From sequence record OZ035741.1: a stretch of 64,000 bases of DNA. The stretch is one strand, 5' to 3'. Of the stretch, positions 1 through 64,000 are shown in pieces. Position 1 is the first letter of the stretch; every line of letters starts with the position of its first letter. This stretch comes from Felixounavirus LF82P2. The notes under the pieces are model-generated. The model did not search any database and was not told the origin of the DNA. It worked only from the letters and a program-made list of their open reading frames with translations. The position numbers and the translations under genes were made by a program.

Positions 1-1343
1 ACATTGACTCTAGGTACATCCCAGCAGCTACTTTGAGTAATCTTGCCAAGCTGAGTGATGCAAACACTTTCAGGTCTGCACAGGTTATCAATCTGAATGG
101 CTCATTGTTACAGCTAAAGAACACTACACAAGACAGAGAGCTTTACTTTGCTGGTCATAATGCTGATGGTGTTAGAAGGTGGTACATCGGTAATGGGGAA
201 CCATCCAACCCAACAAGATTTACTATCCGCAACGACAGAACTGCAACTACGCTTTATATGCAAGACGATTTCTTGTTGGATAAAACTGTCAGAATTACTG
301 GTCAAGTTCAACCTTCAGATTTCTCTAACTTAGATGCTAGATATTTCTTAAAAACAAAACTGTTAAACCAATCTTTAATGACAAGGACAGCTAATAGACT
401 GGATGACCCATCATCATTCAACAAAGATTGTTCAGGGTTTGTAAGAAACAACGCTATTGAGCAGGGTCTGAAAGATTTAGCCATCCATGTAGCACATTCT
501 GCTGGTATTGCTCATGCCAGAGGTATTGCTTTTACATATGGGTCTAAAGGTCTTGATGTCTTCACATACGCTTATGGGTCAGATGGAGCATATGTTGGAG
601 AGGCACAGTTGTATTCAACGGCATTTAAACCAGCCCCTTCAGATATTGGTGCATACACTAAAGCTGAAACTGACCAGAAGATTGCACAGGCAGTAAGTGA
701 CTCTACAGACCTTAACAAAATCTATCCAGTAGGTATTGTAACATGGTTTAACAGTAATGTTGACCCTAATACGGCACTTCCTGGTCTAACTTGGACGTAC
801 CTGAACAATGGTGTTGGTAGAACTATCAGAATTGCAGCAGCAAATGGTTCAGATGTTGCTACAACTGGCGGTTCAGATTCTGTAACGTTAGCTGTTGGTA
901 ACTTACCATCACACACCCACAGCTTCTCTGCTACCACTTCATCTTTTGATTATGGTACGAAGAGCACTAATAGCACTGGTGGTCATACTCACTCTGTAAG
1001 TGGTACAACAAGTGCTGCTGGTAACCACGCTCACCACTTAGGTCTGCTATTGGTTAATGGTGGTGATGCTCAGTACGGTTATACAACTGTTAGCAATAAC
1101 AAGACGAGAACTCTTGACTGGCTTGACAGAACTGATAACAAGTTCCCTAACACTAACACAACTGGTAACCATACACACACATGGTCTGGTACTACAAGTA
1201 ACACTGGTGCTCACACCCACTCTGTAGGTATTGGTGCTCACACCCATACAGTTAGTGGTAACACTGGTGGTACAGGTTCTGGTTCAGCATTTAGTGTCAC
1301 TAACCAGTTCTACAAGTTAATGGCTTGGGTGAGAACTGCTTAA
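1..1343 (+). CDS. tail fibre protein, distal/receptor-binding part (5' end truncated by window edge)
   Basis: Frame is open to window start; Gly/Ser/Thr-rich C-terminal region with repeated HTHS/HAHH/HTHT (HxH) motifs typical of phage fibre tips. Confidence 0.55.
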
Positions 1344-1349
1344 TCCCTT

Positions 1350-1378
1350 GTTGACTGATTGTTAAGATGGTGTTAATA
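1350..1378 (+). promoter_or_regulatory. sigma70-like promoter (TTGACT-17-TAATAT)
   Basis: Consensus-like -35/-10 hexamers with 17 nt spacer upstream of small ORFs at 1423. Confidence 0.35.
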
Positions 1379-1422
1379 TTCTTTATGGGTATTCTCACCA
1401 TCTTGGCTGATGAGGTGATTAA

Positions 1423-1617
1423 ATGCCTACAATCCTAGCAATTCTTCTAAAAAATCTAGGTAGCTTCTTCTGGAAACTCATTTTATCCCTTCTAAGTGAA
1501 TACATGATTGAGAAAGTGTTCTTTAAGCTTGCAAGATACCTTGCGAGTAAAACAGACACACCTATTGATGATGAGTTCGTAGATAACTTAGAAAAAGCTT
1601 TTAAGGGGGAGAAATAA
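1423..1617 (+). CDS. hypothetical small protein
   Basis: ORF with hydrophobic N-terminus; no recognisable motif. Confidence 0.3.
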   Translation: MPTILAILLKNLGSFFWKLILSLLSEYMIEKVFFKLARYLASKTDTPIDDEFVDNLEKAFKGEK

Positions 1618-1989
1618 ATGAAGTGGCTAGAGGAAGCTTTTAAAAATAATATTGGTGCAATTGTAGTTGGTATTTTTAGTGTTATTGGGATGTATACCAC
1701 TATGCAAGTTTCAAGTGGTAAGCAAGAAGTGTCTGTCACAACAAAGTTACAGCAGCTAGATAATTATTCCAAAAGTAACTATTCAGCTATTCGTGATTTA
1801 CAGTCTGACATGAGACTGATTCAGCTAGGGATGGAGAACCAGAAAGTTCAGTTAGAGAATGTTAAGGGTGAAAACGCAAAACTTACCAAAACTCTTGATA
1901 AATTCTCTGACAGTGTGAATAATCTGGCTCAATCAGTATCAGCCCTCCAAGCTATTACTGAAAAGAACACAAAGAATACTGAAAAATAA
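1618..1989 (+). CDS. hypothetical membrane-anchored coiled-coil protein
   Basis: N-terminal hydrophobic helix followed by heptad-like Q/L/E-rich sequence; GGGG-AGAAATAA-ATG RBS. Confidence 0.4.
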   Translation: MKWLEEAFKNNIGAIVVGIFSVIGMYTTMQVSSGKQEVSVTTKLQQLDNYSKSNYSAIRDLQSDMRLIQLGMENQKVQLENVKGENAKLTKTLDKFSDSVNNLAQSVSALQAITEKNTKNTEK

Positions 1990-1995
1990 AGTTTA

Positions 1996-2024
1996 AGGCT
2001 CCTTTTTACGGGAGCCTTTTTTGT
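1996..2024. terminator. rho-independent terminator (bidirectional hairpin)
   Basis: AGGCTCC-loop-GGAGCCT hairpin followed by T-run, between convergent genes. Confidence 0.5.
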
Positions 2025-2025
2025 T

Positions 2026-2925
2026 TTACTTACCTACTGACAGAGGTGCTTCAATCTTCCCTGCATGTTGGTAGTTGTTAATGCCACCAATAAAATCACT
2101 TGCAGTAAGATGTTTTAAGTCACTTAAAGTGTTAAGTGGTACACCAATCTCAAAAGTAGGTGCATGGAACTCTTCGTTGTTCATCAGTTCATAAACCTGC
2201 TTCATATGATTCTGATAAATCTGAGTATCCCCAAAGACACCTATCAAGTATCGTGGAGTGTACCCAGTCATCTTACAAAGAACTTCCAGAATAAAACCAT
2301 AAGACGCAATATTAAACGGAAGTCCTAAAAAGGTGTCTACAGAACGTTGATACCATTGTAAGTCAACTTCACCTTCGTTAGTGATATAAATCTGAAACAG
2401 AACATGACAAGGTGCTAAAGCCATCGAGTTGGCTGCAATATCTGCTGCATTCCAAGCATTAACAAGCATGTAACGGTCTGTGATATCACCTTTCATCTTC
2501 GTTACTAAGGTCTCTAACTGGTCTACAACACAACCATTATGACCTTCAAAGTTTCTCCACTGAACCCCGTAGATTCTCCCACCTGCATCCTCTAACCAGT
2601 CTTGCTCAGAAGAATAGTTAGAGCTTAACCAGCGTTTAAAGTCATCTGACCAGATAGTCCAGCGTTCTCCATCATTTTCACCCCAAGTACGGTAACGGAG
2701 TTCGCCAAGTTTATTCTCACCATTCAGGAACCATAAAGCTTCCCCAATAACTTGCCGTGTAAACACCTGTTTAGATGTTAAGAGTGGAAAACCAGTACGC
2801 ATATCAAAGCGAAACTGTGGTGGAGCAAATGCAGAGATAACATCTCCAGTTCTTGTAGTACGCAGTTCACCAACGGATAAAACATGGTTCAGTATATTTT
2901 TGTAACTTGAATCTGCTTGTGACAT
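2026..2925 (-). CDS. thyA: thymidylate synthase
   Basis: 299 aa; ThyA motifs including active-site PCH (ALAPCHVLFQ) and conserved N-terminal FPLLTSK region; ORF appears uninterrupted. Confidence 0.85.
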   Translation of the reverse strand: MSQADSSYKNILNHVLSVGELRTTRTGDVISAFAPPQFRFDMRTGFPLLTSKQVFTRQVIGEALWFLNGENKLGELRYRTWGENDGERWTIWSDDFKRWLSSNYSSEQDWLEDAGGRIYGVQWRNFEGHNGCVVDQLETLVTKMKGDITDRYMLVNAWNAADIAANSMALAPCHVLFQIYITNEGEVDLQWYQRSVDTFLGLPFNIASYGFILEVLCKMTGYTPRYLIGVFGDTQIYQNHMKQVYELMNNEEFHAPTFEIGVPLNTLSDLKHLTASDFIGGINNYQHAGKIEAPLSVGK

Positions 2926-2926
2926 A

Positions 2927-3472
2927 TCAAAAGTGTCCTTTTACTTGTGGAACATAGATTTCAAAGGTTGCTTTACCATCTACTGATGGTTTTGACTGAA
3001 TCTTAGCGAAAATTTGACGGTCATGCAACTTATCAAAGAAATTCTCAAAAGGTAGATGCACAGTTGCCTCTTCAGTAACTTCATGGAAAACTGTATGGAA
3101 CACTACATCAGCATACGGTAAAGCACTGACAAGAATACCTACACCACCAATTACGAAGACGTCTTCTTCAATATTACTATCAAGATACTTTAAAAATGCT
3201 CCAAAAGAATCTTGATGAGCCTTAGCAAACATAACATCATCTTTGGTGAAGTCCATACCATAATAAGGCACAGAATTTGTTAAGATGAGGTTTGTACGTT
3301 CTGGTAAAGGTTTATTGCCCAGAGTCTTAAAAGTCTCGTTACCCATAACTACTAAGTTGTCTTTAGTAAGTCTCTTAAACTCTTGCATATCCTGTTTATG
3401 TCTAGGCCACGGCATACCAGTCGGTGTACCAAATTCACCGTTTTCACCACTTGCAAATATTAGCTTAATCAT
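2927..3472 (-). CDS. frd: dihydrofolate reductase
   Basis: 181 aa; DHFR-like N-terminus (IKLIFA..GxxGxxxxMPW) and VVMGxxTF motif; adjacent to thyA. Confidence 0.8.
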   Translation of the reverse strand: MIKLIFASGENGEFGTPTGMPWPRHKQDMQEFKRLTKDNLVVMGNETFKTLGNKPLPERTNLILTNSVPYYGMDFTKDDVMFAKAHQDSFGAFLKYLDSNIEEDVFVIGGVGILVSALPYADVVFHTVFHEVTEEATVHLPFENFFDKLHDRQIFAKIQSKPSVDGKATFEIYVPQVKGHF

Positions 3473-3729
3473 TTTGTAAACCCTTTCTTAATGAACCAGT
3501 TGATGACACTCTTCACAGCTTTATTGCTATGGTAGATTAAGTGTGGTGTAGGTTGGTATGAACCATAAGCCCAGAAAGCAATGATTTCATTACACCCTGT
3601 ACACCTTGTACTCTCTTCAGCGATATGACCATTGACTATTTCACTTACCTCACCTTGCAAGTCTGTACATCCACAATGTGGACATCGGATAGGTGTTCCA
3701 TCAGACTCATAGCAGTGTTCAATTTTCAT
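3469..3729 (-). CDS. hypothetical zinc-ribbon protein
   Basis: CPHCGC ... CTGCN cysteine pairs. Confidence 0.35.
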   Translation of the reverse strand: MKIEHCYESDGTPIRCPHCGCTDLQGEVSEIVNGHIAEESTRCTGCNEIIAFWAYGSYQPTPHLIYHSNKAVKSVINWFIKKGFTK

Positions 3730-4245
3730 CTATTTAACCTCAAAAACTGGCTCAAGAACCAATATAAAGTCTACACAGTCATCTTCTTCATCCAGAATAC
3801 CATCAAAGTTCTTAGGAACGAAGTCGAAGAGGCTCATAACAAAACAGTCAGAAGTGACCCTGATAGTTCCTCCAATGTTCTCTACAGTTAACACTGTACG
3901 ACTTTCTTTTACCTCCCTCAGAAGATTACCCACAAAGTCATCTAAGAAGTACTTCATCAGTGACTTAAACCCTTTAGGATAATCTGTACCAGAGTATGTT
4001 TCAATCTGAGGCACAAGCTTAACATTTATACTAGTCTTTGTTAAGAACGTGTTAGAGAACATACTATCAGGTAACTTACAAACAGTCTTCCCAGTACCTT
4101 CATGTTCAATCTCAACAAAACCAGCTTCGTCGCCACATGTAACTATTTTAAAAGATGCTTCATTCTCATACTGTGAAGCCATAAACTTTTTAAGCATCTC
4201 TTTAAGGAAATCTGCATGAGCATCTTGTAAGTAGATATCAATCAT
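3730..4245 (-). CDS. hypothetical protein
   Basis: 171 aa ORF in minus-strand operon. Confidence 0.4.
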   Translation of the reverse strand: MIDIYLQDAHADFLKEMLKKFMASQYENEASFKIVTCGDEAGFVEIEHEGTGKTVCKLPDSMFSNTFLTKTSINVKLVPQIETYSGTDYPKGFKSLMKYFLDDFVGNLLREVKESRTVLTVENIGGTIRVTSDCFVMSLFDFVPKNFDGILDEEDDCVDFILVLEPVFEVK

Positions 4246-4258
4246 AGTTAATCACCTA

Positions 4259-4618
4259 TTATGGGAACAAACACTTAATGTCATCGTTTTTGAAAACGAA
4301 ACTTGTGTAGTTATGACCATCAACATCCAACCAAACAGCCTGAACATCTACACCATCAAGATTCTGGTAAAGCTCTTTGATGAAGTGGTCTTTCACAAGC
4401 TGACTGCTAGTTGTTTCCAGCTTAATGTTCGAGATTGCTGAACCTACAGCCATATAGCCCATGACACGTTTCTTCTCAGTATGCTTAATCTTACCATCTT
4501 TGTAAGCCATAATGAGATTGGAGAGAATCTTCACACCATAATACTTTTCAAGGTGAGTGGGTACGCCATAAAAGCCTAATGCGAAGTTTTCAGAGTGGAT
4601 AATGTTTTCACGTTTCAT
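4259..4618 (-). CDS. hypothetical protein
   Basis: 119 aa ORF in minus-strand operon. Confidence 0.4.
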   Translation of the reverse strand: MKRENIIHSENFALGFYGVPTHLEKYYGVKILSNLIMAYKDGKIKHTEKKRVMGYMAVGSAISNIKLETTSSQLVKDHFIKELYQNLDGVDVQAVWLDVDGHNYTSFVFKNDDIKCLFP

Positions 4619-4619
4619 A

Positions 4620-4949
4620 TTAATCTGCCAACCTTAAATTAAAATTAACACCAAATTTTTCACATACTTCCAACATATACTCAAGGGAGACGTTACCAGT
4701 GAGATGGATTATGTTGGATACACGAGCCTGAGAGATACCACAAATTTTAGCAACTTGCTCTTGAGAAAGACCTCTGGATTTAATCTCTCTCTTAAAACGA
4801 TGTGCAACGAAATCTCTCATTTCATCTACATCCATTGGACAAATATAACTCTCCATTTCAGCCTCTCTATCAGCCTCCCAATCATCTTGTGGAGCATAAG
4901 GGTCAAAAATCTCATTCATCTTTCTTCTTCCGTTTGCGTGAAGTGTCAA
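4620..4949 (-). CDS. helix-turn-helix DNA-binding protein (XRE-like)
   Basis: LSQEQVAKICGISQARVSNI helix-turn-helix-like segment. Confidence 0.45.
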   Translation of the reverse strand: MTLHANGRRKMNEIFDPYAPQDDWEADREAEMESYICPMDVDEMRDFVAHRFKREIKSRGLSQEQVAKICGISQARVSNIIHLTGNVSLEYMLEVCEKFGVNFNLRLAD

Positions 4950-5124
4950 TCAATGAATCTATGTTTGTAGCCCTAACCTTTTCACGTTCATCGTTAAGAT
5001 AATCGTCAAGAGCCTTTTCAATCTGTGAATCATCTTGACAGATGACTGTAAAGACTGTAAATCCGTCTGTATCGTCAATTATCTTACCATAACCGCTTCT
5101 GGGATGTAACTTTTTAAGAGCCAT
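4912..5124 (-). CDS. hypothetical protein
   Basis: 70 aa ORF; basic C-terminus. Confidence 0.3.
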   Translation of the reverse strand: MALKKLHPRSGYGKIIDDTDGFTVFTVICQDDSQIEKALDDYLNDEREKVRATNIDSLIDTSRKRKKKDE

Positions 5125-5125
5125 A

Positions 5126-5509
5126 TCAAATACCTGTGCAGCTTCTGTTTTCTAAGAAATACTCAACACCATACATAGCTTTTTGCATCAAATCTTCTTT
5201 AAACTGGATACGGTGGTTGAGCATAGTTTGTACATCAATATCGTCATGGTGTTTATCTTTAATATTTGCAGATTGCAGGAAATACTCTGCAAGAACACGA
5301 TATTGATAGTCAGTTACCTTATCAGTCATCTCTGTCAAAGACTCTTCAGAGATTGGTTTAAGTAGCTCACCTTTAGATAGAGCAACACCTTTAACAATCT
5401 GGCAAGTGTCTTCTGGGACACCTGATAAGTCCACATTGGGAAGTTCTGTTGCATTGACTGGTAAATTCATTGCCATAACCATTGCAGCAGCTAATAAAAT
5501 CTTTTTCAT
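5126..5509 (-). CDS. hypothetical secreted protein
   Basis: N-terminal signal-peptide-like MKKILLAAAMVMAMNLPVNA. Confidence 0.45.
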   Translation of the reverse strand: MKKILLAAAMVMAMNLPVNATELPNVDLSGVPEDTCQIVKGVALSKGELLKPISEESLTEMTDKVTDYQYRVLAEYFLQSANIKDKHHDDIDVQTMLNHRIQFKEDLMQKAMYGVEYFLENRSCTGI

Positions 5510-5599
5510 AATGACCTCAAAGTTATATTAAATTTTGTATTACGTTGAGTATAAAAATAAGCTATAACACCTGACTTGTCAACAGATTTTATAGCTTAT

Positions 5600-5900
5600 T
5601 TGGCAGATTTTTTATAAGGCTACTGCCATCCTTCCATACCTTACCTTACCACACCTAACCATACCTAACCAAACTACACCATACAATACCTTGTTAAAAG
5701 ACCCTTTTAAAGACATTTTAAAAAGGTAAGTCTCATTTTAATGTAGCTGAGACTAACTACCCTTACCTAACCTTACATCACCTTACAAAGCCAAACCTCA
5801 CAATACCGAACCATACCTAGCATCACTTAAAAACCCTCTTAAAAGACTCTTAAATGATGCTGGTGAGTACCCGTTGGTTTATGCTGCTCAGTATACTCAC
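5600..5900. repeat. two tandem ~140 bp units: C/A-rich ACCTAACC-type short repeats, then TTAAAAG-rich AT segment, then a hairpin
   Basis: Unit 1 about 5600-5760 (hairpin AGTCTCA..TGAGACT); unit 2 about 5760-5900 (hairpin GGTGAGTA..TACTCACC); no ORF. Confidence 0.5.
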
Positions 5901-5913
5901 CAAATTTTCTATG

Positions 5914-6102
5914 TCAACAACTTTCTAATAAAGTTTTATGAAGATTTTGCTTAACGACCCGCCTCACATGCCTGTGTTCTTTCTTAATAAAGAGTGACCT
6001 CTTCTTGTCAGAGCGCCTATTCTTGTAAGTATTACTAGGATACTTATCATGAACCGGACAACAGCTACCCGGATTTGTAAACTTGATAATCTCTCTTTTC
6101 AC
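5914..6102 (-). CDS. hypothetical small basic protein
   Basis: 62 aa ORF, Arg/Lys-rich; weak. Confidence 0.25.
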   Translation of the reverse strand: MKREIIKFTNPGSCCPVHDKYPSNTYKNRRSDKKRSLFIKKEHRHVRRVVKQNLHKTLLESC

Positions 6103-7202
6103 TATTCATAATCCCTAATAACTAGCCCAACAGGGAACTGTAAAGAACCCTTACGAGTCATCTTCTGGAACTGAACCGTTAAAGGCTTCCCGATAAACTC
6201 TTCAGGATGCTCAGCAAGATACTGTTTCTTCTCGTGTGTAGTTTTCCATGAAACATCTACAAAGACGTTAGGAAGAGTCTCTACAACGAACTTACCATGA
6301 CCACGCTTATCGGTCTTTACACCAGTCACTTTAAACTCTTCAGTGTGCATCTTCTTGTGCTTAATCAAGAAGTATGAACGGTGACAACACTCATAGAAGG
6401 AGTCTTCAGAGATTGAACGGTACATTGCACCTTCAAACTTAGCTTCAACCCACTTATCATGAGCTTCATCAAACTCTTCCCAAGAATTTACACGGATAGT
6501 CTGTACAGGAACAACTCTACAGGTATCCCCAAGCTCAACAATAGGTGAGTTATCAATAACTTCACGACGCTCAGGCCAAGATTTTGAATTGTCACAGATA
6601 TCATACCAGTAGAATTTAAGAAGGTGACGGTCTGGATTGTCAGCATTCTTAATCATAGATACAATATCTTCTAAGTCCCAACCATGAGCATAAATCTCTC
6701 CGTCAAAGTCTTCAACTTGCGGATGTAATTTAAGCAACAAAAGCAAATCTGGGATTAGTTCTGTTGGAACGTTGTAAACAGTATTCTCACGAGAATAAGC
6801 TGTGAAACTGACTGCATCAGCATCTCTTGAAATTCTACAACGGACACCATCAAGTTTTGGTTGAGCATCAGCAGGGAACTTCAGATACTTTGCATGACTA
6901 ACCTTTGCAGCATCATGAGCAAGCTGTACACCTACCTTCTCAGTATTCTGTGCAGACTCTTTTGTGTAAGCATAACCTTTGCGGTCAACTTGCTTTTTAT
7001 ACTTAGCAGCAACTTCAAAGAGGGCTTGCTGTTCAGCGTTACGCTCATTCTTTTTACCGATGTTTTTAGGCTCTGCTGTATACTCTTCAAACATCATCTT
7101 GCCATTTTCTTTACCGTAGGTTGTAATAACTTTGTCACCTACAGCAACGCATGACCAGACGTTGAAGGAACCGTCTTTATTTTGTTTGTACAGAATTGTC
7201 AT
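6102..7202 (-). CDS. ATP-dependent DNA ligase
   Basis: 366 aa; KxDG adenylation motif (PKLDGVRC) and nucleotidyltransferase-like layout. Confidence 0.7.
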   Translation of the reverse strand: MTILYKQNKDGSFNVWSCVAVGDKVITTYGKENGKMMFEEYTAEPKNIGKKNERNAEQQALFEVAAKYKKQVDRKGYAYTKESAQNTEKVGVQLAHDAAKVSHAKYLKFPADAQPKLDGVRCRISRDADAVSFTAYSRENTVYNVPTELIPDLLLLLKLHPQVEDFDGEIYAHGWDLEDIVSMIKNADNPDRHLLKFYWYDICDNSKSWPERREVIDNSPIVELGDTCRVVPVQTIRVNSWEEFDEAHDKWVEAKFEGAMYRSISEDSFYECCHRSYFLIKHKKMHTEEFKVTGVKTDKRGHGKFVVETLPNVFVDVSWKTTHEKKQYLAEHPEEFIGKPLTVQFQKMTRKGSLQFPVGLVIRDYE

Positions 7203-7504
7203 TTTCTCTTACCACCAATCTCTACGTCGATAACTTGAACATCGCCAGCAACATCAAACTTATGTATGATGCTTTCCACAGTATAAGTCCAACCATCAAT
7301 GCGAACCATCTCACCTTCTCGTGGAACTATTGGATTACGTTGAGCTACAGTTGTAGTGGAGTGAACAACATCATAACGATAGATATAGTTTACTAGGACT
7401 TCCATCGTGAAAACCTCACTCAATAACCGTAGTATGTGATTGTCCATTTTTGCCATAGCTGTAAGATGTTGTTGTTTGAGAGTTTGGACATCTGACAACA
7501 ACAA
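7199..7504 (-). CDS. hypothetical protein
   Basis: 101 aa ORF abutting ligase gene. Confidence 0.35.
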   Translation of the reverse strand: MLLSDVQTLKQQHLTAMAKMDNHILRLLSEVFTMEVLVNYIYRYDVVHSTTTVAQRNPIVPREGEMVRIDGWTYTVESIIHKFDVAGDVQVIDVEIGGKRK

Positions 7505-7676
7505 TATCTCTGCTTATAGCATCACCATGTAACTTGTATACTCTGCAATCTTGCATCTCTGGTGGGAGGCTATAAGAAGCATTTTTATCTTCATAAGAAG
7601 GGTTGCAGCCAGATAGAAAAATAACACCAAGCGCAATTACCACTTTCCACATAACACTACTCCTATTACTGTTCAC
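7416..7676 (-). CDS. hypothetical lipoprotein
   Basis: Signal peptide ending in lipobox-like LSGC. Confidence 0.4.
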   Translation of the reverse strand: MNSNRSSVMWKVVIALGVIFLSGCNPSYEDKNASYSLPPEMQDCRVYKLHGDAISRDIVVVRCPNSQTTTSYSYGKNGQSHTTVIE

Positions 7677-7908
7677 GATGTTCTACTTCTCTGTACGTTC
7701 GTCGATAGTATATAATAAGCTGTGCTAACTCGTTGCTTTTAACATCTGAACGTAGCAGTTGCCAATCAAAACCTTTACCGACTCTTCCATATAAACTAAA
7801 CAGTTTTACTTTGCGTTTCATTTTGGTATACCAATACTCAGAAGTCAATATTAATACGTTCGCCCTTAAGGACTCCAGTACGGTCTCTTGCAATCTTGCC
7901 GTCAACAA
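7666..7908 (-). CDS. hypothetical protein
   Basis: 80 aa ORF. Confidence 0.3.
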   Translation of the reverse strand: MLTARLQETVLESLRANVLILTSEYWYTKMKRKVKLFSLYGRVGKGFDWQLLRSDVKSNELAQLIIYYRRTYREVEHREQ

Positions 7909-8065
7909 TAAGGATATGTGCAGCCCTTAAAGAGTCACTATTAAAAGCTTTTACGAACTTACTAGGCATCACTACAATGGGCATCTCCTGAATCAACTCT
8001 GGAGTATAGCAATTGTCGTGAAGTTGCTGAATAACGTCTGCAAGTGTCATTTTTGATGTCTCCAA
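7838..8065 (-). CDS. hypothetical protein
   Basis: 75 aa ORF. Confidence 0.3.
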   Translation of the reverse strand: METSKMTLADVIQQLHDNCYTPELIQEMPIVVMPSKFVKAFNSDSLRAAHILIVDGKIARDRTGVLKGERINIDF

Positions 8066-8256
8066 TACTCAATGTCAATAAGTTCTTGTGCAATGCTTTT
8101 AAGGTTACCTTTCAAGAAAACCTTCTCAGAACCTGAAAGAGATGAATTGTCAATTAACCTGTTCATTCTCTCAAACAACTTCTGCTTACGATTTTTGATA
8201 GTCTCCTTTGAAGCACCTTTCATCATTGCTGCATGGGTTCTTCCACGATGGCTCAT
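8047..8256 (-). CDS. hypothetical protein
   Basis: 69 aa ORF. Confidence 0.3.
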   Translation of the reverse strand: MSHRGRTHAAMMKGASKETIKNRKQKLFERMNRLIDNSSLSGSEKVFLKGNLKSIAQELIDIEYWRHQK

Positions 8257-8307
8257 AAGCCCTCCTATATAAGATACAGTATAAGGTACTCTTCCATGAG
8301 CACCTTG

Positions 8308-8871
8308 TCAACTTAGTTTTGCAAACTCTCCGTGGAGTTTAATAGCAGCTTCACAGTAAGCTTTATGGGCTTCTTCTGGTGTGTCAAACATACCAAGATG
8401 ATAGTTTTTACCTTGTAAACGTATCATTGCTCGAAACCTTTTACTTATCTTCTGTACACCTTTTGGCAACCCAGATGGGGACTTTCTTGACCGATTGCAA
8501 GAGTTTTGTGAAGCTGTACAAACCCTTAAATTCAAGTACCTATTGTCCCAACCGTCCCCATTCTTATGGTCAACCTGTAAGTTTTTATCAGGCAGGTATC
8601 CATCCACATATAGTATTGCTAGACGGTTAGCTTGGTAGCCTTTACCATCAAGCAATAACTGAACAGACTTGTGACCATCTGTGTTTATCCTATAATTTCC
8701 TGCCTTTTTACCTCCAAAACGAGAGTTGAAGTTCTTATTGCCTCGTGATACCGGCTCTCTAAACTTCCAAGTAAAGACCCCTGTTTCGGGGTCGTAGTCC
8801 AATAGCTCCTTAAGACGAATTTCTGTAATCATTTCAACACCATCAATGTACTTCCAACCAGCTCTTACCAA
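8308..8871 (-). CDS. HNH homing endonuclease (AP2-like DNA-binding domain)
   Basis: GVFTW motif, HKNGDGWDNRYLNLRVCTASQN HNH core; paralogous to ORF 18423-18947. Confidence 0.65.
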   Translation of the reverse strand: MVRAGWKYIDGVEMITEIRLKELLDYDPETGVFTWKFREPVSRGNKNFNSRFGGKKAGNYRINTDGHKSVQLLLDGKGYQANRLAILYVDGYLPDKNLQVDHKNGDGWDNRYLNLRVCTASQNSCNRSRKSPSGLPKGVQKISKRFRAMIRLQGKNYHLGMFDTPEEAHKAYCEAAIKLHGEFAKLS

Positions 8872-11572
8872 CCTTACCTGTGCCAGTTACAAGCGTCTCA
8901 CTCTTCAAACCTAAATTCTTAGATGCCTGACCATACATCCAGTCAGTTATGGCTTTCACTTCTTGAGTCATACTTTCTGGACATTCCCAACTGTTTTCAT
9001 CGTGGTATGCCAGCAAAAGCCTAGCACCAATTGCTGGTTTTCGTCCATTTAATTTTGTCAACCCTTCTTCACATGCTCTTCTACAAGCAAGGTTAATTGC
9101 CTCATTTTGAATCTGAGCCTCCGAACCCATGAGCAAATAATTCAATAACTTATGTGGAGATTTACACCACAACCAAGCTCCAGCAACCTTTACGAAGCCA
9201 CCTTTAGAGATTGCAGCAGTCTTACCAAACACCTCTTCAAGTGCCTTTTTAGTTGCTTTGTAGTCAGCTTCCAAGTCATCTAGCAGCTTCTTAATTTTAG
9301 GCAAACGAATAAAGTAAGTCTGTTTAGTCAGTGCACCTTCCTGAGTAGTTGCAGCTTTAATCGTCTTAGCAAACTTCTCATCACCTGCACCGAACAGCAG
9401 TGCATAGATACCATTCTTAGCTTTCTTACGGCCTTTGCTAATCTCATGGAGGAGGTTCTCATCCTGAGTAGCTCGACAAGTCAAGATGTCCTGCTCATCA
9501 TTCAAGCTAAAGTAAATACTGTTCAGTGTATGTGCATCAGTCCCTGAATAGACAACGTACAGGTCATTTTCAGAGTCATAGCGAAGGTACTTATCAATCT
9601 CTGGGTTGAGGTACTCATCAAAATGTTTGCAGTAATAGCGTCCATCTTCTTGACGAATGAACTCAATTTCTTCTTTACCTTGCGTTACCGCTTTGGTGAA
9701 GTCCTTATCACCCATAAAGTTACAAAGCAGAACTAGCTGGGCTGAGTTCATGTCTACAGAGACAACGTTAGTACCTTCCTCACAAATCCACACTGCCCTC
9801 ATTGGTTCCCCATAGACAGCAGCACCAGACGGTACGTTTACAATACCATATTGTGTCATACGTCCAGTTGAAGTACCGAACACCATTGCACCAGCACTAA
9901 GGCGACCATCAGGACGAATCTGGTTCAACCAACCTTTTTCATCATCCTTTGAGTTCTCAATAGTTCTGCGTCGGTGCATCAAAGTATAGTACTTAGCAAT
10001 CTTCTGTCCAAGTTCACCTTCAATCGTATCATAAGATGATTCAGTAAGTTTTGGTGAAGTACGGATTAAGCAAGGCTCAAGCAAATCTGTGTATTTCTTC
10101 ACAGACCAGTTATGCTCGATGTACTGGACGCCTTCATGCTCGACATAACTCAATCCACACCGTTCTACCATCTCCTGCCACTTAGGATGTTTTGTAATCA
10201 TCTTTTTATTGTCTTTGAAACGACAAACTTTGACAGGGCGACCGTCTGAGTCTTTCTTGTAGTTCCAGTCATCTGGAATCCAACCAACTGATTTCAAGTA
10301 GTCTTTTACAACTGCTACCTGAGTCATACGAGAAACTTCAAACTCAATTGGTGTATATGGTGCATCAATCAATCCTGTGTAGCGACTTGACTCAAGTTCA
10401 AAGTGGTTAACAACGTGGCTGTTATAGTACTTCACAGTTTTGACTGTTTTTACTGGCTTCCAGTCTTTGCATTTCTTACCAATCTTTGCGTTCAACTCAT
10501 TGCAAATTGCACGAGCATCCTTCATTGCTACAAAGCCTTCCTTGTACTCTTCACCAGTTACAGAGTTGGTTGGTGTATAGCAATTTCTCTTTTCAATGTT
10601 AAAAATCTTTGTAGTTGGCTTACCAAATGGTTTGATTTCGTATGTCTGCATCTCACCGTTACGCACCTGTTGACGGTACTTCGTCTTAGGATACTTGGTG
10701 ATTCTCTTCAACCCATCTGCATGACCAAATGTTTCAACATACTCATTCCAAGCCTTTGCAAACTCTTCACCAGTTACTTTACCTTTGGTCTTAATAGTTG
10801 GAGGTAGATGTGGTTCAACCTCTGAAGCAAGCTCATTAGTCAACTTGTCAAGTTCCTTTACATGGAACTCCATAAGCTCTTTATCAGCTTTCCAACCATT
10901 GATAGCTTGCTGGCTCATCCAGAAAGATGTTTCTTTAGCTCGCATGTAGGTTTCATAAGTATCTATGCCACACTTCTTAAGCTTGAGATACTCATTATCA
11001 AGTGCCCGTTTAGTTTTGGCGTTAATACGGATATCTTCTACAACACGAGTGAAGATTTCTGCATTCCACACACCCCAATGTTCAATCTCTGGTTTACGAA
11101 CACCAACACGAGCACCCCATGCAGCCAAACCATGAGCACCTTTATAACCCTTTGGAGTTGGTCTATCCATCCACTGAACACGAGACTGGATAAGAGAATC
11201 CTGAAAGAAATTACTCCACGGTTTACACTTTGGGTTATCAAAGTTCCATAAATCAGGTGCAATGTGATTGAAAACCCACCAGTCATAACCGAGACCGTTA
11301 TGGATGCAAAGACGTTTTGCCTTTAACGCAAACTCAATACCTTCACGTAAGCCACCCTTGATGTACTTGGTGTACTTGTGACCGAGAATAGGTTCATCTG
11401 TAAAGACCCATACAGGTGGCTCTTCATCGTCAGATTTATAGTCTGCGAAAGCCATTACGTGCACTTTAGTGAACTCAAGGAGTAAACCATCAGTTTCTGT
11501 ATCACCAACTAAATGTAAGTTTTTAAAATCTACGTTTTCCATTTTTACTCCCTCTAAAATCATTAACCTCAT
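8843..11572 (-). CDS. DNA polymerase, family A, with 3'-5' exonuclease domain
   Basis: 909 aa; Exo I DTETDGL; Pol A motif B-like RKKAKNGIYALLFG and motif C YHDE. Confidence 0.8.
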   Translation of the reverse strand: MRLMILEGVKMENVDFKNLHLVGDTETDGLLLEFTKVHVMAFADYKSDDEEPPVWVFTDEPILGHKYTKYIKGGLREGIEFALKAKRLCIHNGLGYDWWVFNHIAPDLWNFDNPKCKPWSNFFQDSLIQSRVQWMDRPTPKGYKGAHGLAAWGARVGVRKPEIEHWGVWNAEIFTRVVEDIRINAKTKRALDNEYLKLKKCGIDTYETYMRAKETSFWMSQQAINGWKADKELMEFHVKELDKLTNELASEVEPHLPPTIKTKGKVTGEEFAKAWNEYVETFGHADGLKRITKYPKTKYRQQVRNGEMQTYEIKPFGKPTTKIFNIEKRNCYTPTNSVTGEEYKEGFVAMKDARAICNELNAKIGKKCKDWKPVKTVKTVKYYNSHVVNHFELESSRYTGLIDAPYTPIEFEVSRMTQVAVVKDYLKSVGWIPDDWNYKKDSDGRPVKVCRFKDNKKMITKHPKWQEMVERCGLSYVEHEGVQYIEHNWSVKKYTDLLEPCLIRTSPKLTESSYDTIEGELGQKIAKYYTLMHRRRTIENSKDDEKGWLNQIRPDGRLSAGAMVFGTSTGRMTQYGIVNVPSGAAVYGEPMRAVWICEEGTNVVSVDMNSAQLVLLCNFMGDKDFTKAVTQGKEEIEFIRQEDGRYYCKHFDEYLNPEIDKYLRYDSENDLYVVYSGTDAHTLNSIYFSLNDEQDILTCRATQDENLLHEISKGRKKAKNGIYALLFGAGDEKFAKTIKAATTQEGALTKQTYFIRLPKIKKLLDDLEADYKATKKALEEVFGKTAAISKGGFVKVAGAWLWCKSPHKLLNYLLMGSEAQIQNEAINLACRRACEEGLTKLNGRKPAIGARLLLAYHDENSWECPESMTQEVKAITDWMYGQASKNLGLKSETLVTGTGKVGKSWLEVH

Positions 11573-11612
11573 ACATTACTGCAAAAAATTATAAAAAGCA
11601 AGTTGACAATGC

Positions 11613-11642
11613 ACTTGACAAGGTGTTAATCTTTGCGAAGTG
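11613..11642 (+). promoter_or_regulatory. candidate promoter with conserved ACTTGACAAGGTG box
   Basis: 13-mer ACTTGACAAGGTG (contains TTGACA) in divergent intergenic region; same 13-mer at 27958 and 56007. Confidence 0.4.
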
Positions 11643-11799
11643 GGTTTTTACTTAAAAGGTTACTTAACAGTTTAACTATACAGATACTTTAAAACTCTTA
11701 AAAGATTATTTAATAGCTTTTAAAAAGCTTTAAAGTATAACGTATAGAATACGTTAAGATAAAAGATTAAAACTTAATAGTTACTTAAAAGAGGCTTAC

Positions 11800-12222
11800 A
11801 TGCAGAAAATGTTTGTTCACCCAGACATAGCTGACTTTGTTAGAGCTTTGCAGAAGTTGGAAGAACTTGACATTGCTGCTCAGCGGGAATATGCTCACCA
11901 TCACAGGAGAATGGTTGATATACAACATGAAATAGAGTTGTCTGAAAACTATGAAGACGACTTAAAATGCTCTGTATTTGAGCATATGAAAGATGTTGCT
12001 ACAGCGAGACGTAAAGCTAAAGACACAGTTGCTTTACTAGATTCTCTTAAAAAGAGGTTGCAAAGTGGTACAGACCTGTGTAATCTAGCGTCACTGATTA
12101 ACGATGTTGAAACTTCTTGGGATAGGCACTATTATCCACGTTCTGAAAAGACACTTGACTTTTCTTCATCCGAAAACTTAAAATGTTCTAGAAAGAAACT
12201 TAACCAACTGAGAGAGAAATAA
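11800..12222 (+). CDS. hypothetical protein
   Basis: 140 aa ORF; first gene of plus-strand block. Confidence 0.4.
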   Translation: MQKMFVHPDIADFVRALQKLEELDIAAQREYAHHHRRMVDIQHEIELSENYEDDLKCSVFEHMKDVATARRKAKDTVALLDSLKKRLQSGTDLCNLASLINDVETSWDRHYYPRSEKTLDFSSSENLKCSRKKLNQLREK

Positions 12223-12223
12223 T

Positions 12224-13036
12224 ATGAATATCGATGTAGAAAAGATGCTTGAAGAGAAAGGTGTTGATGAAGCATTCTTAATCAATGCCGTAGAAATCAT
12301 GGCTATGATTCTTCGTGGTAATAACTACACAGAACAGTTTATGCCTGCAAGCTATAACTTGCCTGAAGACAAGTCTGATAACGGTGCTTTTGCAGAACAG
12401 GTCAACATGATGTTAACAGACACTACACTTGCTCTGGCATCTATTGCGGTTGGTGTTGATGCACTTGCTGAGTTCATTTTTTATGAAATGCAAAAGAATG
12501 ACTATATCAGGATGTCAGACGAAGATAAGGAACTGTTGCTGACTAAGGACACTGATTTCATTATTGATACGCTTATCTCATCAACGAGTGCTGTTATGGC
12601 TGTTCTTGAGAAGCGTATGGAAGAGAAACTTTCACGATATGAAAAACTTGATTGGGGCGTAGAAGAATTAAACCCACGAATCAAAGAGATTATCCAGCAA
12701 ACTAAAGAGTCTTTGGAAGAAGCTGTTGAAAATGACTCTGTAGCTGACATTGAACCACTTCAGGTGAAAGTTGCACTGATGATTCCAGCTATCTCTACGA
12801 TGATGAATATCGTTGCACTAATCCAACTGTCACAGATGATGGGTGTGAGTATTGAGTTCATTGAGGAAATGACTGGTGGCGTTAGTATGCAAGCAATCAA
12901 TGATGTTCTGGTGAGCATTGGTGCTTCAATCATTGAAGAGAAGCTGCGCATTAACTTTGGTGATGATTTTGTGAAGCAAATCTCAGCTATGGCTGAAAAA
13001 GAGTATTCACAGGCTAATACTGACCAACTGCACTAA
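12224..13036 (+). CDS. hypothetical protein
   Basis: 270 aa ORF. Confidence 0.45.
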   Translation: MNIDVEKMLEEKGVDEAFLINAVEIMAMILRGNNYTEQFMPASYNLPEDKSDNGAFAEQVNMMLTDTTLALASIAVGVDALAEFIFYEMQKNDYIRMSDEDKELLLTKDTDFIIDTLISSTSAVMAVLEKRMEEKLSRYEKLDWGVEELNPRIKEIIQQTKESLEEAVENDSVADIEPLQVKVALMIPAISTMMNIVALIQLSQMMGVSIEFIEEMTGGVSMQAINDVLVSIGASIIEEKLRINFGDDFVKQISAMAEKEYSQANTDQLH

Positions 13037-13054
13037 GTCTTTATAAATCTTACA

Positions 13055-13078
13055 AGCCTCCTTAGTTGGGGGCTTTTT
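13055..13078 (+). terminator. rho-independent terminator
   Basis: AGCCTCC..GGGGGCT hairpin followed by TTTTT. Confidence 0.4.
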
Positions 13079-13097
13079 AGTAATTAATGGAGATAAG

Positions 13098-13841
13098 ATG
13101 AGTAATATTATAGCATTTACTGGAAAGGCGCGTTCTGGAAAAGACACCTCATGTTCTATTGTGAAGAACATCTTAGAGGATGAGCACGGCTACAATGTTG
13201 CAGTAATGGCCTTTGCAGACAACCTTAAACTATCTGCATCAAAGATATTTGACTTGACTTGGAATGACCTGTACGGTGAAACTAAAGAGACTCCGCAGGT
13301 ATTTGACTTATCATATCATGAACTGATGTTTAAAGTTACGGAAGCTATGGAGTTCACCTTCAGGGATGAACGTTACCATATGGACTTCAAGCTTATGTCA
13401 GAGTTAACCGGACGATTAATCATGGAGCTTAAGAAGGTTGCTAAACCGACTCTATTGACACGTCTGGGGTTTAGTAAAAAGTATAAATTCTCATCAAGAC
13501 AAATTCAACAGATTTGGGGTACTGAAGTTGTCCGTAAAGTAATGGGCGACAAGTTCTGGTCTAAAGACCTTGAAAAAAGAATGGTTAGATTCCATGAAAT
13601 GTGCTCACTTAGAAATCAATATGGTTTTGTCTTAATCAGTGATTTAAGATTTGACTCTGAAGCTGAATGGCTGAGTAGATTTGCACACCAAACTATTGAA
13701 GTAAAAAGAGACAATGTGGACAAAGTTTCATCACATGTTTCAGAAAATGGGATTTCTACAAAATATGAGCGTGACATTATTCATAATAATGGTACTCTTG
13801 CAGACCTTGAGAACAAGCTAAGAGCCATCATTAAAGTTTGA
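13098..13841 (+). CDS. deoxynucleoside monophosphate kinase-like P-loop protein
   Basis: N-terminal IAFTGKARSGKDT Walker A resembling phage dNMP kinases. Confidence 0.5.
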   Translation: MSNIIAFTGKARSGKDTSCSIVKNILEDEHGYNVAVMAFADNLKLSASKIFDLTWNDLYGETKETPQVFDLSYHELMFKVTEAMEFTFRDERYHMDFKLMSELTGRLIMELKKVAKPTLLTRLGFSKKYKFSSRQIQQIWGTEVVRKVMGDKFWSKDLEKRMVRFHEMCSLRNQYGFVLISDLRFDSEAEWLSRFAHQTIEVKRDNVDKVSSHVSENGISTKYERDIIHNNGTLADLENKLRAIIKV

Positions 13842-14050
13842 AAGAGATAATGAAGATGAGAGTAAAAGACAATTTTAAAGTTATTGACCACCGTTTAGTG
13901 GAACTCTCATCTCTTTCCAATGAGGTAATGATTGAACGTCTTAAGAGAGTTGAATCACGAAGGAAAGAGATTGCAGATGAAATTCATGAACTGGACAAGA
14001 TTGAAAATGGATTGAAGGCAGAACTACAACGAAGAGGTGCTAATGTCTAA
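13838..14050 (+). CDS. hypothetical coiled-coil protein
   Basis: 70 aa ORF, charged helical sequence. Confidence 0.35.
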   Translation: MKEIMKMRVKDNFKVIDHRLVELSSLSNEVMIERLKRVESRRKEIADEIHELDKIENGLKAELQRRGANV

Positions 14051-16028
14051 AGGTCGTAAATTGAAAGAGGCTGGTCAGTTTGTTGGTCATTGCGCATGTC
14101 CACGTTGTGGTTCATCAGATGCTGGTTCAATCTATCACCATGACGATGATTCTTATTCAATGACTTGCTTTAGTTGTAACAAAGGTTTCCCAGAGTGGGA
14201 TTTTGATAAAGGACAAATCGTGAGCACTTATTCTACTGGTTCAGACAATAAAAACCGTACTTTCCGTGGAATGGATTTAGACGATGTGAGAGAAAACCTT
14301 GAAGCAATGGACTTAAAGGACAGGAAGATTCCTGCAAAAGTTCTTGAGCGTTTGGGTATCAAGGTTGACATTGACAGTGACGGTGAAATTGATGCGCATT
14401 TCTATCCAACTTACAAACGTAATGAAGATGGTAAGCTAGAGCACGTCGGTTACCGTGTACGTCATCGTTATCCAGAAGACCATCCAAAAGAACACCTACG
14501 AGGTAAGCTAAAAGACTTCTCAGGTGGTGTTGGAGACATTAAAGGTGAACTGGCAATGTTCGGTTCATGGATTGCTCCAGAAGGTGGTAACCGTCTATTC
14601 ATCTGGGAAGGTGAGATGGAATGTGCGACAGCAATCTATATGACTTCTCTTGCGATTAAGGACAAGTCTCGTCGTAAGAATTACTGTCACGTATCTGTTC
14701 CATCAGGTGCAAACATCAAGTCTATCAAAGATAACTATCAGTACATTACATCCTTTGATGAAATTTACTTGTGCTTTGATAACGATGAAGCAGGTGCTAA
14801 AGCTACTAAAGAGGCTGCTGGTATCCTACCTATTGAGAAGGTTCGTTTATTCCAGTACCCAGAGGGTGTAAAAGACCTTAACGAATGGTGGACAAAGTTC
14901 TATAAAGAAAAAGATACAGTTCTGGAAGGATTTAAGCAGCGTATCTACAATGCACCTCGTTACTGCCCTGCTGGTATCAAGAACTTCGCAGATGGTTTTG
15001 AGGCAATGAAGAATCGTGGTCAGATTCCATTGATTCCTTTCCCAGAATCATTCGGAGATTTGAACAGACTGACTTATGGTGGTTATGGTTTAGGTGAGAT
15101 TACAACTCTGGCAGCACCCTCTTCAGTGGGTAAATCTGCATACACTCGTGAAATGATTTATACTGCTTGGAAAGATACCGATTACAATATTGGTGTAATT
15201 CCTGTAGAAGATACCTATGAAGAGTTGATGGAGATGCTCTGTGCAATCCACCTGAGCAAGCAGATTTCTGAGATTCCTTATGACGAACGTGATTGGGATG
15301 AATTGAAGAAGGCACACGCAGAACTGTCTAAAGGTCGTCGTATCCACATCGTTGACCATCAAGGGGCAATTGACCAAGATAACTTGCTGGAGTTTGTTGA
15401 CTATCTTGTTAACAGCTTAGACTGTAAGATTATTATTCTTGACCCTATTACGTTGGCTCTGTCACGTTCAGATACGGACGAAGAGGAAGTTTTATCTGAG
15501 CTATTGCGTCGTTGCAAACGCTACCAGTATGCACAGGTGAACGTCTGTCACGTTCGTAAGAGTGCAGGTGGTCAGAAGGCTAACTCCGAAGGTGGAGATA
15601 TCTCTGAAGAGGATATTAAAGGTTCTGGTGCGTATTTCCAGATTTCTATGAACAACATTCTGTTAATGCGTAACAAGGTTGACCCAGACCCTGTTAAGAA
15701 AAACTTGACAAAAATCAAGTTAACTAAATGCCGTCGTCACGGTAAGTCAACAGGTATTGCTGGTCATACTTGGTACAATCCAGATACAGGACGTCTCATT
15801 AAAGCCTCTGGTTGTGGAGTTGACATTGATGGTGCAGCAGAAAATATTCGCCAACAGTTTGGTATTGGTGAAGCTGAAGACCATTACGATGACTCTTTGC
15901 CACATTATGAGGATGAAGTGTTTGACCGTGAGACTGGTGAAGTCTATACTGAAGAGCAGCGTCAAAGCTCAACGATTCCACCTGTATTAAGTGAGGATGC
16001 AGATGACTGCCCGTTCGAAACTGAGTGA
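14037..16028 (+). CDS. bifunctional DNA primase/helicase (T7 gp4-like)
   Basis: N-terminal Cys4 zinc ribbon (CPRCG..CFSCN), central primase-like region, C-terminal Walker A (APSSVGKSAYT) helicase. Confidence 0.7.
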   Translation: MLMSKGRKLKEAGQFVGHCACPRCGSSDAGSIYHHDDDSYSMTCFSCNKGFPEWDFDKGQIVSTYSTGSDNKNRTFRGMDLDDVRENLEAMDLKDRKIPAKVLERLGIKVDIDSDGEIDAHFYPTYKRNEDGKLEHVGYRVRHRYPEDHPKEHLRGKLKDFSGGVGDIKGELAMFGSWIAPEGGNRLFIWEGEMECATAIYMTSLAIKDKSRRKNYCHVSVPSGANIKSIKDNYQYITSFDEIYLCFDNDEAGAKATKEAAGILPIEKVRLFQYPEGVKDLNEWWTKFYKEKDTVLEGFKQRIYNAPRYCPAGIKNFADGFEAMKNRGQIPLIPFPESFGDLNRLTYGGYGLGEITTLAAPSSVGKSAYTREMIYTAWKDTDYNIGVIPVEDTYEELMEMLCAIHLSKQISEIPYDERDWDELKKAHAELSKGRRIHIVDHQGAIDQDNLLEFVDYLVNSLDCKIIILDPITLALSRSDTDEEEVLSELLRRCKRYQYAQVNVCHVRKSAGGQKANSEGGDISEEDIKGSGAYFQISMNNILLMRNKVDPDPVKKNLTKIKLTKCRRHGKSTGIAGHTWYNPDTGRLIKASGCGVDIDGAAENIRQQFGIGEAEDHYDDSLPHYEDEVFDRETGEVYTEEQRQSSTIPPVLSEDADDCPFETE

Positions 16029-16280
16029 TAGCTATAAAAGAGAGGGGTTCACACCCTTATTTGAAGAAAAAAGCTTAAATAAATTTCATGAAGAGTGTTT
16101 GACAAAGATTGATAGGTTCTATAGAATGCTCCACATGAAATGCGATGGAGAAGTTGAAATAGAACAGCAGTTCCATCAAAGTATGATTACAGTCATCATT
16201 ACACTGCCTCAGCATAATATTGGTTGGCTGTTTATAATGAAAGAAAATGTGTTTGAATATCAAGTATATCGGAGAATATC

Positions 16281-16430
16281 ATGAAACACTCTAAAGCATT
16301 TGAAAAAGTTTTTGGGGATTCCTTAAAAGCCACTGCTGGAAAACCAGCAAAATACTATGAAGAAAAACGTGTAAGAACTGGAAAAACTGCACGTAAAGCA
16401 GCTTCTAAAGATAAGCACAACTTCCAGTAA
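16281..16430 (+). CDS. hypothetical small basic protein (49 aa, not in ORF track)
   Basis: GGAGAA RBS 5 nt before ATG; Lys-rich ORF. Confidence 0.3.
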   Translation: MKHSKAFEKVFGDSLKATAGKPAKYYEEKRVRTGKTARKAASKDKHNFQ

Positions 16431-16460
16431 TTAGTATTTGACAATAGAGTATCAACAAAT
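16431..16460 (+). promoter_or_regulatory. sigma70-like promoter (TTGACA-17-TAGAAT)
   Basis: Good -35/-10 match upstream of 16503 gene. Confidence 0.4.
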
Positions 16461-16502
16461 TAGAATTGATACTCTTCATAAATTGAGATAGAGGTTTAAA
16501 TA

Positions 16503-17360
16503 ATGTCTAAAGTTGTTAAAATGAAAGCTCCGGTAGAGAAGTACAACGGTACTGAACGTCAAACTCTGCGTTACCTGCTGAAAGATGTCTGGTTTTATTA
16601 CCTGAACACTTCACCACGTCCGGGTAAAGGTAAATCTATTGACAAGAAATTCCCAGGAAAAGATTGTAACTACAGCGTATCAATTCTGGCAGAAGACGGT
16701 AACAAACTCTTTAAAGAGTTTACTAAGTCTAAGAAGAACCCAGAGGGTTGGGATAAAGTTACTACTGAAGCAGTTGATGCAGATGACTTCGAAGAGAAGT
16801 TTGGCTGCAAACCACCATTTGAAGCAGACACTTACTACATCTTGAAAGTAAGTCGTGCAGCAGCTTATAAAGATGGTGCTGTATGGACAGCTAAACAGTC
16901 ATTCCCTGTAATGCTGATTGAAGAAGTGAATGGTAAGCGTGTAGCTGTTAAGCAGCCGATGAAGAAAATCAAAGCTCAAGCATCTGATAAACATGAAGAT
17001 GACAAGAACTATGATGTAATTCATCCAGATATCGCAGTTGGTAACGGTTCTTTTGGTAGTGTGATTCTTTCTACTCACTTCTACACTTTTGAGAACAATG
17101 TTCTGACAAAACCTATTCAGGAACAGTTTATCATCGATACCCTTGTACCTTACACTGGTGGTAACGGTGCTAATGGTGAACCTGAACTGGATGAAGATGA
17201 ACTGGCTATGCTTGGTCTTGATGGTGTCGAAGATAACGGTGAAATCACTGAAGAAGACGCAACAGACCATAAATCTTCGAATGATTCTGATGATGGTGAT
17301 GATGAAGATTTGCCAGACCCAGATGACGAAGAAGATGAAGACTTCGATACAGAAGACTAA
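16503..17360 (+). CDS. single-stranded DNA-binding protein (putative)
   Basis: Strongly acidic C-terminal tail (DDGDDEDLPDPDDEEDEDFDTED); sits between helicase and 5'-3' exonuclease. Confidence 0.4.
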   Translation: MSKVVKMKAPVEKYNGTERQTLRYLLKDVWFYYLNTSPRPGKGKSIDKKFPGKDCNYSVSILAEDGNKLFKEFTKSKKNPEGWDKVTTEAVDADDFEEKFGCKPPFEADTYYILKVSRAAAYKDGAVWTAKQSFPVMLIEEVNGKRVAVKQPMKKIKAQASDKHEDDKNYDVIHPDIAVGNGSFGSVILSTHFYTFENNVLTKPIQEQFIIDTLVPYTGGNGANGEPELDEDELAMLGLDGVEDNGEITEEDATDHKSSNDSDDGDDEDLPDPDDEEDEDFDTED

Positions 17361-17378
17361 TCTCTAAAAGTTACTTTA

Positions 17379-17407
17379 AAGCCCTGTACTTAGTATGGGG
17401 CTTTTTC
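17379..17407 (+). terminator. rho-independent terminator
   Basis: AGCCC..GGGGCT hairpin followed by TTTTT. Confidence 0.45.
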
Positions 17408-17422
17408 ATATGGAGAGCCATA

Positions 17423-18469
17423 ATGGAGAAGTACACATTAACAAAACTTCCCGATTCAGTTACACATGTTTTTATTGACTCTGACAGCATTGCCTATAAA
17501 GGTGCTTGTGTAGTTGAGAAAGCAAAATATAAATACGTCAATAAACTCACAGCAGAAGAATCTGAACCATTTGACAATGCGAAAGATGCTGCAAGATGGT
17601 TAGCAGACCAGAGAATCCTTGTGGAAGAACTTGGCCTGACATTTGATGAAGATGAATGGGAAAGACAGACTTGGAAAGAAGCTAAGAGTGAAAAAGAAGC
17701 TATCATGGCTACTCAACAGGTGCTTCAGGAATGGCTTAAGATTGTTGGTAAAGAAAGAACTTGGGTAGGCTATTTAACAGAGAAAGGTGTGCATAAACAT
17801 AAAGACATTAAAGGTCTTGAGCACCAATATCAAGGGAACCGTAAAGATGCTGTCACACCAACACACTTAGTCGCTTGTCGTGAATACCTTCTGTCAAGAC
17901 CAGAGTTCAAACTCTTAAAGGGAGGATTCGAAGCCGATTCAATCGTAATTGCTAAAGCTGAAAAGATGGGTAAGAAAGCTGCTCTTATGAGTATTGACAA
18001 AGACCTTCGACAAGCTGAAGGAACTTATTGTATTGATATGACTTATGAAAAGTCACCACTAATTTTTATCGCTGATAATAATGTTGGTGATATCTGGGAT
18101 TGTCCTATCAAATCAAAACCAAAAGCTGCAAAAACAGTTGGTGTAGGTTTTAAATTCTTGTGTTATCAGGCTGTTGCTGGAGATAATGCAGACAACTACT
18201 TCGGCCTAAAAGGTGCTGGTAAAGTAGCTGTGATGAATGCTTTAGATGGTAAAGAGACCTACAAAGAGTGTCTTGACGCTATCTATGAACTCTATGCTAA
18301 AAAAGACTCTTATACCTATGTGTCATGGGATGGACAGACTGTTACAAAGACACCGTTAGAGTTAATGGAACAGCATTTCTTCCTAGCTTATCAAGAGCGA
18401 AATAAATCAGATATTTTTTCATTTGAAAAGTATGGTTGGACTCCAAATGTTGACTCAGCAGATACTTAA
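17423..18469 (+). CDS. 5'-3' exonuclease / flap endonuclease
   Basis: H3TH-like GDNADNYFGLKGAGKVA motif and acidic residues near N-terminus. Confidence 0.55.
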   Translation: MEKYTLTKLPDSVTHVFIDSDSIAYKGACVVEKAKYKYVNKLTAEESEPFDNAKDAARWLADQRILVEELGLTFDEDEWERQTWKEAKSEKEAIMATQQVLQEWLKIVGKERTWVGYLTEKGVHKHKDIKGLEHQYQGNRKDAVTPTHLVACREYLLSRPEFKLLKGGFEADSIVIAKAEKMGKKAALMSIDKDLRQAEGTYCIDMTYEKSPLIFIADNNVGDIWDCPIKSKPKAAKTVGVGFKFLCYQAVAGDNADNYFGLKGAGKVAVMNALDGKETYKECLDAIYELYAKKDSYTYVSWDGQTVTKTPLELMEQHFFLAYQERNKSDIFSFEKYGWTPNVDSADT

Positions 18470-18947
18470 AGAATATCTACACTATGACCCCGAAACAGGG
18501 GTCTTTACGTGGATAAAGAAATCAGCTAACAGAACAGTTATAGGTTCCATTGCAGGTACACCACATAAGCGAGGTTATATTAGGATAAAAATTAAAAGAA
18601 AACCCTATATGGCTCATGATTTAGCAATCCTGTACACAGACGGTTTCCTACCTAACAGAGTAGACCATCGCAACGGTATTACTAATGATAATCGGAGATT
18701 AAATCTAAGGGTTTGCACACAAGCTGAAAACTCTTGGAATAGAAGAACACACTCCAACAACACATCTGGAGTTAAGGGTGTATCTTTCTATAAGGCTAAC
18801 CAAAAATGGAAGGCCAGAGTTATGACACACGGAGTATCTCACTTTCTGGGGTATTTTGACAGTATTGAAGATGCCAAAGATGCAGTCACAAAGAAAAGAG
18901 AAGAACTACATAAAGAGTTTTCAAATCACGGAGAAGCTTATGAATGA
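18423..18947 (+). CDS. HNH homing endonuclease (AP2-like)
   Basis: GVFTW motif; DHRNGITNDNRRLNLRVCTQAEN core; paralog of 8308-8871. Confidence 0.6.
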   Translation: MKSMVGLQMLTQQILKEYLHYDPETGVFTWIKKSANRTVIGSIAGTPHKRGYIRIKIKRKPYMAHDLAILYTDGFLPNRVDHRNGITNDNRRLNLRVCTQAENSWNRRTHSNNTSGVKGVSFYKANQKWKARVMTHGVSHFLGYFDSIEDAKDAVTKKREELHKEFSNHGEAYE

Positions 18948-19441
18948 AGATTAAAGGATTTGGCAATTGCCCCACCTATGGTCATTGGGTATCTTTATGT
19001 GGGGAAGTTGACCCCACTAAACATTTTGGCTTTGTCTATTTAGTACACTGTAAGAAGACTGGACAATATTATATCGGAAAGAAACAGCTTAATAGTGTGA
19101 CTAAAAGAAAAGTTGCTGGCAAGACTCGGAAGAAGGTAGTCACTAAGGAGAGTGATTGGATGACTTATGAGACTTCTTCTGAGTATATCAAAAAAGATAT
19201 TGAAAGCTTTGGAAAAGAATCTTTTGACTTTTATATTATTCAAACCTACTACACGAAAGGTGGTCTAGTTTATGGTGAAGCAAACCTCCAACATAAATTC
19301 GATGTAATGACAAAAAGGATTGACTCTAAGCTCAGACTCTTCTACAATGCCAATATTGCAGCAATTAAGTTTATTACTAAAGAAACTTATGAAGATGCTG
19401 AAAAAAGAATCCATAAGGTAATGAAAGCAAATTGTGCTTGA
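18944..19441 (+). CDS. hypothetical protein
   Basis: 165 aa ORF. Confidence 0.4.
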   Translation: MKIKGFGNCPTYGHWVSLCGEVDPTKHFGFVYLVHCKKTGQYYIGKKQLNSVTKRKVAGKTRKKVVTKESDWMTYETSSEYIKKDIESFGKESFDFYIIQTYYTKGGLVYGEANLQHKFDVMTKRIDSKLRLFYNANIAAIKFITKETYEDAEKRIHKVMKANCA

Positions 19442-19447
19442 TAACTA

Positions 19448-19711
19448 TTGAGAGAGAATAAAATGTTTAACAAAAGTAAAGCTGTGAGTCATGTAGCAAA
19501 GGTTGACAGCAAGATTGAAGAACTTGAGCGCATTCTTGCAAATGCCAGAGAGTCAATAATTAAAGAAGTTGAAGCTGTTGAATCCCAAATGCAGCACCTA
19601 ATGCTTAAACGTCAAGAGTTACGTGAGCATCTGGAATATATTGAAACACGAGAGCTAAAAGTTAACAGATATTTTAAGGAGTCCGAATGTTTAACTCAAG
19701 AGAATCAGTAA
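19448..19711 (+). CDS. hypothetical coiled-coil protein
   Basis: 87 aa ORF. Confidence 0.35.
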   Translation: MRENKMFNKSKAVSHVAKVDSKIEELERILANARESIIKEVEAVESQMQHLMLKRQELREHLEYIETRELKVNRYFKESECLTQENQ

Positions 19712-20442
19712 AAAACTGGAACCTTCGTTGTGGAAACACTCAAAAGCAACCTTACAGTAATGAGTATTGGGAATCTTTAAAATCTCAATCTCTGTGTATG
19801 CTTGAAGAAGCAAAAGAGCTTGTAAAAGCAATTGAAGAGAAAGACCCCATTGAGACACTGGATGCTCAGGCGGATTTACAATATGTTCTTGACGGTTTGA
19901 TTTACCTGTCACAACATGACCACAATGGTGCTATGAAAGCTGTTTGCCATAATAATGACCTGAAGTACACAGATGACTATGAAGAAGCTTTAAAACGTCT
20001 TGCAGACATTGAAAAGCGTACTGGTCAAGAGTGTATTATCAGAATGTCAGTAGTTGATGGTAAAGAGTGGTATGCGATTGTTCGTGCAGCCGATGGGAAG
20101 ATTATGAAGCAATCAAATCTCCCTAAAGTACAGCTTGGTGAATACATTGTAGAACTTGAAAGCCAAGAACTTTTTGTGGTAGTATCTGAGACATGCGTTA
20201 TCTGCAAAGGTATTGTAGGTAGCTTAAAGGATTTGGGTGTAGATGGTTTTGTAGAAGTTAATCCAATTACCTCTAAAGCAGATAAAGACTTCTGTAAAGA
20301 GAATGGACTATGGATTGCAGATATTGTCTACTATGATGGTGAGCAGTTCCATGTAACCTCATACCCGAAACTGAATTATGATGCTAATAACCTGAAGTGC
20401 TGGTTAAAAGGGGTTGGTTATAATGGATTCACAGAACATTAA
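19687..20442 (+). CDS. hypothetical protein
   Basis: AAGGAG RBS before ATG; 251 aa. Confidence 0.4.
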   Translation: MFNSRESVKNWNLRCGNTQKQPYSNEYWESLKSQSLCMLEEAKELVKAIEEKDPIETLDAQADLQYVLDGLIYLSQHDHNGAMKAVCHNNDLKYTDDYEEALKRLADIEKRTGQECIIRMSVVDGKEWYAIVRAADGKIMKQSNLPKVQLGEYIVELESQELFVVVSETCVICKGIVGSLKDLGVDGFVEVNPITSKADKDFCKENGLWIADIVYYDGEQFHVTSYPKLNYDANNLKCWLKGVGYNGFTEH

Positions 20443-20746
20443 TAAAGAGGGTGTGGCTCAGAAGAGCCACTTCTCAAACTACAACATTTCTATGACGGTG
20501 TTTATGAATGACCCGTTACTAGAAAAGTATGGTGAGACTCCAGATACACTTCTGGACAATGAACAAGTTTTAAAAGCAGTCCTGTACAAATACGGGATTG
20601 ACATTGAGAAAGAGTATTCTTTTGAAATCTGCCAACACAGGAATACTTTTGGGAAAGTTGTGATGGCCCCGCTCTTTATGGGTGTAGAAAGGACTGACTA
20701 TGGTTGGTTATATCTAAAAAGAAACTTGGAGAAATACCGTGTCTAA
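20423..20746 (+). CDS. hypothetical protein
   Basis: ORF; start moved to first ATG after purine-rich RBS. Confidence 0.35.
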   Translation: MDSQNINKEGVAQKSHFSNYNISMTVFMNDPLLEKYGETPDTLLDNEQVLKAVLYKYGIDIEKEYSFEICQHRNTFGKVVMAPLFMGVERTDYGWLYLKRNLEKYRV

Positions 20747-21077
20747 AGCAAAAAAGCTATCTTATGATGATATTGTCTCAGGTGCTAAGTTAGGCGTTGA
20801 CAGCCTCGGACAAGATGTTAAGCACGGGGACACAGTTATGTACTGTGATGACCGAAGAGGCAGAAGTGCAATCTTGTTTGGAAGAATTGTTTGCAAGATG
20901 CGAGGCAATTACGTTGTTGCAGACATGGATGTGAACGTTACACAAAAACTTGAAACACTTATGAATGATAATACACCATCATGGTTCTCCCTGAATTGTA
21001 TGCACACTTCTTCAGTCACAAAAGTAAGTGATAAGTTTTACGATATGTGGCAGAATGAGCAAATTTTCAAGATTTAA
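20739..21077 (+). CDS. hypothetical protein
   Basis: 112 aa ORF. Confidence 0.35.
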   Translation: MSKAKKLSYDDIVSGAKLGVDSLGQDVKHGDTVMYCDDRRGRSAILFGRIVCKMRGNYVVADMDVNVTQKLETLMNDNTPSWFSLNCMHTSSVTKVSDKFYDMWQNEQIFKI

Positions 21078-21081
21078 ACTA

Positions 21082-21105
21082 GGGAGCCTCTTCGGAGGCT
21101 CTTTT
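21082..21105 (+). terminator. rho-independent terminator
   Basis: GGGAGCCTC-TTCG-GAGGCTC hairpin followed by TTTT. Confidence 0.45.
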
Positions 21106-21123
21106 CATCTGTAGGATTCGAAA

Positions 21124-23358
21124 ATGATTAAGACAATTAAAAAATCAAATGGTACAGTAGTAAGCTTTGACCCAGAAAGACTGAATAAGTGGGCATCATG
21201 GGCAGATAAACGTGGAATTATCTGGTCAGAAGTCACTATGGAAGCTATGAAACGTGTCTATGAGGGTTGCACTACAAAAGAGATGCACCAAGCCATGATT
21301 GATGTTTGTGTTGATAAACAAACTCAAGAGTACTCAGATATGGCTGGGCGGCTACTTCTAGGGATTATCTACAAAGAAGCCTTTGGAGGCTTTACTAAGG
21401 TTCCTACGCTGATTACCTTCGTTAAAAATATGGAGAGAGCAGGACTTTGGGAGAAGATGGACTATTCACAGGAAGAGCTTGAATACCTGCAAGGTTACAT
21501 CGTACACTCAAAAGATATCTCTTACGGCTATGCGGTCTTGAAACAGTTCAGAGACAAGTACGGTATCCGTGATATTAAAACGGGAAGACTGTTTGAGTCA
21601 CCACAATTTATGTTTATGGGTATGGCTATGAAAGCCTTTGAGAAGCAACCAAAGCACCGTAGACTGCAAGATGTTATCAAGCTGTACACTTACCTATCTG
21701 ACCTGAAGATTAACGCTCCTACACCTTATTTAAACGGTTTAAGAGCAACTAAATCAGGCTATGCGTCATGCTGTTTGATTAAGGCAAATGATACTGCTGA
21801 GTCACTTGGTATTGCTGCAAAGGTTGCTTATGATATGACCACAAAGCAAGCTGGTATTGGTATGCTGATGGAGACTCGAACTATTGGTGATGGTATCCGT
21901 CAAAATACTATTGAGCACATGGGTAAGCTACCTTATTACAAGCTTGTACGTTCATCTGTAGAGGCAAACAAACAGAAGAGTCGTGGTGGTTCAGCTAATA
22001 ACTTCTACACTGCTCTAGACCCGCAGATTGAAGATTTACTGCGTTTGAAGCACCCTACAACGGTTCCTTCTAAACGTATTAATGAGATGGACTACTCATT
22101 CGGCACAAACGATTATTTCTGGCAGTGTGTCCAGTATGATACAGATTGGTTGCTATTCTCTTACAAAGATGCACCAAAACTCTATGACATGTTCTACACA
22201 GCATCTGCTGATGAGTTTGCTATGGCAGTTGGTCACGCAGTACATTCAGGTGTTAAACACAGACGGGTAAAGGCTCGTGAAATTGCTAAACTGTTTATTC
22301 AGCAGCGTTATGCTACAGGTCGTGTGTATCCATTCTTCACTAACAATGCAAACACACATACACCATTCAAAGAACCATTGAAGATGTCAAATCTTTGTAT
22401 GGAAATTGTATTGCCAGTGTATGGTTTTGAGAAAGAGACAGACCTTTACAGAGACGATGCTGTGAAAGAGGATGGTGAGGTGGCTCTTTGCTTCCTAGCT
22501 AGTTTGGTTGCAGGGAGAATTTCAGAAGATGAATACGCTGACGTTGCTTATTATGCTCTTGCAATGGTTGACTCCGTTATTGACCTTATGGATTATCCGT
22601 ATCCGTCGATGCGTAACCATGTTCAGAAGCGTCGTTCTGTTGGGATTGGCCTTACAAATGTGGCTCATTACCTTGCGAAGAACTACGTGAACTACTCTTC
22701 ACGAGCAGGTAAAACGAAGCTTCATGAACTTGCAGAGATGCACTCTTACTATCTACATGAAGCCTCTCTGAGACTTGCTAAAGAGCGTGGAGTTCCAGAG
22801 TACATGAAGTTCACTAAGTATCCTGAAGGCTGGGTTCCTCCAAAGACAGCCAACAAGAAGATTGATGAGAAGCATGATGCAAAACTAAGATATGATTGGG
22901 ATGACTTAGCACAACGTATCAAAGAAAATGGTGGAATCCGAAACTCTGTATTAGAAGCTTACATGCCTAATGAGAGTTCTTCACTAGCAACTAATACGAC
23001 AAACGGCTTGTACCCAATTCGTGACTTTATTTTAACTAAAAAGTCTGCAACTGGTAACGTACTGTTTATTGTTCCAGATTATGAAGAGTTGAAGTATGTA
23101 TATGAAATTGCTTGGGGTATTGACACCTTTGACCTGATTGATTGTTATGCAATTGTTCAAAAGTTCACTGGTCAAGCTATCTCTTCAGACTTCTATGTTG
23201 ACTATGCAAAGTCTAAGAAGGTATCATTGGCTCAAGCTTTGAAGTACATGATTTATGCCAACTCTGTAGGTATGAAAACCATGTACTACCTTAACAGTCG
23301 CATTGGTGTAGGTAAATCTGCACTGCAAGATGCTTATTGCGAGGGATGTGGTGTTTAG
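21124..23358 (+). CDS. nrdA: ribonucleotide reductase class I large subunit
   Basis: 744 aa; ATP-cone-like N-terminus, C-terminal CxxC tail (YCEGCGV). Confidence 0.8.
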   Translation: MIKTIKKSNGTVVSFDPERLNKWASWADKRGIIWSEVTMEAMKRVYEGCTTKEMHQAMIDVCVDKQTQEYSDMAGRLLLGIIYKEAFGGFTKVPTLITFVKNMERAGLWEKMDYSQEELEYLQGYIVHSKDISYGYAVLKQFRDKYGIRDIKTGRLFESPQFMFMGMAMKAFEKQPKHRRLQDVIKLYTYLSDLKINAPTPYLNGLRATKSGYASCCLIKANDTAESLGIAAKVAYDMTTKQAGIGMLMETRTIGDGIRQNTIEHMGKLPYYKLVRSSVEANKQKSRGGSANNFYTALDPQIEDLLRLKHPTTVPSKRINEMDYSFGTNDYFWQCVQYDTDWLLFSYKDAPKLYDMFYTASADEFAMAVGHAVHSGVKHRRVKAREIAKLFIQQRYATGRVYPFFTNNANTHTPFKEPLKMSNLCMEIVLPVYGFEKETDLYRDDAVKEDGEVALCFLASLVAGRISEDEYADVAYYALAMVDSVIDLMDYPYPSMRNHVQKRRSVGIGLTNVAHYLAKNYVNYSSRAGKTKLHELAEMHSYYLHEASLRLAKERGVPEYMKFTKYPEGWVPPKTANKKIDEKHDAKLRYDWDDLAQRIKENGGIRNSVLEAYMPNESSSLATNTTNGLYPIRDFILTKKSATGNVLFIVPDYEELKYVYEIAWGIDTFDLIDCYAIVQKFTGQAISSDFYVDYAKSKKVSLAQALKYMIYANSVGMKTMYYLNSRIGVGKSALQDAYCEGCGV

Positions 23359-23413
23359 TTTTAACAACTATGAGGGTCGTAAAAGACCCTCTAAAAATAA
23401 CTTTGGAGAGACC

Positions 23414-23671
23414 ATGAAAGATTTAATAGAAAAACATGAGCGACCAATATACTTGCTCTACAAACCCCGCAAAGCATTGTACTATGTGAGCAGCACAGGT
23501 ATCATGATAAAGCAGAATAATGACTTATGGGTCACTGGAGCCTCTTACATCTCTACAGCAGATGGTAAAATCTATGCAAGACCTTATGAGATGTTTAACA
23601 AAGAAAATTGGGAAGTTTTAGACAGAAAACAAGCCTTAGAAATGATAAAGAAAGGAGAAATCACGCTATGA
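23414..23671 (+). CDS. hypothetical protein
   Basis: GGAGAG RBS before internal ATG; lies between nrdA and nrdB. Confidence 0.3.
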   Translation: MKDLIEKHERPIYLLYKPRKALYYVSSTGIMIKQNNDLWVTGASYISTADGKIYARPYEMFNKENWEVLDRKQALEMIKKGEITL

Positions 23672-24741
23672 TTAACCAGCACCCAATCTTTTTAGGTGGT
23701 GAGAGAAAAACTTTTGACTCACTTAATAAGCACTACCCAAAAATCTTTGAGCTTTATAAACAACAAAAAGCACAAGATTGGTCAGAAGATGAGTTCCCTT
23801 TTGAACAATCACGTCTTGATTTTGAGAGTGTTCCAGCATCTATGTCAGGTGTAATGCTTGAGATTCTTAAGTGGCAGTGGGAAGCAGATACTCAAGTTGC
23901 TAAGAGCTTGGCATTTGCCTTTGCACCATTTATCTCTGATGACATCTATGCAACTGCAATTATGAAGCAGTCTGAGATTGAGAACCTTCATGCTTTGACT
24001 TACTCAGAGATTGTGAGGCAATGTATTAAAAACCCTGAAACAATCTTAGATGAGATTAACCAGAATGTTGCTGTGCAAGACCGATTAAAAACTGTGAATC
24101 GTGTTCTTGAAGAATTACTGGATGAAGGGATAAACTACCGACTGAGTTATGTCCGTGATTCACTTCTGGACAAAGACCCTTTACACTTCCATAAAGTGAT
24201 TCTGAAAGGTCTATTTGCAGTGACTGCACTGGAAGGTATATCTTTTATGGCATCCTTTGCATGTACTTTTGCACTTGATGCTCAAGATAAATTTCAGGGT
24301 ATTGCTCAAGCGGTACAGAAAATTATGCTTGACGAAATCCTTCACACTAAAATTGATATTGAAGTTTTAAAAGAAACTTTAAGAGATGATGAGTGGCAGA
24401 AAGCTTTTCAACAAGTTCTTCCAGAGATTAAAGTAATCTTAGATGAAGTAGTTGAAAGTGAAGAGAAATGGTCGTATTATATCTTCTCCGAAGGACGTGC
24501 TGTAGTTGGCTTAAATACAAAGCTTCTTCATGAGTGGGTTTACTATAATGCTGCACCACTGTATGATATGTTTGGCATTCCCAGAGATTTTGTAGCTCCT
24601 AAAGAACCACCTTTGAAGTACATGATTAAGAAGATGGAAATTGATAAAGAGCAGAATGCTAATCAGGAGCAACAGAACGGTGCGTACCTATTGAATACTG
24701 TTGTAGATGATTTGAATAGTGGATTTTTAGAGGTTCCTTAA
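23668..24741 (+). CDS. nrdB: ribonucleotide reductase class I small subunit
   Basis: AAAGGAG RBS before ATG at 23668; ferritin-like helices with conserved E/H spacing typical of R2. Confidence 0.65.
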   Translation: MINQHPIFLGGERKTFDSLNKHYPKIFELYKQQKAQDWSEDEFPFEQSRLDFESVPASMSGVMLEILKWQWEADTQVAKSLAFAFAPFISDDIYATAIMKQSEIENLHALTYSEIVRQCIKNPETILDEINQNVAVQDRLKTVNRVLEELLDEGINYRLSYVRDSLLDKDPLHFHKVILKGLFAVTALEGISFMASFACTFALDAQDKFQGIAQAVQKIMLDEILHTKIDIEVLKETLRDDEWQKAFQQVLPEIKVILDEVVESEEKWSYYIFSEGRAVVGLNTKLLHEWVYYNAAPLYDMFGIPRDFVAPKEPPLKYMIKKMEIDKEQNANQEQQNGAYLLNTVVDDLNSGFLEVP

Positions 24742-24983
24742 TGACTTATGTAATTTACTCCAAAACTGGATGCCCTCAGTGTGAGACTGCAAAGAATTTT
24801 GCAAAAGCTCGTGGTATTGACCATGTTGTGAGAATGTTAGGGCAGGATTATGAACTGTCAGACCTGATGGATATTGCACAGATGCCAGTTCGTCAGATGC
24901 CATTCATCATGAAGACTGATGGTCAAAATCTAAAACCTGTTGGGACGCTACAGAATTTTATGGCAGAGGTGAATAATGCTTAA
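24741..24983 (+). CDS. glutaredoxin/NrdH-like redoxin
   Basis: 80 aa with N-terminal CPQC active site; directly follows nrdB. Confidence 0.5.
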   Translation: MTYVIYSKTGCPQCETAKNFAKARGIDHVVRMLGQDYELSDLMDIAQMPVRQMPFIMKTDGQNLKPVGTLQNFMAEVNNA

Positions 24984-25182
24984 ACGCCTTTGGGAAGGTT
25001 TGGTTGTTGATGCACCAGCCATTGTGATTGGTATGCTTGTTGTTAACCTATTTACTGATTTTGAACAAGGTTCATTGTTTGGAGCCATGCTATTATGGGT
25101 TATCTTTGAAATATTAGAGATACAGCTAGGCATCACTGAAAAACTAAGAGAAATCTTTGCGAAGTTTTCTAAAAAGATTTAA
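24976..25182 (+). CDS. hypothetical small membrane protein
   Basis: Hydrophobic 68 aa ORF. Confidence 0.3.
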   Translation: MLKRLWEGLVVDAPAIVIGMLVVNLFTDFEQGSLFGAMLLWVIFEILEIQLGITEKLREIFAKFSKKI

Positions 25183-25188
25183 AATGAA

Positions 25189-25213
25189 AGGGTCTCTTCG
25201 GAGACCTTTTTAG
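25189..25213 (+). terminator. rho-independent terminator
   Basis: GGGTCTC-TTCG-GAGACC hairpin followed by TTTTT. Confidence 0.45.
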
Positions 25214-25230
25214 CATGTAAAGGGGCAATA

Positions 25231-27375
25231 ATGAACAAAGTACAGATTATTAAAAAGAATGGCTCACTTGAAGAACCTGATATCAAAAAAGTTTTAGCAG
25301 CAGTCACAAAGTCAGCTAACAGAGTTGGTTATAAAGAGCTTCCACCAGATGTTACTCAAGCTCTTGAGTCAGCATTTATGAGGATTCTGGTAAAGTCCAC
25401 TAAACAGAATAATTTGCTAATTTCGGTAAATGATATTCACAGTATTGTTGAGGGTGCTTTGGCAGAAGTCAATCACGAGATTTATGAGTCTTACTCAACA
25501 TATAGAAATTACCGTAAAGAGGTTGCTCAAAATTGGGATGAACTCTACCAGAAGACCAAAGATACACTCTTCTTAGGCGACCGAGAAAACGCTAATTTTG
25601 ACAGCAGTTTAATTTCTACAAAAGGCTCAATTATTCGTGGTTACCTGACTAAAGAAATCTTTAAACAGTACCATTTAACACCAGAGGAACTTGAAGCCAT
25701 TGAAAAAGGATTTATCTATATCCATGATTTAAGAGACCTAATTTTTGGTGGTATCAACTGTTGCCTGTTTGACATTGGTAAAGTCCTGAAAGGTGGCTTT
25801 GAAATGTCTGGCATCGAATATTGTGAACCGAAGTCTGTGCTGTCAGCCTTACAGGTTATTGGTGATGTAGTTCTTTCAGCAACTGCACAGCAATTTGGTG
25901 GCTTTACTTTAGCAGAGATTGATAAGGTACTTGTACCGTATGCTAAGAAGTCTCTACGCTATCATGCTGAGAAAGCAGCATCTTATGGTATTCCTAAAGA
26001 ACATTACCATAATTATGTCATGGAGCAGCTACAGATTGAATTAACTCAAGGTTTTCAGTCACTTGAAATGAAACTGAACACTGTACCTTGCAGCCGTGGT
26101 GATTTCGCATTCACAACTTTAACATTTGGGTTGCTCGACTCAGATATGTCTAATGAAGACAACCGACTACAATACATGATTGCAAGTACTCTCCTAGATG
26201 TTCGTATGAATGGACAAGGTAAGAGCAAGAAGCCTGTTGTATTTCCTAAACTGGTTTATATTTATGACCAGAAGAGACATGATGAAAATATCTGTCAAGG
26301 TCACCTGTACAGTAAAGCTATTGAGTGTTGCTCTAAAGCAATGTATCCAGATTTCTTAAGTGTATCTGGTCATGGTGCTGTAGCAGAGGCTTTTGAGCGT
26401 TCTGGCAAGGTTATTTCGCCGATGGGTTGCCGAGCGTTCTTATCTCCGTATCTTAACGAGAATGGGGAAGAGTTCTACGTTGGTCGTGCTAACATTGGTG
26501 CTGTATCTTTGAACTTACCAATGATTTACCAGTATTCTAAAGAGAATGGTTTAGATTTCTGGAAAGAGCTTGATAAGTACCTAGAAATGATTCGCAGCTT
26601 CCACAAGAAACGCTACGAAATGATTGCTAATATGCCAGCAAGTTCTAACCCTCTTGCATTCACGCAAGGTGGTCTGTACAAAGGGACTAAGAAGCCTACT
26701 GATAAGGTTGGTTGGGATATCGTGAAATCTTTCACAGCCTCTTTTGGGGTTACTGCTCTTGATGAGTTGTCTGTTCTTGCTGAGGGTAAACGACTCCATG
26801 AAGTTGGAAGCTGTAGTTTTGCATATGATGTTCTGGCATACATTAACATGAAAACTGAAGAGTTTAAGAACGAAGATGGCTTCTTGTATGCGGTATATGG
26901 CACTCCAGCAGAGTCATTGTGTGGAACTCAGCTAAAACAGTTCAGAGATATGTTTGGTGTTATTAAAGGCGTTTCTGACAAGGAATACTTTACAAACAGT
27001 TTCCATATGAATGTTGCAGCAAACATCTCACCATTTGAGAAGCAGGACTTAGAAGAGCCATTCTTCCATATCTGTAGAGGTGGCAGAATCCAGTATGTAA
27101 GGGTAGCTAACCCAGAAAACTTACCAGCACTTAAAAGTTGTATTACCAGAGGGATGTTGAAGGGTTTTTATCAGGGACTTAACTTTGACTTAGCAATCTG
27201 TGAACATTGTGGTAACAGACCAAAGGCTGATGTTGAAGAATGTGAGGTTTGTCATTCACACGATATCTCTGTGATTAACAGGGTGTGCGGGTACTTGTCA
27301 TTCACAAAAATTAAAGGTCAGTCTCGAATGAATGACGCTAAGATGGCAGAAATTAAGGATAGGGTTTCTATGTAG
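25231..27375 (+). CDS. nrdD: anaerobic ribonucleoside-triphosphate reductase
   Basis: 714 aa; C-terminal glycyl-radical motif RVCGYL and Cys-rich zinc site (CEHCG..CEVCH). Confidence 0.8.
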   Translation: MNKVQIIKKNGSLEEPDIKKVLAAVTKSANRVGYKELPPDVTQALESAFMRILVKSTKQNNLLISVNDIHSIVEGALAEVNHEIYESYSTYRNYRKEVAQNWDELYQKTKDTLFLGDRENANFDSSLISTKGSIIRGYLTKEIFKQYHLTPEELEAIEKGFIYIHDLRDLIFGGINCCLFDIGKVLKGGFEMSGIEYCEPKSVLSALQVIGDVVLSATAQQFGGFTLAEIDKVLVPYAKKSLRYHAEKAASYGIPKEHYHNYVMEQLQIELTQGFQSLEMKLNTVPCSRGDFAFTTLTFGLLDSDMSNEDNRLQYMIASTLLDVRMNGQGKSKKPVVFPKLVYIYDQKRHDENICQGHLYSKAIECCSKAMYPDFLSVSGHGAVAEAFERSGKVISPMGCRAFLSPYLNENGEEFYVGRANIGAVSLNLPMIYQYSKENGLDFWKELDKYLEMIRSFHKKRYEMIANMPASSNPLAFTQGGLYKGTKKPTDKVGWDIVKSFTASFGVTALDELSVLAEGKRLHEVGSCSFAYDVLAYINMKTEEFKNEDGFLYAVYGTPAESLCGTQLKQFRDMFGVIKGVSDKEYFTNSFHMNVAANISPFEKQDLEEPFFHICRGGRIQYVRVANPENLPALKSCITRGMLKGFYQGLNFDLAICEHCGNRPKADVEECEVCHSHDISVINRVCGYLSFTKIKGQSRMNDAKMAEIKDRVSM

Positions 27376-27382
27376 AATACAA

Positions 27383-27946
27383 ATGAATTACGAACTAATA
27401 TATAATGCAATTATTAAAAAGGCACATTCTGAAAGGGGTGTGCCTCTCACATACTACAAATGTCAAGGTAAGGGTTATGAAAGACACCATATCATACCAG
27501 TATGTCTAGGTGGCGATAAAATTAGTGGAGATAACATTGCTTTACTTACACCTAGAGAGCATTATATAGCTCATAAATTACTGGTTAAGATGTATCCAAA
27601 CAATCATAAGTTATGGTTTGCATGGAGCAGGTTAGCTCATGATGGCCTAGATAGGAAAATATCATCCAGAGACTATGAAAAGGTAAGGGCTTTAAACTCG
27701 AAAGCTCTATCGATTGTGAATAAAGGTAGGGTTTTCACTGAAGAGCATCGAAGACGATTAGGAGAAGTTCAAATAGGTAATACAAAGTCAAAAGGTTGTA
27801 AAAGGTCTATGGAAACAAGGAAGAAGATGTCAGAAGCCGGAAAAAAGCCAAAGAAAAAGAAAACTTGCCCGCATTGTGGCATGACTGGTGGTGCTGGTAA
27901 CATGACTCGATATCATTTTGACAATTGTAAGAAAAAAAAAAAATAA
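27383..27946 (+). CDS. HNH endonuclease
   Basis: ERHHIIPVCLGGDKISGDNIALLTPREHYIAH HNH core; start placed at ATG 27383 just after nrdD stop. Confidence 0.6.
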   Translation: MNYELIYNAIIKKAHSERGVPLTYYKCQGKGYERHHIIPVCLGGDKISGDNIALLTPREHYIAHKLLVKMYPNNHKLWFAWSRLAHDGLDRKISSRDYEKVRALNSKALSIVNKGRVFTEEHRRRLGEVQIGNTKSKGCKRSMETRKKMSEAGKKPKKKKTCPHCGMTGGAGNMTRYHFDNCKKKKK

Positions 27947-27957
27947 CCTTATGTAAA

Positions 27958-27990
27958 ACTTGACAAGGTGGTGTGGGTCTTGATAGGCTT
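27958..27990 (+). promoter_or_regulatory. candidate promoter with conserved ACTTGACAAGGTG box
   Basis: Same 13-mer as at 11613 and 56007. Confidence 0.4.
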
Positions 27991-28018
27991 ACATCACCTT
28001 TTTATTTGGAGTTACATT

Positions 28019-28354
28019 ATGGACTTGTGGCTTTATGTAGCAGTTTGTGGGATTGTATGTCTGATAATCTTATTTATTCTTGGAATAATGCGATTTAGAG
28101 ACATCATACAGTCAGATTTTTTACCTGAGTTTGCCATGATGGTTGGAGTTATTGCACTTTGTGTCTTGGCGGTGTTCTATTCATACAAAACTGTGATATG
28201 GATGAAGTCAAACAATTGTGTAAAAACTCATCAACATCGTGAGGTTACTTATTTTGTGAGTGTACTTAGTGGGAACACCACTGTACTTGTCCCACAAACT
28301 TCTGTAGAGTATCTTTACACATGTGATAATGGTAAAACTATATGGTGGAATTAA
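28019..28354 (+). CDS. hypothetical membrane protein
   Basis: Two predicted hydrophobic helices; start moved to ATG after GGAG RBS. Confidence 0.35.
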   Translation: MDLWLYVAVCGIVCLIILFILGIMRFRDIIQSDFLPEFAMMVGVIALCVLAVFYSYKTVIWMKSNNCVKTHQHREVTYFVSVLSGNTTVLVPQTSVEYLYTCDNGKTIWWN

Positions 28355-28557
28355 CAATGGCAACACTCTTAAAGGTATTGACACCCACACTACACATAGT
28401 AATCTTCTTCTTTGGTGTTAGTGTTATGGTATGGGGTTTTTCAGACCCACAATGGAATTTCTCATATCATGGTCAGATGGATTTATGGTCATGCTTCAAA
28501 CCATTTTTAGGGTTAGCTATAGCATTCAGTGCATTACCAACTAAGGTGAGATTATGA
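28342..28557 (+). CDS. hypothetical membrane protein
   Basis: 71 aa hydrophobic ORF. Confidence 0.3.
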   Translation: MVELTMATLLKVLTPTLHIVIFFFGVSVMVWGFSDPQWNFSYHGQMDLWSCFKPFLGLAIAFSALPTKVRL

Positions 28558-28949
28558 TTAAGTTGAACCAAAAACAATTAGAGTGGATTAAAGATTACGC
28601 CTCAGAGTGTGGCTCTTGCGAAAAGAATCATGTAAGATACTCAACATTCCACACAGTATTCACATTGTATATCGGCGACAATGTTCTAAGTGATTCTGTA
28701 GAAGATGGCGTAGCATTGCCTAACGAATTGCTTGACAAATTAGCTGTAGTCACTGGAACTTGGTCTGAAGAAGACGGTCATGAACTATCTAATGATATTG
28801 TCTTCTACAGTCTTGAAAACATTATGAATCCAGAGTACATTATGCTAATGACTTGTGCACAAGACTGTGTGCCATTACAAAGCTTCATTAAAGAGCACTG
28901 CGAAGAGTTTATTACTAAACAGGTTCCCTGTCAGGTGGTGTTTGAATGA
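28554..28949 (+). CDS. hypothetical protein
   Basis: 131 aa ORF. Confidence 0.35.
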   Translation: MIKLNQKQLEWIKDYASECGSCEKNHVRYSTFHTVFTLYIGDNVLSDSVEDGVALPNELLDKLAVVTGTWSEEDGHELSNDIVFYSLENIMNPEYIMLMTCAQDCVPLQSFIKEHCEEFITKQVPCQVVFE

Positions 28950-29245
28950 GTAAAACAATTCGAAGAAAAGGTTTAAAGAACGTTCATGGACTCTATGAGT
29001 GGAGAAATGAGGTACGTAACAGAGAAAATGCTTCAGATGTCTACTTCCATTCTGATATGATGTCCAGAAAAGGTGGCTCTTATGACTTTACAAGTCAGCC
29101 TTGTAGAGAGATTAAGCAGGCTACTAAACGTCTTACAAGAACACAAATCAGGCAGCTTTCTAAGACATCCTTCTTAGATGAAGACTTTGACATTGATAGC
29201 AAGTCTCCAAAGAAAGCCGCTAAGAACACTTATATGTATTGGTGA
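28946..29245 (+). CDS. hypothetical protein
   Basis: 99 aa ORF. Confidence 0.35.
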   Translation: MSKTIRRKGLKNVHGLYEWRNEVRNRENASDVYFHSDMMSRKGGSYDFTSQPCREIKQATKRLTRTQIRQLSKTSFLDEDFDIDSKSPKKAAKNTYMYW

Positions 29246-29254
29246 GGTAACTAG

Positions 29255-29740
29255 ATGAATTACATGGAGATTCGACCATTTGACACAGCTAATGGTGAAG
29301 GGGTTCGTGTAAGCCTCTTCGTAGCTGGTTGTAAGCATCACTGTGAAGGCTGCTTTAACAGGGAGTCTTGGAAGTTTAATGCTGGTAAAGTATTTACTTA
29401 TGCAAACCTCTACGTCATCATTAAGCTAATGGATGATGAGGCCATCAGTGGGTTGTCAATACTTGGTGGGGAGCCTCTGGATGATAGAAACATTCAAGAG
29501 GTCACCAACATATGCAAGCGTATTAAAACTGTTTATCCAGAAAAGTCTATATGGCTTTGGACAGGTTTTCAACTGCACGAAAAAATCCACTTAGATGTGA
29601 TGAAATATGTTGACGTGGTGATTGATGGTAAGTATGATTCATCTAAACCAACAGTTAAACCATATCGTGGTTCTGATAACCAAAACCTCTGGAGAAAAGA
29701 GTATGGGTGGCAAGGTGATTGCCAATGGCGAGCAGAATGA
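29255..29740 (+). CDS. nrdG: anaerobic ribonucleotide reductase activating protein (radical SAM)
   Basis: N-terminal CKHHCEGC (CxxxCxxC) radical-SAM cluster motif. Confidence 0.65.
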   Translation: MNYMEIRPFDTANGEGVRVSLFVAGCKHHCEGCFNRESWKFNAGKVFTYANLYVIIKLMDDEAISGLSILGGEPLDDRNIQEVTNICKRIKTVYPEKSIWLWTGFQLHEKIHLDVMKYVDVVIDGKYDSSKPTVKPYRGSDNQNLWRKEYGWQGDCQWRAE

Positions 29741-29978
29741 TTATTCTGGTAAGTGGACTTATGACATCAACAAGTTAGATGCCTGGATGATTTATACGAG
29801 AGAAAAATTTGGTGCACGTTCATTATGTGCTCTTGCAACGATGGTGAAGAACGTTACCTTTGAAATTCATGAATCAGATAAGTTTGGAGACTTCTACAGG
29901 ATTCAAAACATCAGAGAAGGTATAACTCCAATCGGTATCACTGAAGAAGAACTTCATAAGTTCTGTATTAAACTTTAA
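29703..29978 (+). CDS. hypothetical protein
   Basis: GGAG RBS before internal ATG; overlaps nrdG 3' end. Confidence 0.3.
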   Translation: MGGKVIANGEQNDYSGKWTYDINKLDAWMIYTREKFGARSLCALATMVKNVTFEIHESDKFGDFYRIQNIREGITPIGITEEELHKFCIKL

Positions 29979-30259
29979 TGAGAGAGACTAAAATGGGAAT
30001 TTTAGGCAATATTAAAGCTGGCTTTTTGAAGGTACTGGCAAAAGCAGCAGCAATCATTTCTATGACTGGGAAGCAGGTTGGTGTAGATGCTTCAGCAATT
30101 GCACAGGTTCTTGCAAGCCAAATTGAACAGCAGCCTTACATCCACGTTGGACGTGGTAAAGGTGGTAAAAAACAAGCACATCGACCAACTGGTGCAGCAG
30201 CAATTAAACGTGCAGCTAAGAAAGCTCGTAACCGTAAACGTAATAAGAAGGCTAAATAA
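29978..30259 (+). CDS. hypothetical basic protein
   Basis: Lys/Arg-rich C-terminus (KRAAKKARNRKRNKKAK). Confidence 0.35.
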   Translation: MRETKMGILGNIKAGFLKVLAKAAAIISMTGKQVGVDASAIAQVLASQIEQQPYIHVGRGKGGKKQAHRPTGAAAIKRAAKKARNRKRNKKAK

Positions 30260-30261
30260 TC

Positions 30262-30573
30262 ATGAGCAAAGTTTATAACACTCGTAAGATTCAGATTGCA
30301 GTTCTGTGTCAGTTTATGGTTGAGCAACATAACGCACATTATTGTGGTACGGGATTTCTAACCTTTGGTGGCGAACACATCCCATTTAAGAAAGCTGTGA
30401 AGATGTACAACGAATCTCTTGATGGTAGTAAAGAGCTAGAACAGCTTAAACTAACTTACAATAAGAAAGACAAGAAGATTGTATGTCTAAACCACTCTAT
30501 TAAACCTACAAATTACATTATAAGCAACATTGGCGAAGAAGGCTTCCTCAAAGTGTTGAAAATCTCACAGTAA
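30262..30573 (+). CDS. hypothetical protein
   Basis: 103 aa ORF. Confidence 0.35.
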   Translation: MSKVYNTRKIQIAVLCQFMVEQHNAHYCGTGFLTFGGEHIPFKKAVKMYNESLDGSKELEQLKLTYNKKDKKIVCLNHSIKPTNYIISNIGEEGFLKVLKISQ

Positions 30574-30586
30574 TATTATATGATTA

Positions 30587-30615
30587 GGGAACTGTAAAGG
30601 TTCCCTTTTTATTTT
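30587..30615 (+). terminator. rho-independent terminator
   Basis: GGGAAC..GTTCCC hairpin followed by TTTTTATTTT. Confidence 0.5.
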
Positions 30616-30624
30616 GGAGATAAC

Positions 30625-31140
30625 ATGTATCTGTCAAACCTGAAACGTTCGGCTGCAATGTCAGTTCTAAGACTCAGCTTTGAGGAACGTCAAGAATTTA
30701 TAGACTCCCACAAATATGACCCTTCAAATTCTAATCACATGGTTCTTTGGAATCGTGATAACTTCCGTGAAAGAGCACTTGTCCGTTATTACCCACACTA
30801 CACAATAGATAACCTGTATGAATGGTGTGTTGTGAAGAACACCATTGCAACACTGAACAATCTTTGCAGGTATACGGGTAAGCAAACATTTACACTAGGC
30901 CACCACAAACCTGTTACAAAAGGTGGTGAACATCACTGTGCGAACTGGTTTATCCAAACTAAAGCTGATAACCAGAAGCAAGGAGATAGCCTCCTAAGTA
31001 TCCCTAAGATGACCTATGAAGAGCAAGAGAAATATATCAAAAATAATATGCCAGATGTGCTTGACAACAACTATACAGATTTGGCAATATCTCTCCTGTT
31101 GAAGTTCGAGACAGTTTATAGGGCAACTTATAATGGCTAA
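30625..31140 (+). CDS. HNH endonuclease-like protein
   Basis: GHHKPVTKGGEHHCANWFIQTKADN resembles HNH core. Confidence 0.45.
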   Translation: MYLSNLKRSAAMSVLRLSFEERQEFIDSHKYDPSNSNHMVLWNRDNFRERALVRYYPHYTIDNLYEWCVVKNTIATLNNLCRYTGKQTFTLGHHKPVTKGGEHHCANWFIQTKADNQKQGDSLLSIPKMTYEEQEKYIKNNMPDVLDNNYTDLAISLLLKFETVYRATYNG

Positions 31141-31411
31141 AGAAAAGTGGGAGATTTTACCATTAGTCAGTGAAGGAGGTAATGGTTGTGAAATGTACAT
31201 GATACGTGGTCATGTTCCAGAGCCAATTGCACTTGAGATGGTAAACAACTTTACAGATGGTTCTTACAAAGACTTAGGCGAACCAACTGTCAAGCAACAA
31301 TGGGTTAAACCTGTACCAGACAGCACAGGTAACTGTAGTGTACTTTATCACGTTGTAGACCCTGCAAAATGCAAATCTGCAATGGCAGTAACAAACGTAA
31401 CTTTTGATTGA
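31133..31411 (+). CDS. hypothetical protein
   Basis: 92 aa ORF. Confidence 0.35.
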   Translation: MAKEKWEILPLVSEGGNGCEMYMIRGHVPEPIALEMVNNFTDGSYKDLGEPTVKQQWVKPVPDSTGNCSVLYHVVDPAKCKSAMAVTNVTFD

Positions 31412-31422
31412 GAGAGAAAACT

Positions 31423-32304
31423 ATGAAAACATCTATCCGTGTTACAGTTCATTCACCAACTAAAGGGACTCATGAAGAAGAGTTTAACATCGTCCAATTC
31501 CCTTCTGGTGAGATTGGTGGACACTTTTCGCCAGAGTTTGTTGATTTTACTGCTTATGCAGCATCATCCATCAACAATGTGATTATGATTGTAAAAGGTT
31601 ATGACAAGGACACATTGTTTGCTGTGGCACTTGCTAAAGAAGCAATTGATGATTTAATTCCTCATGATTATGCTTTAAAGACTGTCATCTTTTACTACTT
31701 ACCAAATGCACGATATGACCGTCACATGTTTAAAGGTGACGCAGCAGCTTTAAAGGTTTTTGCTAAACAGATTAATGCAATGGGATTTGGCGCAGTCTGT
31801 GCAGTTGACCCTCACAGTTATGTACCAGATAACCTGTTTAACTGCTTCCAAAGTATTCCTCAAAAGGAGATTGCAGTCCACTATGCAAATGACCCTCTAA
31901 TTGATTACTTAGTAGCCCCAGATGCAGGTGCTGCTAAGAAGATTGCAGAGACTGCTAAAGAGGTGGATAAACCATACATCACAATGTCTAAAGTGCGTAA
32001 CCTTAAGACTGGTGAAATTACTGGTATGCGAATCCTTGATGATGTTGATTTGACAGATAAAACCGTCATGATTCTGGATGATATCTGTGATGGTGGTCGA
32101 ACCTTCATAGAAGCAGCGAAGCATCTTCGTGAAGCAGGTGCAAAACGTGTGGAACTTTATGTAACACATGGTATCTTCTCTAAAGATGTTGAAAACCTTC
32201 TTGACAATGGTATCGACCATATTTACACTACAAACTCTTTAGGCGAAGCTAAAGACCGTGGCTTAACACATTACAGTCAAGTTACTGTAGCAAACCTTGA
32301 TTGA
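31423..32304 (+). CDS. phosphoribosyltransferase-fold protein, probable ribose-phosphate pyrophosphokinase
   Basis: PRPP-binding loop VMILDDICDGGRTF; adjacent to nadV. Confidence 0.5.
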   Translation: MKTSIRVTVHSPTKGTHEEEFNIVQFPSGEIGGHFSPEFVDFTAYAASSINNVIMIVKGYDKDTLFAVALAKEAIDDLIPHDYALKTVIFYYLPNARYDRHMFKGDAAALKVFAKQINAMGFGAVCAVDPHSYVPDNLFNCFQSIPQKEIAVHYANDPLIDYLVAPDAGAAKKIAETAKEVDKPYITMSKVRNLKTGEITGMRILDDVDLTDKTVMILDDICDGGRTFIEAAKHLREAGAKRVELYVTHGIFSKDVENLLDNGIDHIYTTNSLGEAKDRGLTHYSQVTVANLD

Positions 32305-32312
32305 AAGTTTAT

Positions 32313-32333
32313 AGGGGCTTAAAAGCCCCATTT
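32313..32333 (+). terminator. rho-independent terminator
   Basis: GGGGCTTAAAAGCCCC followed by ATTTT. Confidence 0.4.
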
Positions 32334-32349
32334 TGAGAGAGATTAAAAG

Positions 32350-34131
32350 ATGACTAAATCACTTTATGCAGTACCAGCAGGTTTAAACGCAGATGCTTAC
32401 AAATCTGGTCATGTTTACCAGTACCCTAGTGCAACAGAGTACTTGATGTTCAACCTGACACCACGTAGTGACAAATGGTTTAACAGCCCCTTAGCAATTG
32501 ATGGTGTAGTAGCTTTTGGTATTCAACGTTTCGTTAAAGATTACTTGATAGACCACTGGAACGCCACTTTCTTTGAACGTGATAAAAAAGAAGCCATTGA
32601 TGAAATCTTAGAAGTCATGAATGGTGTTCTGGGTAAAGATGCTATCAGTCGAGAGCATTGGGAAGCACTTCACGACTTAGGTTATCTACCAGTTGAAGTA
32701 TACGCTGTAGAAGAAGGTACAGTTGTCCCTATGCGTGTCCCAATGATTGTTTTCCAGAACACTGTTTCAGGTTTCCATTGGGTAGCAGGTTATCTGGAAG
32801 ATGCTTTCTCTGCTGAGATTTGGAAGGCTTGTACCATTGCAACTATTGCATTGCACTACAAACGTATCTGTAAGAAGTGGGCTGACCTTACTTGTGACAA
32901 CGACTTACATTTGCCTTATCAGTGCCATGACTTTGCTATGCGTGGTATGTCCGGCTTTACTGATGACGCATTTAACGCTGTAGGCCACTTAACCAGCTTT
33001 AAAGGAACTGATAGCTTCCCTGCTGTGTATACGGCTAAACGAATCTATGGACAGTCCTACCCAATCTCTGATATTGGTAGCTCTGTACCAGCCACTGAGC
33101 ACTCTGTAATGTGTGCAAACATTGCTTGGGAAGGTGGTAATGAGTTGATTGAAGAAGAAAGACGCTTTAAAGGTGAGTTACAAACCTTCCGTCGTTTCTT
33201 AACAGAAACTTACCCAACTGGTATTGCAAGTATTGTTTCAGATACTTATAACTTCTGGAGAACTGTGTCAGAAATCTTACCAGCACTCCGTAAAGAAATT
33301 ATGGAACGTGATGGTAAACTGGTAATTCGCCCTGACTCTGGAGACCCTGTACATATTGTCACAGGTTATAAAGCAATCCACTTAGAGTGTGCTAAAAAGG
33401 CTTATTACGAGCACCTAAGCAAGCTTGAAGCCAGCGACACAATGTTGAATGCTGTTCTGAACATGAAGCTTGAAAACATCAATTATGGTATTGCTGGATG
33501 GCTACTGTCAGAAGGCTACGAAATGGTTGTTGACAGAGAAGACTTTGAAGTTGCTGATACAGTGCTGTTGAAAAATGCTTATATGGTTGGTTCTGCAAAC
33601 GTTGTAACACGTCCTGTAGCGGAGATTGATGGAGCTATCAAGACACTGTATAACATCTTTGGAGGAACTATCAACTCTAAAGGTTTTAAAGTACTGGATG
33701 AGCATATCGGGCTTATTTATGGCGACTCTATCACGCTGGAACGTGCAAACGAAATACTGAAGCGTTTGTATGAAATGGGTTTTGCAAGCTCTAACGTAGT
33801 GTTTGGTGTAGGTTCTTACACTTACCAGTACATGACTCGTGACACCTTTGCATTTGCTGTCAAAGCAACTCTTGCAAGCATTGGTGGTAAAGAGATTATG
33901 CTTGCAAAAGACCCTAAAACAGATAGTGGTGTTAAGAAATCTGCCTTTGGTGGTGTAGCACCTATGTGGGATGGTGATAAGCTGAAAGCTGTAGATGGCT
34001 ATGGATTCCAGAGTTTTGCAGATGTACTTGACCACCCAGCTTGTGCTTTACGTTTAGTCTTTAGCGACTCTGAGCAGTTTGGTTACACAACTCTTGGGGA
34101 TATTCGAAATAATATTGACAAGCAGCTTTAA
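32350..34131 (+). CDS. nadV: nicotinamide phosphoribosyltransferase
   Basis: 593 aa; N-terminal DAYKSGH..YP signature of NAMPT family. Confidence 0.7.
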   Translation: MTKSLYAVPAGLNADAYKSGHVYQYPSATEYLMFNLTPRSDKWFNSPLAIDGVVAFGIQRFVKDYLIDHWNATFFERDKKEAIDEILEVMNGVLGKDAISREHWEALHDLGYLPVEVYAVEEGTVVPMRVPMIVFQNTVSGFHWVAGYLEDAFSAEIWKACTIATIALHYKRICKKWADLTCDNDLHLPYQCHDFAMRGMSGFTDDAFNAVGHLTSFKGTDSFPAVYTAKRIYGQSYPISDIGSSVPATEHSVMCANIAWEGGNELIEEERRFKGELQTFRRFLTETYPTGIASIVSDTYNFWRTVSEILPALRKEIMERDGKLVIRPDSGDPVHIVTGYKAIHLECAKKAYYEHLSKLEASDTMLNAVLNMKLENINYGIAGWLLSEGYEMVVDREDFEVADTVLLKNAYMVGSANVVTRPVAEIDGAIKTLYNIFGGTINSKGFKVLDEHIGLIYGDSITLERANEILKRLYEMGFASSNVVFGVGSYTYQYMTRDTFAFAVKATLASIGGKEIMLAKDPKTDSGVKKSAFGGVAPMWDGDKLKAVDGYGFQSFADVLDHPACALRLVFSDSEQFGYTTLGDIRNNIDKQL

Positions 34132-34145
34132 AAGTATATGATAAG

Positions 34146-34170
34146 AGGCTCCTACGGGAGCCTTTTTAAT
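34146..34170 (+). terminator. rho-independent terminator
   Basis: GAGGCTCC-TACG-GGAGCCT followed by TTTTT. Confidence 0.45.
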
Positions 34171-34181
34171 TTCTGGAGAAG

Positions 34182-34529
34182 ATGATGGATAGCCTTTCTA
34201 TATGGTTTAACAAGAAACCTGTGCAACCAAAATACTTACAAGTTGCCTATACAGACATCCTTGAAGTTCTCGGTAAAGAAAAGTTTGAAAAGTTTTGTGA
34301 AGGTATCTACAATCACCACTGCCAATTTGCTACAAAAGAAGGTATGTTTGTCATAGAACAATTCTTTGGCAGAGACCCAGATGACTATGAAGAGATTAGC
34401 TTTGTAATGAAATACATGATAGATTATATTGAAAATCGTGGATTCGAAGTTAATCCTGAGTTTTATGAACATGAGGGTGTACCTTTAGCAAAAGGTTTTG
34501 ATGGTATACTCGTTAACTGGACTTGGTGA
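34182..34529 (+). CDS. hypothetical protein
   Basis: 115 aa ORF. Confidence 0.35.
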   Translation: MMDSLSIWFNKKPVQPKYLQVAYTDILEVLGKEKFEKFCEGIYNHHCQFATKEGMFVIEQFFGRDPDDYEEISFVMKYMIDYIENRGFEVNPEFYEHEGVPLAKGFDGILVNWTW

Positions 34530-34870
34530 AAACTATGAAAATCAAAGAGATGAATATCAACATTGTCTTAGAAGAACGTTGGGAGAATATTAAGAAACCT
34601 GAAAATGGTCATAAGTTCCTTAACAAAATTTTAGTAGCAGCTAAAGAAGAACTGACTGGTAAGATTGCAGCAGCAATCACAATAAAGGTCTGCGTAAAAG
34701 GTCTTCCAGACAATCACCAATTTGCACTTGACGAGTTTAAAGGAAGCTTCTACAATCCAAACAAACAGATGCTTGAAAGTAACTTTGCAGTGTCTACAAG
34801 TATCGTTCATGACAGAAGCTTTATCCTTTACAAGAATATGAGAGGTGAGTCATGCAAGCATATTGGATAG
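34523..34870 (+). CDS. hypothetical protein
   Basis: 115 aa ORF. Confidence 0.35.
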   Translation: MVKTMKIKEMNINIVLEERWENIKKPENGHKFLNKILVAAKEELTGKIAAAITIKVCVKGLPDNHQFALDEFKGSFYNPNKQMLESNFAVSTSIVHDRSFILYKNMRGESCKHIG

Positions 34871-35028
34871 AAATTTTGCTGTCACTTGGTAGTGTAGCAG
34901 TATTTGTTTACCTCCTTTGTAAGTACTTTGCAGAGCACAAAAAATGTGACTACTGTAATGGAGAGGGGTACATAAGGGCAGGATGTTGCCCTATGTGTGG
35001 TGGTTCTGGTAAAATGTTTAATAAGTAA
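34852..35028 (+). CDS. small membrane-anchored protein with DnaJ-type zinc finger (58 aa, not in ORF track)
   Basis: GAGGTG RBS; N-terminal hydrophobic helix then CDYCNGEG and CPMCGGSG (CxxCxGxG x2). Confidence 0.35.
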   Translation: MQAYWIEILLSLGSVAVFVYLLCKYFAEHKKCDYCNGEGYIRAGCCPMCGGSGKMFNK

Positions 35029-35056
35029 TTTAACAGTAAACTGAGAGGAAAGTATT

Positions 35057-37423
35057 ATGCGCATGGTAAATGACCACGCAGAAGTGATTAAGAGTTCAAC
35101 TTCTTTAGAGACGTCTCAAGCACAGATTACAATGACACCTGAGATGTTCAGCCTTTTGAGTTCTGGTGTATATACCTTTAAAGAAAGGGCAGTGATTCGT
35201 GAACTGTCATGTAACGCAGTAGATGCTCAGAAAGAAGCTGGAAAAGAGAACATCCCATTCCATGTGCATTTACCTACTCGTTTTGAGCCTTACTTCGAAG
35301 TTCGTGATTTTGGAACTGGATTGACTCATGATAAAGTTATGAGTTTGTACCTAAACTATGGAGCTTCTACGAAGAATGACTCTAATGACTACATTGGTGC
35401 AATGGGTATCGGCTCAAAGTCACCATTTGCAATTGCTCAGTCATTCACAGTATCTAGTTATGTTGACGGTGTTGTTAATAAGTACTCTGTTTATCTTGAG
35501 AATGGTATCCCTCAAGTAACTAAGCTGACAACTAACCAAACAAAAGAACCTAATGGTTTAGCTGTACGTGTGGCAGTTGCTGACCACCGTATCTCAAAGT
35601 TCTTTGAAGAAGCTGGGAATGTGTACTCATACTTCACTGTAAAACCAGAAAGTAATATTGAGTACGACGATGTATTAGCAGATATGAACGTAATTGCCCG
35701 TGAAGAAGGTGTTTATGATGCCATGATTCATAAGCACAGCTGGCGTTCTAGTGATAACAGGACAGAGTTTAATGTGGTGATGGGTAACATTGCCTATCCA
35801 GTGAACATGGAAGCGTTACTTGGTGATGATTTCTTCAAAGTCTTGCCAGAGTTTTTCCGTAGGAGCGTAGACCTTGTAAACATCTACATGCCTATTGGTT
35901 CAGTTGCTATTGCAGCTTCTCGTGAAGCATTGCAGATGAATGACACGACAAAAAATGTTATCATTGAGGCTACTAAAAAGATAACTGAAGCAATTACAAA
36001 GGATGTTATCAAAAAGATTAACAATCAGCCCACACTCATGGATGCTGCACAGGCTTATGCTGAGTTGCGTTTGAACTCACGAGAAATGTTTAATGCTGTG
36101 TGTCCAAAGCTAGAGTGGGGAGGCGTTAAGCTTGATTCTCTGGAAGAAGAGTTGCTAAACATTCGTCGCGGGATTATCTACGCAGAAGACGGCTCAGTCA
36201 TTTATGAACGTGACGGTAAAGGTAACATTAAGGTTGATAGGAACGGAAACAACATCCCTAAAGTAGATTACCTTTATGACCCAGTTGCTTATGTCAAGTT
36301 CAACTCTTTAGAGAGTAAGATTCGTGCAACAGCACTTTCCTACACTCAAGAGGCAAGTATGTTCAATATCTTTGGTGCAATGCGTAAAAGCCAAATTGAA
36401 CAGTTTTTGTTTGTTATAAATGACCGTCGCAATAAAAATGGTACTGAGAAGACTGTAGGACGCAATCAAATCTTGCGTGGTGCATGTCGAGACTATGCCA
36501 GTGAGTCTAGTCTGTTTCACAGATACAATGGTATTGTCTTTGTATTCTCAACTGAAAAAGAGTTAGATGACCTAATCAATCTACACAAACTTGATAAAAG
36601 CTTGTTAAAGATTGTGAAGATGTCTGATAAGGAACACCATTATCAGCGTAAAGAAGCTGTAAGAGGTGTTGTAAAACTCTGGAAAGCTGTTCCAGCAGAA
36701 GGTGTAGCTTCCTATAAAGAGGTTTCAGAGGACTTTGATACAATTGAAGAACCCCAGCTTTACATTAAGGCAATTGGTGACACAGTTGATGGTGAATGTT
36801 TTTGCTCATCCCCAGAAGATGTAGCTAAGTCAGTTGCTAATGTTATTGGAAAGACAGTCTATGTTTTCCGAAAAGCAAATTGGAAAAAGATACCAGAAGA
36901 CTGGATTGAAGTAGATGAGAAACTCTTGAACGATAGCTTAACTGATGTTCATTGGATTAATCATAACAGGTATATGACACGTATCTATATGAATGGTGTC
37001 CTTGACCTTACAAGCAGTTGGATTATTGCCAGAAACTTTACGTTCAATAACAGGAAGATTTCTCGTGGCTATTGCTATTCACGGGATACAAACAAAACTA
37101 TCTTCCTAGAAGGTAATGAAGAGGCTGTAGAGGCAATGTTTGGTAAAATCCAGTATGTTGCTGCACCATTTGCATACACTTACACTATTAGTGTGTTGAA
37201 AACTTTGAAAGATTGTCTTGACAACGATACAAAGCTTTACAAGAAAATTAAGAAAGCTGGTGACCGTATGGTTATTAAGGTGACAAACTACCTTTCAAAA
37301 AGAAAACAAGAAAACTTCTTGCTTTCCCATTTAGATTGGAATAAAGTGTCACCCATCGAAGTGAGTAAGTTCTTAGGTTTTGATGTGAAGTGTGTTCCAG
37401 AAGGAACTACAGTTTACGATTAA
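35057..37423 (+). CDS. rIIA-like protein (GHKL-type ATPase fold at N-terminus)
   Basis: 788 aa; N-box-like RELSCNAVDA and G1-like VRDFGTGL; followed by rIIB-like gene. Confidence 0.5.
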   Translation: MRMVNDHAEVIKSSTSLETSQAQITMTPEMFSLLSSGVYTFKERAVIRELSCNAVDAQKEAGKENIPFHVHLPTRFEPYFEVRDFGTGLTHDKVMSLYLNYGASTKNDSNDYIGAMGIGSKSPFAIAQSFTVSSYVDGVVNKYSVYLENGIPQVTKLTTNQTKEPNGLAVRVAVADHRISKFFEEAGNVYSYFTVKPESNIEYDDVLADMNVIAREEGVYDAMIHKHSWRSSDNRTEFNVVMGNIAYPVNMEALLGDDFFKVLPEFFRRSVDLVNIYMPIGSVAIAASREALQMNDTTKNVIIEATKKITEAITKDVIKKINNQPTLMDAAQAYAELRLNSREMFNAVCPKLEWGGVKLDSLEEELLNIRRGIIYAEDGSVIYERDGKGNIKVDRNGNNIPKVDYLYDPVAYVKFNSLESKIRATALSYTQEASMFNIFGAMRKSQIEQFLFVINDRRNKNGTEKTVGRNQILRGACRDYASESSLFHRYNGIVFVFSTEKELDDLINLHKLDKSLLKIVKMSDKEHHYQRKEAVRGVVKLWKAVPAEGVASYKEVSEDFDTIEEPQLYIKAIGDTVDGECFCSSPEDVAKSVANVIGKTVYVFRKANWKKIPEDWIEVDEKLLNDSLTDVHWINHNRYMTRIYMNGVLDLTSSWIIARNFTFNNRKISRGYCYSRDTNKTIFLEGNEEAVEAMFGKIQYVAAPFAYTYTISVLKTLKDCLDNDTKLYKKIKKAGDRMVIKVTNYLSKRKQENFLLSHLDWNKVSPIEVSKFLGFDVKCVPEGTTVYD

Positions 37424-37502
37424 AGTGTTTGACAAGGGGCTTCAAAGCCCCTTAGAATAACCTCACAAAATGATTTATTAACTAACAAGAGAGAGTAATA
37501 AG

Positions 37503-38612
37503 ATGACTACTAAAACTAAAGCACAGATTGACGCAGAAATTTACAAACTGGTTAAAGAAGGTAAGCTGACTAAAACAGCTATTGCACAGAGATTTAATAC
37601 TTCAACCCGTTCAGTTGGTCGTGCTGTAGAGCGTCATGAAGCAACTTTAAAAGGGGATAAGAAGGCAACTTCTACACCAGCTACGAAGACTTTGAAGCAA
37701 GTTGCTAAGACATTTAAAAAGAAAGCTGACAAACCAGTTGAAAAGGTCGTTAAAGATGCTGTACAGAAAGCTCCAGTAAATAAACTGCATGAAGCTATGC
37801 AGAAAGATGACAAAATTGAGTACATGATTACTGGCGACTCTGTAATTATGACTTATGGTTCAGAATCTGAAATTGTTGAGTCTACTCATCCGAACTATCA
37901 AGAGATTGTAGTTCATGTTGTGAAAGGTGAGTTCAAGAAAGCCTTTGAACTGATGAATATTCGTAAGTCTATCGAAAACTTCACTCAGGGTGCTATCACA
38001 ATCAAAGGTGACAAGCTATTCTACGGTGCTGTTGAGATGCGTTCTACTCTGGTTGACCGTATTCTTCACATGATGAAGACTGGAGATAAAGGCTTTGAAC
38101 GCCTTGTGATGTTCTTCGAAAAACTGATGGAAAACCCATCTAAAGACTCTGTAGAACAACTTTGGGGCTTTGTATCTCACCTTGATGTTGAAATTGATGA
38201 AGAAGGCTACATCATTGGTTGGAAGAAAGTATCTACTCGTGAAGGTAAGCTGGTTGACTCCCACACCTACAAAGTTCCTAACGATTTGGGTAACATTGTA
38301 GAGATGCCACGTTGGATGGTTGATAATAACCGTAACGTGACTTGCTCTCAAGGTCTTCATGTTGGTGCTTGGGATTATGTTCGTAGCTTCTCAGGTGATA
38401 CAATCCTGAAAGTTCGTGTCCACCCACGAGATGTTGTATCTGTTCCAACTGATTACAATGATATGAAAATGCGTTCATCACGTTATGAAGTTGCAGCTAT
38501 CGTTGATAGCCAGCGTAATGTTCTGAAAGCATGGGATGGCAAGACTGAAGCTCTACATGTTATCGTTGGTACTGCTGGCGAACTTATTTCTCAGCGTAAA
38601 CGTGAAATCTAA
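37503..38612 (+). CDS. rIIB-like protein (putative)
   Basis: 369 aa immediately downstream of rIIA-like gene; assignment by synteny only. Confidence 0.3.
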   Translation: MTTKTKAQIDAEIYKLVKEGKLTKTAIAQRFNTSTRSVGRAVERHEATLKGDKKATSTPATKTLKQVAKTFKKKADKPVEKVVKDAVQKAPVNKLHEAMQKDDKIEYMITGDSVIMTYGSESEIVESTHPNYQEIVVHVVKGEFKKAFELMNIRKSIENFTQGAITIKGDKLFYGAVEMRSTLVDRILHMMKTGDKGFERLVMFFEKLMENPSKDSVEQLWGFVSHLDVEIDEEGYIIGWKKVSTREGKLVDSHTYKVPNDLGNIVEMPRWMVDNNRNVTCSQGLHVGAWDYVRSFSGDTILKVRVHPRDVVSVPTDYNDMKMRSSRYEVAAIVDSQRNVLKAWDGKTEALHVIVGTAGELISQRKREI

Positions 38613-38628
38613 TAAGTAATTCTCTTAA

Positions 38629-38657
38629 AAGGCTGCTTCGGCGGCCTTTTTTATTTG
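38629..38657 (+). terminator. rho-independent terminator
   Basis: AAGGCTGC-TTCG-GCGGCCTT followed by TTTTTATTT. Confidence 0.5.
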
Positions 38658-38713
38658 TATTTTGTGCAGAGTGCTGTATAATTGTTGTCACGATAAACTA
38701 AACAGGAGAACCA

Positions 38714-39262
38714 ATGAAGAAATTGATTCTAGGTTTGTGCTTAATGTTTACAGCACACTTATCTTATGCAGTTGACTGCCCAGAGCTATCAATTAGCCAA
38801 AAAGTGAACATGTTAAAAGCTTACCAGTATGGCGAGAATAACATGGGTAAAGGTTGGGGTATCACTCTAGCAGCTATAGCCTTACAAGAGTCAGAGTTAG
38901 GTCTGAAGGTAGAAAATAAAAAGACACATGATTATGGTATTTTCCAGAATCACTTGAAGACTGTTGTAAAGCGTAACAAAATTAGCCCTAATGTGGCTAA
39001 AAAGAAACTCTTAAGAGACTTTGATTATGCTGCGAAGGAAACTCACAAAGAGCTTGAGTTTTGGACAAAGGTGCATGGTCAGCCAAAGTCAAAGAAGACT
39101 TTACAAAAAGTTTTAGCATCATATAATGCTGGGTATTCGTACAGAATCCCTAAAGCTAAGAAGTATTCTCAAGATGTCTATAACAACATGAAAGTAATTG
39201 CTCAATGTGAATTTGCAACAAACATTTCTAAGGTAAATCATGAAAAAATTAAGAAAGTCTGA
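38714..39262 (+). CDS. hypothetical secreted protein (possible lytic transglycosylase-like)
   Basis: Signal peptide; ALQESELGL..GIFQ weakly resembles SLT catalytic region. Confidence 0.35.
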   Translation: MKKLILGLCLMFTAHLSYAVDCPELSISQKVNMLKAYQYGENNMGKGWGITLAAIALQESELGLKVENKKTHDYGIFQNHLKTVVKRNKISPNVAKKKLLRDFDYAAKETHKELEFWTKVHGQPKSKKTLQKVLASYNAGYSYRIPKAKKYSQDVYNNMKVIAQCEFATNISKVNHEKIKKV

Positions 39263-39935
39263 TGAAGTACTGTGTCATGCTTATGACTTACATCCTCATG
39301 AGTTAGGTCTTGATTCCTGTGTATGGTCTCCAGAACAGTGTAGGGATTTTGAAGACACTGCAAGAGAAGTTGTATGTTCACTTGAAGAGTTCCACACATC
39401 AGAACCAATTGTGAACGTTGTGGACAAAGAGACTGGACAATCTATAGGAGTAAGTCGTGATAGCTTAGTCATAGTCAATAAAGACCTTGTAGAAAAAGGG
39501 AATCTCATCTTAGCAGATATTGATGGTGTTCTTACAAATTTTAATCACGAAGATTGTTCAACGGAATTGACTGATGGGTCATTCTCACAGTACACTAATC
39601 TTCTTGATTCTGTAAGAGCAAAACCAACGTATGTTTTTAGTATTATTGATGCAATTGCTAATCATGCTGCCATTGGACTCTTGACAGCGAGAGGTGAATC
39701 TCAGAGAATACCTACTGAGATGTTTTTAAGGCATAACATAGAGCATGACTACATGCTTTTTATGCGTGGTTTTGGAACTAACTCTATAAGTGCAGAAAGT
39801 TTGAAAGTGAGGATGATTCAGTCTTGCATCCTGCCTTACTTTAATATAGTATGTTTTATAGAAGACACAGAGAAGAATGTGCAGAAGGTGAACAGAATCC
39901 TTCCACACATTAAAACCATGTTAGTTAAACATTGA
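39240..39935 (+). CDS. hypothetical protein
   Basis: 231 aa ORF. Confidence 0.4.
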   Translation: MKKLRKSDEVLCHAYDLHPHELGLDSCVWSPEQCRDFEDTAREVVCSLEEFHTSEPIVNVVDKETGQSIGVSRDSLVIVNKDLVEKGNLILADIDGVLTNFNHEDCSTELTDGSFSQYTNLLDSVRAKPTYVFSIIDAIANHAAIGLLTARGESQRIPTEMFLRHNIEHDYMLFMRGFGTNSISAESLKVRMIQSCILPYFNIVCFIEDTEKNVQKVNRILPHIKTMLVKH

Positions 39936-39945
39936 GAGAAAACTT

Positions 39946-40410
39946 ATGAACAATATCATTACGGTAGCACTGGACGATACGGTAAACAAATCTGCAATAG
40001 TTCGTAAAATGATTCAAGGTAACTTTGAAGGTAAAATTTTTCGTGCTGTTAATGTAAAAGCTGATGGCAGCATTCGTGAATATCGTGCATTATTGAATGT
40101 TAAAAAACACGTAAAAGGTGCTGGTTCAACTACTGCACACAAAGAAAACCTGATGACTATCTATGATATGGGCAAGGCTTCAGAGTTAGGTGCTGAAGGT
40201 ATCGTTAAAGAAGGTGCTCCGTATCGCTCTTTCAATCTGGAAACTACTCTTATGCTTTCCTTTACAAGTGGTTCTAAAACAATCACTTATCTCTTTACTG
40301 ATGCTGCAACGGTATCTGCTATTAAGGATAGCACTGTCAAAGCTGGCGTAGTTGCTGCTGCAAAAGCTTCTTCGATGGCTGCGAATATCCTTGCTAAAGT
40401 CCTCGGTTAA
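39946..40410 (+). CDS. hypothetical protein
   Basis: 154 aa ORF, Ala/Gly-rich C-terminus. Confidence 0.4.
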   Translation: MNNIITVALDDTVNKSAIVRKMIQGNFEGKIFRAVNVKADGSIREYRALLNVKKHVKGAGSTTAHKENLMTIYDMGKASELGAEGIVKEGAPYRSFNLETTLMLSFTSGSKTITYLFTDAATVSAIKDSTVKAGVVAAAKASSMAANILAKVLG

Positions 40411-40420
40411 GGTTAAGATA

Positions 40421-40450
40421 CAGGCTCCTTCGGGAGCCTTTTTCATTTTA
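40421..40450 (+). terminator. rho-independent terminator
   Basis: CAGGCTCC-TTCG-GGAGCCT followed by TTTTCATTTT. Confidence 0.45.
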
Positions 40451-40462
40451 GGAGATTGTTAA

Positions 40463-40810
40463 ATGACATTTAAAGAGTTCTGTCAAGCTACTTTCATAAT
40501 TGTTTTCTTAGTTGGTGCAGGTGTCTGGGGAGGATACTCTTACAGAGACTATCAAGTTGCTGAAACTGAGCTAAATAATGAGAAACTAATAAGTGTTGCT
40601 AAAGATGCTTATCAGGAAGGTTTAGCCACACTCAGCACCAATTACAAAAATGATTTGAAAGATGTGCTTGCTAAGAATAAGCATACAAAAGAGGTACTAA
40701 CATATGAAAAAACTAAGCCAGAGTTTTATAATGTTTGTGTTACTGATAACTATGTCAGGGTGTTCAACGAACAAAGTGAGCAGTACATTCAAAAACTCCC
40801 AAGTAAGTGA
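40463..40810 (+). CDS. i-spanin-like protein (putative)
   Basis: N-terminal TM helix then helical periplasmic-type domain; 3' end overlaps lipoprotein ORF in another frame. Confidence 0.35.
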   Translation: MTFKEFCQATFIIVFLVGAGVWGGYSYRDYQVAETELNNEKLISVAKDAYQEGLATLSTNYKNDLKDVLAKNKHTKEVLTYEKTKPEFYNVCVTDNYVRVFNEQSEQYIQKLPSK

Positions 40811-40973
40811 GGGTGATAAGTACACCCAAGAAGAATCACGGTATATCATCAAAGGCAACACAGGCAGCGATGTAGCAGCAGCCCTTGAGTTCTATCGTGA
40901 CGGCTTTTACCAGTGCACAATCAAAGCTAACAACCTTATTGACATGATTTTATTAGGGAATAAGCAGCAATGA
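40704..40973 (+). CDS. o-spanin-like lipoprotein (putative)
   Basis: Signal peptide with lipobox LITMSGC; embedded/overlapping with preceding TM protein gene. Confidence 0.35.
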   Translation: MKKLSQSFIMFVLLITMSGCSTNKVSSTFKNSQVSEGDKYTQEESRYIIKGNTGSDVAAALEFYRDGFYQCTIKANNLIDMILLGNKQQ

Positions 40974-41239
40974 CAGAGAATCAAGATACTTTTTACGTAG
41001 AAGGGTACTTACTGTTACCACGACCAAAAGAGACTTATATGCGAATTGATTTCTCACCAACCATTATGGATAATGTGATGTGCCATATCTTTATGCAAGG
41101 TGTCACAGCACAGCTTAAACATGTTGGTAAAGAGTGCAAAATAAAGGTTGACACTCATCCAGAAATCAAAGAGAATCACTACACATGGTTCTTACCAGAT
41201 TCTAAAGAAATCTTAGCAGTTCTTAAAACGAGGAAGTAA
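40970..41239 (+). CDS. hypothetical protein
   Basis: 89 aa ORF. Confidence 0.35.
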   Translation: MTENQDTFYVEGYLLLPRPKETYMRIDFSPTIMDNVMCHIFMQGVTAQLKHVGKECKIKVDTHPEIKENHYTWFLPDSKEILAVLKTRK

Positions 41240-41241
41240 CT

Positions 41242-41568
41242 ATGCAGATTAATGGAAGAGACTTTGTAGCCGTTTACTATGAGAAAGGTAAAGAAGTTGG
41301 CGTAGCACAAGTATCTTATGGCAATGGTAAGTGGCTATATGGAACAATCGCAGTAGTAGGAACAAGAAGTGATACAAAAACCTTTAAAGATTGTGTTGAC
41401 CTTCTTGAAGAATCCATCCAGAATCATTGGTGTCTGATATGGATGACTGATAACGAAGTGATGGAGCGTTTCAAAAAGATTGATATCAACATTGACAGTA
41501 TTGAGCATGTTGATTTATATGAACTAACTGAGAAGGTAAACTATGAAAGTAATACTAGCCAGAGATAA
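41242..41568 (+). CDS. hypothetical protein
   Basis: 108 aa ORF. Confidence 0.35.
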   Translation: MQINGRDFVAVYYEKGKEVGVAQVSYGNGKWLYGTIAVVGTRSDTKTFKDCVDLLEESIQNHWCLIWMTDNEVMERFKKIDINIDSIEHVDLYELTEKVNYESNTSQR

Positions 41569-41770
41569 AAAGACACGAAAACTTATAAGGTCAGCAGTAT
41601 TCATTGGACGAAATGAGGTCATCCCATTTACAGCAAATGATGTGATAGCTTACAGGAAGAACTTAGTATTCACTGACTGCTTACGTGGCTTCATCTCTGA
41701 ACCATTGGAAGACTTTAAAAGTCGTTGTGGTAAAGGTATCATCATTCAAGAGGCAATTATTCATGGCTGA
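41543..41770 (+). CDS. hypothetical protein
   Basis: 75 aa ORF. Confidence 0.3.
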   Translation: MKVILARDKKTRKLIRSAVFIGRNEVIPFTANDVIAYRKNLVFTDCLRGFISEPLEDFKSRCGKGIIIQEAIIHG

Positions 41771-41963
41771 CTTCTGTAAAGACTGTTCTATCGAAATGTT
41801 CGGACGTGATACAGGTGACTTAAAAGGTCTTATCACTGAAGATGATTTTAAAGCTGGTTATGCAATGCCAGTAATCTGTGAAGGTTGTGGGTGCATCTGG
41901 GTAGACCATGAGGGGCAACGTGTAAAACCTTCAGAAGATAAAGAATCTTGGGAGAGATGCTAA
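41763..41963 (+). CDS. hypothetical Cys-rich small protein
   Basis: CKDCS ... CEGCGC cysteine pairs; start moved to internal ATG. Confidence 0.3.
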   Translation: MADFCKDCSIEMFGRDTGDLKGLITEDDFKAGYAMPVICEGCGCIWVDHEGQRVKPSEDKESWERC

Positions 41964-42749
41964 ATGGGTATTGTAAAAATCATCAATGGTGATATCTTTG
42001 CTGCATTTGATAAAGGTAAGTTTGACATCATTGGTCATGGTTGTAACTGCATGAACCTAATGGGCGCAGGTATCGCTGACAAGATTTCTAAACTTTACCC
42101 AAAAGCATATGAGACCGATACAGAAGTTTATCTCTATGCAGGTGGTATAGGTCACAAACCCTGTGAGAATTTACTAGGTAATTTCTCTGTAGCACGCTTA
42201 AAACAAGGTCGTATAGCTAACCTTTACACTCAGCTTAAGACTGGTAAAGATGCCCGATACAGTGCTTTAGAGTCATCTTTGAAACAGCTTAACAGATACT
42301 GTGAAGTTAATCAGTTGAAGAAAGTTGGTTTACCTATGATTGGTGCAGGTATCGGTGGACTTGACCCTCAAGCCATCACAGTTATCATCAATCAGGTGAT
42401 GAAGAGTGTAGATGTTTATCTGTATGTCTATGAAGGCGAGATGTACCACAAGTTACGCTCAGGTTGGAAGAACTACTGTGAACCAGAATACTTTGCAGGT
42501 GTAGCAGTGTTCACAGATAACGCAGTTACCCTCTTCAGACGAAGAAAAGGTAAGATACATCAAAGTAACCCTCCGGTTGAAAAGATGTCTCTAAGTAACG
42601 CTCTAGTTACCCACCTGTCAAAGAGCAATCACAGAATTGCTGTAACATTTGGTAGTGATGCAGAAGCTTATATCTATGCAAGAACTGATGAGGATATCGA
42701 GGCAATCTTCTCTTCACCAGAAGTTACCTTCTTAGACGCAAAGAACTAA
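41964..42749 (+). CDS. macro-domain protein (ADP-ribose binding/processing)
   Basis: N-terminal IINGDIF..GHGCNCMNLMGAGIA resembles macro-domain core. Confidence 0.45.
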   Translation: MGIVKIINGDIFAAFDKGKFDIIGHGCNCMNLMGAGIADKISKLYPKAYETDTEVYLYAGGIGHKPCENLLGNFSVARLKQGRIANLYTQLKTGKDARYSALESSLKQLNRYCEVNQLKKVGLPMIGAGIGGLDPQAITVIINQVMKSVDVYLYVYEGEMYHKLRSGWKNYCEPEYFAGVAVFTDNAVTLFRRRKGKIHQSNPPVEKMSLSNALVTHLSKSNHRIAVTFGSDAEAYIYARTDEDIEAIFSSPEVTFLDAKN

Positions 42750-42817
42750 GAAACTCTGTAGGATATTCACAATAGCCTAAGCCTTTCTTATCTGGTAAAT
42801 TTTTCAGGTAAGGAGGG

Positions 42818-43000
42818 CTTTTTCATTTTAGAATTGTGCAGGTAGAGTTCTGTAGAGAAATCTGTAGAGAGAATTTTGAACTCCAAAGAGAAAATTCATT
42901 TTCAAACTGTGCAGGTAATCTCCAAAGAGCTTTTTCATTTTCAAAACGTGCAGACCCCGCTCAGGTCGGGCAAGAAAAATCATTTTAGAATTGTGCAGGT
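42818..43000. repeat. four direct repeats of ~25 bp (TTTTCATTTTAGAATTGTGCAGGTA consensus)
   Basis: Copies at about 42818, 42893, 42931, 42975, irregular spacing; followed by C-rich tract 43021-43056. Confidence 0.6.
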
Positions 43001-43179
43001 AGGTTTTTATAGACAGCCAGCCCAACCCCTCTCCCCCTCTTACTCCCCCTCTCCCCAAAAGTCAAGAGAAAAATTTGTAGCGGATTGAAAAATAATTCTT
43101 GATTTGCGTTCTGTTTTGTGGTAGTCGTGCGCACCCGTTTCATTACAGTTTTGCCAAAAATATTTTTAAAATTTTTATT

Positions 43180-43208
43180 GACTCTTTGAACGTGGTTATC
43201 TAATATTT
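43180..43208 (+). promoter_or_regulatory. sigma70-like promoter (TTGACT-17-TAATAT)
   Basis: Immediately upstream of conserved leader hairpin. Confidence 0.45.
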
Positions 43209-43210
43209 AC

Positions 43211-43269
43211 ATCAACGGGGAGGGAATGACCTTCCCCACTAAATAAAATCCTAAACTGGAGATTCAAAA
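43211..43269 (+). promoter_or_regulatory. conserved leader module type A (hairpin + RBS)
   Basis: CATCAACGGGGAGGGAATGACCTTCCCCACTAAATAAA..CCTAAACTGGAGATTCAAAAATG; near-identical copies end at 44259, 45525, 45855. Confidence 0.6.
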
Positions 43270-43458
43270 ATGGCATCAAGAAAAATTAAAGTTGGCGATG
43301 AGGTTAACATTAAGCACGAATACTCTTACAAAATGCTAACTATACGCTCTTATAAGGTTTATCAGGTGGAAGCTATCCACAAAGATAATACTTTTTCCTT
43401 AAAAGGGTATAGCGAACGTTTCCCTGCTGAACTCTTTGAGAAATGGAGCGCGAAATAA
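43270..43458 (+). CDS. hypothetical small protein (cassette ORF)
   Basis: Starts right after type A leader. Confidence 0.45.
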   Translation: MASRKIKVGDEVNIKHEYSYKMLTIRSYKVYQVEAIHKDNTFSLKGYSERFPAELFEKWSAK

Positions 43459-43664
43459 TGCTTTACAGTCGCGAATTGATGGTTACAACTAACGTTAACA
43501 CAAAGGCAAAACGTTTTTACATGCAAATCTGTGGCGTATGGTCCAGAATATCAGAAGCTGACTATTGCAACTATGTAGAAACAGCTATAAACTCTAATTG
43601 CTACCTTACAAGAAATACTAAAAAATTTACGAGACAGACAGCAATTTACTACTACGATAAATAA
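43443..43664 (+). CDS. hypothetical small protein
   Basis: 73 aa ORF overlapping previous stop. Confidence 0.35.
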   Translation: MEREIMLYSRELMVTTNVNTKAKRFYMQICGVWSRISEADYCNYVETAINSNCYLTRNTKKFTRQTAIYYYDK

Positions 43665-43666
43665 AA

Positions 43667-43753
43667 AGTACTTTACAAGGGGCTTATAGTTCGATAAAGT
43701 AAGCCCCAGATAAAGAGCTTTACCACTCAATCCTAAATTGGAGAACTTAAAAA
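43667..43753 (+). promoter_or_regulatory. conserved leader module type B (terminator-like hairpin + RBS)
   Basis: AGTACTTTACAAGGGGCTT..AAGCCCCAGATAAAGAGCTTTACCACTCAATCCTAAATTGGAGA..ATG; second copy 44508-44593. Confidence 0.55.
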
Positions 43754-44158
43754 ATGGCTATTAATAACCGTGAATTATCAACCTTAAAAGCACGTTTGAC
43801 CGTTAATCGAATCAACATTATGACATCATCAGCGCCTGATGAGACATTGCACAACATTATCGGAAAGATTCAAAGCGTTATTTTAGACGTTGAAAACGTA
43901 AAAAATTCATTGGCTGACGTTGCAGCAGGTATCACGCTAGACGGTGCGCAATATGAAATGTCCGACATGTTAGGCAAATCTAAGGTAATGAATAAAGAGT
44001 TAGATTTGAAAATGTTCCGATTTGCTGTTAAAGTGTGGCTATCTGTCGAGTATGATGCTAACTTTGCAATCGCTGACTTTTTCGCCACTTGGTTGCAGCG
44101 TAATTTGACTAATCATGACTTCCGTAATATCTGTGATGCAATTTATGCAGAACTTTAA
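43754..44158 (+). CDS. hypothetical protein (cassette ORF)
   Basis: Preceded by type B leader. Confidence 0.45.
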   Translation: MAINNRELSTLKARLTVNRINIMTSSAPDETLHNIIGKIQSVILDVENVKNSLADVAAGITLDGAQYEMSDMLGKSKVMNKELDLKMFRFAVKVWLSVEYDANFAIADFFATWLQRNLTNHDFRNICDAIYAEL

Positions 44159-44166
44159 AAAATTTT

Positions 44167-44259
44167 GTTGACACTGATTTTTAGATAGGTTAAATTACAC
44201 ATCAACGGGGAGGGAATGACCTTCCCCACTAAATAAAGTCCTAAACTGGAGATTCTAAA
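44167..44259 (+). promoter_or_regulatory. promoter (TTGACA-17-TAAATT) plus leader module type A
   Basis: Hairpin GGGGAGGGAATGACCTTCCCC at 44207-44227; GGAG RBS. Confidence 0.55.
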
Positions 44260-44508
44260 ATGATGAATTTTTTAAATATCCCTGATACTTGCCGACTGTT
44301 GACGCAACCAGAAAATTTAGGCAAACCTTTCCTGTACCATATGCCAGACAATACACCAAAAACATATAGCTACACGGTTAACCGCTTTACGGGTTACGCT
44401 GCAAAAAACGGTTACAAGGTTACTACTCAAAAAGTAACACTATTTACAAATATCGAAGAGCTTCCAACAATCGCTGTAAAACTAATATTTACGAAGAAGA
44501 CGCAATAA
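44260..44508 (+). CDS. hypothetical small protein (cassette ORF)
   Basis: Preceded by type A leader. Confidence 0.45.
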   Translation: MMNFLNIPDTCRLLTQPENLGKPFLYHMPDNTPKTYSYTVNRFTGYAAKNGYKVTTQKVTLFTNIEELPTIAVKLIFTKKTQ

Positions 44509-44593
44509 AGTACTTTACAGGGGGCTTGGAAGTTGATATCTTAAGCCCCAGATAAAGAGCTTTACCACTAAATCCTAAACTGGAGATTCAAAA
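44508..44593 (+). promoter_or_regulatory. conserved leader module type B
   Basis: Hairpin GGGGCTTGGAAGTTGATATCTTAAGCCCC then AGATAAAGAGCTTTACCACTAAATCCTAAACTGGAGATTCAAAAATG. Confidence 0.55.
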
Positions 44594-45136
44594 ATGAAAT
44601 GTTTTCACGGTACTACTCAAGAAAATTTCCTCAACCTGATTAATAACGGTGATAAACCATCAGGCGCATGGAATTGTTCGGATATGGACGGCAATTTTTA
44701 CGTGTATCCAGAAAATAAAATCTATGGCGACGATGAGGAAGAAATAATCTCTGAAGGTATCCAGCAAGCTCTTGGCAATGCCACTATAACGGCAGCTTTT
44801 CAGATGAAAACTCAAAATATTGTTATCTTGGAACTTGATATTCCAGAGGATGAGTTGAATGATGATTATTCTTGTGATAATATGTCGAGCGTGGCAAGTT
44901 TTACAGAGTATTTTGATATAAGCTGGATTAAAAAGGTTTACATCACTGAATTTAATGCCATGTTTTCACCTTTTTGTCTTCCTTCATTGGATAACCCAAA
45001 TTTAAATTATCTTGATGAGTCTCTGGAGCTTCTTGCTAAAAGTGTTCAACAGTCGGACAGTATTCAGGTTTTTTGTGACATCATGGATACACTAACAGGA
45101 AACATCACAGAAGAAGATTTAAAGAGCTTTTTCTAA
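44594..45136 (+). CDS. hypothetical protein (cassette ORF)
   Basis: Preceded by type B leader; 180 aa. Confidence 0.45.
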   Translation: MKCFHGTTQENFLNLINNGDKPSGAWNCSDMDGNFYVYPENKIYGDDEEEIISEGIQQALGNATITAAFQMKTQNIVILELDIPEDELNDDYSCDNMSSVASFTEYFDISWIKKVYITEFNAMFSPFCLPSLDNPNLNYLDESLELLAKSVQQSDSIQVFCDIMDTLTGNITEEDLKSFF

Positions 45137-45167
45137 AAACCTATGCAATCACCTTATAAACACTAAT

Positions 45168-45189
45168 CAGCCCCTCACAGGGGCTTTTA
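45168..45189 (+). terminator. rho-independent terminator
   Basis: AGCCCCTCACAGGGGCT followed by TTT; identical hairpin recurs at 46144. Confidence 0.45.
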
Positions 45190-45202
45190 GGGGGCTTAAA
45201 TC

Positions 45203-45436
45203 ATGCTAACAACCATTTATCTCATCCTCTCAATTTGTAATGGCCATTCATGTGATTTTAAAGGGCTTGAGGAGTTCACAGGAAGTAAAGAAAATGCTAT
45301 TCAAGTTTGCCAGATAGCAAGGCAAGACTACCCCGCAAGTGATGATATTCAGTGTTACTTTAAGACAGAAGATGACGACGGAATCTATTTCGATAGTGTT
45401 GATGGTCAGTATGAAATTATCATTGAAAAAGACTAG
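45203..45436 (+). CDS. hypothetical small protein
   Basis: 77 aa ORF. Confidence 0.4.
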   Translation: MLTTIYLILSICNGHSCDFKGLEEFTGSKENAIQVCQIARQDYPASDDIQCYFKTEDDDGIYFDSVDGQYEIIIEKD

Positions 45437-45460
45437 ACAAGCCTGATAAAAGTCTGTAAA

Positions 45461-45525
45461 TTGTCAATCAACGGGGAGGGAATGACCTTCCCCACTAAAT
45501 AAAGTCCTAAACTGGAGTTATCAAG
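45461..45525 (+). promoter_or_regulatory. leader module type A
   Basis: Hairpin GGGGAGGGAATGACCTTCCCC 45473-45493; GGAG RBS. Confidence 0.55.
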
Positions 45526-45789
45526 ATGGAAAACGTAGAATTAACCACACTTTTACAAATTGCAACCGACAAAGAAAACGTAGCTTTATTTCACCGCATC
45601 GAAAGTGATTTGTTCAATGGTGAAATCATCAAAGAGTCTTACGAGGTTGTTGGATTCAAAGATGGTAAAACATTTGGATTCTTTGACCTCGAAAAAGGCA
45701 ACGCTGTTACAAAATATGATGTTTTATCTTGTGAGATTCTTACAAAATACAACGAAAAAAGGCTTGCAACATACGCCAATATGCAGTAA
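45526..45789 (+). CDS. hypothetical small protein (cassette ORF)
   Basis: Preceded by type A leader. Confidence 0.45.
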   Translation: MENVELTTLLQIATDKENVALFHRIESDLFNGEIIKESYEVVGFKDGKTFGFFDLEKGNAVTKYDVLSCEILTKYNEKRLATYANMQ

Positions 45790-45796
45790 ATTACTA

Positions 45797-45855
45797 ATCA
45801 ACGGGAGGCGATAACCTCCCCACTAAATAAAACCCTTAAACTAGGAGATTCAAAA
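45797..45855 (+). promoter_or_regulatory. leader module type A (variant hairpin)
   Basis: Hairpin GGGAGGCGATAACCTCCC with compensatory changes; same downstream ACTAAATAAA..GGAGATTCAAAAATG. Confidence 0.5.
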
Positions 45856-46104
45856 ATGGCAACTATCCGCGCTACTGTTAACGAGTTCGGTTTTTCCTCT
45901 CTGGATGTTAAATTTGACATTGCAGGCACTGATAACGCCTTTGAAATGGTGAAAGGTCTTATCAGTCAGACCATCAAAGACTATAATCCTTCTGATGAGT
46001 TCTGGAAAGAAACAAAACAGGAAGTTCTCAAAGAGGGTTATTCTTATCACTATTGGGGTGAAAAAATTGTCTCTCTGTACTACGACAAAGAAGGCACTAA
46101 CTAA
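45856..46104 (+). CDS. hypothetical small protein (cassette ORF)
   Basis: Preceded by type A leader variant. Confidence 0.45.
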   Translation: MATIRATVNEFGFSSLDVKFDIAGTDNAFEMVKGLISQTIKDYNPSDEFWKETKQEVLKEGYSYHYWGEKIVSLYYDKEGTN

Positions 46105-46143
46105 ACGCCGCAGCGGGGCTAAATAGCCCCAGATACCTTTATA

Positions 46144-46167
46144 CAGCCCCTCACAGGGGCTTTTTTA
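46144..46167 (+). terminator. rho-independent terminator
   Basis: AGCCCCTCACAGGGGCT followed by TTTTTT. Confidence 0.5.
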
Positions 46168-47713
46168 CGTCTATCCAATCCTTATACAATCCCTTTCCTC
46201 ACCTTTTCAGAATCTTATCAGACCTTAAAAGCAATAACTCTATAGTCTACTCTATAGCCTTTTATCAAATCAACTTAAATATAAGCCAATAACCCCAGAA
46301 AGGGGATGGCCCACTTAAACGCTCTATAAAGCGCTATAACAACCTTATCAATCTAACTTAAGGGATTGCATTAACTCACCCTTAAAAGCTCTTTACAGGG
46401 CTTTATAGAGGCTTAAAAGAATCTTATAAGGTTATGAGCTTTATTGTCTCGTTAGTATCTTGTGAATAGTTAAACAATCCCCTTGATAGTCACTAAAAAG
46501 TATGTTATAGGGGCTATAAAGTTACTTCAAAGTTACGTAAAAGGGGCTATAAAGTTACGTAAATGCTAGCCCCCTTAACATTTTCTTAACAATTTCTTAA
46601 CAATCCCTACATAGTTATGCTTTTAAGGCACTTGTTAGCAACTTGTTAGTCCCTTGTTAAATCTCTGTTAAGACCACGTAAAAGCCTTGTAAGAGTCTTT
46701 GACATAGCCTTAAAAGCTCCTGTAAAGCCCTATAAAGAGCTATCTGTACAGTTGGGGGGATAGATACTAGGAAGAGGCTTAAAAGGGCTTATAAAGAGCT
46801 ATAGAGAGCTTTTAAGAGGTATGTTTAAGGAATCACTAAGAAAGGGAAGGGAACGATAAGAAAAGAGATAGTGACCGTGTTAATAGCTTGTTAAAAAGAT
46901 TAGACACTTGTTAGAAACTTGTTAATTATCTTAACAAAATAACTCTTAAAAATTAACTTGTTAGCTCTTGTTAGTCATCTGTTAAGAGACTATAAAGACC
47001 ATGTATCGACTGTTAAGAACTTGTTACAGCTTTGTTAGTTCTGTTAAGAGTCTGTTAAGACCTCTGAAGAGATGTTAAGAGGATGTAATAGTTGTTAAGA
47101 GATTGTTAATGATATTTTAAAATTCTGAAAAGGGGGGTGTTACAGGGATGTTAAGGGCTACCAAGCAGATATACATCTTCTACAGATATTTTTCAGTTCC
47201 TTCAGAGACCCTAAAAAATGACTTGATAGTCCTATTTTATAAAAATTTTAAGATTCTGAATAATTACCTATACAGCCTTTTAAAAATACAGGTAATAACA
47301 GGCTTATAAGATACCTTGTTAGTACCGTGTTAGACCTTGTGAGATAAGGTCTGTAAAGATATTCCTGTTAAGTTTGTTAAAACAGTCTATATAGAGGCTT
47401 AGTAGCACCTAGTGAACACCTATAGAGAGTATCATAGCTTACCTAGAGATTAAGAGGTGTATAGGAGCTTCTAAGAGGGTATAGAGAGAGGGTTAAGGTG
47501 ATTGTATAGGTTGTTAAGAAGGCTTGTTAGAGGGCTAGTTAGAAGGGTTATACAGAGGTCTATTAAGACCACTAGATAGATACTAAGATACTATATAGTA
47601 CTATATAACTATATAGAGAGTAAGATTAAGAAGGTTGTTAAGAAGGGTAGATATTTTGTTCACATATGATGGTGACCCAGAGGTTGGGACAACCGATAAA
47701 ATTTTATAAAAGT

Positions 47714-47738
47714 AAAAAGCCCCCAATTAAGGAGGCTC
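47714..47738 (-). terminator. rho-independent terminator (minus strand)
   Basis: Reverse complement GAGCCTCC..GGGGGCTTTTT downstream of minus-strand gene ending at 47749. Confidence 0.4.
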
Positions 47739-47748
47739 TTAAGATATT

Positions 47749-48372
47749 TTAAATCAGTGTTTCCAGAACTGTTTTTAGGGATGACTTAGTTGTCTGATAA
47801 AAATGAGTGAATCCGTTGTTATTATCGAATATCTGCATCATGATATCATCTCCCTTGATTGGATACACTCGGATATCATAGTGAAACCCATTAAAGACAG
47901 CAGAACCATTACAGAACACACTAAAATCATCCACTGAGATGTACTCTTCATGACCTGTGATTTTTATACAAACGCCTTTACTCGGTCTCTTAGGGTTGAT
48001 ATCTTCCATCACAGAAATACTCTGTCCACCAAGAGATACCATAGTGACCACTTTACGGTTCTTCTGTTTAAAGTACATCTTAACTTTCTGCAAAGTGTCT
48101 TCATAGAATGGATAAGACCTTTCTACAAAGATTCCTTCAAGTGGCTCTTTACCATTTTCAACTTCTCGGTTATGCCGTACTGCAAAGATAATTTGTTCGA
48201 ACCAGTCAAGATTTTCTTCGGAGAGTGCTTCTCGAACATCACTCCAGTCAAGTACTAGGTAGTTACCTTCAACTTCTTTTAAGTTATCTTTTTCCATAGA
48301 TATCACACCATTATCGTAAAACTTGATATTCTGGTACTGCGAATTTATTACTATTGTTCTTGATGAGGTCAT
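47749..48372 (-). CDS. hypothetical protein
   Basis: 207 aa ORF. Confidence 0.45.
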   Translation of the reverse strand: MTSSRTIVINSQYQNIKFYDNGVISMEKDNLKEVEGNYLVLDWSDVREALSEENLDWFEQIIFAVRHNREVENGKEPLEGIFVERSYPFYEDTLQKVKMYFKQKNRKVVTMVSLGGQSISVMEDINPKRPSKGVCIKITGHEEYISVDDFSVFCNGSAVFNGFHYDIRVYPIKGDDIMMQIFDNNNGFTHFYQTTKSSLKTVLETLI

Positions 48373-48775
48373 CCTCTGAAACTAAAAATGTAATACCACA
48401 TAAGTGTCTGTAACGACTATCATACTCGAATATCTTAAACAGATATTTACCATCATGATAAACCTGTTGCACTTCACCTTCTGCAACAATCTCGCCTGTA
48501 ATAAAATTTTTTAGTTTATACACATTACCAACCTTAGGTACTGTTTTCATCTCAGGCTCTTTTAGTGCTACGCCTATTTTTACATCACCGAGTAAATGAG
48601 AACTCTCAAAAGCTACGTGTTTCATATAGGCTTCTGAGCATTCCCAAATAAAACAATGTACAAGAACCTTAGCAGCATGTCTTGAGCAGTTCAACTTATC
48701 ACAAATTTCTGTGTACATCTCATCTTTAGTAGAATTGTCAAGCATTGCTCTTTGCACTACTTCTTTAATTTTCAT
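48311..48775 (-). CDS. hypothetical protein
   Basis: 154 aa ORF. Confidence 0.4.
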   Translation of the reverse strand: MKIKEVVQRAMLDNSTKDEMYTEICDKLNCSRHAAKVLVHCFIWECSEAYMKHVAFESSHLLGDVKIGVALKEPEMKTVPKVGNVYKLKNFITGEIVAEGEVQQVYHDGKYLFKIFEYDSRYRHLCGITFLVSEDDLIKNNSNKFAVPEYQVLR

Positions 48776-49193
48776 AAGCTCTCCGAATAACCCTATTAAG
48801 CATCTCTAAAGTCAGCTTTCCAGATTCTAAATGTGGCATGATGAGTTTTAAAGCTTTTTCAACATCATTCACAACATCTATTATACCTTCTGCATAGGCT
48901 TCTACAAGGATATCTTTTACGTTTTGTTGGTTACCTTTTTGTGGTATCACTAGACGCATATCAAAATCATTTGCTTGAGGATGGTCACTGCCACGCCAAT
49001 AACCCTCTTTGTTAAAGCTGATGTAGTTACCGTGGTAAAAGTGTATACCATTAACTTTAAACTTTTCCAGTACAAGGCATTGAATGGGGTATTCAGTATA
49101 CCAATCCCTGACTCCTAGAGCCTTCACTGTTGCGATATACTTCTGTGTTTTTGCATCTATGATGTCAAGTTCTCGACCAGCAATGATTTGCAT
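48765..49193 (-). CDS. hypothetical protein
   Basis: 142 aa ORF. Confidence 0.4.
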   Translation of the reverse strand: MQIIAGRELDIIDAKTQKYIATVKALGVRDWYTEYPIQCLVLEKFKVNGIHFYHGNYISFNKEGYWRGSDHPQANDFDMRLVIPQKGNQQNVKDILVEAYAEGIIDVVNDVEKALKLIMPHLESGKLTLEMLNRVIRRAYEN

Positions 49194-49247
49194 ATTCGCT
49201 ACCTTCTAAGTTCTATAAAGGGGCTATCAAGTAACCCCCTCAAGTTA

Positions 49248-49472
49248 CTACTCAGACTTTTCAGTCTTCTTATCGGATTTCTTGCTAGTCTTCTTCTCAG
49301 CTTTCTGCTCAGGTTCCTTCTCAGAAGTTGCCTTGATAACCATATCAAGAAGTTCTGATAAGTCACTCTTCAGAAGCGTTACAGGCTGCTCATTATAGAA
49401 GTTTTTGTCAAGATAAACTTTAAACTCTTCTATAGAAGGAAATCCAAAAATTGGTACAGGTGTCTTAATCAT
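49248..49472 (-). CDS. hypothetical protein
   Basis: 74 aa, Lys/Glu-rich C-terminus. Confidence 0.35.
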   Translation of the reverse strand: MIKTPVPIFGFPSIEEFKVYLDKNFYNEQPVTLLKSDLSELLDMVIKATSEKEPEQKAEKKTSKKSDKKTEKSE

Positions 49473-49548
49473 TACTTAGTCTCTCCATAGGCATCTTTTA
49501 AGATTGCCTTGTTAATCATTTCAGCGATTGCAAAACGAATACATACAG

Positions 49549-50082
49549 CTATAATTGTAGGTTGCATTCTTTACTTACCTCTTCAAGTTTAACCTCAGAG
49601 TCCTTAAGTCGTTTCTTATGAACTCTGAATCTCATTAGTGAGATGATGATACCAACTAAAGGAGCAGTATACAAGTACCAGATATCATGTAGCTTTGCAG
49701 TAATCTGTGTAATGGTCAAGTCTTGAGCTATGTAGCTGATTGCTGATACGGCTAGTAATGTTGCTAAGAAGAAAACCAGTATCATAACAATATTCAGACA
49801 ACCTCTGGCGTGGTATTCATGCTTAATGCACTTATTCTTCTCTTCAACAACCCTGTTGTAGTCATTTGTAAAGTCTCTGTAGAAAGCTTTCAAGTATTCT
49901 TGAGTGTAGCCTTCAAAGCAACCTGTACCGTACCAATAATCACCACCAAAATGTGCTATGATACCAGTATCCCCATTTGGTTTGGTTACTCTTAAAGAAG
50001 TATGGTGGCGAGTATCCTGATAGTCTATCTTATATCTTTCTTCGTAAATCATTTCCCAACCCCTCTCAATCGTTTGTTCCAT
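49549..50082 (-). CDS. hypothetical membrane protein
   Basis: Two hydrophobic helices in C-terminal half. Confidence 0.4.
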   Translation of the reverse strand: MEQTIERGWEMIYEERYKIDYQDTRHHTSLRVTKPNGDTGIIAHFGGDYWYGTGCFEGYTQEYLKAFYRDFTNDYNRVVEEKNKCIKHEYHARGCLNIVMILVFFLATLLAVSAISYIAQDLTITQITAKLHDIWYLYTAPLVGIIISLMRFRVHKKRLKDSEVKLEEVSKECNLQL

Positions 50083-50267
50083 TCAAGGTCAACAAATCTT
50101 TGCAGAACTTTTCCTCTAGGTGTTACACCTTTTAAATCTGCATCGTAACAATGGTAAAAGTCACCTTCAGCGTGCTTACCATAGCATTTTCTTATATTCT
50201 GGCTTCTGCGATACTGTTCTAACAAGGACAGTTTGTAGTAATCTTCAACTGTAGTTAGTTTTTTCAT
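50049..50267 (-). CDS. hypothetical protein
   Basis: 72 aa ORF. Confidence 0.3.
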   Translation of the reverse strand: MKKLTTVEDYYKLSLLEQYRRSQNIRKCYGKHAEGDFYHCYDADLKGVTPRGKVLQRFVDLEWNKRLRGVGK

Positions 50268-50809
50268 TCTTTCACCATAGCATTTCTGAACTGGCGTTGT
50301 GTTTCTCTTGTAATTTCGTTTGGGGTAAACCCTGCTTTTAGCATATCTCTGAAAAGAACTTCTAAGTGGTCCCTCTCAATGATGTAAATAGCATTCTGAA
50401 TAGCTGTTTTACGCTCCTTCAGGTCACTACTAATTTCTTCGCACTTACTGGTAAGTTCTGTATCAACTTTCTTATAGACTGGCATAACATGTGCGTAGCA
50501 ACCTTTATTAGTCTCCATGAAAAATTTAAAAGATTCTTCAGAATCCTTTAGAGCAATCCCTATAAAGTTTTTGTAAGCACCTGTGAAAGATAAGGAATCA
50601 ATCTCAGCAGTTGAGTATACAGTCCCTGCACACAGTCTTGCAGAAGTACTGAATGTGTGGTTTGGTGTTGTGTCAAAGTCTAAGTTCTTCAGTGGTCGGA
50701 AATAAACTGTACCATTGTGTGAGATGTGTGTTACAACAGCCTCAACACTCTTTGAAGGATTCTGTTTAACATACAAAATAATTTTATCGTGTTCTTTCAC
50801 TTTAGCCAT
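50264..50809 (-). CDS. hypothetical protein
   Basis: 181 aa ORF. Confidence 0.4.
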   Translation of the reverse strand: MAKVKEHDKIILYVKQNPSKSVEAVVTHISHNGTVYFRPLKNLDFDTTPNHTFSTSARLCAGTVYSTAEIDSLSFTGAYKNFIGIALKDSEESFKFFMETNKGCYAHVMPVYKKVDTELTSKCEEISSDLKERKTAIQNAIYIIERDHLEVLFRDMLKAGFTPNEITRETQRQFRNAMVKE

Positions 50810-50881
50810 ATCTACTCTCCAGAAACTAAAAAGGGAACTACCTCTCGATAGCTCCCATCATAGTCAATATTGTATACTCGG

Positions 50882-51463
50882 TCAAGAGTATTTTTTAGGC
50901 AGCAATGCACTGCGCTTGTTACTCTCTTCACTCAATAGTGCAATGAAATCATCACTTTTACCTTTCCACGGGCTGAATGAAGGGATATGTTCGCGGATAG
51001 CCTCAATCACTGTTTTAAGTGCTGTGTTCTTCATCCACCAATCAGAATCTGCTGATGCTACCACGTAGTATCCACCGTCATCAGTTAAAATTGGCTCTGA
51101 AATACATGGCGAAATCAAAGTGGTGATGATTGAACCATTGTTCATGTAGTATGTACGCTTAATAACCTTTTCAAGAAGCTTGTGTAGGTCACCAAACAGT
51201 GTGACAAGCTCTTTATGGTCAATGTCTTTTTCGAGGCTTGCTCGATACTTCAATAGTGCAGCATCAACTTCTCTGTCATTGAATTTGAAGTATTGTACTT
51301 CATCAACAAGGCAAACACTGATATTGTTGACATTCATAGTCAACTTACAGACTTTTGCAGGAGAATTGATACTTGGTTGAAAAAGTGCAACACAACCTTC
51401 AATGTTCCCAAAATGTTGGACTAGTGTTACTTGTGGGGTAATATTCTGTTGCTCTTCGGACAT
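50882..51463 (-). CDS. hypothetical protein
   Basis: 193 aa ORF. Confidence 0.4.
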   Translation of the reverse strand: MSEEQQNITPQVTLVQHFGNIEGCVALFQPSINSPAKVCKLTMNVNNISVCLVDEVQYFKFNDREVDAALLKYRASLEKDIDHKELVTLFGDLHKLLEKVIKRTYYMNNGSIITTLISPCISEPILTDDGGYYVVASADSDWWMKNTALKTVIEAIREHIPSFSPWKGKSDDFIALLSEESNKRSALLPKKYS

Positions 51464-51807
51464 TACAGTTTCCTCATTAAATACTTTTTAAGTTGTGTGT
51501 TAGGTTTCTCAAAAACTTCTATAGAAGATATCTTGACAGATTCACCACGCATACCTGTATGTTTGAATATATAGTACTCTAGCATTCCTATATACTTTGC
51601 TGGTAAGTCATGTTTGACATACACCGTTACAGAATCTTCAAATTCAACAACCTTTGTACCATCTTTGTAGTTAAACTCTTTAGGATGATTGTAGTTATCT
51701 ATGTCATACATTAAAAAGAGTCTTTTACGTTGTAAGTCAAGCTTATTTGTTAAAGACTCTTTGATATCTGAGAAGTTTTTGTACACTGTGACATGGAGCT
51801 TACTCAT
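51463..51807 (-). CDS. hypothetical protein
   Basis: 114 aa ORF. Confidence 0.4.
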   Translation of the reverse strand: MSKLHVTVYKNFSDIKESLTNKLDLQRKRLFLMYDIDNYNHPKEFNYKDGTKVVEFEDSVTVYVKHDLPAKYIGMLEYYIFKHTGMRGESVKISSIEVFEKPNTQLKKYLMRKL

Positions 51808-52093
51808 CGTTAAACTCTCTGACGAAGAAATAGTTGACTTTGTTATTACCTACCATAAGGTCAAAGCAGGTATTCTCAAAAGGTTTGTTGTAGGCATCAT
51901 AGGTAGTGTATGTATCAGCTACTTGTTTAGTATTGAGCTTTTTACTTGATGGGTTTAAGAGGCCACCATACAGTTTCTTGATAGCCTCTTCTACAACAGA
52001 CCAGATAATTTCGTCAGTAATTTCTTCGTACAGGTCAAGTTCACGCTCTAGTGAGAAGTCACAAATAGGGAAAACAACCTGTACTTTACTCAT
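51800..52093 (-). CDS. hypothetical protein
   Basis: 97 aa ORF. Confidence 0.35.
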   Translation of the reverse strand: MSKVQVVFPICDFSLERELDLYEEITDEIIWSVVEEAIKKLYGGLLNPSSKKLNTKQVADTYTTYDAYNKPFENTCFDLMVGNNKVNYFFVREFNDE

Positions 52094-52482
52094 TAACGAA
52101 TAACCTGTGAGACTTGAATTGCTTCGGTTACTGACAAGTCACCTACTTTCTCTTCTTTGATAAAAGTGAAGGTAAGTTCAACGGGTTCTTGCTCTTCTTG
52201 CTCAACTGGAATACCGTTAAGCTCATCGCGGATTGATTGAGTTGTCCAGTCTTCTCCACCATCTGGATAATGGATGGCATAAAGAGGAAACTCCATATCA
52301 TACCAGCCAAATACAGGGCAACCATCTTCATCATCTCGCACTCTGCGAAGGGTGCTACCTGAGTCTGTAAAACGAAGACTAATATTACCGTTACACTCAA
52401 AAATTATTGCATCAGCGAGACCAATATCTTCTCGACCATCATGAGCAAAAGTGTCAACTTTTACTTGAATCTCTTTATTCAT
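52093..52482 (-). CDS. hypothetical protein
   Basis: 129 aa ORF. Confidence 0.4.
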   Translation of the reverse strand: MNKEIQVKVDTFAHDGREDIGLADAIIFECNGNISLRFTDSGSTLRRVRDDEDGCPVFGWYDMEFPLYAIHYPDGGEDWTTQSIRDELNGIPVEQEEQEPVELTFTFIKEEKVGDLSVTEAIQVSQVIR

Positions 52483-52873
52483 AAAAACCTCTCTCTGCTT
52501 GTTCGATTTTTGCTCTTAAAGTTTCGCAATGCTGTAAATGGTAGTTAGCTTCTTGTTCATGTGTTGCTAACTGCCTTTCCAGAACAGATTTATAGTAACC
52601 TGCAAGTTGCTCTTTTGTCAATGGGTGCTCTGAAATAATATCAAGTCCACTTTCACCAAGAGGGTTGAATTGTCCATGTTCGTTGACATTGTAAGTCTCA
52701 AACTTGAACAGGCCATTGTTCACAGACTCAATAGGCGACAGTTCAACAAGTTCTACAGTAAACCGTGTATACACCTTGTCGCCTCTTGAAACAACATTGT
52801 TTCCTACAATGCGTACAAGAGAACCATTACGAGTGTATTTAAAAGTTCCAAAGTCACTAGCCCAAAGTTTCAT
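52475..52873 (-). CDS. hypothetical protein
   Basis: 132 aa ORF. Confidence 0.4.
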   Translation of the reverse strand: MKLWASDFGTFKYTRNGSLVRIVGNNVVSRGDKVYTRFTVELVELSPIESVNNGLFKFETYNVNEHGQFNPLGESGLDIISEHPLTKEQLAGYYKSVLERQLATHEQEANYHLQHCETLRAKIEQAERGFYE

Positions 52874-52888
52874 AGTTTTCTCCTTAGA

Positions 52889-52916
52889 AAATAAAAAAGG
52901 CTCCCGAAGGAGCCTA
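52889..52916 (-). terminator. rho-independent terminator (minus strand)
   Basis: Reverse complement AGGCTCC-TTCG-GGAGCCTTTTTTATTTT downstream of lysozyme gene. Confidence 0.5.
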
Positions 52917-52924
52917 TGAAGATA

Positions 52925-53389
52925 TTACTTTGGATATACACTGTCAAGATAAATGTCAGCTTCCATTCTACGTCTGTTTTTCAGGCCGTTTGAAGTGACT
53001 TTCTGACCTTTGACTGTAACCTTGTTCCACCACTGCATAGCCTCTGCACAACCTACCTTATTACCAGCGTTGTGGCGCTTGATAAATGTGGAATCCTGCA
53101 TAGCTGTGATACCAATGTTGTATGTTTCACTTACAAGTGCGTCAAACTCATTCTGAGAAGTTGGAACCTTGATGGCTTTGTTCACTGCTGCAACGAACTT
53201 TTCAACATCTGCGAGAAGATACTGTTCAGCTTGTTCAGCGGTAATCTTCATACCCATCTTAACAGGTTTACCAGCAATACGGATAGTCCCGTACCCAATT
53301 GTTGGGATTCCAGCAGAATCTTCGTAAGCCTCTAGCTTAAGACCTTCAAAGAACTTAATAGCTTCTAAACCTTTTCTTGAGAGTTGCAT
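52925..53389 (-). CDS. lysozyme (T4 e-like, GH24 endolysin)
   Basis: N-terminal LEAIKFFEGLKLEAYEDSAGIPTIGYGT matches catalytic Glu/Asp/Thr region of T4-type lysozymes. Confidence 0.75.
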   Translation of the reverse strand: MQLSRKGLEAIKFFEGLKLEAYEDSAGIPTIGYGTIRIAGKPVKMGMKITAEQAEQYLLADVEKFVAAVNKAIKVPTSQNEFDALVSETYNIGITAMQDSTFIKRHNAGNKVGCAEAMQWWNKVTVKGQKVTSNGLKNRRRMEADIYLDSVYPK

Positions 53390-54522
53390 TATGCCTCCCC
53401 TGCTGGGTTAACAGTAACTGTTGCTGCATTAGATGTTACAGAACCACCTGCACCAGTAACTACACAGGTGTAGCTTCCTGCATCAGCAGCGGTTGCACCT
53501 TCTTTGGTGTAAGTTGCAGTAGTTGCATCGAGGATGTCTTCCTCACCTTTCTTCCACTGGTAACCTGTCGCACCTGTTGCCACAACATTCAGCGTTAAGG
53601 TATCACCTTCAGTGATTTCTTGATTGGTTGGCTGTTGAGTGATTACTGGAAGTGCATTCACAGTTACTACAGCAGCATTAGATTCCACTACACCACCTGC
53701 ACCTGTTACAACGCAAGTGTATGAACCAGCATCTGCTGGCAGCGCACCAGACTTGCTATAGGTAGCATCTGTAGCCGAAGGAATGTCAGAGCCATCTTTC
53801 TTCCACTGGTAGCCTGTTGCACCTGTTGCAGTCACTTCCAAGTTAATGCTTTCACCCTCATTGATGGTCTGGCTAGAAGGTTGCTGTGTAATCACAGGCA
53901 GTGCGTTGACAGTAACTGTTGCCGCATCTGAGGTAACACTTGTCCCAGCCTCTCCAGACACAACACAAGTATAGGAACCAGCATCAGAAGGTGCTACAGA
54001 CTGTTTTGTGTAGGTTGCAGATGTGGCGCTAGTGATATCCTCACCATTCTTTTTCCATTGATATCCAGTGGCATTAGTTGCAATAACGCTTAGGGTAAGT
54101 GTGCCACCTTCATTTACTGTTTGGTTGGTTGGTTGCTGAGTGATTGATGGTGGCTTGATAGCATCCTTCAGCTTAGCATTCAACATTGAGAATGGCTTAA
54201 CTCTTGCCAACCATTCACAATAAACTGTATCAACGTCTTTACCATTGATAATTGCATATTGTAAGTCCATGAAGAAGTCAGAAGTTCTCATTTGAGCGCC
54301 GATGCTGTAAAGCAACTCATCACTAAATGGGACTTTATAGTCGGGTTTGTAGTCAAACTTCTCAACTTCTGCAATATCAGCTTCAGGCCAATATGAACTA
54401 TAGGTAAGTGGTAAAATAGCCTCTTGATATGTTCTAAAATCATATCTCTTACCAGCCTTTACATTTGCAATGAAACCCTTCACAAACTCTTTGAAGTCTG
54501 GGTAAGTCTTTGCTTTAATCAT
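53389..54522 (-). CDS. virion-associated protein with three Ig-like repeats (putative)
   Basis: Three tandem ~90 aa repeats each containing GATGYQWKK..DAGSYTCVV (Ig-like); N-terminal domain paralogous to 54519-54890. Confidence 0.5.
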   Translation of the reverse strand: MIKAKTYPDFKEFVKGFIANVKAGKRYDFRTYQEAILPLTYSSYWPEADIAEVEKFDYKPDYKVPFSDELLYSIGAQMRTSDFFMDLQYAIINGKDVDTVYCEWLARVKPFSMLNAKLKDAIKPPSITQQPTNQTVNEGGTLTLSVIATNATGYQWKKNGEDITSATSATYTKQSVAPSDAGSYTCVVSGEAGTSVTSDAATVTVNALPVITQQPSSQTINEGESINLEVTATGATGYQWKKDGSDIPSATDATYSKSGALPADAGSYTCVVTGAGGVVESNAAVVTVNALPVITQQPTNQEITEGDTLTLNVVATGATGYQWKKGEEDILDATTATYTKEGATAADAGSYTCVVTGAGGSVTSNAATVTVNPAGEA

Positions 54523-54890
54523 TTCTTTTTAGCCTCTAAATGTGCGTTTAGTCTAAAATAACCTTTGTGATGCGGAGATACATCACCAACAACAATACCT
54601 TTAACCTTATAGCCTTTACCAATTACATACTGGATATCCATAAGGAATCTTCCAAGACCAACAATATGGAACATTGGATATAATAGATTCTCAGAATCTG
54701 GAATATTGATTTCAGGTTTGTAGGTGCGTTGTTCGCTTGTTGGTGTAATATCTTCTTCAGGCCATTTACTGAGTCTCCATGTCAAAGGTGTTGGGATAAC
54801 ATCATTAAGGTTGTACCTTTCACCATTTTGCACGGAATTGATATAGGATTGTAGGAAGCAATAAAAGTCTTTTGCACTCTTAGCTTTCAT
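54519..54890 (-). CDS. hypothetical protein, paralog of N-terminal domain of Ig-repeat protein
   Basis: Shares FxxFxxxYIxxVxxGxRY and MDxQYxI motifs with 53389-54522 N-terminus. Confidence 0.4.
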   Translation of the reverse strand: MKAKSAKDFYCFLQSYINSVQNGERYNLNDVIPTPLTWRLSKWPEEDITPTSEQRTYKPEINIPDSENLLYPMFHIVGLGRFLMDIQYVIGKGYKVKGIVVGDVSPHHKGYFRLNAHLEAKKK

Positions 54891-54937
54891 TAAATATCCT
54901 TATAAATAGTTAAAGGGGCATCAGCCCCTATTCACAC

Positions 54938-55528
54938 TTAAGCTTTGGTCTTAAGTAGGTTCTTAAGTTTTTTAAGATTCATACTCTCATCAAACTTAAA
55001 ACCAAATCCATTGACATAATCAATGAACTCGGATTTCTTACTGAGTGACAATGCGTAACTCATATCAAAGTTCTTACTTGTTTCTGCGTCTGGACTAGAG
55101 TTCACATCAAATGAAATTTCTGTAGGCTCTTGCTTACTTTTCCTCATATTATCAACCAACAAACATGTATAGTTTGCTGGATAGAAGTTTACACTACCAT
55201 CAACGTAGCTGTACTTATTATTATGGATAAGGTTGGAAAATACCTTAAGGAATGTTTCTGAGTCGTGGCAAACAAGTTTGAATTGGCTGCTCTCTCCAAG
55301 CGCAACTAATGAGTACGGACTTTCACTATCAAAGTCATAATTTGGATTCGATGCCGTCACTGTTACACGCATCAAGTTATTAGCAATAGTCTTCTGTTTA
55401 AAAGAATTTTGAACATAGTGAAGACCTCTATCACACTGATTGACTAGCTCTTTAAGTAGGTCATTTGCATATGGTGAATTAATTGATACAGAGCCATCAC
55501 TATTGTAATTAAAACTTACTGTTAACAT
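54938..55528 (-). CDS. hypothetical protein
   Basis: 196 aa ORF. Confidence 0.4.
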   Translation of the reverse strand: MLTVSFNYNSDGSVSINSPYANDLLKELVNQCDRGLHYVQNSFKQKTIANNLMRVTVTASNPNYDFDSESPYSLVALGESSQFKLVCHDSETFLKVFSNLIHNNKYSYVDGSVNFYPANYTCLLVDNMRKSKQEPTEISFDVNSSPDAETSKNFDMSYALSLSKKSEFIDYVNGFGFKFDESMNLKKLKNLLKTKA

Positions 55529-55755
55529 TTTTCAGTTCTCCTGCGATTTATGATTTTGCTGCAATAGAGAAACGAAGTAAACTCACTGGAAGAAACCATT
55601 AAGTGTTGTTCACTAGATTGAGCCATTGCCCTGAAATACATTCCAGTCAAAGCATCATAGTGACTATTCTTTCCAATTGAGGTTATATAGCCATGACTCT
55701 TTGCAGTTTGATATAAATCTATAATATCTGCGATTTCTAATTGGGAACTACACAT
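55522..55755 (-). CDS. hypothetical protein
   Basis: 77 aa ORF. Confidence 0.3.
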   Translation of the reverse strand: MCSSQLEIADIIDLYQTAKSHGYITSIGKNSHYDALTGMYFRAMAQSSEQHLMVSSSEFTSFLYCSKIINRRRTEKC

Positions 55756-55919
55756 AGATAATCCTCTTGTCTTCTGTAATTTTGAAAGAACAGGTACAGA
55801 CCAATTTCAGAGGATGAATAGTAGATTGACTCTACCCTTTTTGATTCCTTACAGTGATTGGTATTCTTACCTTTCTTCGGTTTATTTGATTTTCTCATTA
55901 AGTCTCCTTTGTAGAACAA
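55737..55919 (-). CDS. hypothetical protein
   Basis: 60 aa basic ORF. Confidence 0.3.
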   Translation of the reverse strand: MFYKGDLMRKSNKPKKGKNTNHCKESKRVESIYYSSSEIGLYLFFQNYRRQEDYLCVVPN

Positions 55920-56006
55920 GGCAGACCTACAGCTTTAAGTAAGATGGTACAGTAATCCATACAACAAGTCAAGAACTATTGCAAGTTAAAAAAGTTGTTG
56001 ACAAAG

Positions 56007-56040
56007 TACTTGACAAGGTGTAGGCTTATAAATACTTAGA
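56007..56040 (+). promoter_or_regulatory. candidate promoter with conserved ACTTGACAAGGTG box
   Basis: Third copy of 13-mer; in divergent intergenic region before 56148 gene. Confidence 0.4.
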
Positions 56041-56147
56041 AGATTACTTAAAAGGTTCCTCTAAAAAGGCTATTTAAACAGATATCTTTCTGGATATCTA
56101 TCTTTTATCTTAAAAGCCTTTTAAGAGGTCTTATAAGAGGCATACCA

Positions 56148-56519
56148 ATGAAAAACAGAACAAACAAAGGCCAGTTTAAAAAAGGCCAATCTGGAAACCC
56201 ATCTGGAAGACCAAAAGGCTCTCGCAACAAAAGCTCACTTGTAAAAGCTCAACTGACCATTGACAATTCTGCTGAGTTTGCTGCAAAGTTATTTGAAGCG
56301 ATTGTTACAAGGGATGCTGCTAAGCTTGCAGAGTTCGGGTTAAACACAGATGACGTAACCATCAAGAGTATGATTGAGGTCGGTAAAACTATCTTTACTC
56401 ACTCAGCAGGTGAGATGAAAGCACTTGCAGCAGACACTAAGAAGACTCCTGATAATGGTGGTCAACAACAGACAGATAACAAACCAACGTTCTCTGCTGT
56501 AGCGACTCTTAAAAAATAA
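56148..56519 (+). CDS. hypothetical protein with N-terminal GNPSGRPKG motif
   Basis: 123 aa ORF; basic Gly/Pro-rich N-terminus. Confidence 0.4.
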   Translation: MKNRTNKGQFKKGQSGNPSGRPKGSRNKSSLVKAQLTIDNSAEFAAKLFEAIVTRDAAKLAEFGLNTDDVTIKSMIEVGKTIFTHSAGEMKALAADTKKTPDNGGQQQTDNKPTFSAVATLKK

Positions 56520-56600
56520 TTTTAAAAGGTGTTGACAGACTCTATAAAGTTGCTCTAAAGTCTGTCACATCAAACAACAAATGAGAGAAGAGAGTAAAAT

Positions 56601-58016
56601 ATGAGCGAATTATTTAAACATGCGCACCTTCATGCAGGTCGAACTGAAAATGGTGCTGTAAACCATACTTCATCAATGTCTGCTCTTGTAGACTTTTACA
56701 AAGCTGCTGGTTCAAGCCGTAGCAATGTAGAAATCTTACCAGACCTGTTCTACAAAGCTTTGCGTGAGGATGTTGATGTTGCAGTTCGTATTTTACTGCA
56801 TATGCGAGATGTACGAGAAGGTATGGGTGAGCGTAAAGCCTTCAGAACTGTTTTGCTTCAAGCAATTGAAGATAAAGTTTTAGAGCCTACACAGGTTCTT
56901 CGCATTATGGATAAGATTGCAGAACTTGGTCGTTTTGATGACTTCAAAATCTTCGTAGGTACTCGTTTCGAGACAGATGCCTTCAAACATTTAGAAGCAG
57001 CATTACTAGACCCTGCAACAGCAGGTTTGGCAGCTAAGTGGTTACCACGAGTAAAACCACGTCACAAACAGTTTGTAAAACGTTTCTGCAAGTTTGCAAA
57101 CTTGAGTGAGAAGGAGTATCGCACACTGTTATCTGCACTGTCTGATACGGTTGAGCAAAAAATCTCTGCTAATGAGTTTGGTAAGATTGACTACAGTAAG
57201 ATTCCTTCACTTGCTGCTGCACGTTACCAAAAACTCTTTAACCGTAAAGATGGAGAACGCTACAAAGCTTACATTGAGTCCTTATCAAAGGGCGAGACTA
57301 AGATTAATGCTGGTGCTGTTTATCCATACGATGTGATTAAATCTGTTAAGTATGGTAATGCAGATGTTGCTAATGAGCAGTGGAAAGCACTACCAAACTG
57401 GATGGCAGAGGGTGAAAACATTCTATGTATGTCTGATGTTTCAAGTTCAATGTCTTGGGTGAATTTTGGTTCAATTACTGCTCTTGATATTGGTGTTTCA
57501 CTTGCATTGTATGTAGCAGAACGTAATACAGGTTGCTTTAAGAATGAGTTGATGGTTTATTCAACAAACCCTCACTTCATTGAACTGAGTGGTGATTTAC
57601 GAAACCGTCATCGTCAGGTGATGCGACACGTTGAATATGGCTCAACTAACTTACAAGCAGCTTTTGACCGTATTCTTGAGACAGGTAAAAGAAACAACTT
57701 GACTCAGAAAGATATGCCAAGTAAGCTTATCATCTTCTCCGATATGGAGTTCAATCAGGTTGATGGAGCTAACGGTCGTACAAACTTTGAAGCAATTCAG
57801 AGTAAGTACAAAAAAGCTGGATATGAGATGCCACAACTGGTATTCTGGTACTTAGCAAACCGTAATGGTACTTGCGAAGTATCTGTTAAGGATAACGGTG
57901 TAGCAATGGTATCAGGGTTCTCTCCAGCCACTTTAAAAGCTCTGCTTGGTGGTGAGAAGTTTGACCCAATCAGTGTAATGCTCAAAGCAGTAATGATTGA
58001 CCGTTATATCTGGTAA
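56601..58016 (+). CDS. von Willebrand factor A (vWA) domain protein
   Basis: 471 aa; MIDAS-like DVSSSMS (DxSxS) near residue 280 followed by Rossmann-like pattern; helical N-terminal domain. Confidence 0.4.
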   Translation: MSELFKHAHLHAGRTENGAVNHTSSMSALVDFYKAAGSSRSNVEILPDLFYKALREDVDVAVRILLHMRDVREGMGERKAFRTVLLQAIEDKVLEPTQVLRIMDKIAELGRFDDFKIFVGTRFETDAFKHLEAALLDPATAGLAAKWLPRVKPRHKQFVKRFCKFANLSEKEYRTLLSALSDTVEQKISANEFGKIDYSKIPSLAAARYQKLFNRKDGERYKAYIESLSKGETKINAGAVYPYDVIKSVKYGNADVANEQWKALPNWMAEGENILCMSDVSSSMSWVNFGSITALDIGVSLALYVAERNTGCFKNELMVYSTNPHFIELSGDLRNRHRQVMRHVEYGSTNLQAAFDRILETGKRNNLTQKDMPSKLIIFSDMEFNQVDGANGRTNFEAIQSKYKKAGYEMPQLVFWYLANRNGTCEVSVKDNGVAMVSGFSPATLKALLGGEKFDPISVMLKAVMIDRYIW

Positions 58017-58035
58017 AAAGTTTTAAAAAGGGTAT

Positions 58036-58064
58036 TGACAATGTGTTTAATACCCTTTAATATG
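58036..58064 (+). promoter_or_regulatory. sigma70-like promoter (TTGACA-17-TAATAT) upstream of tRNA cluster
   Basis: Consensus -35 and near-consensus -10. Confidence 0.45.
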
Positions 58065-58171
58065 TTCTACATAGAAGCGAAATGAGAGCTTTTCTAAGAT
58101 ACTGAAAAATATTTTAAAAAAGCTCTTGACAACCACTAAAAAATAATGTTAAAGTGGTTACATAGAGTTTG

Positions 58172-58248
58172 AAAAGTTTATCTCTGTTTAGCTCAGCTTG
58201 GTAGAGCGTTCCGTTTGGGGCGGTAAGGCCGGAGGTTCAAGTCCTCCA
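58172..58248 (+). tRNA. tRNA-Pro (anticodon TGG)
   Basis: 7 bp acceptor stem, T-loop GGTTCAAGTCC, anticodon loop TTTGGGG, encoded CCA. Confidence 0.7.
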
Positions 58249-58265
58249 ACAGAGACCAAATTAAT

Positions 58266-58343
58266 GTTCCAGTAGACAAAATGGTATAGTCACCACTCTT
58301 TCAAAGTGGACATCTGAGGGTTCAAATCCCTTCTGGAACGCCA
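58266..58343 (+). tRNA. tRNA-Glu (anticodon TTC)
   Basis: Acceptor GTTCCAG/CTGGAAC, anticodon stem CCACT/AGTGG, loop CTTTCAA. Confidence 0.65.
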
Positions 58344-58434
58344 GTTTTGACAGAAGACCAAATACAGCAAACTTAATCTTATTCATCTGAAGGTAAATCG
58401 GACAAAGAAGAGATTTGGTCTGGTCATTAAGAAT

Positions 58435-58511
58435 TGCGGGTATAGAGAAAGGGCGTCTCACATGTCTCATTAGCATGGTATCGGCAGGTTCGACTCCTGC
58501 ACCCGCCTCCA
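58435..58511 (+). tRNA. tRNA-Met (anticodon CAT), atypical (T at position 37, mismatch at pair 1-72)
   Basis: Anticodon stem CATGT/GCATG, loop CTCATTA, T-loop GGTTCGACTCC. Confidence 0.5.
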
Positions 58512-58594
58512 AATTTACAGAAGACCGTTTACAGCAACATTTATTAAATTTTTAGCGGAAAAATTGAAAGATACGGTCTGGTAATACTAAACAT

Positions 58595-58671
58595 GGTTAG
58601 GAAGCACATAAGGTATGTGCGGTCGCCTGTTAAGCGAATGGCACAGGGTTCGAATCCCTGACTAACCGCCA
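58595..58671 (+). tRNA. tRNA-Asn (anticodon GTT)
   Basis: Anticodon loop CTGTTAA; T-loop GGGTTCGAATCCC; CCA encoded. Confidence 0.65.
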
Positions 58672-58740
58672 AATTTAGGAGAGAAGCGATTGCTCACCGA
58701 TTTGTAAGGTGCAAGTCCTTAGCCTGAATAGAAATTAAAT

Positions 58741-58828
58741 GTGTCGTTATCCCGTAGATGGTAGCGGTGGGGACTGTAAATCCCTTGTCATTGAGACTCG
58801 GTAGGTTCGACTCCTACACGGCACACCA
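58741..58828 (+). tRNA. tRNA-Tyr (anticodon GTA), long variable arm
   Basis: Acceptor GTGTCGT/ACGGCAC, anticodon stem GGGGA/TCCCT loop CTGTAAA, 88 nt. Confidence 0.7.
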
Positions 58829-58833
58829 ATAAA

Positions 58834-58911
58834 GGTTATGTAGTTTAATTTGGTTAAAATACTCCCCTGTCACGGGAGATGATGAGGGTTCAAATCCCTT
58901 CGTAACCGCCA
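58834..58911 (+). tRNA. tRNA-Asp (anticodon GTC)
   Basis: Acceptor GGTTATG/CGTAACC, anticodon stem CTCCC/GGGAG loop CTGTCAC. Confidence 0.7.
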
Positions 58912-59081
58912 ATTTTGAGAGGGCTATTTAGCCCCTCCCTTAAAGGGTTCTTACGAGTATCCTTTAAAGGAGCAGAAGACCAAATACAGCAAGTTACTTA
59001 AAATTTCAAGCCAATTTAATTTTGAAAAATTTAAAACTTGGTCTGGCTCAACAAATTTACAGAAGACCGTTTACAGCAAAA

Positions 59082-59178
59082 CTTAAACAATCTATTTCTC
59101 GGTAAAGAAAAGGCGAAGGTTCGATTCCTTCACTCGGCAGATGTCGAGTTGGTGTAATGGTAGCACTTAAGATGATAA
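59082..59178 (+). pseudogene. tRNA halves in permuted order (3' half upstream of 5' half); possible circularly permuted tRNA or rearranged pseudogene
   Basis: 3' part 59082-59139 (CTTAA, variable-arm hairpin, T-arm GAAGG-TTCGATT-CCTTC, acceptor ACTCGGC) then 5' part 59143-59178 (acceptor GTCGAGT, D-arm, TTAAG, loop ATGATAA). Confidence 0.35.
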
Positions 59179-59339
59179 ACAACGGTCTGGTAATTATCTT
59201 TGTAGATAAGTTATTAAGCTTACCTGTGAGTATGCGACCACAAAGGGTGAAAGGGTAAATTCTAGATTTAAACCCAAAAAGGCACATCGCTACAGACCTT
59301 AAGCAAGTCTGGGTAGCTTATCTACAAAGATAATTTAAT

Positions 59340-59415
59340 GGAAGTGTAGCAGAATGGTGATGCGGCAGACTTTTAATCTGACAGGCGATGGGTTCGAATC
59401 CCTCCACTTCTACCA
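59340..59415 (+). tRNA. tRNA-Lys (anticodon TTT)
   Basis: Acceptor GGAAGTG/CACTTCT, anticodon loop CTTTTAA, T-loop GGGTTCGAATCCC. Confidence 0.65.
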
Positions 59416-59419
59416 ATAT

Positions 59420-59496
59420 GGTTCAGTCGCAGATAAGGTAATGCAAGGGTCTCATAAGCCCTATGAATGTGGGTTCGAATCCCATCTGAACCTCCA
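59420..59496 (+). tRNA. tRNA-Met (anticodon CAT), GGG/CCC anticodon stem (initiator-like feature)
   Basis: Anticodon arm AGGGT-CTCATAA-GCCCT; acceptor GGTTCAG/CTGAACC fully paired. Confidence 0.65.
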
Positions 59497-59498
59497 AT

Positions 59499-59573
59499 TG
59501 TGGGTTAGCATAAATGGTAATGCAAACGGCTGATAACCGTTAGAAGAGGGTTCGATACCCTCACCTACAACCA
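59499..59573 (+). tRNA. tRNA-Ile (anticodon GAT)
   Basis: Anticodon arm AACGG-CTGATAA-CCGTT; T-loop GGGTTCGATACCC. Confidence 0.7.
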
Positions 59574-59591
59574 AGTTCAATAAAGTTGTTG

Positions 59592-59620
59592 ACATTGAGA
59601 TGTGACTACTTTATAGTAAC
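59592..59620 (+). promoter_or_regulatory. sigma70-like promoter inside tRNA cluster (TTGACA-17-TATAGT)
   Basis: Consensus -35 and good -10 in spacer after tRNA-Ile. Confidence 0.45.
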
Positions 59621-59821
59621 CTTAGTTTTCGTTGCGTAGCGTCTATTTTGCAAATTTAAAATAAATGCAAACGACAATGTTTTTCTGGCAGTAGCTTGAT
59701 AGGCTAAACACCAGTGAGGTCTTCCAATCCCTCATCAAAGAATTTGGCGTACTCGCCCACGGTATGATTAATAAGGTGGGCATCTTTAAGGGCTTTCTAA
59801 GAGAGTCTTTAAAGATAATTA

Positions 59822-59903
59822 CGGGGCGTATCTCAGCGGTCTTCTAAACCGCCGTTAACCGAGTAAGTGGAGTATGCGGGTTCGAGTCCTGCCGCCTCGA
59901 CCA
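59822..59903 (+). tRNA. atypical tRNA-like gene (possible Arg, anticodon TCT), non-canonical arm arrangement
   Basis: Acceptor CGGGGCG/CGCCTCG plus T-arm GCGGG-TTCGAGT-CCTGC and CCA; perfect hairpin GCGGT-CTTCTAA-ACCGC sits where the D-arm should be. Confidence 0.4.
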
Positions 59904-60046
59904 ATTTAGTTAGCAGATTACTTAGACGACCTAAGCGGGTCTTCCTGTAGGGAGGTGGTCTGTATCTCATGTTTTCCAGAACATGTAAATAATCTGAGAA
60001 GGGGCTTTACAGTGTTGAGATAATACGGTAAGCTTCGAATTATAGT

Positions 60047-60129
60047 ATGGGACGATGTTAAGACTCTAAGGCATGAGCAACGGCCTCCAAAACCGTTTCA
60101 AAGGGGTTCAACTCCTCCGTCCCATGCCA
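60047..60129 (+). tRNA. tRNA-Trp (anticodon CCA), enlarged D region (83 nt)
   Basis: Perfect acceptor ATGGGAC/GTCCCAT, anticodon arm ACGGC-CTCCAAA-ACCGT, T-loop GGGGTTCAACTCC. Confidence 0.5.
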
Positions 60130-60142
60130 AAGTCTTATTAGG

Positions 60143-60230
60143 GGTAGGTAGCGGCTAATGGCAGCCAAACAGTCTTGAAAACTGTTGCCACTGTAGAGAT
60201 ACGGTGAGGGTTCGACTCCTTTACTTACCG
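60143..60230 (+). tRNA. tRNA-Ser (anticodon TGA), long variable arm, CCA not encoded
   Basis: Anticodon arm ACAGT-CTTGAAA-ACTGT; long variable arm; T-loop GGGTTCGACTCC. Confidence 0.65.
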
Positions 60231-60488
60231 CCTAATAAGATTTTTAAAGCCAAGCTTCATTCGGATGTTGCTTTGGTATCCCTCGTGTATTGTCGTACAC
60301 ACTGATAAAACACCTAGTAGGTGTCACGGAGAAGAGATAATATCAAGCTCTCCAAAGGTTCTAGTCACCGGATTAAACAAGACTATGCAAAGACCTTTTA
60401 GGTCTTTTTAGAGGGCTTCTAAGGTTATTACAGCTTGTTGTGGAACCTTGTTGCTTAGGTTCTTAGAAGTTCTCTAAAAAGATTTAAT

Positions 60489-60566
60489 GGGAGATTGACG
60501 GTAATTGGTAAACCTATCTCGCTTAGAACGAGATGTTTGAGGGTTCGAATCCCTTGTCTCCTACCA
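60489..60566 (+). tRNA. tRNA-Leu (anticodon TAG) with short variable loop
   Basis: Anticodon arm TCTCG-CTTAGAA-CGAGA perfect; discriminator A; T-loop GGGTTCGAATCCC. Confidence 0.55.
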
Positions 60567-60573
60567 AATTAAT

Positions 60574-60649
60574 GCAGGTGTAGCAAAATGGTTATGCGGC
60601 TGACTCTTAATCAGTAAGACGATGGGTTCAATTCCCTCCACCTGTACCA
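60574..60649 (+). tRNA. tRNA-Lys (anticodon CTT)
   Basis: Scaffold similar to tRNA-Lys(TTT); anticodon arm GCTGA-CTCTTAA-TCAGT. Confidence 0.55.
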
Positions 60650-60655
60650 AACAAT

Positions 60656-60731
60656 GGGGTCATAGTTTATATGGTTAAAATTCGAGTTTTGCAAACTTGG
60701 GAACTGAGTTCAATTCTCAGTGACTCCACCA
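60656..60731 (+). tRNA. tRNA-Ala (anticodon TGC)
   Basis: Acceptor GGGGTCA/TGACTCC with G3-T70 wobble; anticodon loop TTTGCAA. Confidence 0.65.
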
Positions 60732-60737
60732 ATTAGT

Positions 60738-60812
60738 GCATCCATAGTTTAAACGGGAAAATTACAGTCTTCCAAACTGAGGTTGAGGGTTCGATTCCCT
60801 CTGGATGCTCCA
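60738..60812 (+). tRNA. tRNA-Gly (anticodon TCC)
   Basis: Acceptor GCATCCA/TGGATGC; anticodon arm ACAGT-CTTCCAA-ACTGA. Confidence 0.65.
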
Positions 60813-60826
60813 AATTAAGGTGTGAT

Positions 60827-61240
60827 ATGAAAATATGCAGTACTTGCAGAATACCAAAAGATGAAAGCTTATTCCATAAGAATAAGAACAAGAAAGACGG
60901 TCTTCAAAGTCAATGCAAAGATTGTGCAAGACTCCGTGATGCAAAGAGTTATCAAGCAAATGATAAAAGGAAAGAGGCTATTAAAAGCACTCGTAACTTC
61001 AAGAGAGAGCATAACAAGACTCTAGCTAGAAGGTACAAAGCTTTATGCAAATGTCATATATGTGGTGAGAAAGAACCAGTTGCACTGGATTTACACCATA
61101 CAGACCCTTCCCAGAAAGATTTGAATCCTGCATCACTTTATTCATACTCCACAAAAAGATTAAAAGATGAAATCAGAAAGTGCATTGTCTTGTGCGCTAA
61201 CTGTCACAGAAAAGTACATGCTGGTATCATAAAAGTTTAA
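60827..61240 (+). CDS. HNH endonuclease embedded in tRNA cluster
   Basis: Cys-rich N-terminus and C-terminal DLHHTD..CANCHRKVH HNH motif. Confidence 0.6.
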   Translation: MKICSTCRIPKDESLFHKNKNKKDGLQSQCKDCARLRDAKSYQANDKRKEAIKSTRNFKREHNKTLARRYKALCKCHICGEKEPVALDLHHTDPSQKDLNPASLYSYSTKRLKDEIRKCIVLCANCHRKVHAGIIKV

Positions 61241-61241
61241 T

Positions 61242-61318
61242 GCTGCTTTCGTATAATTGGCTATTACACATCCCTTGTAAGGATGGAAATGCAGGTTCGA
61301 GTCCTGTGAGCAGCACCA
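61242..61318 (+). tRNA. tRNA-Thr (anticodon TGT)
   Basis: Anticodon arm CATCC-CTTGTAA-GGATG; T-loop GGTTCGAGTCC. Confidence 0.7.
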
Positions 61319-61413
61319 ATTCAGAGGTCAAGTGAAAGACCGCTGGTGTCAACTGAAGACCGTAACAAATTCCACGGAGTTGAGTTAGCGGCACAACTTC
61401 AGACCTCTTTCAT

Positions 61414-61488
61414 ACTCGCTTAGTTTATATGGTAAAACATCACCCTTACAAGATGAAGAAAAAGGTTCAAGTCCTTTAGTGAGTACCA
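61414..61488 (+). tRNA. tRNA-Val (anticodon TAC), one mismatch in anticodon stem
   Basis: Acceptor ACTCGCT/AGTGAGT; anticodon arm TCACC-CTTACAA-GATGA (C-A mismatch). Confidence 0.5.
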
Positions 61489-61489
61489 T

Positions 61490-61567
61490 GTTCCAGTATC
61501 CCAATTGGCAGAGGATGCAAGCTCAAACCTTGTACTAGTGACGGTTCGAATCCGTCTTGGAACACCA
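61490..61567 (+). tRNA. tRNA-Leu (anticodon CAA) with short variable loop
   Basis: Anticodon arm GCAAG-CTCAAAC-CTTGT; discriminator A; T-loop GGTTCGAATCC. Confidence 0.55.
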
Positions 61568-61572
61568 ATTTT

Positions 61573-61648
61573 GCAGGATTAGTTCAAATGGATAGAGCAA
61601 CAGTCTACGAAGCTGTTAATAGGGGTTCGAATCCCTTATCCTGCGCCA
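61573..61648 (+). tRNA. tRNA-Arg (anticodon ACG)
   Basis: Acceptor GCAGGAT/ATCCTGC; anticodon arm ACAGT-CTACGAA-GCTGT. Confidence 0.7.
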
Positions 61649-61667
61649 ATTTAAAGAGGCTATTTAG

Positions 61668-62225
61668 ATGAGATATTTGAAGTATGCTTCATGGATTTTC
61701 TTAGCTTTGTTAGAACCATTTGCAGCAATCTTAGCAGTTATCTTAGCACCTTTTGTAGTTCCATTTTACAGTGAGAAGAAAGGACACTTACCTTTCGGAT
61801 TTAGATGGATGGAAACTTATGACAACCCAATTGATGGTGATGAAGGTCACGTTAAAAGATGGGCTAATATTAGATGGATTGGTAAGCTTGGTGTCTATAT
61901 GCAGAGAGTCGGTTGGCTCTGGAGAAACAAAGCTTATAACTTCTCTTACCATGTGTTAGGAAGAGATGTAAAAGATGTTACTAAGTGGAAAGGTAATATC
62001 AACGTAAGTTCTAACCCTGAAGATAATCAGACAGGTTATCTCCTAATGTGGAACAGCAATGCTTGGGGATTATTCGCTTTTATACCATCAATTAAAATCT
62101 TTGGTAAACAGTTCTACTGGAGAATTTATATTGGGTGGAAGCTAAAAAGTGTTGTCCCAGAAGAAAGAGCATTCTCAAGGGAAAGAGTTATGTTGGCATT
62201 CTTTATTCATCCACTAAGAAATTAA
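61668..62225 (+). CDS. hypothetical membrane protein embedded in tRNA cluster
   Basis: 185 aa; hydrophobic N-terminal segment, Trp-rich. Confidence 0.4.
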   Translation: MRYLKYASWIFLALLEPFAAILAVILAPFVVPFYSEKKGHLPFGFRWMETYDNPIDGDEGHVKRWANIRWIGKLGVYMQRVGWLWRNKAYNFSYHVLGRDVKDVTKWKGNINVSSNPEDNQTGYLLMWNSNAWGLFAFIPSIKIFGKQFYWRIYIGWKLKSVVPEERAFSRERVMLAFFIHPLRN

Positions 62226-62233
62226 AGATTTAA

Positions 62234-62309
62234 AGGGGATTAGTTTACAAGGTTAAAACCTCGGTCTTTGAAATCGAAGAAGTTGGTTCAATTCCAACAT
62301 CCCCCGCCA
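62234..62309 (+). tRNA. tRNA-Gln (anticodon TTG)
   Basis: Anticodon arm TCGGT-CTTTGAA-ATCGA; T-loop GGTTCAATTCC; pair 1-72 mismatched. Confidence 0.6.
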
Positions 62310-62311
62310 AT

Positions 62312-62390
62312 GCTCCATTACTCCAATTGGCAGAGAGGCCAGACTTAAAATCTGTGTTATGTATCGGTTCGAATCCGATATGGAGTACCA
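62312..62390 (+). tRNA. tRNA-Leu (anticodon TAA) with intermediate-length variable region
   Basis: Anticodon loop CTTAAAA; discriminator A; D region similar to tRNA at 61490. Confidence 0.5.
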
Positions 62391-62395
62391 AATTT

Positions 62396-62471
62396 AGCGG
62401 TATAGCATAACTGGCAATGCAACAGTCTCTGAAGCTGTCTTATTAAGGTTCAAATCCTTATGCCGCTGCCA
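62396..62471 (+). tRNA. tRNA-Gln (anticodon CTG)
   Basis: Anticodon arm ACAGT-CTCTGAA-GCTGT; T-loop GGTTCAAATCC. Confidence 0.55.
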
Positions 62472-62502
62472 CTTCTAAGGGTTCTTACGAGAGTCCTTAA
62501 AT

Positions 62503-62578
62503 GTGGCCTTATCATAAATGGTAATGACCCATGCTGTGAACATGGTCTATACGGGTTCAAATCCCGTAGGTCACCCCA
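62503..62578 (+). tRNA. tRNA-His (anticodon GTG)
   Basis: Anticodon arm CCATG-CTGTGAA-CATGG; discriminator C. Confidence 0.7.
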
Positions 62579-62583
62579 ATTTA

Positions 62584-62660
62584 TAGTCCAAGTAGCTTAT
62601 ATGGTTAAAGCGCGTGTCTGAAAAACATGAGAAGAGGGTTCAAATCCCACTGGACTACCA
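62584..62660 (+). tRNA. tRNA-Phe (anticodon GAA)
   Basis: Acceptor TAGTCCA/TGGACTA; anticodon loop CTGAAAA. Confidence 0.6.
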
Positions 62661-62676
62661 ATTTCAAAGGTGCTTA

Positions 62677-63411
62677 ATGAAAGAGATGACAGAACAAGGT
62701 AAGGAGATTTTTAATCTCTTAAAAACCGGTAAAGGGTTTTCTAACCCACTTATTACTGGTGCAGCAGTTCTCGGTGGAACCGTAGCTGCTTCTACATCAC
62801 TTGTAAGCTCTATTAGTTCTGTAACAGACCCTACAATGCAGGAGAAACTTGTTGCTGCTGGACTTACAACAGTCCTTCTAAACAGCTTTACAACAAGCCT
62901 TACAAGCACTACAGCAACTACTAAGACCCTGACAGACTACGGTCAAAAATCTATTGATGAGTTTTCATCACGTATGCAGGTAGCAAAGGGATATTCCAAT
63001 GTTATGGGTGCAGCAGGAGAACAAGTTGGTTGTACACCGTTCAGTGGTATTATGGGTGTTGCTACAGAATATGGTCAAAAAGCTATTGATACGATTAACA
63101 GTACACTAGAGAGTGTTAACAATGTATTAAGTGACTTACAAGACGCTATTGACAAGGGTCTTGATACTGTTTCTGATTTAGCTAACCAAGCTGTCAGTAA
63201 GATTAATGAAGGTATCTCAAAGATTACAGCTTATGCAGATGAAGTTGTGCAGATGATTGAAGAAGAATCTGCCCTTATTGCAGAGTACCTTAAAACGAAT
63301 ATCAATGGGTTCTTAGCAGGTATCTTACCAGACTGGTTTGATGATGCCTGTAAAACTGGTGTAATTGACACTATTGCAACACCAGAAATGAAGAACGCAT
63401 TACAGAAATAA
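62677..63411 (+). CDS. hypothetical protein embedded in tRNA cluster
   Basis: Track ORF 62614-63411 overlaps tRNA-Phe; start moved to ATG 62677 after AAAGG RBS; Thr/Ser-rich then helical. Confidence 0.45.
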   Translation: MKEMTEQGKEIFNLLKTGKGFSNPLITGAAVLGGTVAASTSLVSSISSVTDPTMQEKLVAAGLTTVLLNSFTTSLTSTTATTKTLTDYGQKSIDEFSSRMQVAKGYSNVMGAAGEQVGCTPFSGIMGVATEYGQKAIDTINSTLESVNNVLSDLQDAIDKGLDTVSDLANQAVSKINEGISKITAYADEVVQMIEEESALIAEYLKTNINGFLAGILPDWFDDACKTGVIDTIATPEMKNALQK

Positions 63412-63412
63412 T

Positions 63413-63505
63413 GGAAGATTAACCCTAAAAGGTAAGGGAGCAGTTTGCTAAACTGACAGTAGCTGAGAAATCGGTGTACCAGTTCAAGTCTGGTATCTTC
63501 CTCCA
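63413..63505 (+). tRNA. tRNA-Ser (anticodon GCT), long variable arm
   Basis: Perfect acceptor GGAAGAT/ATCTTCC; anticodon loop TTGCTAA; 93 nt. Confidence 0.65.
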
Positions 63506-63509
63506 ATTT

Positions 63510-63585
63510 GAATCCGTGACAGAAATGGCTATGTGCCTGTCTGCAAAACAGGTTTATAAGGGTTCGAGTCCCTTCGGATTCTCCA
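63510..63585 (+). tRNA. tRNA-Cys (anticodon GCA)
   Basis: Acceptor GAATCCG/CGGATTC; anticodon arm CCTGT-CTGCAAA-ACAGG. Confidence 0.7.
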
Positions 63586-63622
63586 AGTTATTTTACTCTC
63601 TCTCAATTAAAATAATAATAAT

Positions 63623-63682
63623 GCCCTGCTATAAGTATTCTTCCTTTCGCTACCGAAGAGTATTTTTAGACAGGGCTTTTTT
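63623..63682 (+). terminator. rho-independent terminator closing tRNA cluster
   Basis: Long hairpin GCCCTG..CAGGGC followed by TTTTTT. Confidence 0.5.
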
Positions 63683-63807
63683 ACAGAGTTATACTTTATA
63701 GGAAGACTTATACAGTATGTCTCTGACGTACATTGTGGTTTCTCCTTGACGGTCTCTGTGCCGTCTTTTTTAAGGGGAAACATGGTTAATTATTTGGAGA
63801 AAACATA

Positions 63808-64000
63808 ATGAGTGAGACCGTTTACAAAGAACTTTATGAAGCTAATAAAAAGCTAGAATTTATGCAGAACACTATCATGGCAATTGCAGATAGATTATCT
63901 GTAGCAACAGGTATTGATATTAAAGAAGCATCTATGGATGCACTTCTTGATGCTGTTGATGAAAAGTTCGAAGTTAAAAAAGAAGAGACTGCTACAGACT
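63808..64000 (+). CDS. hypothetical protein (3' end truncated by window edge)
   Basis: GGAGAAAACATA-ATG RBS; ORF runs to window end. Confidence 0.4.
   Translation, partial: MSETVYKELYEANKKLEFMQNTIMAIADRLSVATGIDIKEASMDALLDAVDEKFEVKKEETATD

Follow-up and report, generated by a model that had tools for sequence, protein, structure and literature searches.

Introduction

The best-described relatives of the decoration protein considered here are Hex-Dec of phage Bas63 and gp20 of phage Sf14 (PDB 9NCF and 9C2D/9C3A, chain S). Their location on the capsid surface has been established by cryo-EM and virion mass spectrometry, with a monomer of Hex-Dec or gp20 at the centre of those hexamers of the T=9 capsid that adjoin pentamers, 60 out of 80. 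According to the Sf14 paper, salt bridges from Arg79 and Arg107 of gp20 to Asp221 of the major capsid protein (MCP) anchor gp20 on the capsid. In both phages the gene lies beside the endolysin gene, distant from the head genes, and is accompanied by an adjacent paralog that consists of the capsid-binding domain (CapBD) only (gp21 in Sf14). This small paralog is absent from both structure papers, and we found no paper that mentions it.

Like Hex-Dec, Hoc of phage T4 is a monomer at hexamer centres, in which a small globular CapBD is joined to several Ig-like domains in series. Hoc is non-essential, and roles in adhesion or environment sensing have been proposed for it. The domain order is reversed between the two, with the CapBD of Hoc at the C-terminus and its Ig domains at the N-terminus, and the Bas63 paper describes the CapBD of Hex-Dec as larger than that of Hoc, topologically distinct and pseudo-two-fold symmetric. 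No free CapBD paralog was found in the literature consulted on Hoc.

Here we describe the corresponding locus of Felixounavirus LF82P2, contained in a 64-kb stretch of DNA (the window). Our overall reading, to which we give a probability of about 0.8, is that of a late cassette that encodes a Hex-Dec capsid decoration protein together with a paralog that is a free, anchorless copy of its CapBD.

Results and discussion

Organization of the cassette

Three genes form this late cassette of a Felix O1-like myophage; they are read from the minus strand in the 5' to 3' order CapBD paralog, Hex-Dec, endolysin. The features of the locus are as follows.

52898..52915, minus strand: intrinsic terminator past the endolysin gene, a hairpin (7-bp stem with 5 G-C pairs, then TTTTTTATTTT) with a T-run
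52925..53389, minus strand: GH24 endolysin, last gene of the cassette (Pfam Phage_lysozyme, E 9e-41)
53389..54522, minus strand: Hex-Dec open reading frame, 377 aa, 40 kDa (PDB 9ncf_S and 9c2d_S; phrog_3995, E 4e-209)
53401..53649, minus strand: Ig-like repeat 3, aa 292-374 (Pfam Ig_2, aa 292-371; pLDDT ~95)
53650..53898, minus strand: Ig-like repeat 2, aa 209-291 (Pfam I-set, aa 209-285; pLDDT ~95)
53899..54150, minus strand: Ig-like repeat 1, aa 125-208 (Pfam Ig_3, best stretch aa 124-189; pLDDT ~95)
54157..54522, minus strand: CapBD of Hex-Dec, aa 1-122, with Arg79 and Arg107 (by alignment to Bas63 Hex-Dec)
54519..54890, minus strand: CapBD-only paralog open reading frame, 123 aa, phrog_4463, pI 9.1 (BLASTP against the CapBD)
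54915..54928, minus strand: GGGGC-N4-GCCCC hairpin between an upstream 196-aa gene and the paralog (from the sequence and the wV8 annotation)

A preliminary description of this DNA had reported the two open reading frames of 377 aa (53389-54522) and 123 aa (54519-54890) on the minus strand, and both were recovered. The stop codon of the paralog and the start codon of Hex-Dec share an ATGA overlap, and at the next junction, TAATG, the Hex-Dec stop and the endolysin start overlap by 1 nt. The locus is 100% identical to that of Felixounavirus LF82P1 throughout. The ATGA overlap is present in Felixounavirus, Mooglevirus and a divergent metagenomic lineage, and the paralog-Hex-Dec order with an overlap of 4 or 8 nt is kept in 27 loci; a divergent 87-kb metagenomic contig retains the cassette order and the overlap with a paralog that is just 45% identical. 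Adjacency of Hex-Dec and endolysin is kept in 25 loci, and also in Kolesnikvirus and other lineages.

A terminator is annotated in phage wV8 at the place equivalent to the hairpin past the endolysin gene. At the upstream end, the GGGGC-N4-GCCCC hairpin is followed by a short T-run and then by the AAGGA ribosome-binding site; the hairpin occurs, with variants of stem or loop, in 27/27 related loci and in L036, and is annotated in wV8 as a rho-independent terminator. A cassette promoter directly ahead of the paralog was rejected, since the gap is only 25 nt, into which no sigma-70-like promoter fits, and the region ahead of the cassette showed no conserved motif resembling a late promoter. An MCP gene, sought for comparison of the capsid interface, is absent from the 64-kb window.

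The 377-aa protein is an ortholog of Hex-Dec by sequence

The 377-aa open reading frame matched chain S of 9NCF (Bas63 Hex-Dec) with E 2.5e-297 and chain S of 9C2D (Sf14 gp20) with E 4.8e-168. Over the CapBD (aa 1-122), 121 of 122 residues are identical to Bas63 Hex-Dec, the remaining one being a substitution; the modelled chains 9ncf_S and 9c2d_S comprise 122 and 120 residues. Both Arg79 and Arg107 are present, as they are in 27/27 Hex-Dec sequences. Judged by these alignments, the 377-aa protein is an ortholog of Bas63 Hex-Dec and Sf14 gp20, that is, a monomeric capsid decoration protein, and its CapBD would plug the centres of the 60 pentamer-adjacent hexamers, the location measured in the orthologs. 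Because of this orthology the surface-exposed virion decoration proposed in the preliminary description was the right reading, with the Bas63 and Sf14 proteins on the capsid surface and Felix O1 Gp36 (ORF36, adjoining the lysin ORF35) detected in virions. The decoration identity was thus already known: papers of 2025 give both structure and capsid location. In GenBank this open reading frame is called "tail protein", which is wrong, and correction of this widespread label is of practical value.

A homologous CapBD (~36% identity) is found in gp008, likewise labelled 'tail protein', of Kolesnikvirus (the Erwinia phage M7 / phiEa21-4 group). Arg79 is conserved in gp008, position 107 is Lys, and the gene lies directly upstream of the endolysin gene, as in Hex-Dec. 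The two differ in the display domain, which is a Big_2 bacterial Ig-like domain in gp008 and I-set in Hex-Dec, and Kolesnikvirus has no small paralog.

Ig-like repeats

Three tandem Ig-like repeats follow the CapBD, each ending in DAGSYTCVV. The repeats stand as first described, and so does the motif GATGYQWKK for repeats 2 and 3, but not for repeat 1, which reads NATGYQWKK. Identity between repeats is 67-70% for protein and 60-66% for DNA; a tandem repeat at the DNA level was rejected, as Tandem Repeats Finder returned none and the DNA identity is no higher than this. Pfam reported three stretches for each of the families Ig_3 (E 4e-34), I-set (5e-27) and Ig_2 (2e-25). Structure prediction, suggested earlier as a check, supported the Ig fold: the AlphaFold2 (AF2) model had pLDDT ~95 over the Ig region, with low confidence in the CapBD, and Foldseek aligned the Ig region with experimental structures of I-set domains in tandem (LRIG1, Robo, titin I67-I69; E ~1e-20). 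The number of Ig domains varies from one to four across Hex-Dec relatives, Bas63 Hex-Dec having four and the 377-aa protein three.

Similarity to T4 Hoc is restricted to the Ig region, aa 121-290 of which match PHROG 'Hoc-like head decoration' families. The Ig domain of T5 pb10 (PDB 5LXK, 8ZVI) matches repeat 2 only (aa 215-290, E 2.6e-12); pb10 carries just one Ig domain, and no sequence match links its capsid-binding domain to the CapBD of Hex-Dec. The 377-aa protein is therefore Hoc-like in its working and not a member of the T4 Hoc family. The three I-set domains are predicted to be flexible and to point outward from the CapBD. By analogy with T4 Hoc, the Ig domains of Hex-Dec in Ounavirinae may serve adhesion, which would be weak and could have glycans, surfaces or other particles as its targets; the array is expected to be dispensable for capsid assembly.

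The small paralog is an old CapBD lineage under purifying selection

BLASTP aligned the 123-aa protein to the CapBD of Hex-Dec with 37% identity over 101 aa (E 5e-17), in agreement with its earlier description as a paralog of the N-terminal domain without the repeats. The alignment covers the whole domain, 20-25 columns are invariant across both families, and the paralog ends where the linker of Hex-Dec to the first Ig domain starts. In phmmer searches it matched 9ncf_S (1.2e-11) and 9c2d_S (5.2e-11), and these two chains were also the sole structural matches (TM 0.69, probability 1.00) of its AF2 model, whose pLDDT of 73 is moderate. The protein belongs to phrog_4463 (E 3e-80), of unknown function in PHROGs, and had no match in Pfam, NCBIfam or PADLOC; with Pfam empty, no display domain (Ig, Big_2 or other) was found. 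The sequence paralogy is far above chance, and alignment and model together describe a full-length CapBD-fold protein that lacks Ig domains.

The open reading frame is intact, with 122-124 aa, in ~232 of 252 records, and nine class-specific invariant substitutions, R79G among them, mark the paralog clade. Median dN/dS was 0.12 for the paralog (363 pairs, dS ~0.7); the CapBD gave 0.04 and the lysin 0.07. It is from the value for the paralog that selection on the protein over its full length follows. In these comparisons the paralogs form a clade of their own, which is old and held by purifying selection. The preliminary description had called it a truncated duplicate; the duplication is borne out, and the truncation is not, the N-terminal domain being complete and the lineage old and separately evolving.

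Could the gene nevertheless be a decaying, functionless relic, of which the 3' end carries the Hex-Dec ribosome-binding site and the translation aids Hex-Dec expression? A conserved TTAGAGG Shine-Dalgarno-like motif of Hex-Dec does sit within the last codons of the paralog, and the paralog evolves faster than the CapBD. We consider this reading very unlikely in view of the low dN/dS along the whole length and of an open reading frame that keeps its length in nearly all records and is intact in the 45%-identical lineage as well. A pattern of natural loss bears on the same question. In 19 phage records, from at least five countries and including mio, SP116 and REP5-12, the paralog has a common 226-nt deletion and has lost its start codon. 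All 19 retain precisely the 3' segment with the Shine-Dalgarno-like motif, as a relic would predict. However, the breakpoints are identical in 19/19 records, which indicates one loss event rather than recurrent decay.

Of the 10 deletion records examined, 9 have an intact Hex-Dec open reading frame; in Z31 it is split in two. The paralog is dispensable. Since the deletion clade is viable with Hex-Dec intact, the paralog is not needed for the maintenance of Hex-Dec, and any obligatory role as its chaperone or regulator is thereby weakened.

A frameshift product was considered separately. The paralog ends in ...GCT AAA AAG AAA TGA, and a slip on AAA AAG into the -1 frame of Hex-Dec would yield a CapBD-CapBD-Ig fusion. 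This was rejected because the slip motif is absent from Mooglevirus-type loci (GCTAAGAAATGA, GCTAATAAATGA), from L036 and from two Felixounavirus loci; that no paralog peptides from virions have been reported also speaks against it.

The paralog is probably not a stable virion component

The virion proteome of Felix O1, published in 2010 under stringent criteria, does not list ORF37, the paralog, though smaller proteins were detected. As far as the text of the VpaE1 paper indicates, gp40, the paralog of that phage, is likewise not among the virion proteins. Proteins of 9.7-13.7 kDa were detected in those proteomes, and seven good tryptic peptides are expected from the paralog, including FLMDIQYVIGK, YNLNDVIPTPLTWR, GIVVGDVSPHHK and WPEEDITPTSEQR; therefore neither size nor sequence accounts for its absence. 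Sf14 gp21 is unmentioned in the Sf14 paper and its supplement, where the table may cover only proteins judged structural, and in the wV8 proteome paper the tail fibre was the only protein identified. We conclude, from what is negative evidence from the literature, that the paralog is probably not a stable virion component.

The residues at the anchor positions agree with this conclusion. Position 79 is Gly in 29/29 paralogs, and position 107 is His in 12, Gln in 13, Asn in 2, Lys in 1 and Arg in 1. In paralog numbering the two positions are 76 (Gly) and 105 (His). The calculated pI is 9.1 for the paralog compared with 5.5 for the CapBD of Hex-Dec. The paralog is thus a basic protein, and both capsid-anchoring arginines are lost in all or nearly all members. 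Their loss argues against the Hex-Dec mode of binding, yet it equally permits a target other than the capsid; the high pI, set beside the Asp-lined capsomer centre of Sf14, is consistent with a residual affinity for capsomers.

The preliminary description had implied a second virion component. In its most specific form the paralog would be an Ig-less decoration of the mature virion, which either fills the 20 three-fold hexamers or competes for the 60 Hex-Dec sites; under competition the number of Ig fibres would vary between particles. What the paralog retains, the complete CapBD fold, is exactly the part that is ordered on the capsid, its charge would suit the capsomer centre, and the ATGA overlap provides for co-expression with Hex-Dec. 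A related lineage has a single CapBD protein without an Ig domain (P0103), so that such a protein can be the sole family member, and symmetry averaging would blur any monomer that sits on an icosahedral three-fold axis. Against these points stand the omission from the Felix O1 proteome and, by inference from the VpaE1 text, from that of VpaE1, the loss of the anchoring arginines, and the Bas63 and Sf14 cryo-EM maps, in which other hexamers are without density and the density at the 60 sites is strong and was modelled with the Hex-Dec sequence. A second decoration therefore appears quite unlikely, and the earlier suggestion was not upheld for the paralog.

Possible targets of the paralog

A function for the paralog can only be inferred. 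In the scheme that we favour, the paralog would be a free-standing, whole CapBD, translationally coupled to Hex-Dec and held by purifying selection, which would bind the acidic hexamer centres weakly or transiently, where these are not in the mature state that Hex-Dec recognizes. Candidate targets are unexpanded proheads, free capsomers and the 20 three-fold hexamers; the paralog would modulate decoration, dispensably, and would not itself decorate the capsid. Such weak or transient binding to the centres of capsid-protein hexamers, off the mature Hex-Dec site, is the most likely specific mechanism, and we put it forward tentatively. A stronger version makes the paralog an unrecognised regulator, whose transient occupancy of hexamer centres in proheads or at three-fold hexamers steers where and when Hex-Dec binds and contributes, for example, to the unexplained occupancy of 60 of 80 hexamers; we regard this as rather unlikely. 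No accessory factor of this kind was found in the literature consulted on Hoc-like decoration systems.

It is also possible, with well under even odds, that the paralog no longer targets the capsid. It might be a soluble late intracellular protein, acting as an escort of Hex-Dec that guards the CapBD against premature binding or aggregation, with another partner, or in an unrelated role. The depth of the separate clade, its nine class-specific substitutions and its reversed charge point in this direction, as does its omission from the list of Felix O1 virion proteins and, as far as the text goes, from that of VpaE1; such tight coupling of translation is also typically seen between proteins that work together. 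On the other hand, the empty Pfam, NCBIfam and PADLOC searches give no pointer to a specific partner, and the 20 residues invariant across both families are what a shared fold, and perhaps shared contacts, would give. That the paralog is an obligatory escort is unlikely because Hex-Dec stays intact in nearly all examined phages of the clade without the paralog, Z31 with its split gene being the exception, and is also kept in Kolesnikvirus; an obligatory Hex-Dec chaperone was set aside as weakened on the same observations.

What goes beyond the published work is the paralog, a conserved, co-translated copy of the CapBD that seemingly does not stay on the capsid. If the paralog modulates decoration, as in the scheme that we favour, it would open the choice of hexamers by Hoc-like proteins to simple genetic study, which would be relevant to phage display and to vaccine scaffolds in which antigens are grafted on capsid-binding domains. 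The natural deletion strains mio, SP116 and REP5-12 already exist for comparison.

A role in lysis, suggested by the endolysin neighbourhood, was rejected: the paralog had no Pfam, NCBIfam or PADLOC match, holins included, and no hydrophobic stretch was apparent on reading the sequence. In Kolesnikvirus, an annotated holin gene, which was weighed in the same context, lies three genes further on.

Gene arrangement

The gene for Hex-Dec, the 377-aa Ig-repeat protein, lies between a lysozyme gene and a small gene encoding a protein that resembles only its capsid-binding domain at the N terminus (CapBD, aa 1-122).

52898-52915, minus strand: strong intrinsic terminator, 3' of the lysozyme gene (from the sequence)
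52925-53389, minus strand: 154-aa ORF, GH24 phage lysozyme (Pfam E 9e-41)
53389-54522, minus strand: 377-aa ORF, Hex-Dec (ORF reading)
54519-54890, minus strand: 123-aa ORF, CapBD-only paralog (ORF reading)
54915-54928, minus strand: conserved GGGGC-N4-GCCCC hairpin, 5' of the paralog gene (from the sequence)

The paralog and Hex-Dec genes are joined by an ATGA overlap, and the Hex-Dec and lysozyme genes by a one-base overlap (TAATG). Terminators are annotated in wV8 at both outer sites, after the lysozyme gene and before the paralog gene. The locus is 100% identical to that of Felixounavirus LF82P1 and 95-97% identical to those of ~200 Felix O1-like phages; in 27 IMG/VR loci, neither the order of paralog, Hex-Dec and lysin nor the overlap of 4 nt (or 8 nt) varied. 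The paralog gene ends in a slippery-looking T AAA AAG AAA TGA (54505-54525, minus strand), relative to which the Hex-Dec frame is -1. A frameshift fusing the two proteins there was considered; Mooglevirus-type loci and L036, a divergent 87-kb metagenomic contig, do not conserve the motif, and it was judged fortuitous.

The Ig-repeat protein as a capsid decoration protein

The preliminary description read three tandem Ig-like repeats in the 377-aa protein and proposed structure prediction as a check. The repeats held up. The units are:

aa 125-208: Ig-like repeat unit 1
aa 209-291: Ig-like repeat unit 2
aa 292-374: Ig-like repeat unit 3

Pfam matched Ig_3 (4e-34), I-set (5e-27) and Ig_2 (2e-25), each in three stretches. 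The AlphaFold2 model (m484a470e1f37; 53392-54522, minus strand) gave beta-sandwich strands at pLDDT ~95 in the Ig region, and Foldseek matched it to the tandem I-set arrays of titin I67-I69, Robo1 and LRIG1 (E ~1e-20). In the same model, built on a shallow, near-identical alignment, CapBD reached a pLDDT of only 33-50; the Sf14 authors likewise found the AlphaFold CapBD unlike the observed density (PMC11821841). The units share 67-70% protein and 60-66% DNA identity, and Tandem Repeats Finder detected none of them because their divergence is too high. Across 26 related loci, Hex-Dec lengths of 210-211, 294-298, 377 or 461 aa correspond to one to four Ig domains, in agreement with the Bas63 paper (PMC12609058). 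In GhpA (PDB 9FLP), the grappling-hook protein of Aureispira, the Ig repeats match 53392-54150 (minus strand) in 10 stretches (E 8.4e-76), far closer than any animal Ig protein; this sequence likeness hints that the repeat type may have been exchanged between phages and bacteria.

A PDB sequence search retrieved chain S of 9NCF (E 2.5e-297) and of 9C2D/9C3A (E 4.8e-168). 9NCF holds the capsid structure of the Felixounavirus Bas63 (Escherichia phage), where the protein goes by the name Hex-Dec (PMC12609058); residues 1-122 differ from it at a single position. The Bas63 CapBD, with its lobes L1 and L2, has pseudo-two-fold symmetry; the predicted Ig domains reach outward and were not resolved in the map, and no density appeared on the other hexamers (PMC12609058). 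9C2D shows the capsid of the Mooglevirus Sf14 (Shigella phage), whose ortholog gp20 is present once per asymmetric unit, on pentamer-proximal hexamers only, and was seen in virion mass spectrometry; its N-terminal 118 aa are held in place by salt bridges that Arg79 and Arg107 make with Asp221 in three subunits of the capsid protein (PMC11821841). The Felix O1 ortholog, ORF36, which adjoins the lysin ORF35, was among the best-covered virion proteins (31.6 kDa, 44% coverage), then named "tail protein" (PMC3185647). That label, which is wrong, is widespread in GenBank annotations. The 377-aa protein is thus almost certainly Hex-Dec, and the earlier suggestion of a virion decoration is borne out by orthologs placed on Bas63 and Sf14 capsids by cryo-EM and detected in Sf14 and Felix O1 virions; that reading is already published. 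As published, CapBD would plug 60 hexamer centres via Arg79 and Arg107, with three Ig domains forming a flexible fibre that points outward. Both structure papers suggest adhesion or aggregation for the Ig array by analogy with T4 Hoc (PMC12609058, PMC11821841), and an adhesion role accordingly stands as a proposal. The protein is not a member of the T4 Hoc family: its domain order is reversed, and PHROG "Hoc-like" matches span the Ig region only.

A conserved paralog of the capsid-binding domain

The small gene had been described as a paralog of the N-terminal domain, and this was confirmed: it is a real, conserved CapBD paralog. A BLASTP alignment to the first 100 residues of Hex-Dec gave 37% identity (E 5e-17), and in a 26-sequence alignment it spans the whole domain, to the start of the Ig1 linker. 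Its AlphaFold2 model (pLDDT 73, pTM 0.73) had only two significant PDB structure matches, 9ncf_S and 9c2d_S (TM 0.69, probability 1.00), which are the capsid-bound CapBD chains of 122 and 120 residues, the same extent as the paralog. The protein belongs to phrog_4463, of unknown function in PHROGs, and had no match in Pfam, NCBIfam or PADLOC. Counterparts are Sf14 gp21, Felix O1 ORF37 and VpaE1 gp40, and the gene is intact in ~232 of 252 phage records with the family, across Felixounavirus and Mooglevirus. Median dN/dS (Nei-Gojobori) was 0.12 for the paralog, against 0.04 (Hex-Dec CapBD), 0.11 (Ig1) and 0.07 (lysin). A relic retained for translational coupling is a very improbable account of the gene.

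When 1.84 billion representative proteins were searched exhaustively with a profile, only 13 clusters came back; the family is therefore narrow. One cluster, P0097, is 45% identical to the paralog and lies on the 87-kb metagenomic contig in the order 195-aa gene, paralog, 298-aa Hex-Dec, lysozyme. By neighbour joining, the paralogs group in a deep clade of their own, about as deep as the Felixounavirus/Kolesnikvirus CapBD split, so the duplication is old. In Kolesnikvirus (Erwinia phages), CapBD is combined with a Big_2 domain and the paralog is absent; in another lineage, the sole CapBD protein bears a Lys/Ser-rich tail and lacks an Ig domain.

The paralog is probably not a virion component

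Position 79, described as an anchor of Sf14 gp20 (PMC11821841), is Arg in 27/27 Hex-Dec proteins and Gly in 29/29 paralogs; at position 107, the other anchor, the Arg invariant in Hex-Dec is replaced by His, Gln or Asn in 27 of the 29. With pI 9.1 and a net charge of ~ +4, the paralog is a basic protein; CapBD, at pI 5.5, is mildly acidic. Felix O1 virion proteomics, by gel bands and whole-particle shotgun, found proteins down to 9.7-13.7 kDa, and ORF37 was absent from those found (PMC3185647); the paralog should yield seven well-sized tryptic peptides in silico. Among the 22 virion proteins of VpaE1, only gp54, gp58 and gp68 go beyond the Felix O1 set, from which it follows that gp40 was not detected, as inferred from the text. 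The remaining 20 hexamers, where a second CapBD protein might sit, were reported empty in Bas63 and Sf14 cryo-EM (PMC12609058, PMC11821841). Anchor loss, charge, absence from virion proteomes and empty hexamers argue against the paralog as a simple second decoration, and a true minor or alternative decoration of the virion is improbable.

We favour, with a probability of roughly 0.7, an accessory protein that acts outside the virion. Its most likely specific role, offered tentatively, would be to bind, weakly or transiently, the Asp-lined centres of capsomers in some state that is not the mature Hex-Dec site, and so to modulate decoration. A non-capsid target is about as probable as this role.

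Nineteen phage records share one natural allele that lost the start codon and 226 nt with identical breakpoints; they come from at least the USA, Denmark, China, India, Spain and Egypt and include REP5-12, Tf, mio, SP116, Z31, P54 and fBSPA4. Of ten such records examined, nine keep an intact Hex-Dec ORF (210 or 293-294 aa). Growth therefore does not require the paralog, nor does the maintenance of Hex-Dec. In Shigella phage Z31, Hex-Dec is annotated in two pieces (2498-3070; 134 aa and 55 aa), which may reflect a frameshift or truncation, or a sequencing error.

The Ig-repeat protein was already known, and the paralog adds a modest new observation to that established system; the literature searched contained no mention of its paralogy to CapBD, its anchor-residue loss, its age or its natural deletion clade.

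Neighbouring genes and database records

Directly upstream of the paralog gene, a 196-aa protein (54938-55528, minus strand; phrog_4034, function unknown) had no match in Pfam, NCBIfam, PADLOC or PDB. Its gene holds this position next to the CapBD gene(s) in Felixounavirus, Mooglevirus, the metagenomic contig L036 (195 aa), Kolesnikvirus (gp009) and L038 (185 aa). A 471-aa DUF2828/DUF7788 protein (56601-58016, plus strand; phrog_850 "RNA-binding protein", vWFA in some records) is encoded beside the Hex-Dec cassette, an arrangement shared by Mooglevirus and the distant P0103 lineage; here it lies directly upstream of an array of 25 tRNA genes (58182-63585, plus strand). The array, of a kind typical for Felix O1-like phages, serves most amino acids. 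Two database records are oddly labelled: in GU169904.1, "Staphylococcus phage SA1", a locus of Felix O1-like type matches the paralog at 99% identity, and PV390658.1, phage vB_EcoM_P54, is an 88-kb Felix O1-like genome under a Tequatrovirus taxonomy line.

What the first reader, a model, noticed from the sequence alone, without database searches (positions are those of the whole stretch)
56601..58016. vWA-domain protein immediately upstream of the tRNA and structured-RNA cluster
This 471 aa protein has a helical N-terminal domain and a C-terminal von Willebrand A fold with a MIDAS-like DVSSSMS motif. That architecture resembles TROVE/Ro60-type RNA-binding proteins and phage DUF-type vWA proteins. 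Its position next to a tRNA cluster that also holds non-tRNA structured elements raises the hypothesis of an RNA-binding or RNA quality-control role, possibly partnered with those elements as Ro60 partners with Y RNAs.
Basis: inference. Interest (0 to 1): 0.55.

Follow-up and report, generated by a model that had tools for sequence, protein, structure and literature searches.

The report
Phage Ro60-like protein with Y-like RNAs
This Felix O1-type phage gene encodes a divergent relative of the RNA-quality-control protein Ro60, already reported (as Bas63 gp130) to defeat a bacterial defence, and I find its likely partners: four small structured RNAs hidden between the neighbouring tRNA genes, one of them a tRNA mimic.

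Summary
ORF 56601..58016 (+) is a real 471-aa gene with a helical N-terminal half, a C-terminal vWA domain and a complete MIDAS site. It sits 166 nt upstream of 25 co-oriented tRNA genes in a Felixounavirus.

What I add is the RNA partner, which is not among the annotated tRNAs.
- Four modules (M1-M4, 58348-59193) fill tRNA spacers.
- Each has a closing helix formed by its two ends, followed by single-stranded UACAGCAA.
- M4 encloses a circularly permuted tRNA-like core (T arm, closed acceptor hairpin, D arm), as in bacterial YrlA.

This RNA family shows strong covariation. It lies on the gene's strand, mostly within 500 nt, in 59 of 76 phage sources (75 loci plus this window) and 65 of 80 bacterial loci. 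In bacteria the gene often precedes RtcB.

Binding is inferred, not shown. gp130 alone rescues T7 from Ppl, so that activity may not need these RNAs.

The parts
56601..58016 (+). Gene for a 471-aa Ro60-like protein: a helical ring-type N-terminal domain (Pfam DUF2828) plus a vWA/MIDAS domain (DUF7788). It is the orthologue of Bas63 gp130.
   Evidence: ORF. Pfam DUF7788 at E 1.8e-43 and DUF2828 at E 3.9e-29. PHROG 850 'RNA-binding protein' at E 4e-184. AlphaFold model. Ro60 fold matches. 461/471 residues identical to bas63_0130.
56532..56561 (+). Sigma-70-like promoter candidate (TTGACA-18-TAAAGT), 40 nt upstream of the start codon.
   Evidence: Consensus scan (10 of 12 matches). The number of such sites in the region is not above chance, so this rests on position only.
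58035..58155 (+). Two tandem promoter-like sites (58035-58063 and 58126-58155) within a 27-nt direct repeat, between the gene and the first tRNA.
   Evidence: and direct repeat D20. Inference only.
58348..58426 (+). Module M1, a short Y-like RNA. It has an outer helix P0 (UGAC/GUCA), an AGA/G internal loop, helix P1 (AGACCAAAU/AUUUGGUCU), then single-stranded ACAGCAA. It fills the spacer between tRNA-Glu and tRNA-Met.
   Evidence: Sequence, fold, exact pattern (0 expected by chance). CM R1 26.9 bits and R2 30.1 bits. Strict scan.
58515..58584 (+). Module M2, a short Y-like RNA (P0 UUAC/GUAA; P1 AGACCGU/ACGGUCU; UUACAGCAA). It fills the spacer between tRNA-Met and tRNA-Asn.
   Evidence: R1 32.6 bits and R2 32.3 bits. 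Strict scan.
58970..59049 (+). Module M3, a short Y-like RNA (P0 GAGC/GCUC; P1 AGACCAA/UUGGUCU; AUACAGCAA).
   Evidence: R2 28.7 bits. Strict scan.
59057..59193 (+). Module M4, a long YrlA-like RNA. Order of elements: P0/P1 closing helices, UACAGCAA, a small V-like hairpin, T arm 59115-59131 (GAAGG-UUCGAUU-CCUUC), a 7-bp closed acceptor-like hairpin 59132-59149, D arm about 59151-59167 (AAUGGUA loop), then the 3' strand of P1. This is a circularly permuted tRNA-like domain.
   Evidence: Fold of -33.4 kcal/mol, z -2.3. R1 88 bits, E 9e-16; R2 59.4 bits. Alignment and covariation with 16 distant homologues.
58182..63585 (+). A cluster of 25 co-oriented tRNA genes in which M1-M4 are embedded. It is interrupted by three protein ORFs, including an HNH endonuclease.
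   Evidence: ARAGORN, Rfam, PHROGs.

Best explanation
The ORF encodes a divergent Ro60-type protein: a helical ring domain plus a vWA/MIDAS domain, in Pfam families DUF2828 and DUF7788.

I propose that it forms ribonucleoprotein particles with four phage-encoded Y-like RNAs, M1-M4. These are transcribed with the tRNA cluster and released when the flanking tRNAs are processed. The predicted protein-binding site is the base of each RNA: helix P1, formed by the 5' and 3' ends (consensus 5'-AGR-NNNN ... NNNN-YCU-G), together with the adjacent single-stranded UACAGCAA. This is analogous to Ro60 binding the terminal helix of Y RNAs. M4 additionally displays a permuted tRNA-like domain, as in bacterial YrlA, which could recruit tRNA-recognising host factors or an exoribonuclease. 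M1-M3 resemble YrlB-type RNAs, which lack that domain.

The particle most likely acts in RNA surveillance or repair during infection. According to published genetics on the 98%-identical Bas63 gp130, the protein protects the phage from the Ppl defence system.

What is shown computationally: the fold, the RNA family and its covariation, the gene-RNA linkage, and the RtcB context. What comes from the literature: the anti-Ppl phenotype. What is inferred: physical binding, the processing route, and the molecular activity.
For: Fold.
- AlphaFold model with pLDDT 89.9.
- Foldseek: the top 12 PDB hits are all Ro60/TROVE, full length.
- A sequence profile searched against PDB sequences returns only 5 weak hits (E 0.2-1.9). 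Four of them are Ro60/TROVE, and the two Ro60 alignments shown fall on the MIDAS strand.

RNA.
- Four copies of AGAAGACC...UACAGCAA...GGUCUGG; the three short copies match the exact gapped pattern, with 0 matches in 100 shuffles; M4 is longer than that pattern's gap and was found by direct repeat and CM.
- All four fold into the same P0/loop/P1 architecture, with different complementary sequences in P0 and in the inner part of P1.
- In a MAFFT alignment of 17 distant long modules, 91.9% of cells are paired against 63% in shuffles. There are 78 double-change cells against 22.7 (0 of 500 shuffles reach this). Slid controls give 34-48%. The same holds on 142 distinct sequences.

Linkage.
- CM R1 over 928 kb, both strands: 148 of 148 hits lie on the gene's strand.
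- 59 of 76 sources (75 phage loci plus this window) have a module; 42 have one within 100 nt and 53 within 500 nt. This includes loci with no tRNA at all.
- No protein neighbour is conserved in more than 17 of 76 sources.
- Independent test set of 80 bacterial loci: 123 of 123 hits on the gene's strand; 65 of 80 loci are positive, 63 of them within 500 nt.
- A model-free strict scan finds 83 matches on the gene strand against 7 on the opposite strand in phage loci, and 134 against 9 in bacterial loci. In the window it finds the four modules plus one stray match.

Relation to known Y RNAs.
- Long modules give sub-threshold Rfam YrlA matches of 25-39 bits that share the T-AS-D core.
- A mycobacteriophage homologue annotated 'Ro-like RNA binding protein' is DUF2828-type and is followed by a module scoring 78.8 bits.

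Context and function.
- RtcB lies directly downstream in 18-20 of 80 bacterial loci, and WYL regulators lie upstream. This mirrors the Salmonella rsr-yrlBA-rtcBA arrangement (PMC4201824, PMC7790460).
- Bas63 gp130 counters Ppl (PMC11482910), and the window ORF is 98% identical to it.
Against: - No binding data exist for this family.
- gp130 expressed alone from a plasmid, or inserted into T7, is enough to restore T7 plaquing on a Ppl host. The anti-Ppl activity therefore does not need M1-M4, unless host RNAs substitute for them.
- There is no Pfam TROVE match even at E<=1. The Ro60 relationship rests on a predicted structure.
- 17 of 76 phage and 15 of 80 bacterial loci have no detectable module.
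- The short modules score only 27-32 bits, a range that tRNA genes also reach with model R2 in the T5 control. Their support comes mainly from the exact motif plus pairing.
- In about 18 loci the module abuts the gene's ribosome-binding site. That also fits a purely cis-regulatory role.
- Expression and the ends of M1-M4 have not been observed.
Confidence: 0.65

Rival explanations
1. The modules are cis-acting operators or 5'-UTR elements rather than stable trans-acting RNAs. Under this reading the protein is a translational (auto)repressor that binds P1/CAGCAA next to ribosome-binding sites, and the Felix O1-type copies between tRNAs are relics or processing signals.
For: In about 18 phage loci a module ends no more than 20 nt before the DUF2828 start codon, and the Shine-Dalgarno sequence directly follows the 3' strand of P1, for example ...CCUGAAGGAaaauaaaAUG. 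In 61 of 65 positive bacterial loci the nearest module is upstream of the gene. Downstream modules are often followed by GGUGGA or GGCGGA.
Against: In the window none of the four modules is next to a ribosome-binding site; they sit between tRNAs. Loci commonly hold 2-5 tandem copies. Long modules carry an elaborate tRNA-like domain whose tRNA tertiary-contact nucleotides are conserved, which an operator would not need. This explanation still requires the protein to bind the RNA, so it is a variant of the main explanation rather than an opposite.
Confidence: 0.15
2. The protein blocks Ppl by direct protein-protein contact through its vWA/MIDAS face, and RNA is irrelevant to its function. The neighbouring structured RNAs would then be spacers, degenerate tRNAs or stable by-products of the tRNA operon, like the stable RNAs of unknown function in the T5 tRNA region.
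For: gp130 alone rescues T7 on Ppl. vWA/MIDAS domains are classic protein-interaction modules; the many vWA-only structural matches are. T5 also carries annotated stable RNAs of unknown function in its tRNA region although no T5-type phage showed up among the tblastn matches to the protein.
Against: The module travels with the gene in loci that have no tRNA at all, and in bacteria. It shows purifying selection on a helix plus a 6-8-nt single-stranded motif. The T5 tRNA region has no such module. The whole protein, not just the vWA domain, matches the RNA-binding Ro60 ring. The bacterial context is an RNA ligase.
Confidence: 0.12
3. The protein works directly on tRNAs or pre-tRNAs, as a chaperone or quality control for the phage's own tRNA cluster. 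The modules would then be decoys or gates that only regulate access, or would have no relation to it.
For: The gene lies immediately upstream of co-oriented tRNA clusters in this phage and in 23 of 75 distant phage loci, and every tRNA is on the gene's strand. Ro60 is known to take misfolded RNAs into its cavity, with Y RNAs gating access (PMC4201824 introduction).
Against: 52 of 75 phage loci have no tRNA cluster within the roughly 6 kb fetched on each side (less where the contig ends). The bacterial loci pair the gene with modules and RtcB rather than with tRNA genes. This reading is compatible with the main explanation and is hard to separate from it computationally.
Confidence: 0.08

Closest known systems
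Bas63 (Escherichia phage JohannRWettstein) gp130, a counter of the Ppl defence system (PhageMaP preprint, PMC11482910)
   Same: It is the orthologue: 461/471 residues identical, with the same position directly upstream of the same tRNA cluster. Bas63 carries the same four modules. The authors noted structural similarity to Ro60 and suggested partner Y RNAs among the downstream genes.
   Different: The preprint guessed that some annotated tRNA genes are the Y RNAs. The candidates found here are unannotated spacer elements. In GenBank, short minus-strand CDSs bas63_0137 and bas63_0138 are annotated in the stretch that holds M3/M4. The preprint proposes inhibition of DNA degradation by Ppl; the RNA-repair context found here (RtcB) was not part of that model.
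Ro60/Rsr with Y RNAs, specifically YrlA and YrlB of Salmonella (Rfam RF02553), and the phage Ro60 of Thermus phage phiLo with Yrl1/Yrl2
   Same: The protein shares the ring plus vWA/MIDAS fold. The partner RNAs are encoded within a few hundred nt on the same strand and are closed by a helix formed from the 5' and 3' ends. One RNA class has a permuted tRNA-like T-AS-D domain and one lacks it. The bacterial operon includes RtcB.
   Different: The protein has no TROVE HMM match and a shorter helical domain, about 270 aa. The conserved RNA element is P1 plus single-stranded UACAGCAA, not the GNCGAA-containing stem of YrlA. Modules stay far below the YrlA gathering score, and M4 is not detected at all. 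In this phage the RNAs are embedded in a tRNA operon.
'Ro-like RNA binding protein' of actinobacteriophages (e.g. Kingsolomon gp54, LeBron gp53)
   Same: It belongs to the same Pfam architecture, DUF2828+DUF7788, and is 34% identical over the full length. It is followed by a long and a short module of the same RNA family.
   Different: The hosts and phage lineages differ, and the gene does not sit at the head of a tRNA cluster; Kingsolomon has only a single tRNA-Tyr about 1.2 kb upstream. LeBron gp53 is reported only as moderately toxic on overexpression (PMC13148394).
Stable RNAs of unknown function in phage tRNA regions (T5 RNAI, RNAIII, RNA1, RNA2 and others)
   Same: These are small non-tRNA RNAs, some of them tRNA-like, interspersed with phage tRNA genes.
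   Different: The T5 tRNA region has no P1/CAGCAA module, and no T5-type phage appears among the matches shown.

Membership tests
Ro60 / TROVE protein family | Sequence match to the TROVE domain model (Pfam PF05731) | tested here: not met
   hmmscan at E<=1 lists only DUF7788 and DUF2828. The same holds for the mycobacteriophage homologue at E<=10. A profile search against PDB sequences gives Ro60/TROVE chains only at E 0.7-1.9.
Ro60 / TROVE protein family | Helical-repeat ring domain followed by a vWA domain, superposable on solved Ro60 structures over the full length | tested here: met
Ro60 / TROVE protein family | Intact MIDAS motif (DxSxS...T...D) in the vWA domain | tested here: met
   D279, S281, S283, T349 and D381 are invariant in 40 homologues.
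Ro60 / TROVE protein family | Partner non-coding RNA encoded nearby on the same strand | tested here: met
   Modules are found in 59 of 76 phage sources and 65 of 80 bacterial loci, and every hit is on the gene's strand.
Ro60 / TROVE protein family | Physical binding of Y RNA and of misfolded RNA ends | not testable with these tools
   This needs RIP/CLIP or EMSA.
YrlA RNA (Rfam RF02553) | Score at or above the family's gathering threshold (69 bits) | tested here: not met
   There is no YrlA match in the window at E<=10. Homologous modules elsewhere reach 24.7-39.2 bits.
YrlA RNA (Rfam RF02553) | Permuted tRNA-like domain, in the order T arm, closed acceptor-like stem-loop, D arm, enclosed by a helix formed from the 5' and 3' ends | tested here: met
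   M4 fold. The consensus carries GGUUCGAnUCC and UAGnnnAGnUGGUAGnGC. The P1, T and D helices show covariation. Alignment to the YrlA consensus covers T-AS-D.
YrlA RNA (Rfam RF02553) | GNCGAA(N)G motif in the 5' strand of the terminal stem, the proposed Rsr-binding site | tested here: not met
   The conserved 5' element here is WWWCAGCAA after a 7-bp helix. The GGCGAAG in M4 is variable-loop plus T-stem sequence, not a terminal-stem motif.
Anti-Ppl protein (Bas63 gp130) | Orthology to the experimentally tested protein | tested here: met
   98% identity over all 471 residues and identical synteny. The phenotype itself is taken from PMC11482910 and was not tested here.
Generic vWA / MoxR-partner cochaperone | vWA domain paired with a MoxR-type AAA+ ATPase gene, or fused to non-Ro domains | tested here: not met
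   No recurrent ATPase neighbour was found in 76 phage or 80 bacterial loci. The N-terminal domain matches Ro60.

The most novel reading that the evidence does not exclude
DUF2828/DUF7788 proteins and the P1-UACAGCAA RNAs together form a second, sequence-distinct lineage of Ro60/Y-RNA particles that has gone unrecognised as such. It is present in at least 709 sequenced phages, including Felix O1-, KVP40-, A511- and mycobacteriophage L-type phages, and in hundreds of bacterial species. In bacteria it forms WYL-regulated operons with the RNA ligase RtcB. In phages the particle, rather than the bare protein, would be an RNA-level counter-defence. That would imply that Ppl, an ATPase plus a PHP phosphoesterase, acts on RNA or is triggered through RNA, instead of degrading DNA as currently proposed.
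Probability: 0.3. Interest if true: 0.8.

Novelty: new variant of a known kind. Interest (0 to 1): 0.6.

Why it matters
Ro60/Y-RNA particles are conserved from bacteria to humans, yet their mechanism remains poorly understood. Phage versions have only just begun to be studied (Thermus phage phiLo, 2025).

This gene family already has a clean genetic phenotype: loss of resistance to Ppl in Bas63, transferable to T7. It has had no identified RNA partner. The work here supplies the following:
- Exact coordinates for four candidate partner RNAs.
- A defined candidate binding element, helix P1 plus UACAGCAA.
- Covariance models that find that RNA element next to the gene in 59 of 76 phage sources and 65 of 80 bacterial loci.

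Together these make the partnership directly testable in a tractable E. coli phage.

The link to RtcB and WYL regulators in bacteria ties the family to RNA repair. It also raises the possibility that Ppl is an RNA-directed defence.

On the practical side, the modules are unannotated, or mis-annotated as short reverse-strand ORFs, in Felixounavirus genomes that are being used for therapy and typing.

Tried and rejected
- **Rfam on the window.** I searched at the gathering threshold and at E<=10. It found only tRNAs and noise, with no Y_RNA or YrlA match. The modules are therefore not members of any curated family.
- **First module scanner.** My first version (6-bp seed, loose motif) was dominated by noise, with 635 plus-strand and 571 minus-strand hits. 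I replaced it with T-arm-anchored extraction, covariance models and a strict scan.
- **Sequence searches against solved structures.** The single sequence found nothing, and the profile found only non-significant hits.
- **NCBIfam.** It has no model for the protein.
- **Conserved protein partner in phage loci.** I looked for one and found none. The upstream DUF5681 ORF (56148-56519) is specific to the Felix O1 group.
- **RNA-repair genes in a Felixounavirus.** I checked the first 45 kb of phage Mushroom for RNA ligase or polynucleotide kinase and found none annotated. The second half of that genome was not checked.
- **The GGCGAAG in M4.** I considered that it might be the YrlA GNCGAA motif and rejected the idea. 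The homologous position in other modules is the tRNA-like variable loop plus the T stem.
- **Literature I could not obtain.** The supplementary tables of Chen et al. 2014, the Sim et al. 2020 review and Burroughs & Aravind 2016 were not available. I therefore cannot say whether the phage YrlA RNAs listed in 2014 lie next to DUF2828-type or TROVE-type proteins, nor whether DUF2828 was already merged with Ro/TROVE in that comparative study. The term 'ROT/TROVE' used for jumbo phages in PMC7824862 suggests it may have been.
- **Literature searches.** Full-text searches for DUF2828 and DUF7788 returned nothing relevant.
Full report
**1. The observation**

DVSSSMS occupies residues 279-285. The window is a Felixounavirus, 100% identical to LF82P1 and 96-98% identical to many Felix O1-type coliphages and Salmonella phages over the 4.5 kb tested. 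ARAGORN finds 25 tRNA genes at 58182-63585, all on the + strand, the first 166 nt after the stop codon. Rfam agrees and finds nothing else at its gathering thresholds.

Pfam assigns the C-terminal half to DUF7788 (E 1.8e-43) and the region before it to DUF2828 (E 3.9e-29), and gives no TROVE match even at E<=1. PHROGs places the protein in phrog_850, 'RNA-binding protein'. Depositors call it 'vWFA protein', 'RNA-binding protein' or 'hypothetical protein'.

**2. The protein has the Ro60 fold**

I aligned 40 homologues sharing 40-89% identity with the query. The invariant residues include a complete MIDAS signature (D279, S281, S283, T349, D381) and many arginines and lysines in the helical half, such as R40, the R69-D-x-R-x-G-x-G-E-R78 stretch, R111, K146 and R150.

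AlphaFold2 on this alignment gave a confident model with pLDDT 89.9 and pTM 0.89. Helices run from residue 28 to 263, followed by an alpha/beta vWA fold.

- Foldseek against the PDB ranks twelve Ro60/TROVE chains first: Xenopus, human, Deinococcus Rsr and Thermus phage phiLo. All are aligned over about 510-567 columns (gaps included) with E 5e-9 to 3e-7. Everything below is a vWA domain alone at E>1e-3.
- At sequence level the relationship is invisible. The single sequence finds nothing in the PDB. The profile finds five non-significant hits, but four of the five are Ro60/TROVE, and the two Ro60 alignments that were printed fall on the MIDAS strand.

Membership of the TROVE family as Pfam defines it fails.

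**3. This much was already published**

A literature search turned up the PhageMaP preprint (PMC11482910). In the Felixounavirus Bas63, gene 130 is a counter of the Ppl defence system, a single protein with ATPase and PHP domains.

- Deleting gene 130 leaves only tiny plaques on a Ppl host, and complementation restores normal plaques.
- gp130 alone, expressed from a plasmid or inserted into T7, rescues T7 on Ppl.
[quoted passage not shown] The window ORF is 461/471 identical to bas63_0130 and has the same synteny.

Actinobacteriophage annotators likewise label homologues 'Ro-like RNA binding protein'. One such homologue, Kingsolomon gp54, is DUF2828+DUF7788 with no TROVE match. LeBron gp53 is moderately toxic when overexpressed.

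Canonical TROVE-type Ro60 with Y-like RNAs is known from mycobacteriophages, CcrColossus, Bacillus phage G and Thermus phage phiLo (PMC4201824, PMC12135203).

**4. The RNA partners are not the annotated tRNAs**

Reading the tRNA-free gaps shows four copies of one element...CAGAAGACC(n2-4)UACAGCAA ... (n2-4)GGUCUGG... The three short copies (M1-M3) match the exact gapped pattern, which has zero matches in 100 shuffles of the window. M4 is longer than that pattern's gap and was identified from the direct repeat and the covariance model.

All four fold the same way:
- a 4-bp outer helix P0 whose sequence differs between copies but stays complementary (UGAC/GUCA, UUAC/GUAA, GAGC/GCUC);
- an AGA/G internal loop;
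- helix P1, AGACC.../...GGUCU, whose inner pairs co-vary (AAAU/AUUU, GU/AC, AA/UU, GUU/AAC);
- single-stranded UACAGCAA.

M1 (58348-58426) and M2 (58515-58584) fill the tRNA-Glu/Met and tRNA-Met/Asn spacers to within 3-10 nt. Ordinary tRNA 5' and 3' processing would therefore release them as RNAs whose two ends are base-paired, which is the hallmark of Y RNAs. This step is inferred. M3 (58970-59049) and M4 (59057-59193) are adjacent to each other.

M4 encloses the following, in order:
- a small hairpin;
- a perfect T arm (GAAGG-UUCGAUU-CCUUC);
- a 7-bp acceptor-like stem closed by a tetraloop;
- U-G followed by a D arm with an AAUGGUA loop.

This is a tRNA circularly permuted at the anticodon stem, the architecture described for bacterial YrlA.

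**5. The RNA is a conserved family that travels with the gene**

I fetched 80 viral loci encoding relatives; 75 of them are distant, at 38-47% identity. A scan for T-arm-like hairpins outside called tRNAs gave 54 hits, all on the gene's strand. Around many of them the same layout appears with entirely different helix sequences: 7-bp helix, UUNCAGCAA, spacer, T arm, closed acceptor hairpin, canonical D arm (UAGCUCAGuUGGUAGAGC), and the 3' strand of the helix followed by G.

*Covariation.* RNAalifold on a MAFFT alignment of 17 such modules, which is not fitted to any structure, recovers P1, the T arm and the D arm. Fourteen of the 15 pairs show double changes. In that alignment 91.9% of cells are paired against 63% in shuffles. 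There are 78 double-change cells against 22.7, a level reached by 0 of 500 shuffles. Structures slid by 1-3 columns give 34-48%.

*Model R1.* The covariance model found 148 matches at E<=1 in 928 kb searched on both strands, and every one is on the gene's strand. Many are short versions of 45-90 nt that keep only P1 and the CAGCAA motif. Among the 76 sources (75 loci plus the window), 59 have at least one module, 42 have one within 100 nt of the gene and 53 within 500 nt. This includes loci with no tRNA gene at all, where the module starts 20-30 nt after the stop codon. By comparison, only 23 of 75 loci have a tRNA cluster nearby, although every tRNA is co-oriented with the gene. No protein family is a neighbour in more than 17 of 76 sources. 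The RNA is therefore the only conserved companion of this gene.

*Model R2.* A second model, built from all R1 hits, recovers all four window modules, again with 117 of 117 hits on the gene's strand.

*Independent test set.* In 80 loci from bacterial genomes and MAGs, 123 of 123 hits are on the gene's strand. Sixty-five loci are positive, 63 of them within 500 nt. Loci hold one to five copies. CAGCAA is present in 95 hits.

*Model-free check.* A strict scan required a 7-bp helix, a 2-4-nt linker, CAGCAA, and the closing strand followed by G. It counts 83 matches on the gene strand against 7 on the opposite strand in phage loci, and 134 against 9 in bacterial loci. In the 64-kb window it finds the four modules plus one stray match in a coding region. 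In the T5 tRNA region it finds nothing on the strand that carries the T5 tRNA genes.

*T5 control.* No T5-type phage appeared among the tblastn matches to the protein. T5 does carry annotated stable RNAs of unknown function among its tRNAs, and none of them matches the module. One caveat came out of this control: R2 gives tRNA genes up to 27 bits, so the 28-32-bit scores of M1-M3 are not convincing on their own. Their support is the exact motif plus pairing.

**6. Relation to YrlA**

Rfam's YrlA model does not see M4. It does give sub-threshold matches of 24.7-39.2 bits, against a gathering score of 69, to long modules in four other loci. The alignment shows that the shared part is the T-AS-D core. 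YrlA's terminal stem with GNCGAA is replaced here by P1 plus UACAGCAA. A different binding element next to a different, sequence-divergent Ro60-like protein is what a co-evolving protein-RNA pair would look like. That reading is an inference.

**7. Functional context**

In the bacterial loci the commonest neighbour is RtcB (Pfam E 3e-58). It is on the same strand and starts a few tens of nucleotides after the gene in 18-20 of 80 loci. WYL- and WCX-domain regulators lie upstream in 13-14 loci, and a P-loop kinase or an RNA-ligase-like gene appears in a few. An example is L125: module 2937-3012, gene 3067-4470, RtcB 4503-5714. This parallels the Salmonella rtcR-rsr-yrlB-yrlA-rtcB-rtcA RNA-repair operon (PMC4201824, PMC7790460).

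In about 18 phage loci a module ends within 20 nt of the gene's start codon, and the Shine-Dalgarno sequence directly follows P1. This suggests co-transcription and possibly autoregulation.

The first 45 kb of a Felixounavirus genome has no annotated RNA ligase or polynucleotide kinase.

**8. Most likely mechanism, and its limits**

I think the protein is a Ro60-type ring that binds M1-M4 at P1/UACAGCAA. M4 would present a tRNA mimic, and the particle would act on RNA, whether in surveillance, repair or decay, to the phage's benefit. The published anti-Ppl phenotype would be one read-out of that activity. My confidence in the protein-RNA partnership is about 0.65.

The main counter-evidence is that gp130 alone suffices in T7. 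Either Ppl inhibition is RNA-independent, for example through the MIDAS face, or host RNAs can substitute.

The alternatives are not mutually exclusive with a binding interaction, and only experiments can separate them:
- the modules are cis operators;
- the protein acts purely through protein-protein contact, with the RNAs unrelated;
- the protein acts directly on tRNAs.

**9. Novelty**

The finding as handed to me, a Ro60-like vWA protein next to tRNAs and perhaps partnered with Y-like RNAs, is correct. For this exact gene it is already in the literature as a hypothesis with a phenotype attached.

Within what I could search, the following appear to be new:
- the identification of the candidate partner RNAs;
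- their definition as a distinct, covarying family, absent from Rfam, with a CAGCAA-type element;
- their near-universal linkage to DUF2828 genes in phages and bacteria;
- the RtcB/WYL operon context.

I could not read Burroughs & Aravind 2016 or the 2014 supplementary tables, so some of this may have been anticipated. I rate it a new variant of a known kind, of moderate to good interest.

Noticed in passing
window 60827-61240 (+): A 137-aa HNH endonuclease ORF (phrog_2255, E 1.6e-40) sits exactly between tRNA-Gly (ends 60812) and tRNA-Thr (starts 61242). In phage adrianh these two tRNAs are adjacent with no ORF between them, so this looks like a homing-endonuclease insertion inside the tRNA operon.
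   Followed up: partly
window 59192-59335 (+): Immediately after M4 there is a long hairpin with a 22-bp stem (95% complementary) enclosing 100 nt. Near its 3' side it holds a miniature AGAC-CUUAAGCAA-GUCUGG hairpin that echoes the module's P1/GCAA/GGUCUGG signature. Its function is unknown, and it is not hit by the covariance models.
   Followed up: no
window 59822-59900 and 60049-60123 (+): These are two weak tRNA-like elements that ARAGORN does not call. The first scores 31.7 bits with Rfam tRNA, and a tRNA-Arg (AGA) is annotated at about the same place in the cluster in Bas63. The second scores only 23 bits, to tRNA-Sec. They may be degenerate or unusual tRNAs.
   Followed up: partly
window 59589-59617 (+): This is the best sigma-70-like promoter match in the region (TTGACA-17-TATAGT, 11 of 12). 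It lies in the middle of the tRNA cluster, at the start of a 570-nt tRNA-free stretch of unknown content.
   Followed up: no
window 60398-60487 (+): A 26-nt inverted repeat (85% complementary, 38-nt loop) lies just upstream of tRNA-Leu(tag). It gives only spurious miRNA-family matches in Rfam.
   Followed up: no
L084 20749-21023 (Bas63, MZ501086 82748-83022): GenBank annotates two tiny minus-strand CDSs (bas63_0137 and bas63_0138, 153 and 111 nt) in the stretch of Bas63 that holds modules M3 and M4. They are probably spurious calls over a non-coding RNA region, and knock-out scores assigned to them in genome-wide screens may really report on the RNAs.
   Followed up: partly
L085-L164 (bacterial genome loci), e.g. 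L125 2937-5714, L154 1554-3718: In Clostridia and other bacteria the DUF2828 gene forms an apparent operon: WYL/WCX regulators, one to five RNA modules, the DUF2828 gene, then RtcB. A few loci also have a P-loop kinase or an RNA-ligase-like gene. I did not determine whether these loci are chromosomal or prophage.
   Followed up: partly
L165 (phage T5, NC_005859 30284-33083 and 40848-41566): The T5 tRNA region carries eight annotated 'stable RNAs with unknown functions', several described as tRNA-like. None matches the module family found here, so they remain unexplained.
   Followed up: partly
window 53389-54522 (-): This 377-aa ORF has three tandem Ig-like repeats of about 90 aa ('...ITQQP(S/T)NQ...GATGYQWKK...DAGSYTCVV...'). 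The corresponding gene is 633 nt in adrianh and 1383 nt in Bas63, so the repeat number varies between close relatives.
   Followed up: no
window 56148-56519 (+): A 123-aa DUF5681 protein (phrog_4114) with a very basic N terminus (KGQSGNPSGRPKGSRNK) lies directly upstream of the Ro60-like gene and is co-oriented with it. It is not a conserved neighbour of the gene outside Felix O1-type phages.
   Followed up: partly
L021 11696-11922: A group I intron (Rfam 71.5 bits, above the gathering score) lies about 4 kb downstream of the DUF2828 gene in one of the related viral contigs.
   Followed up: no
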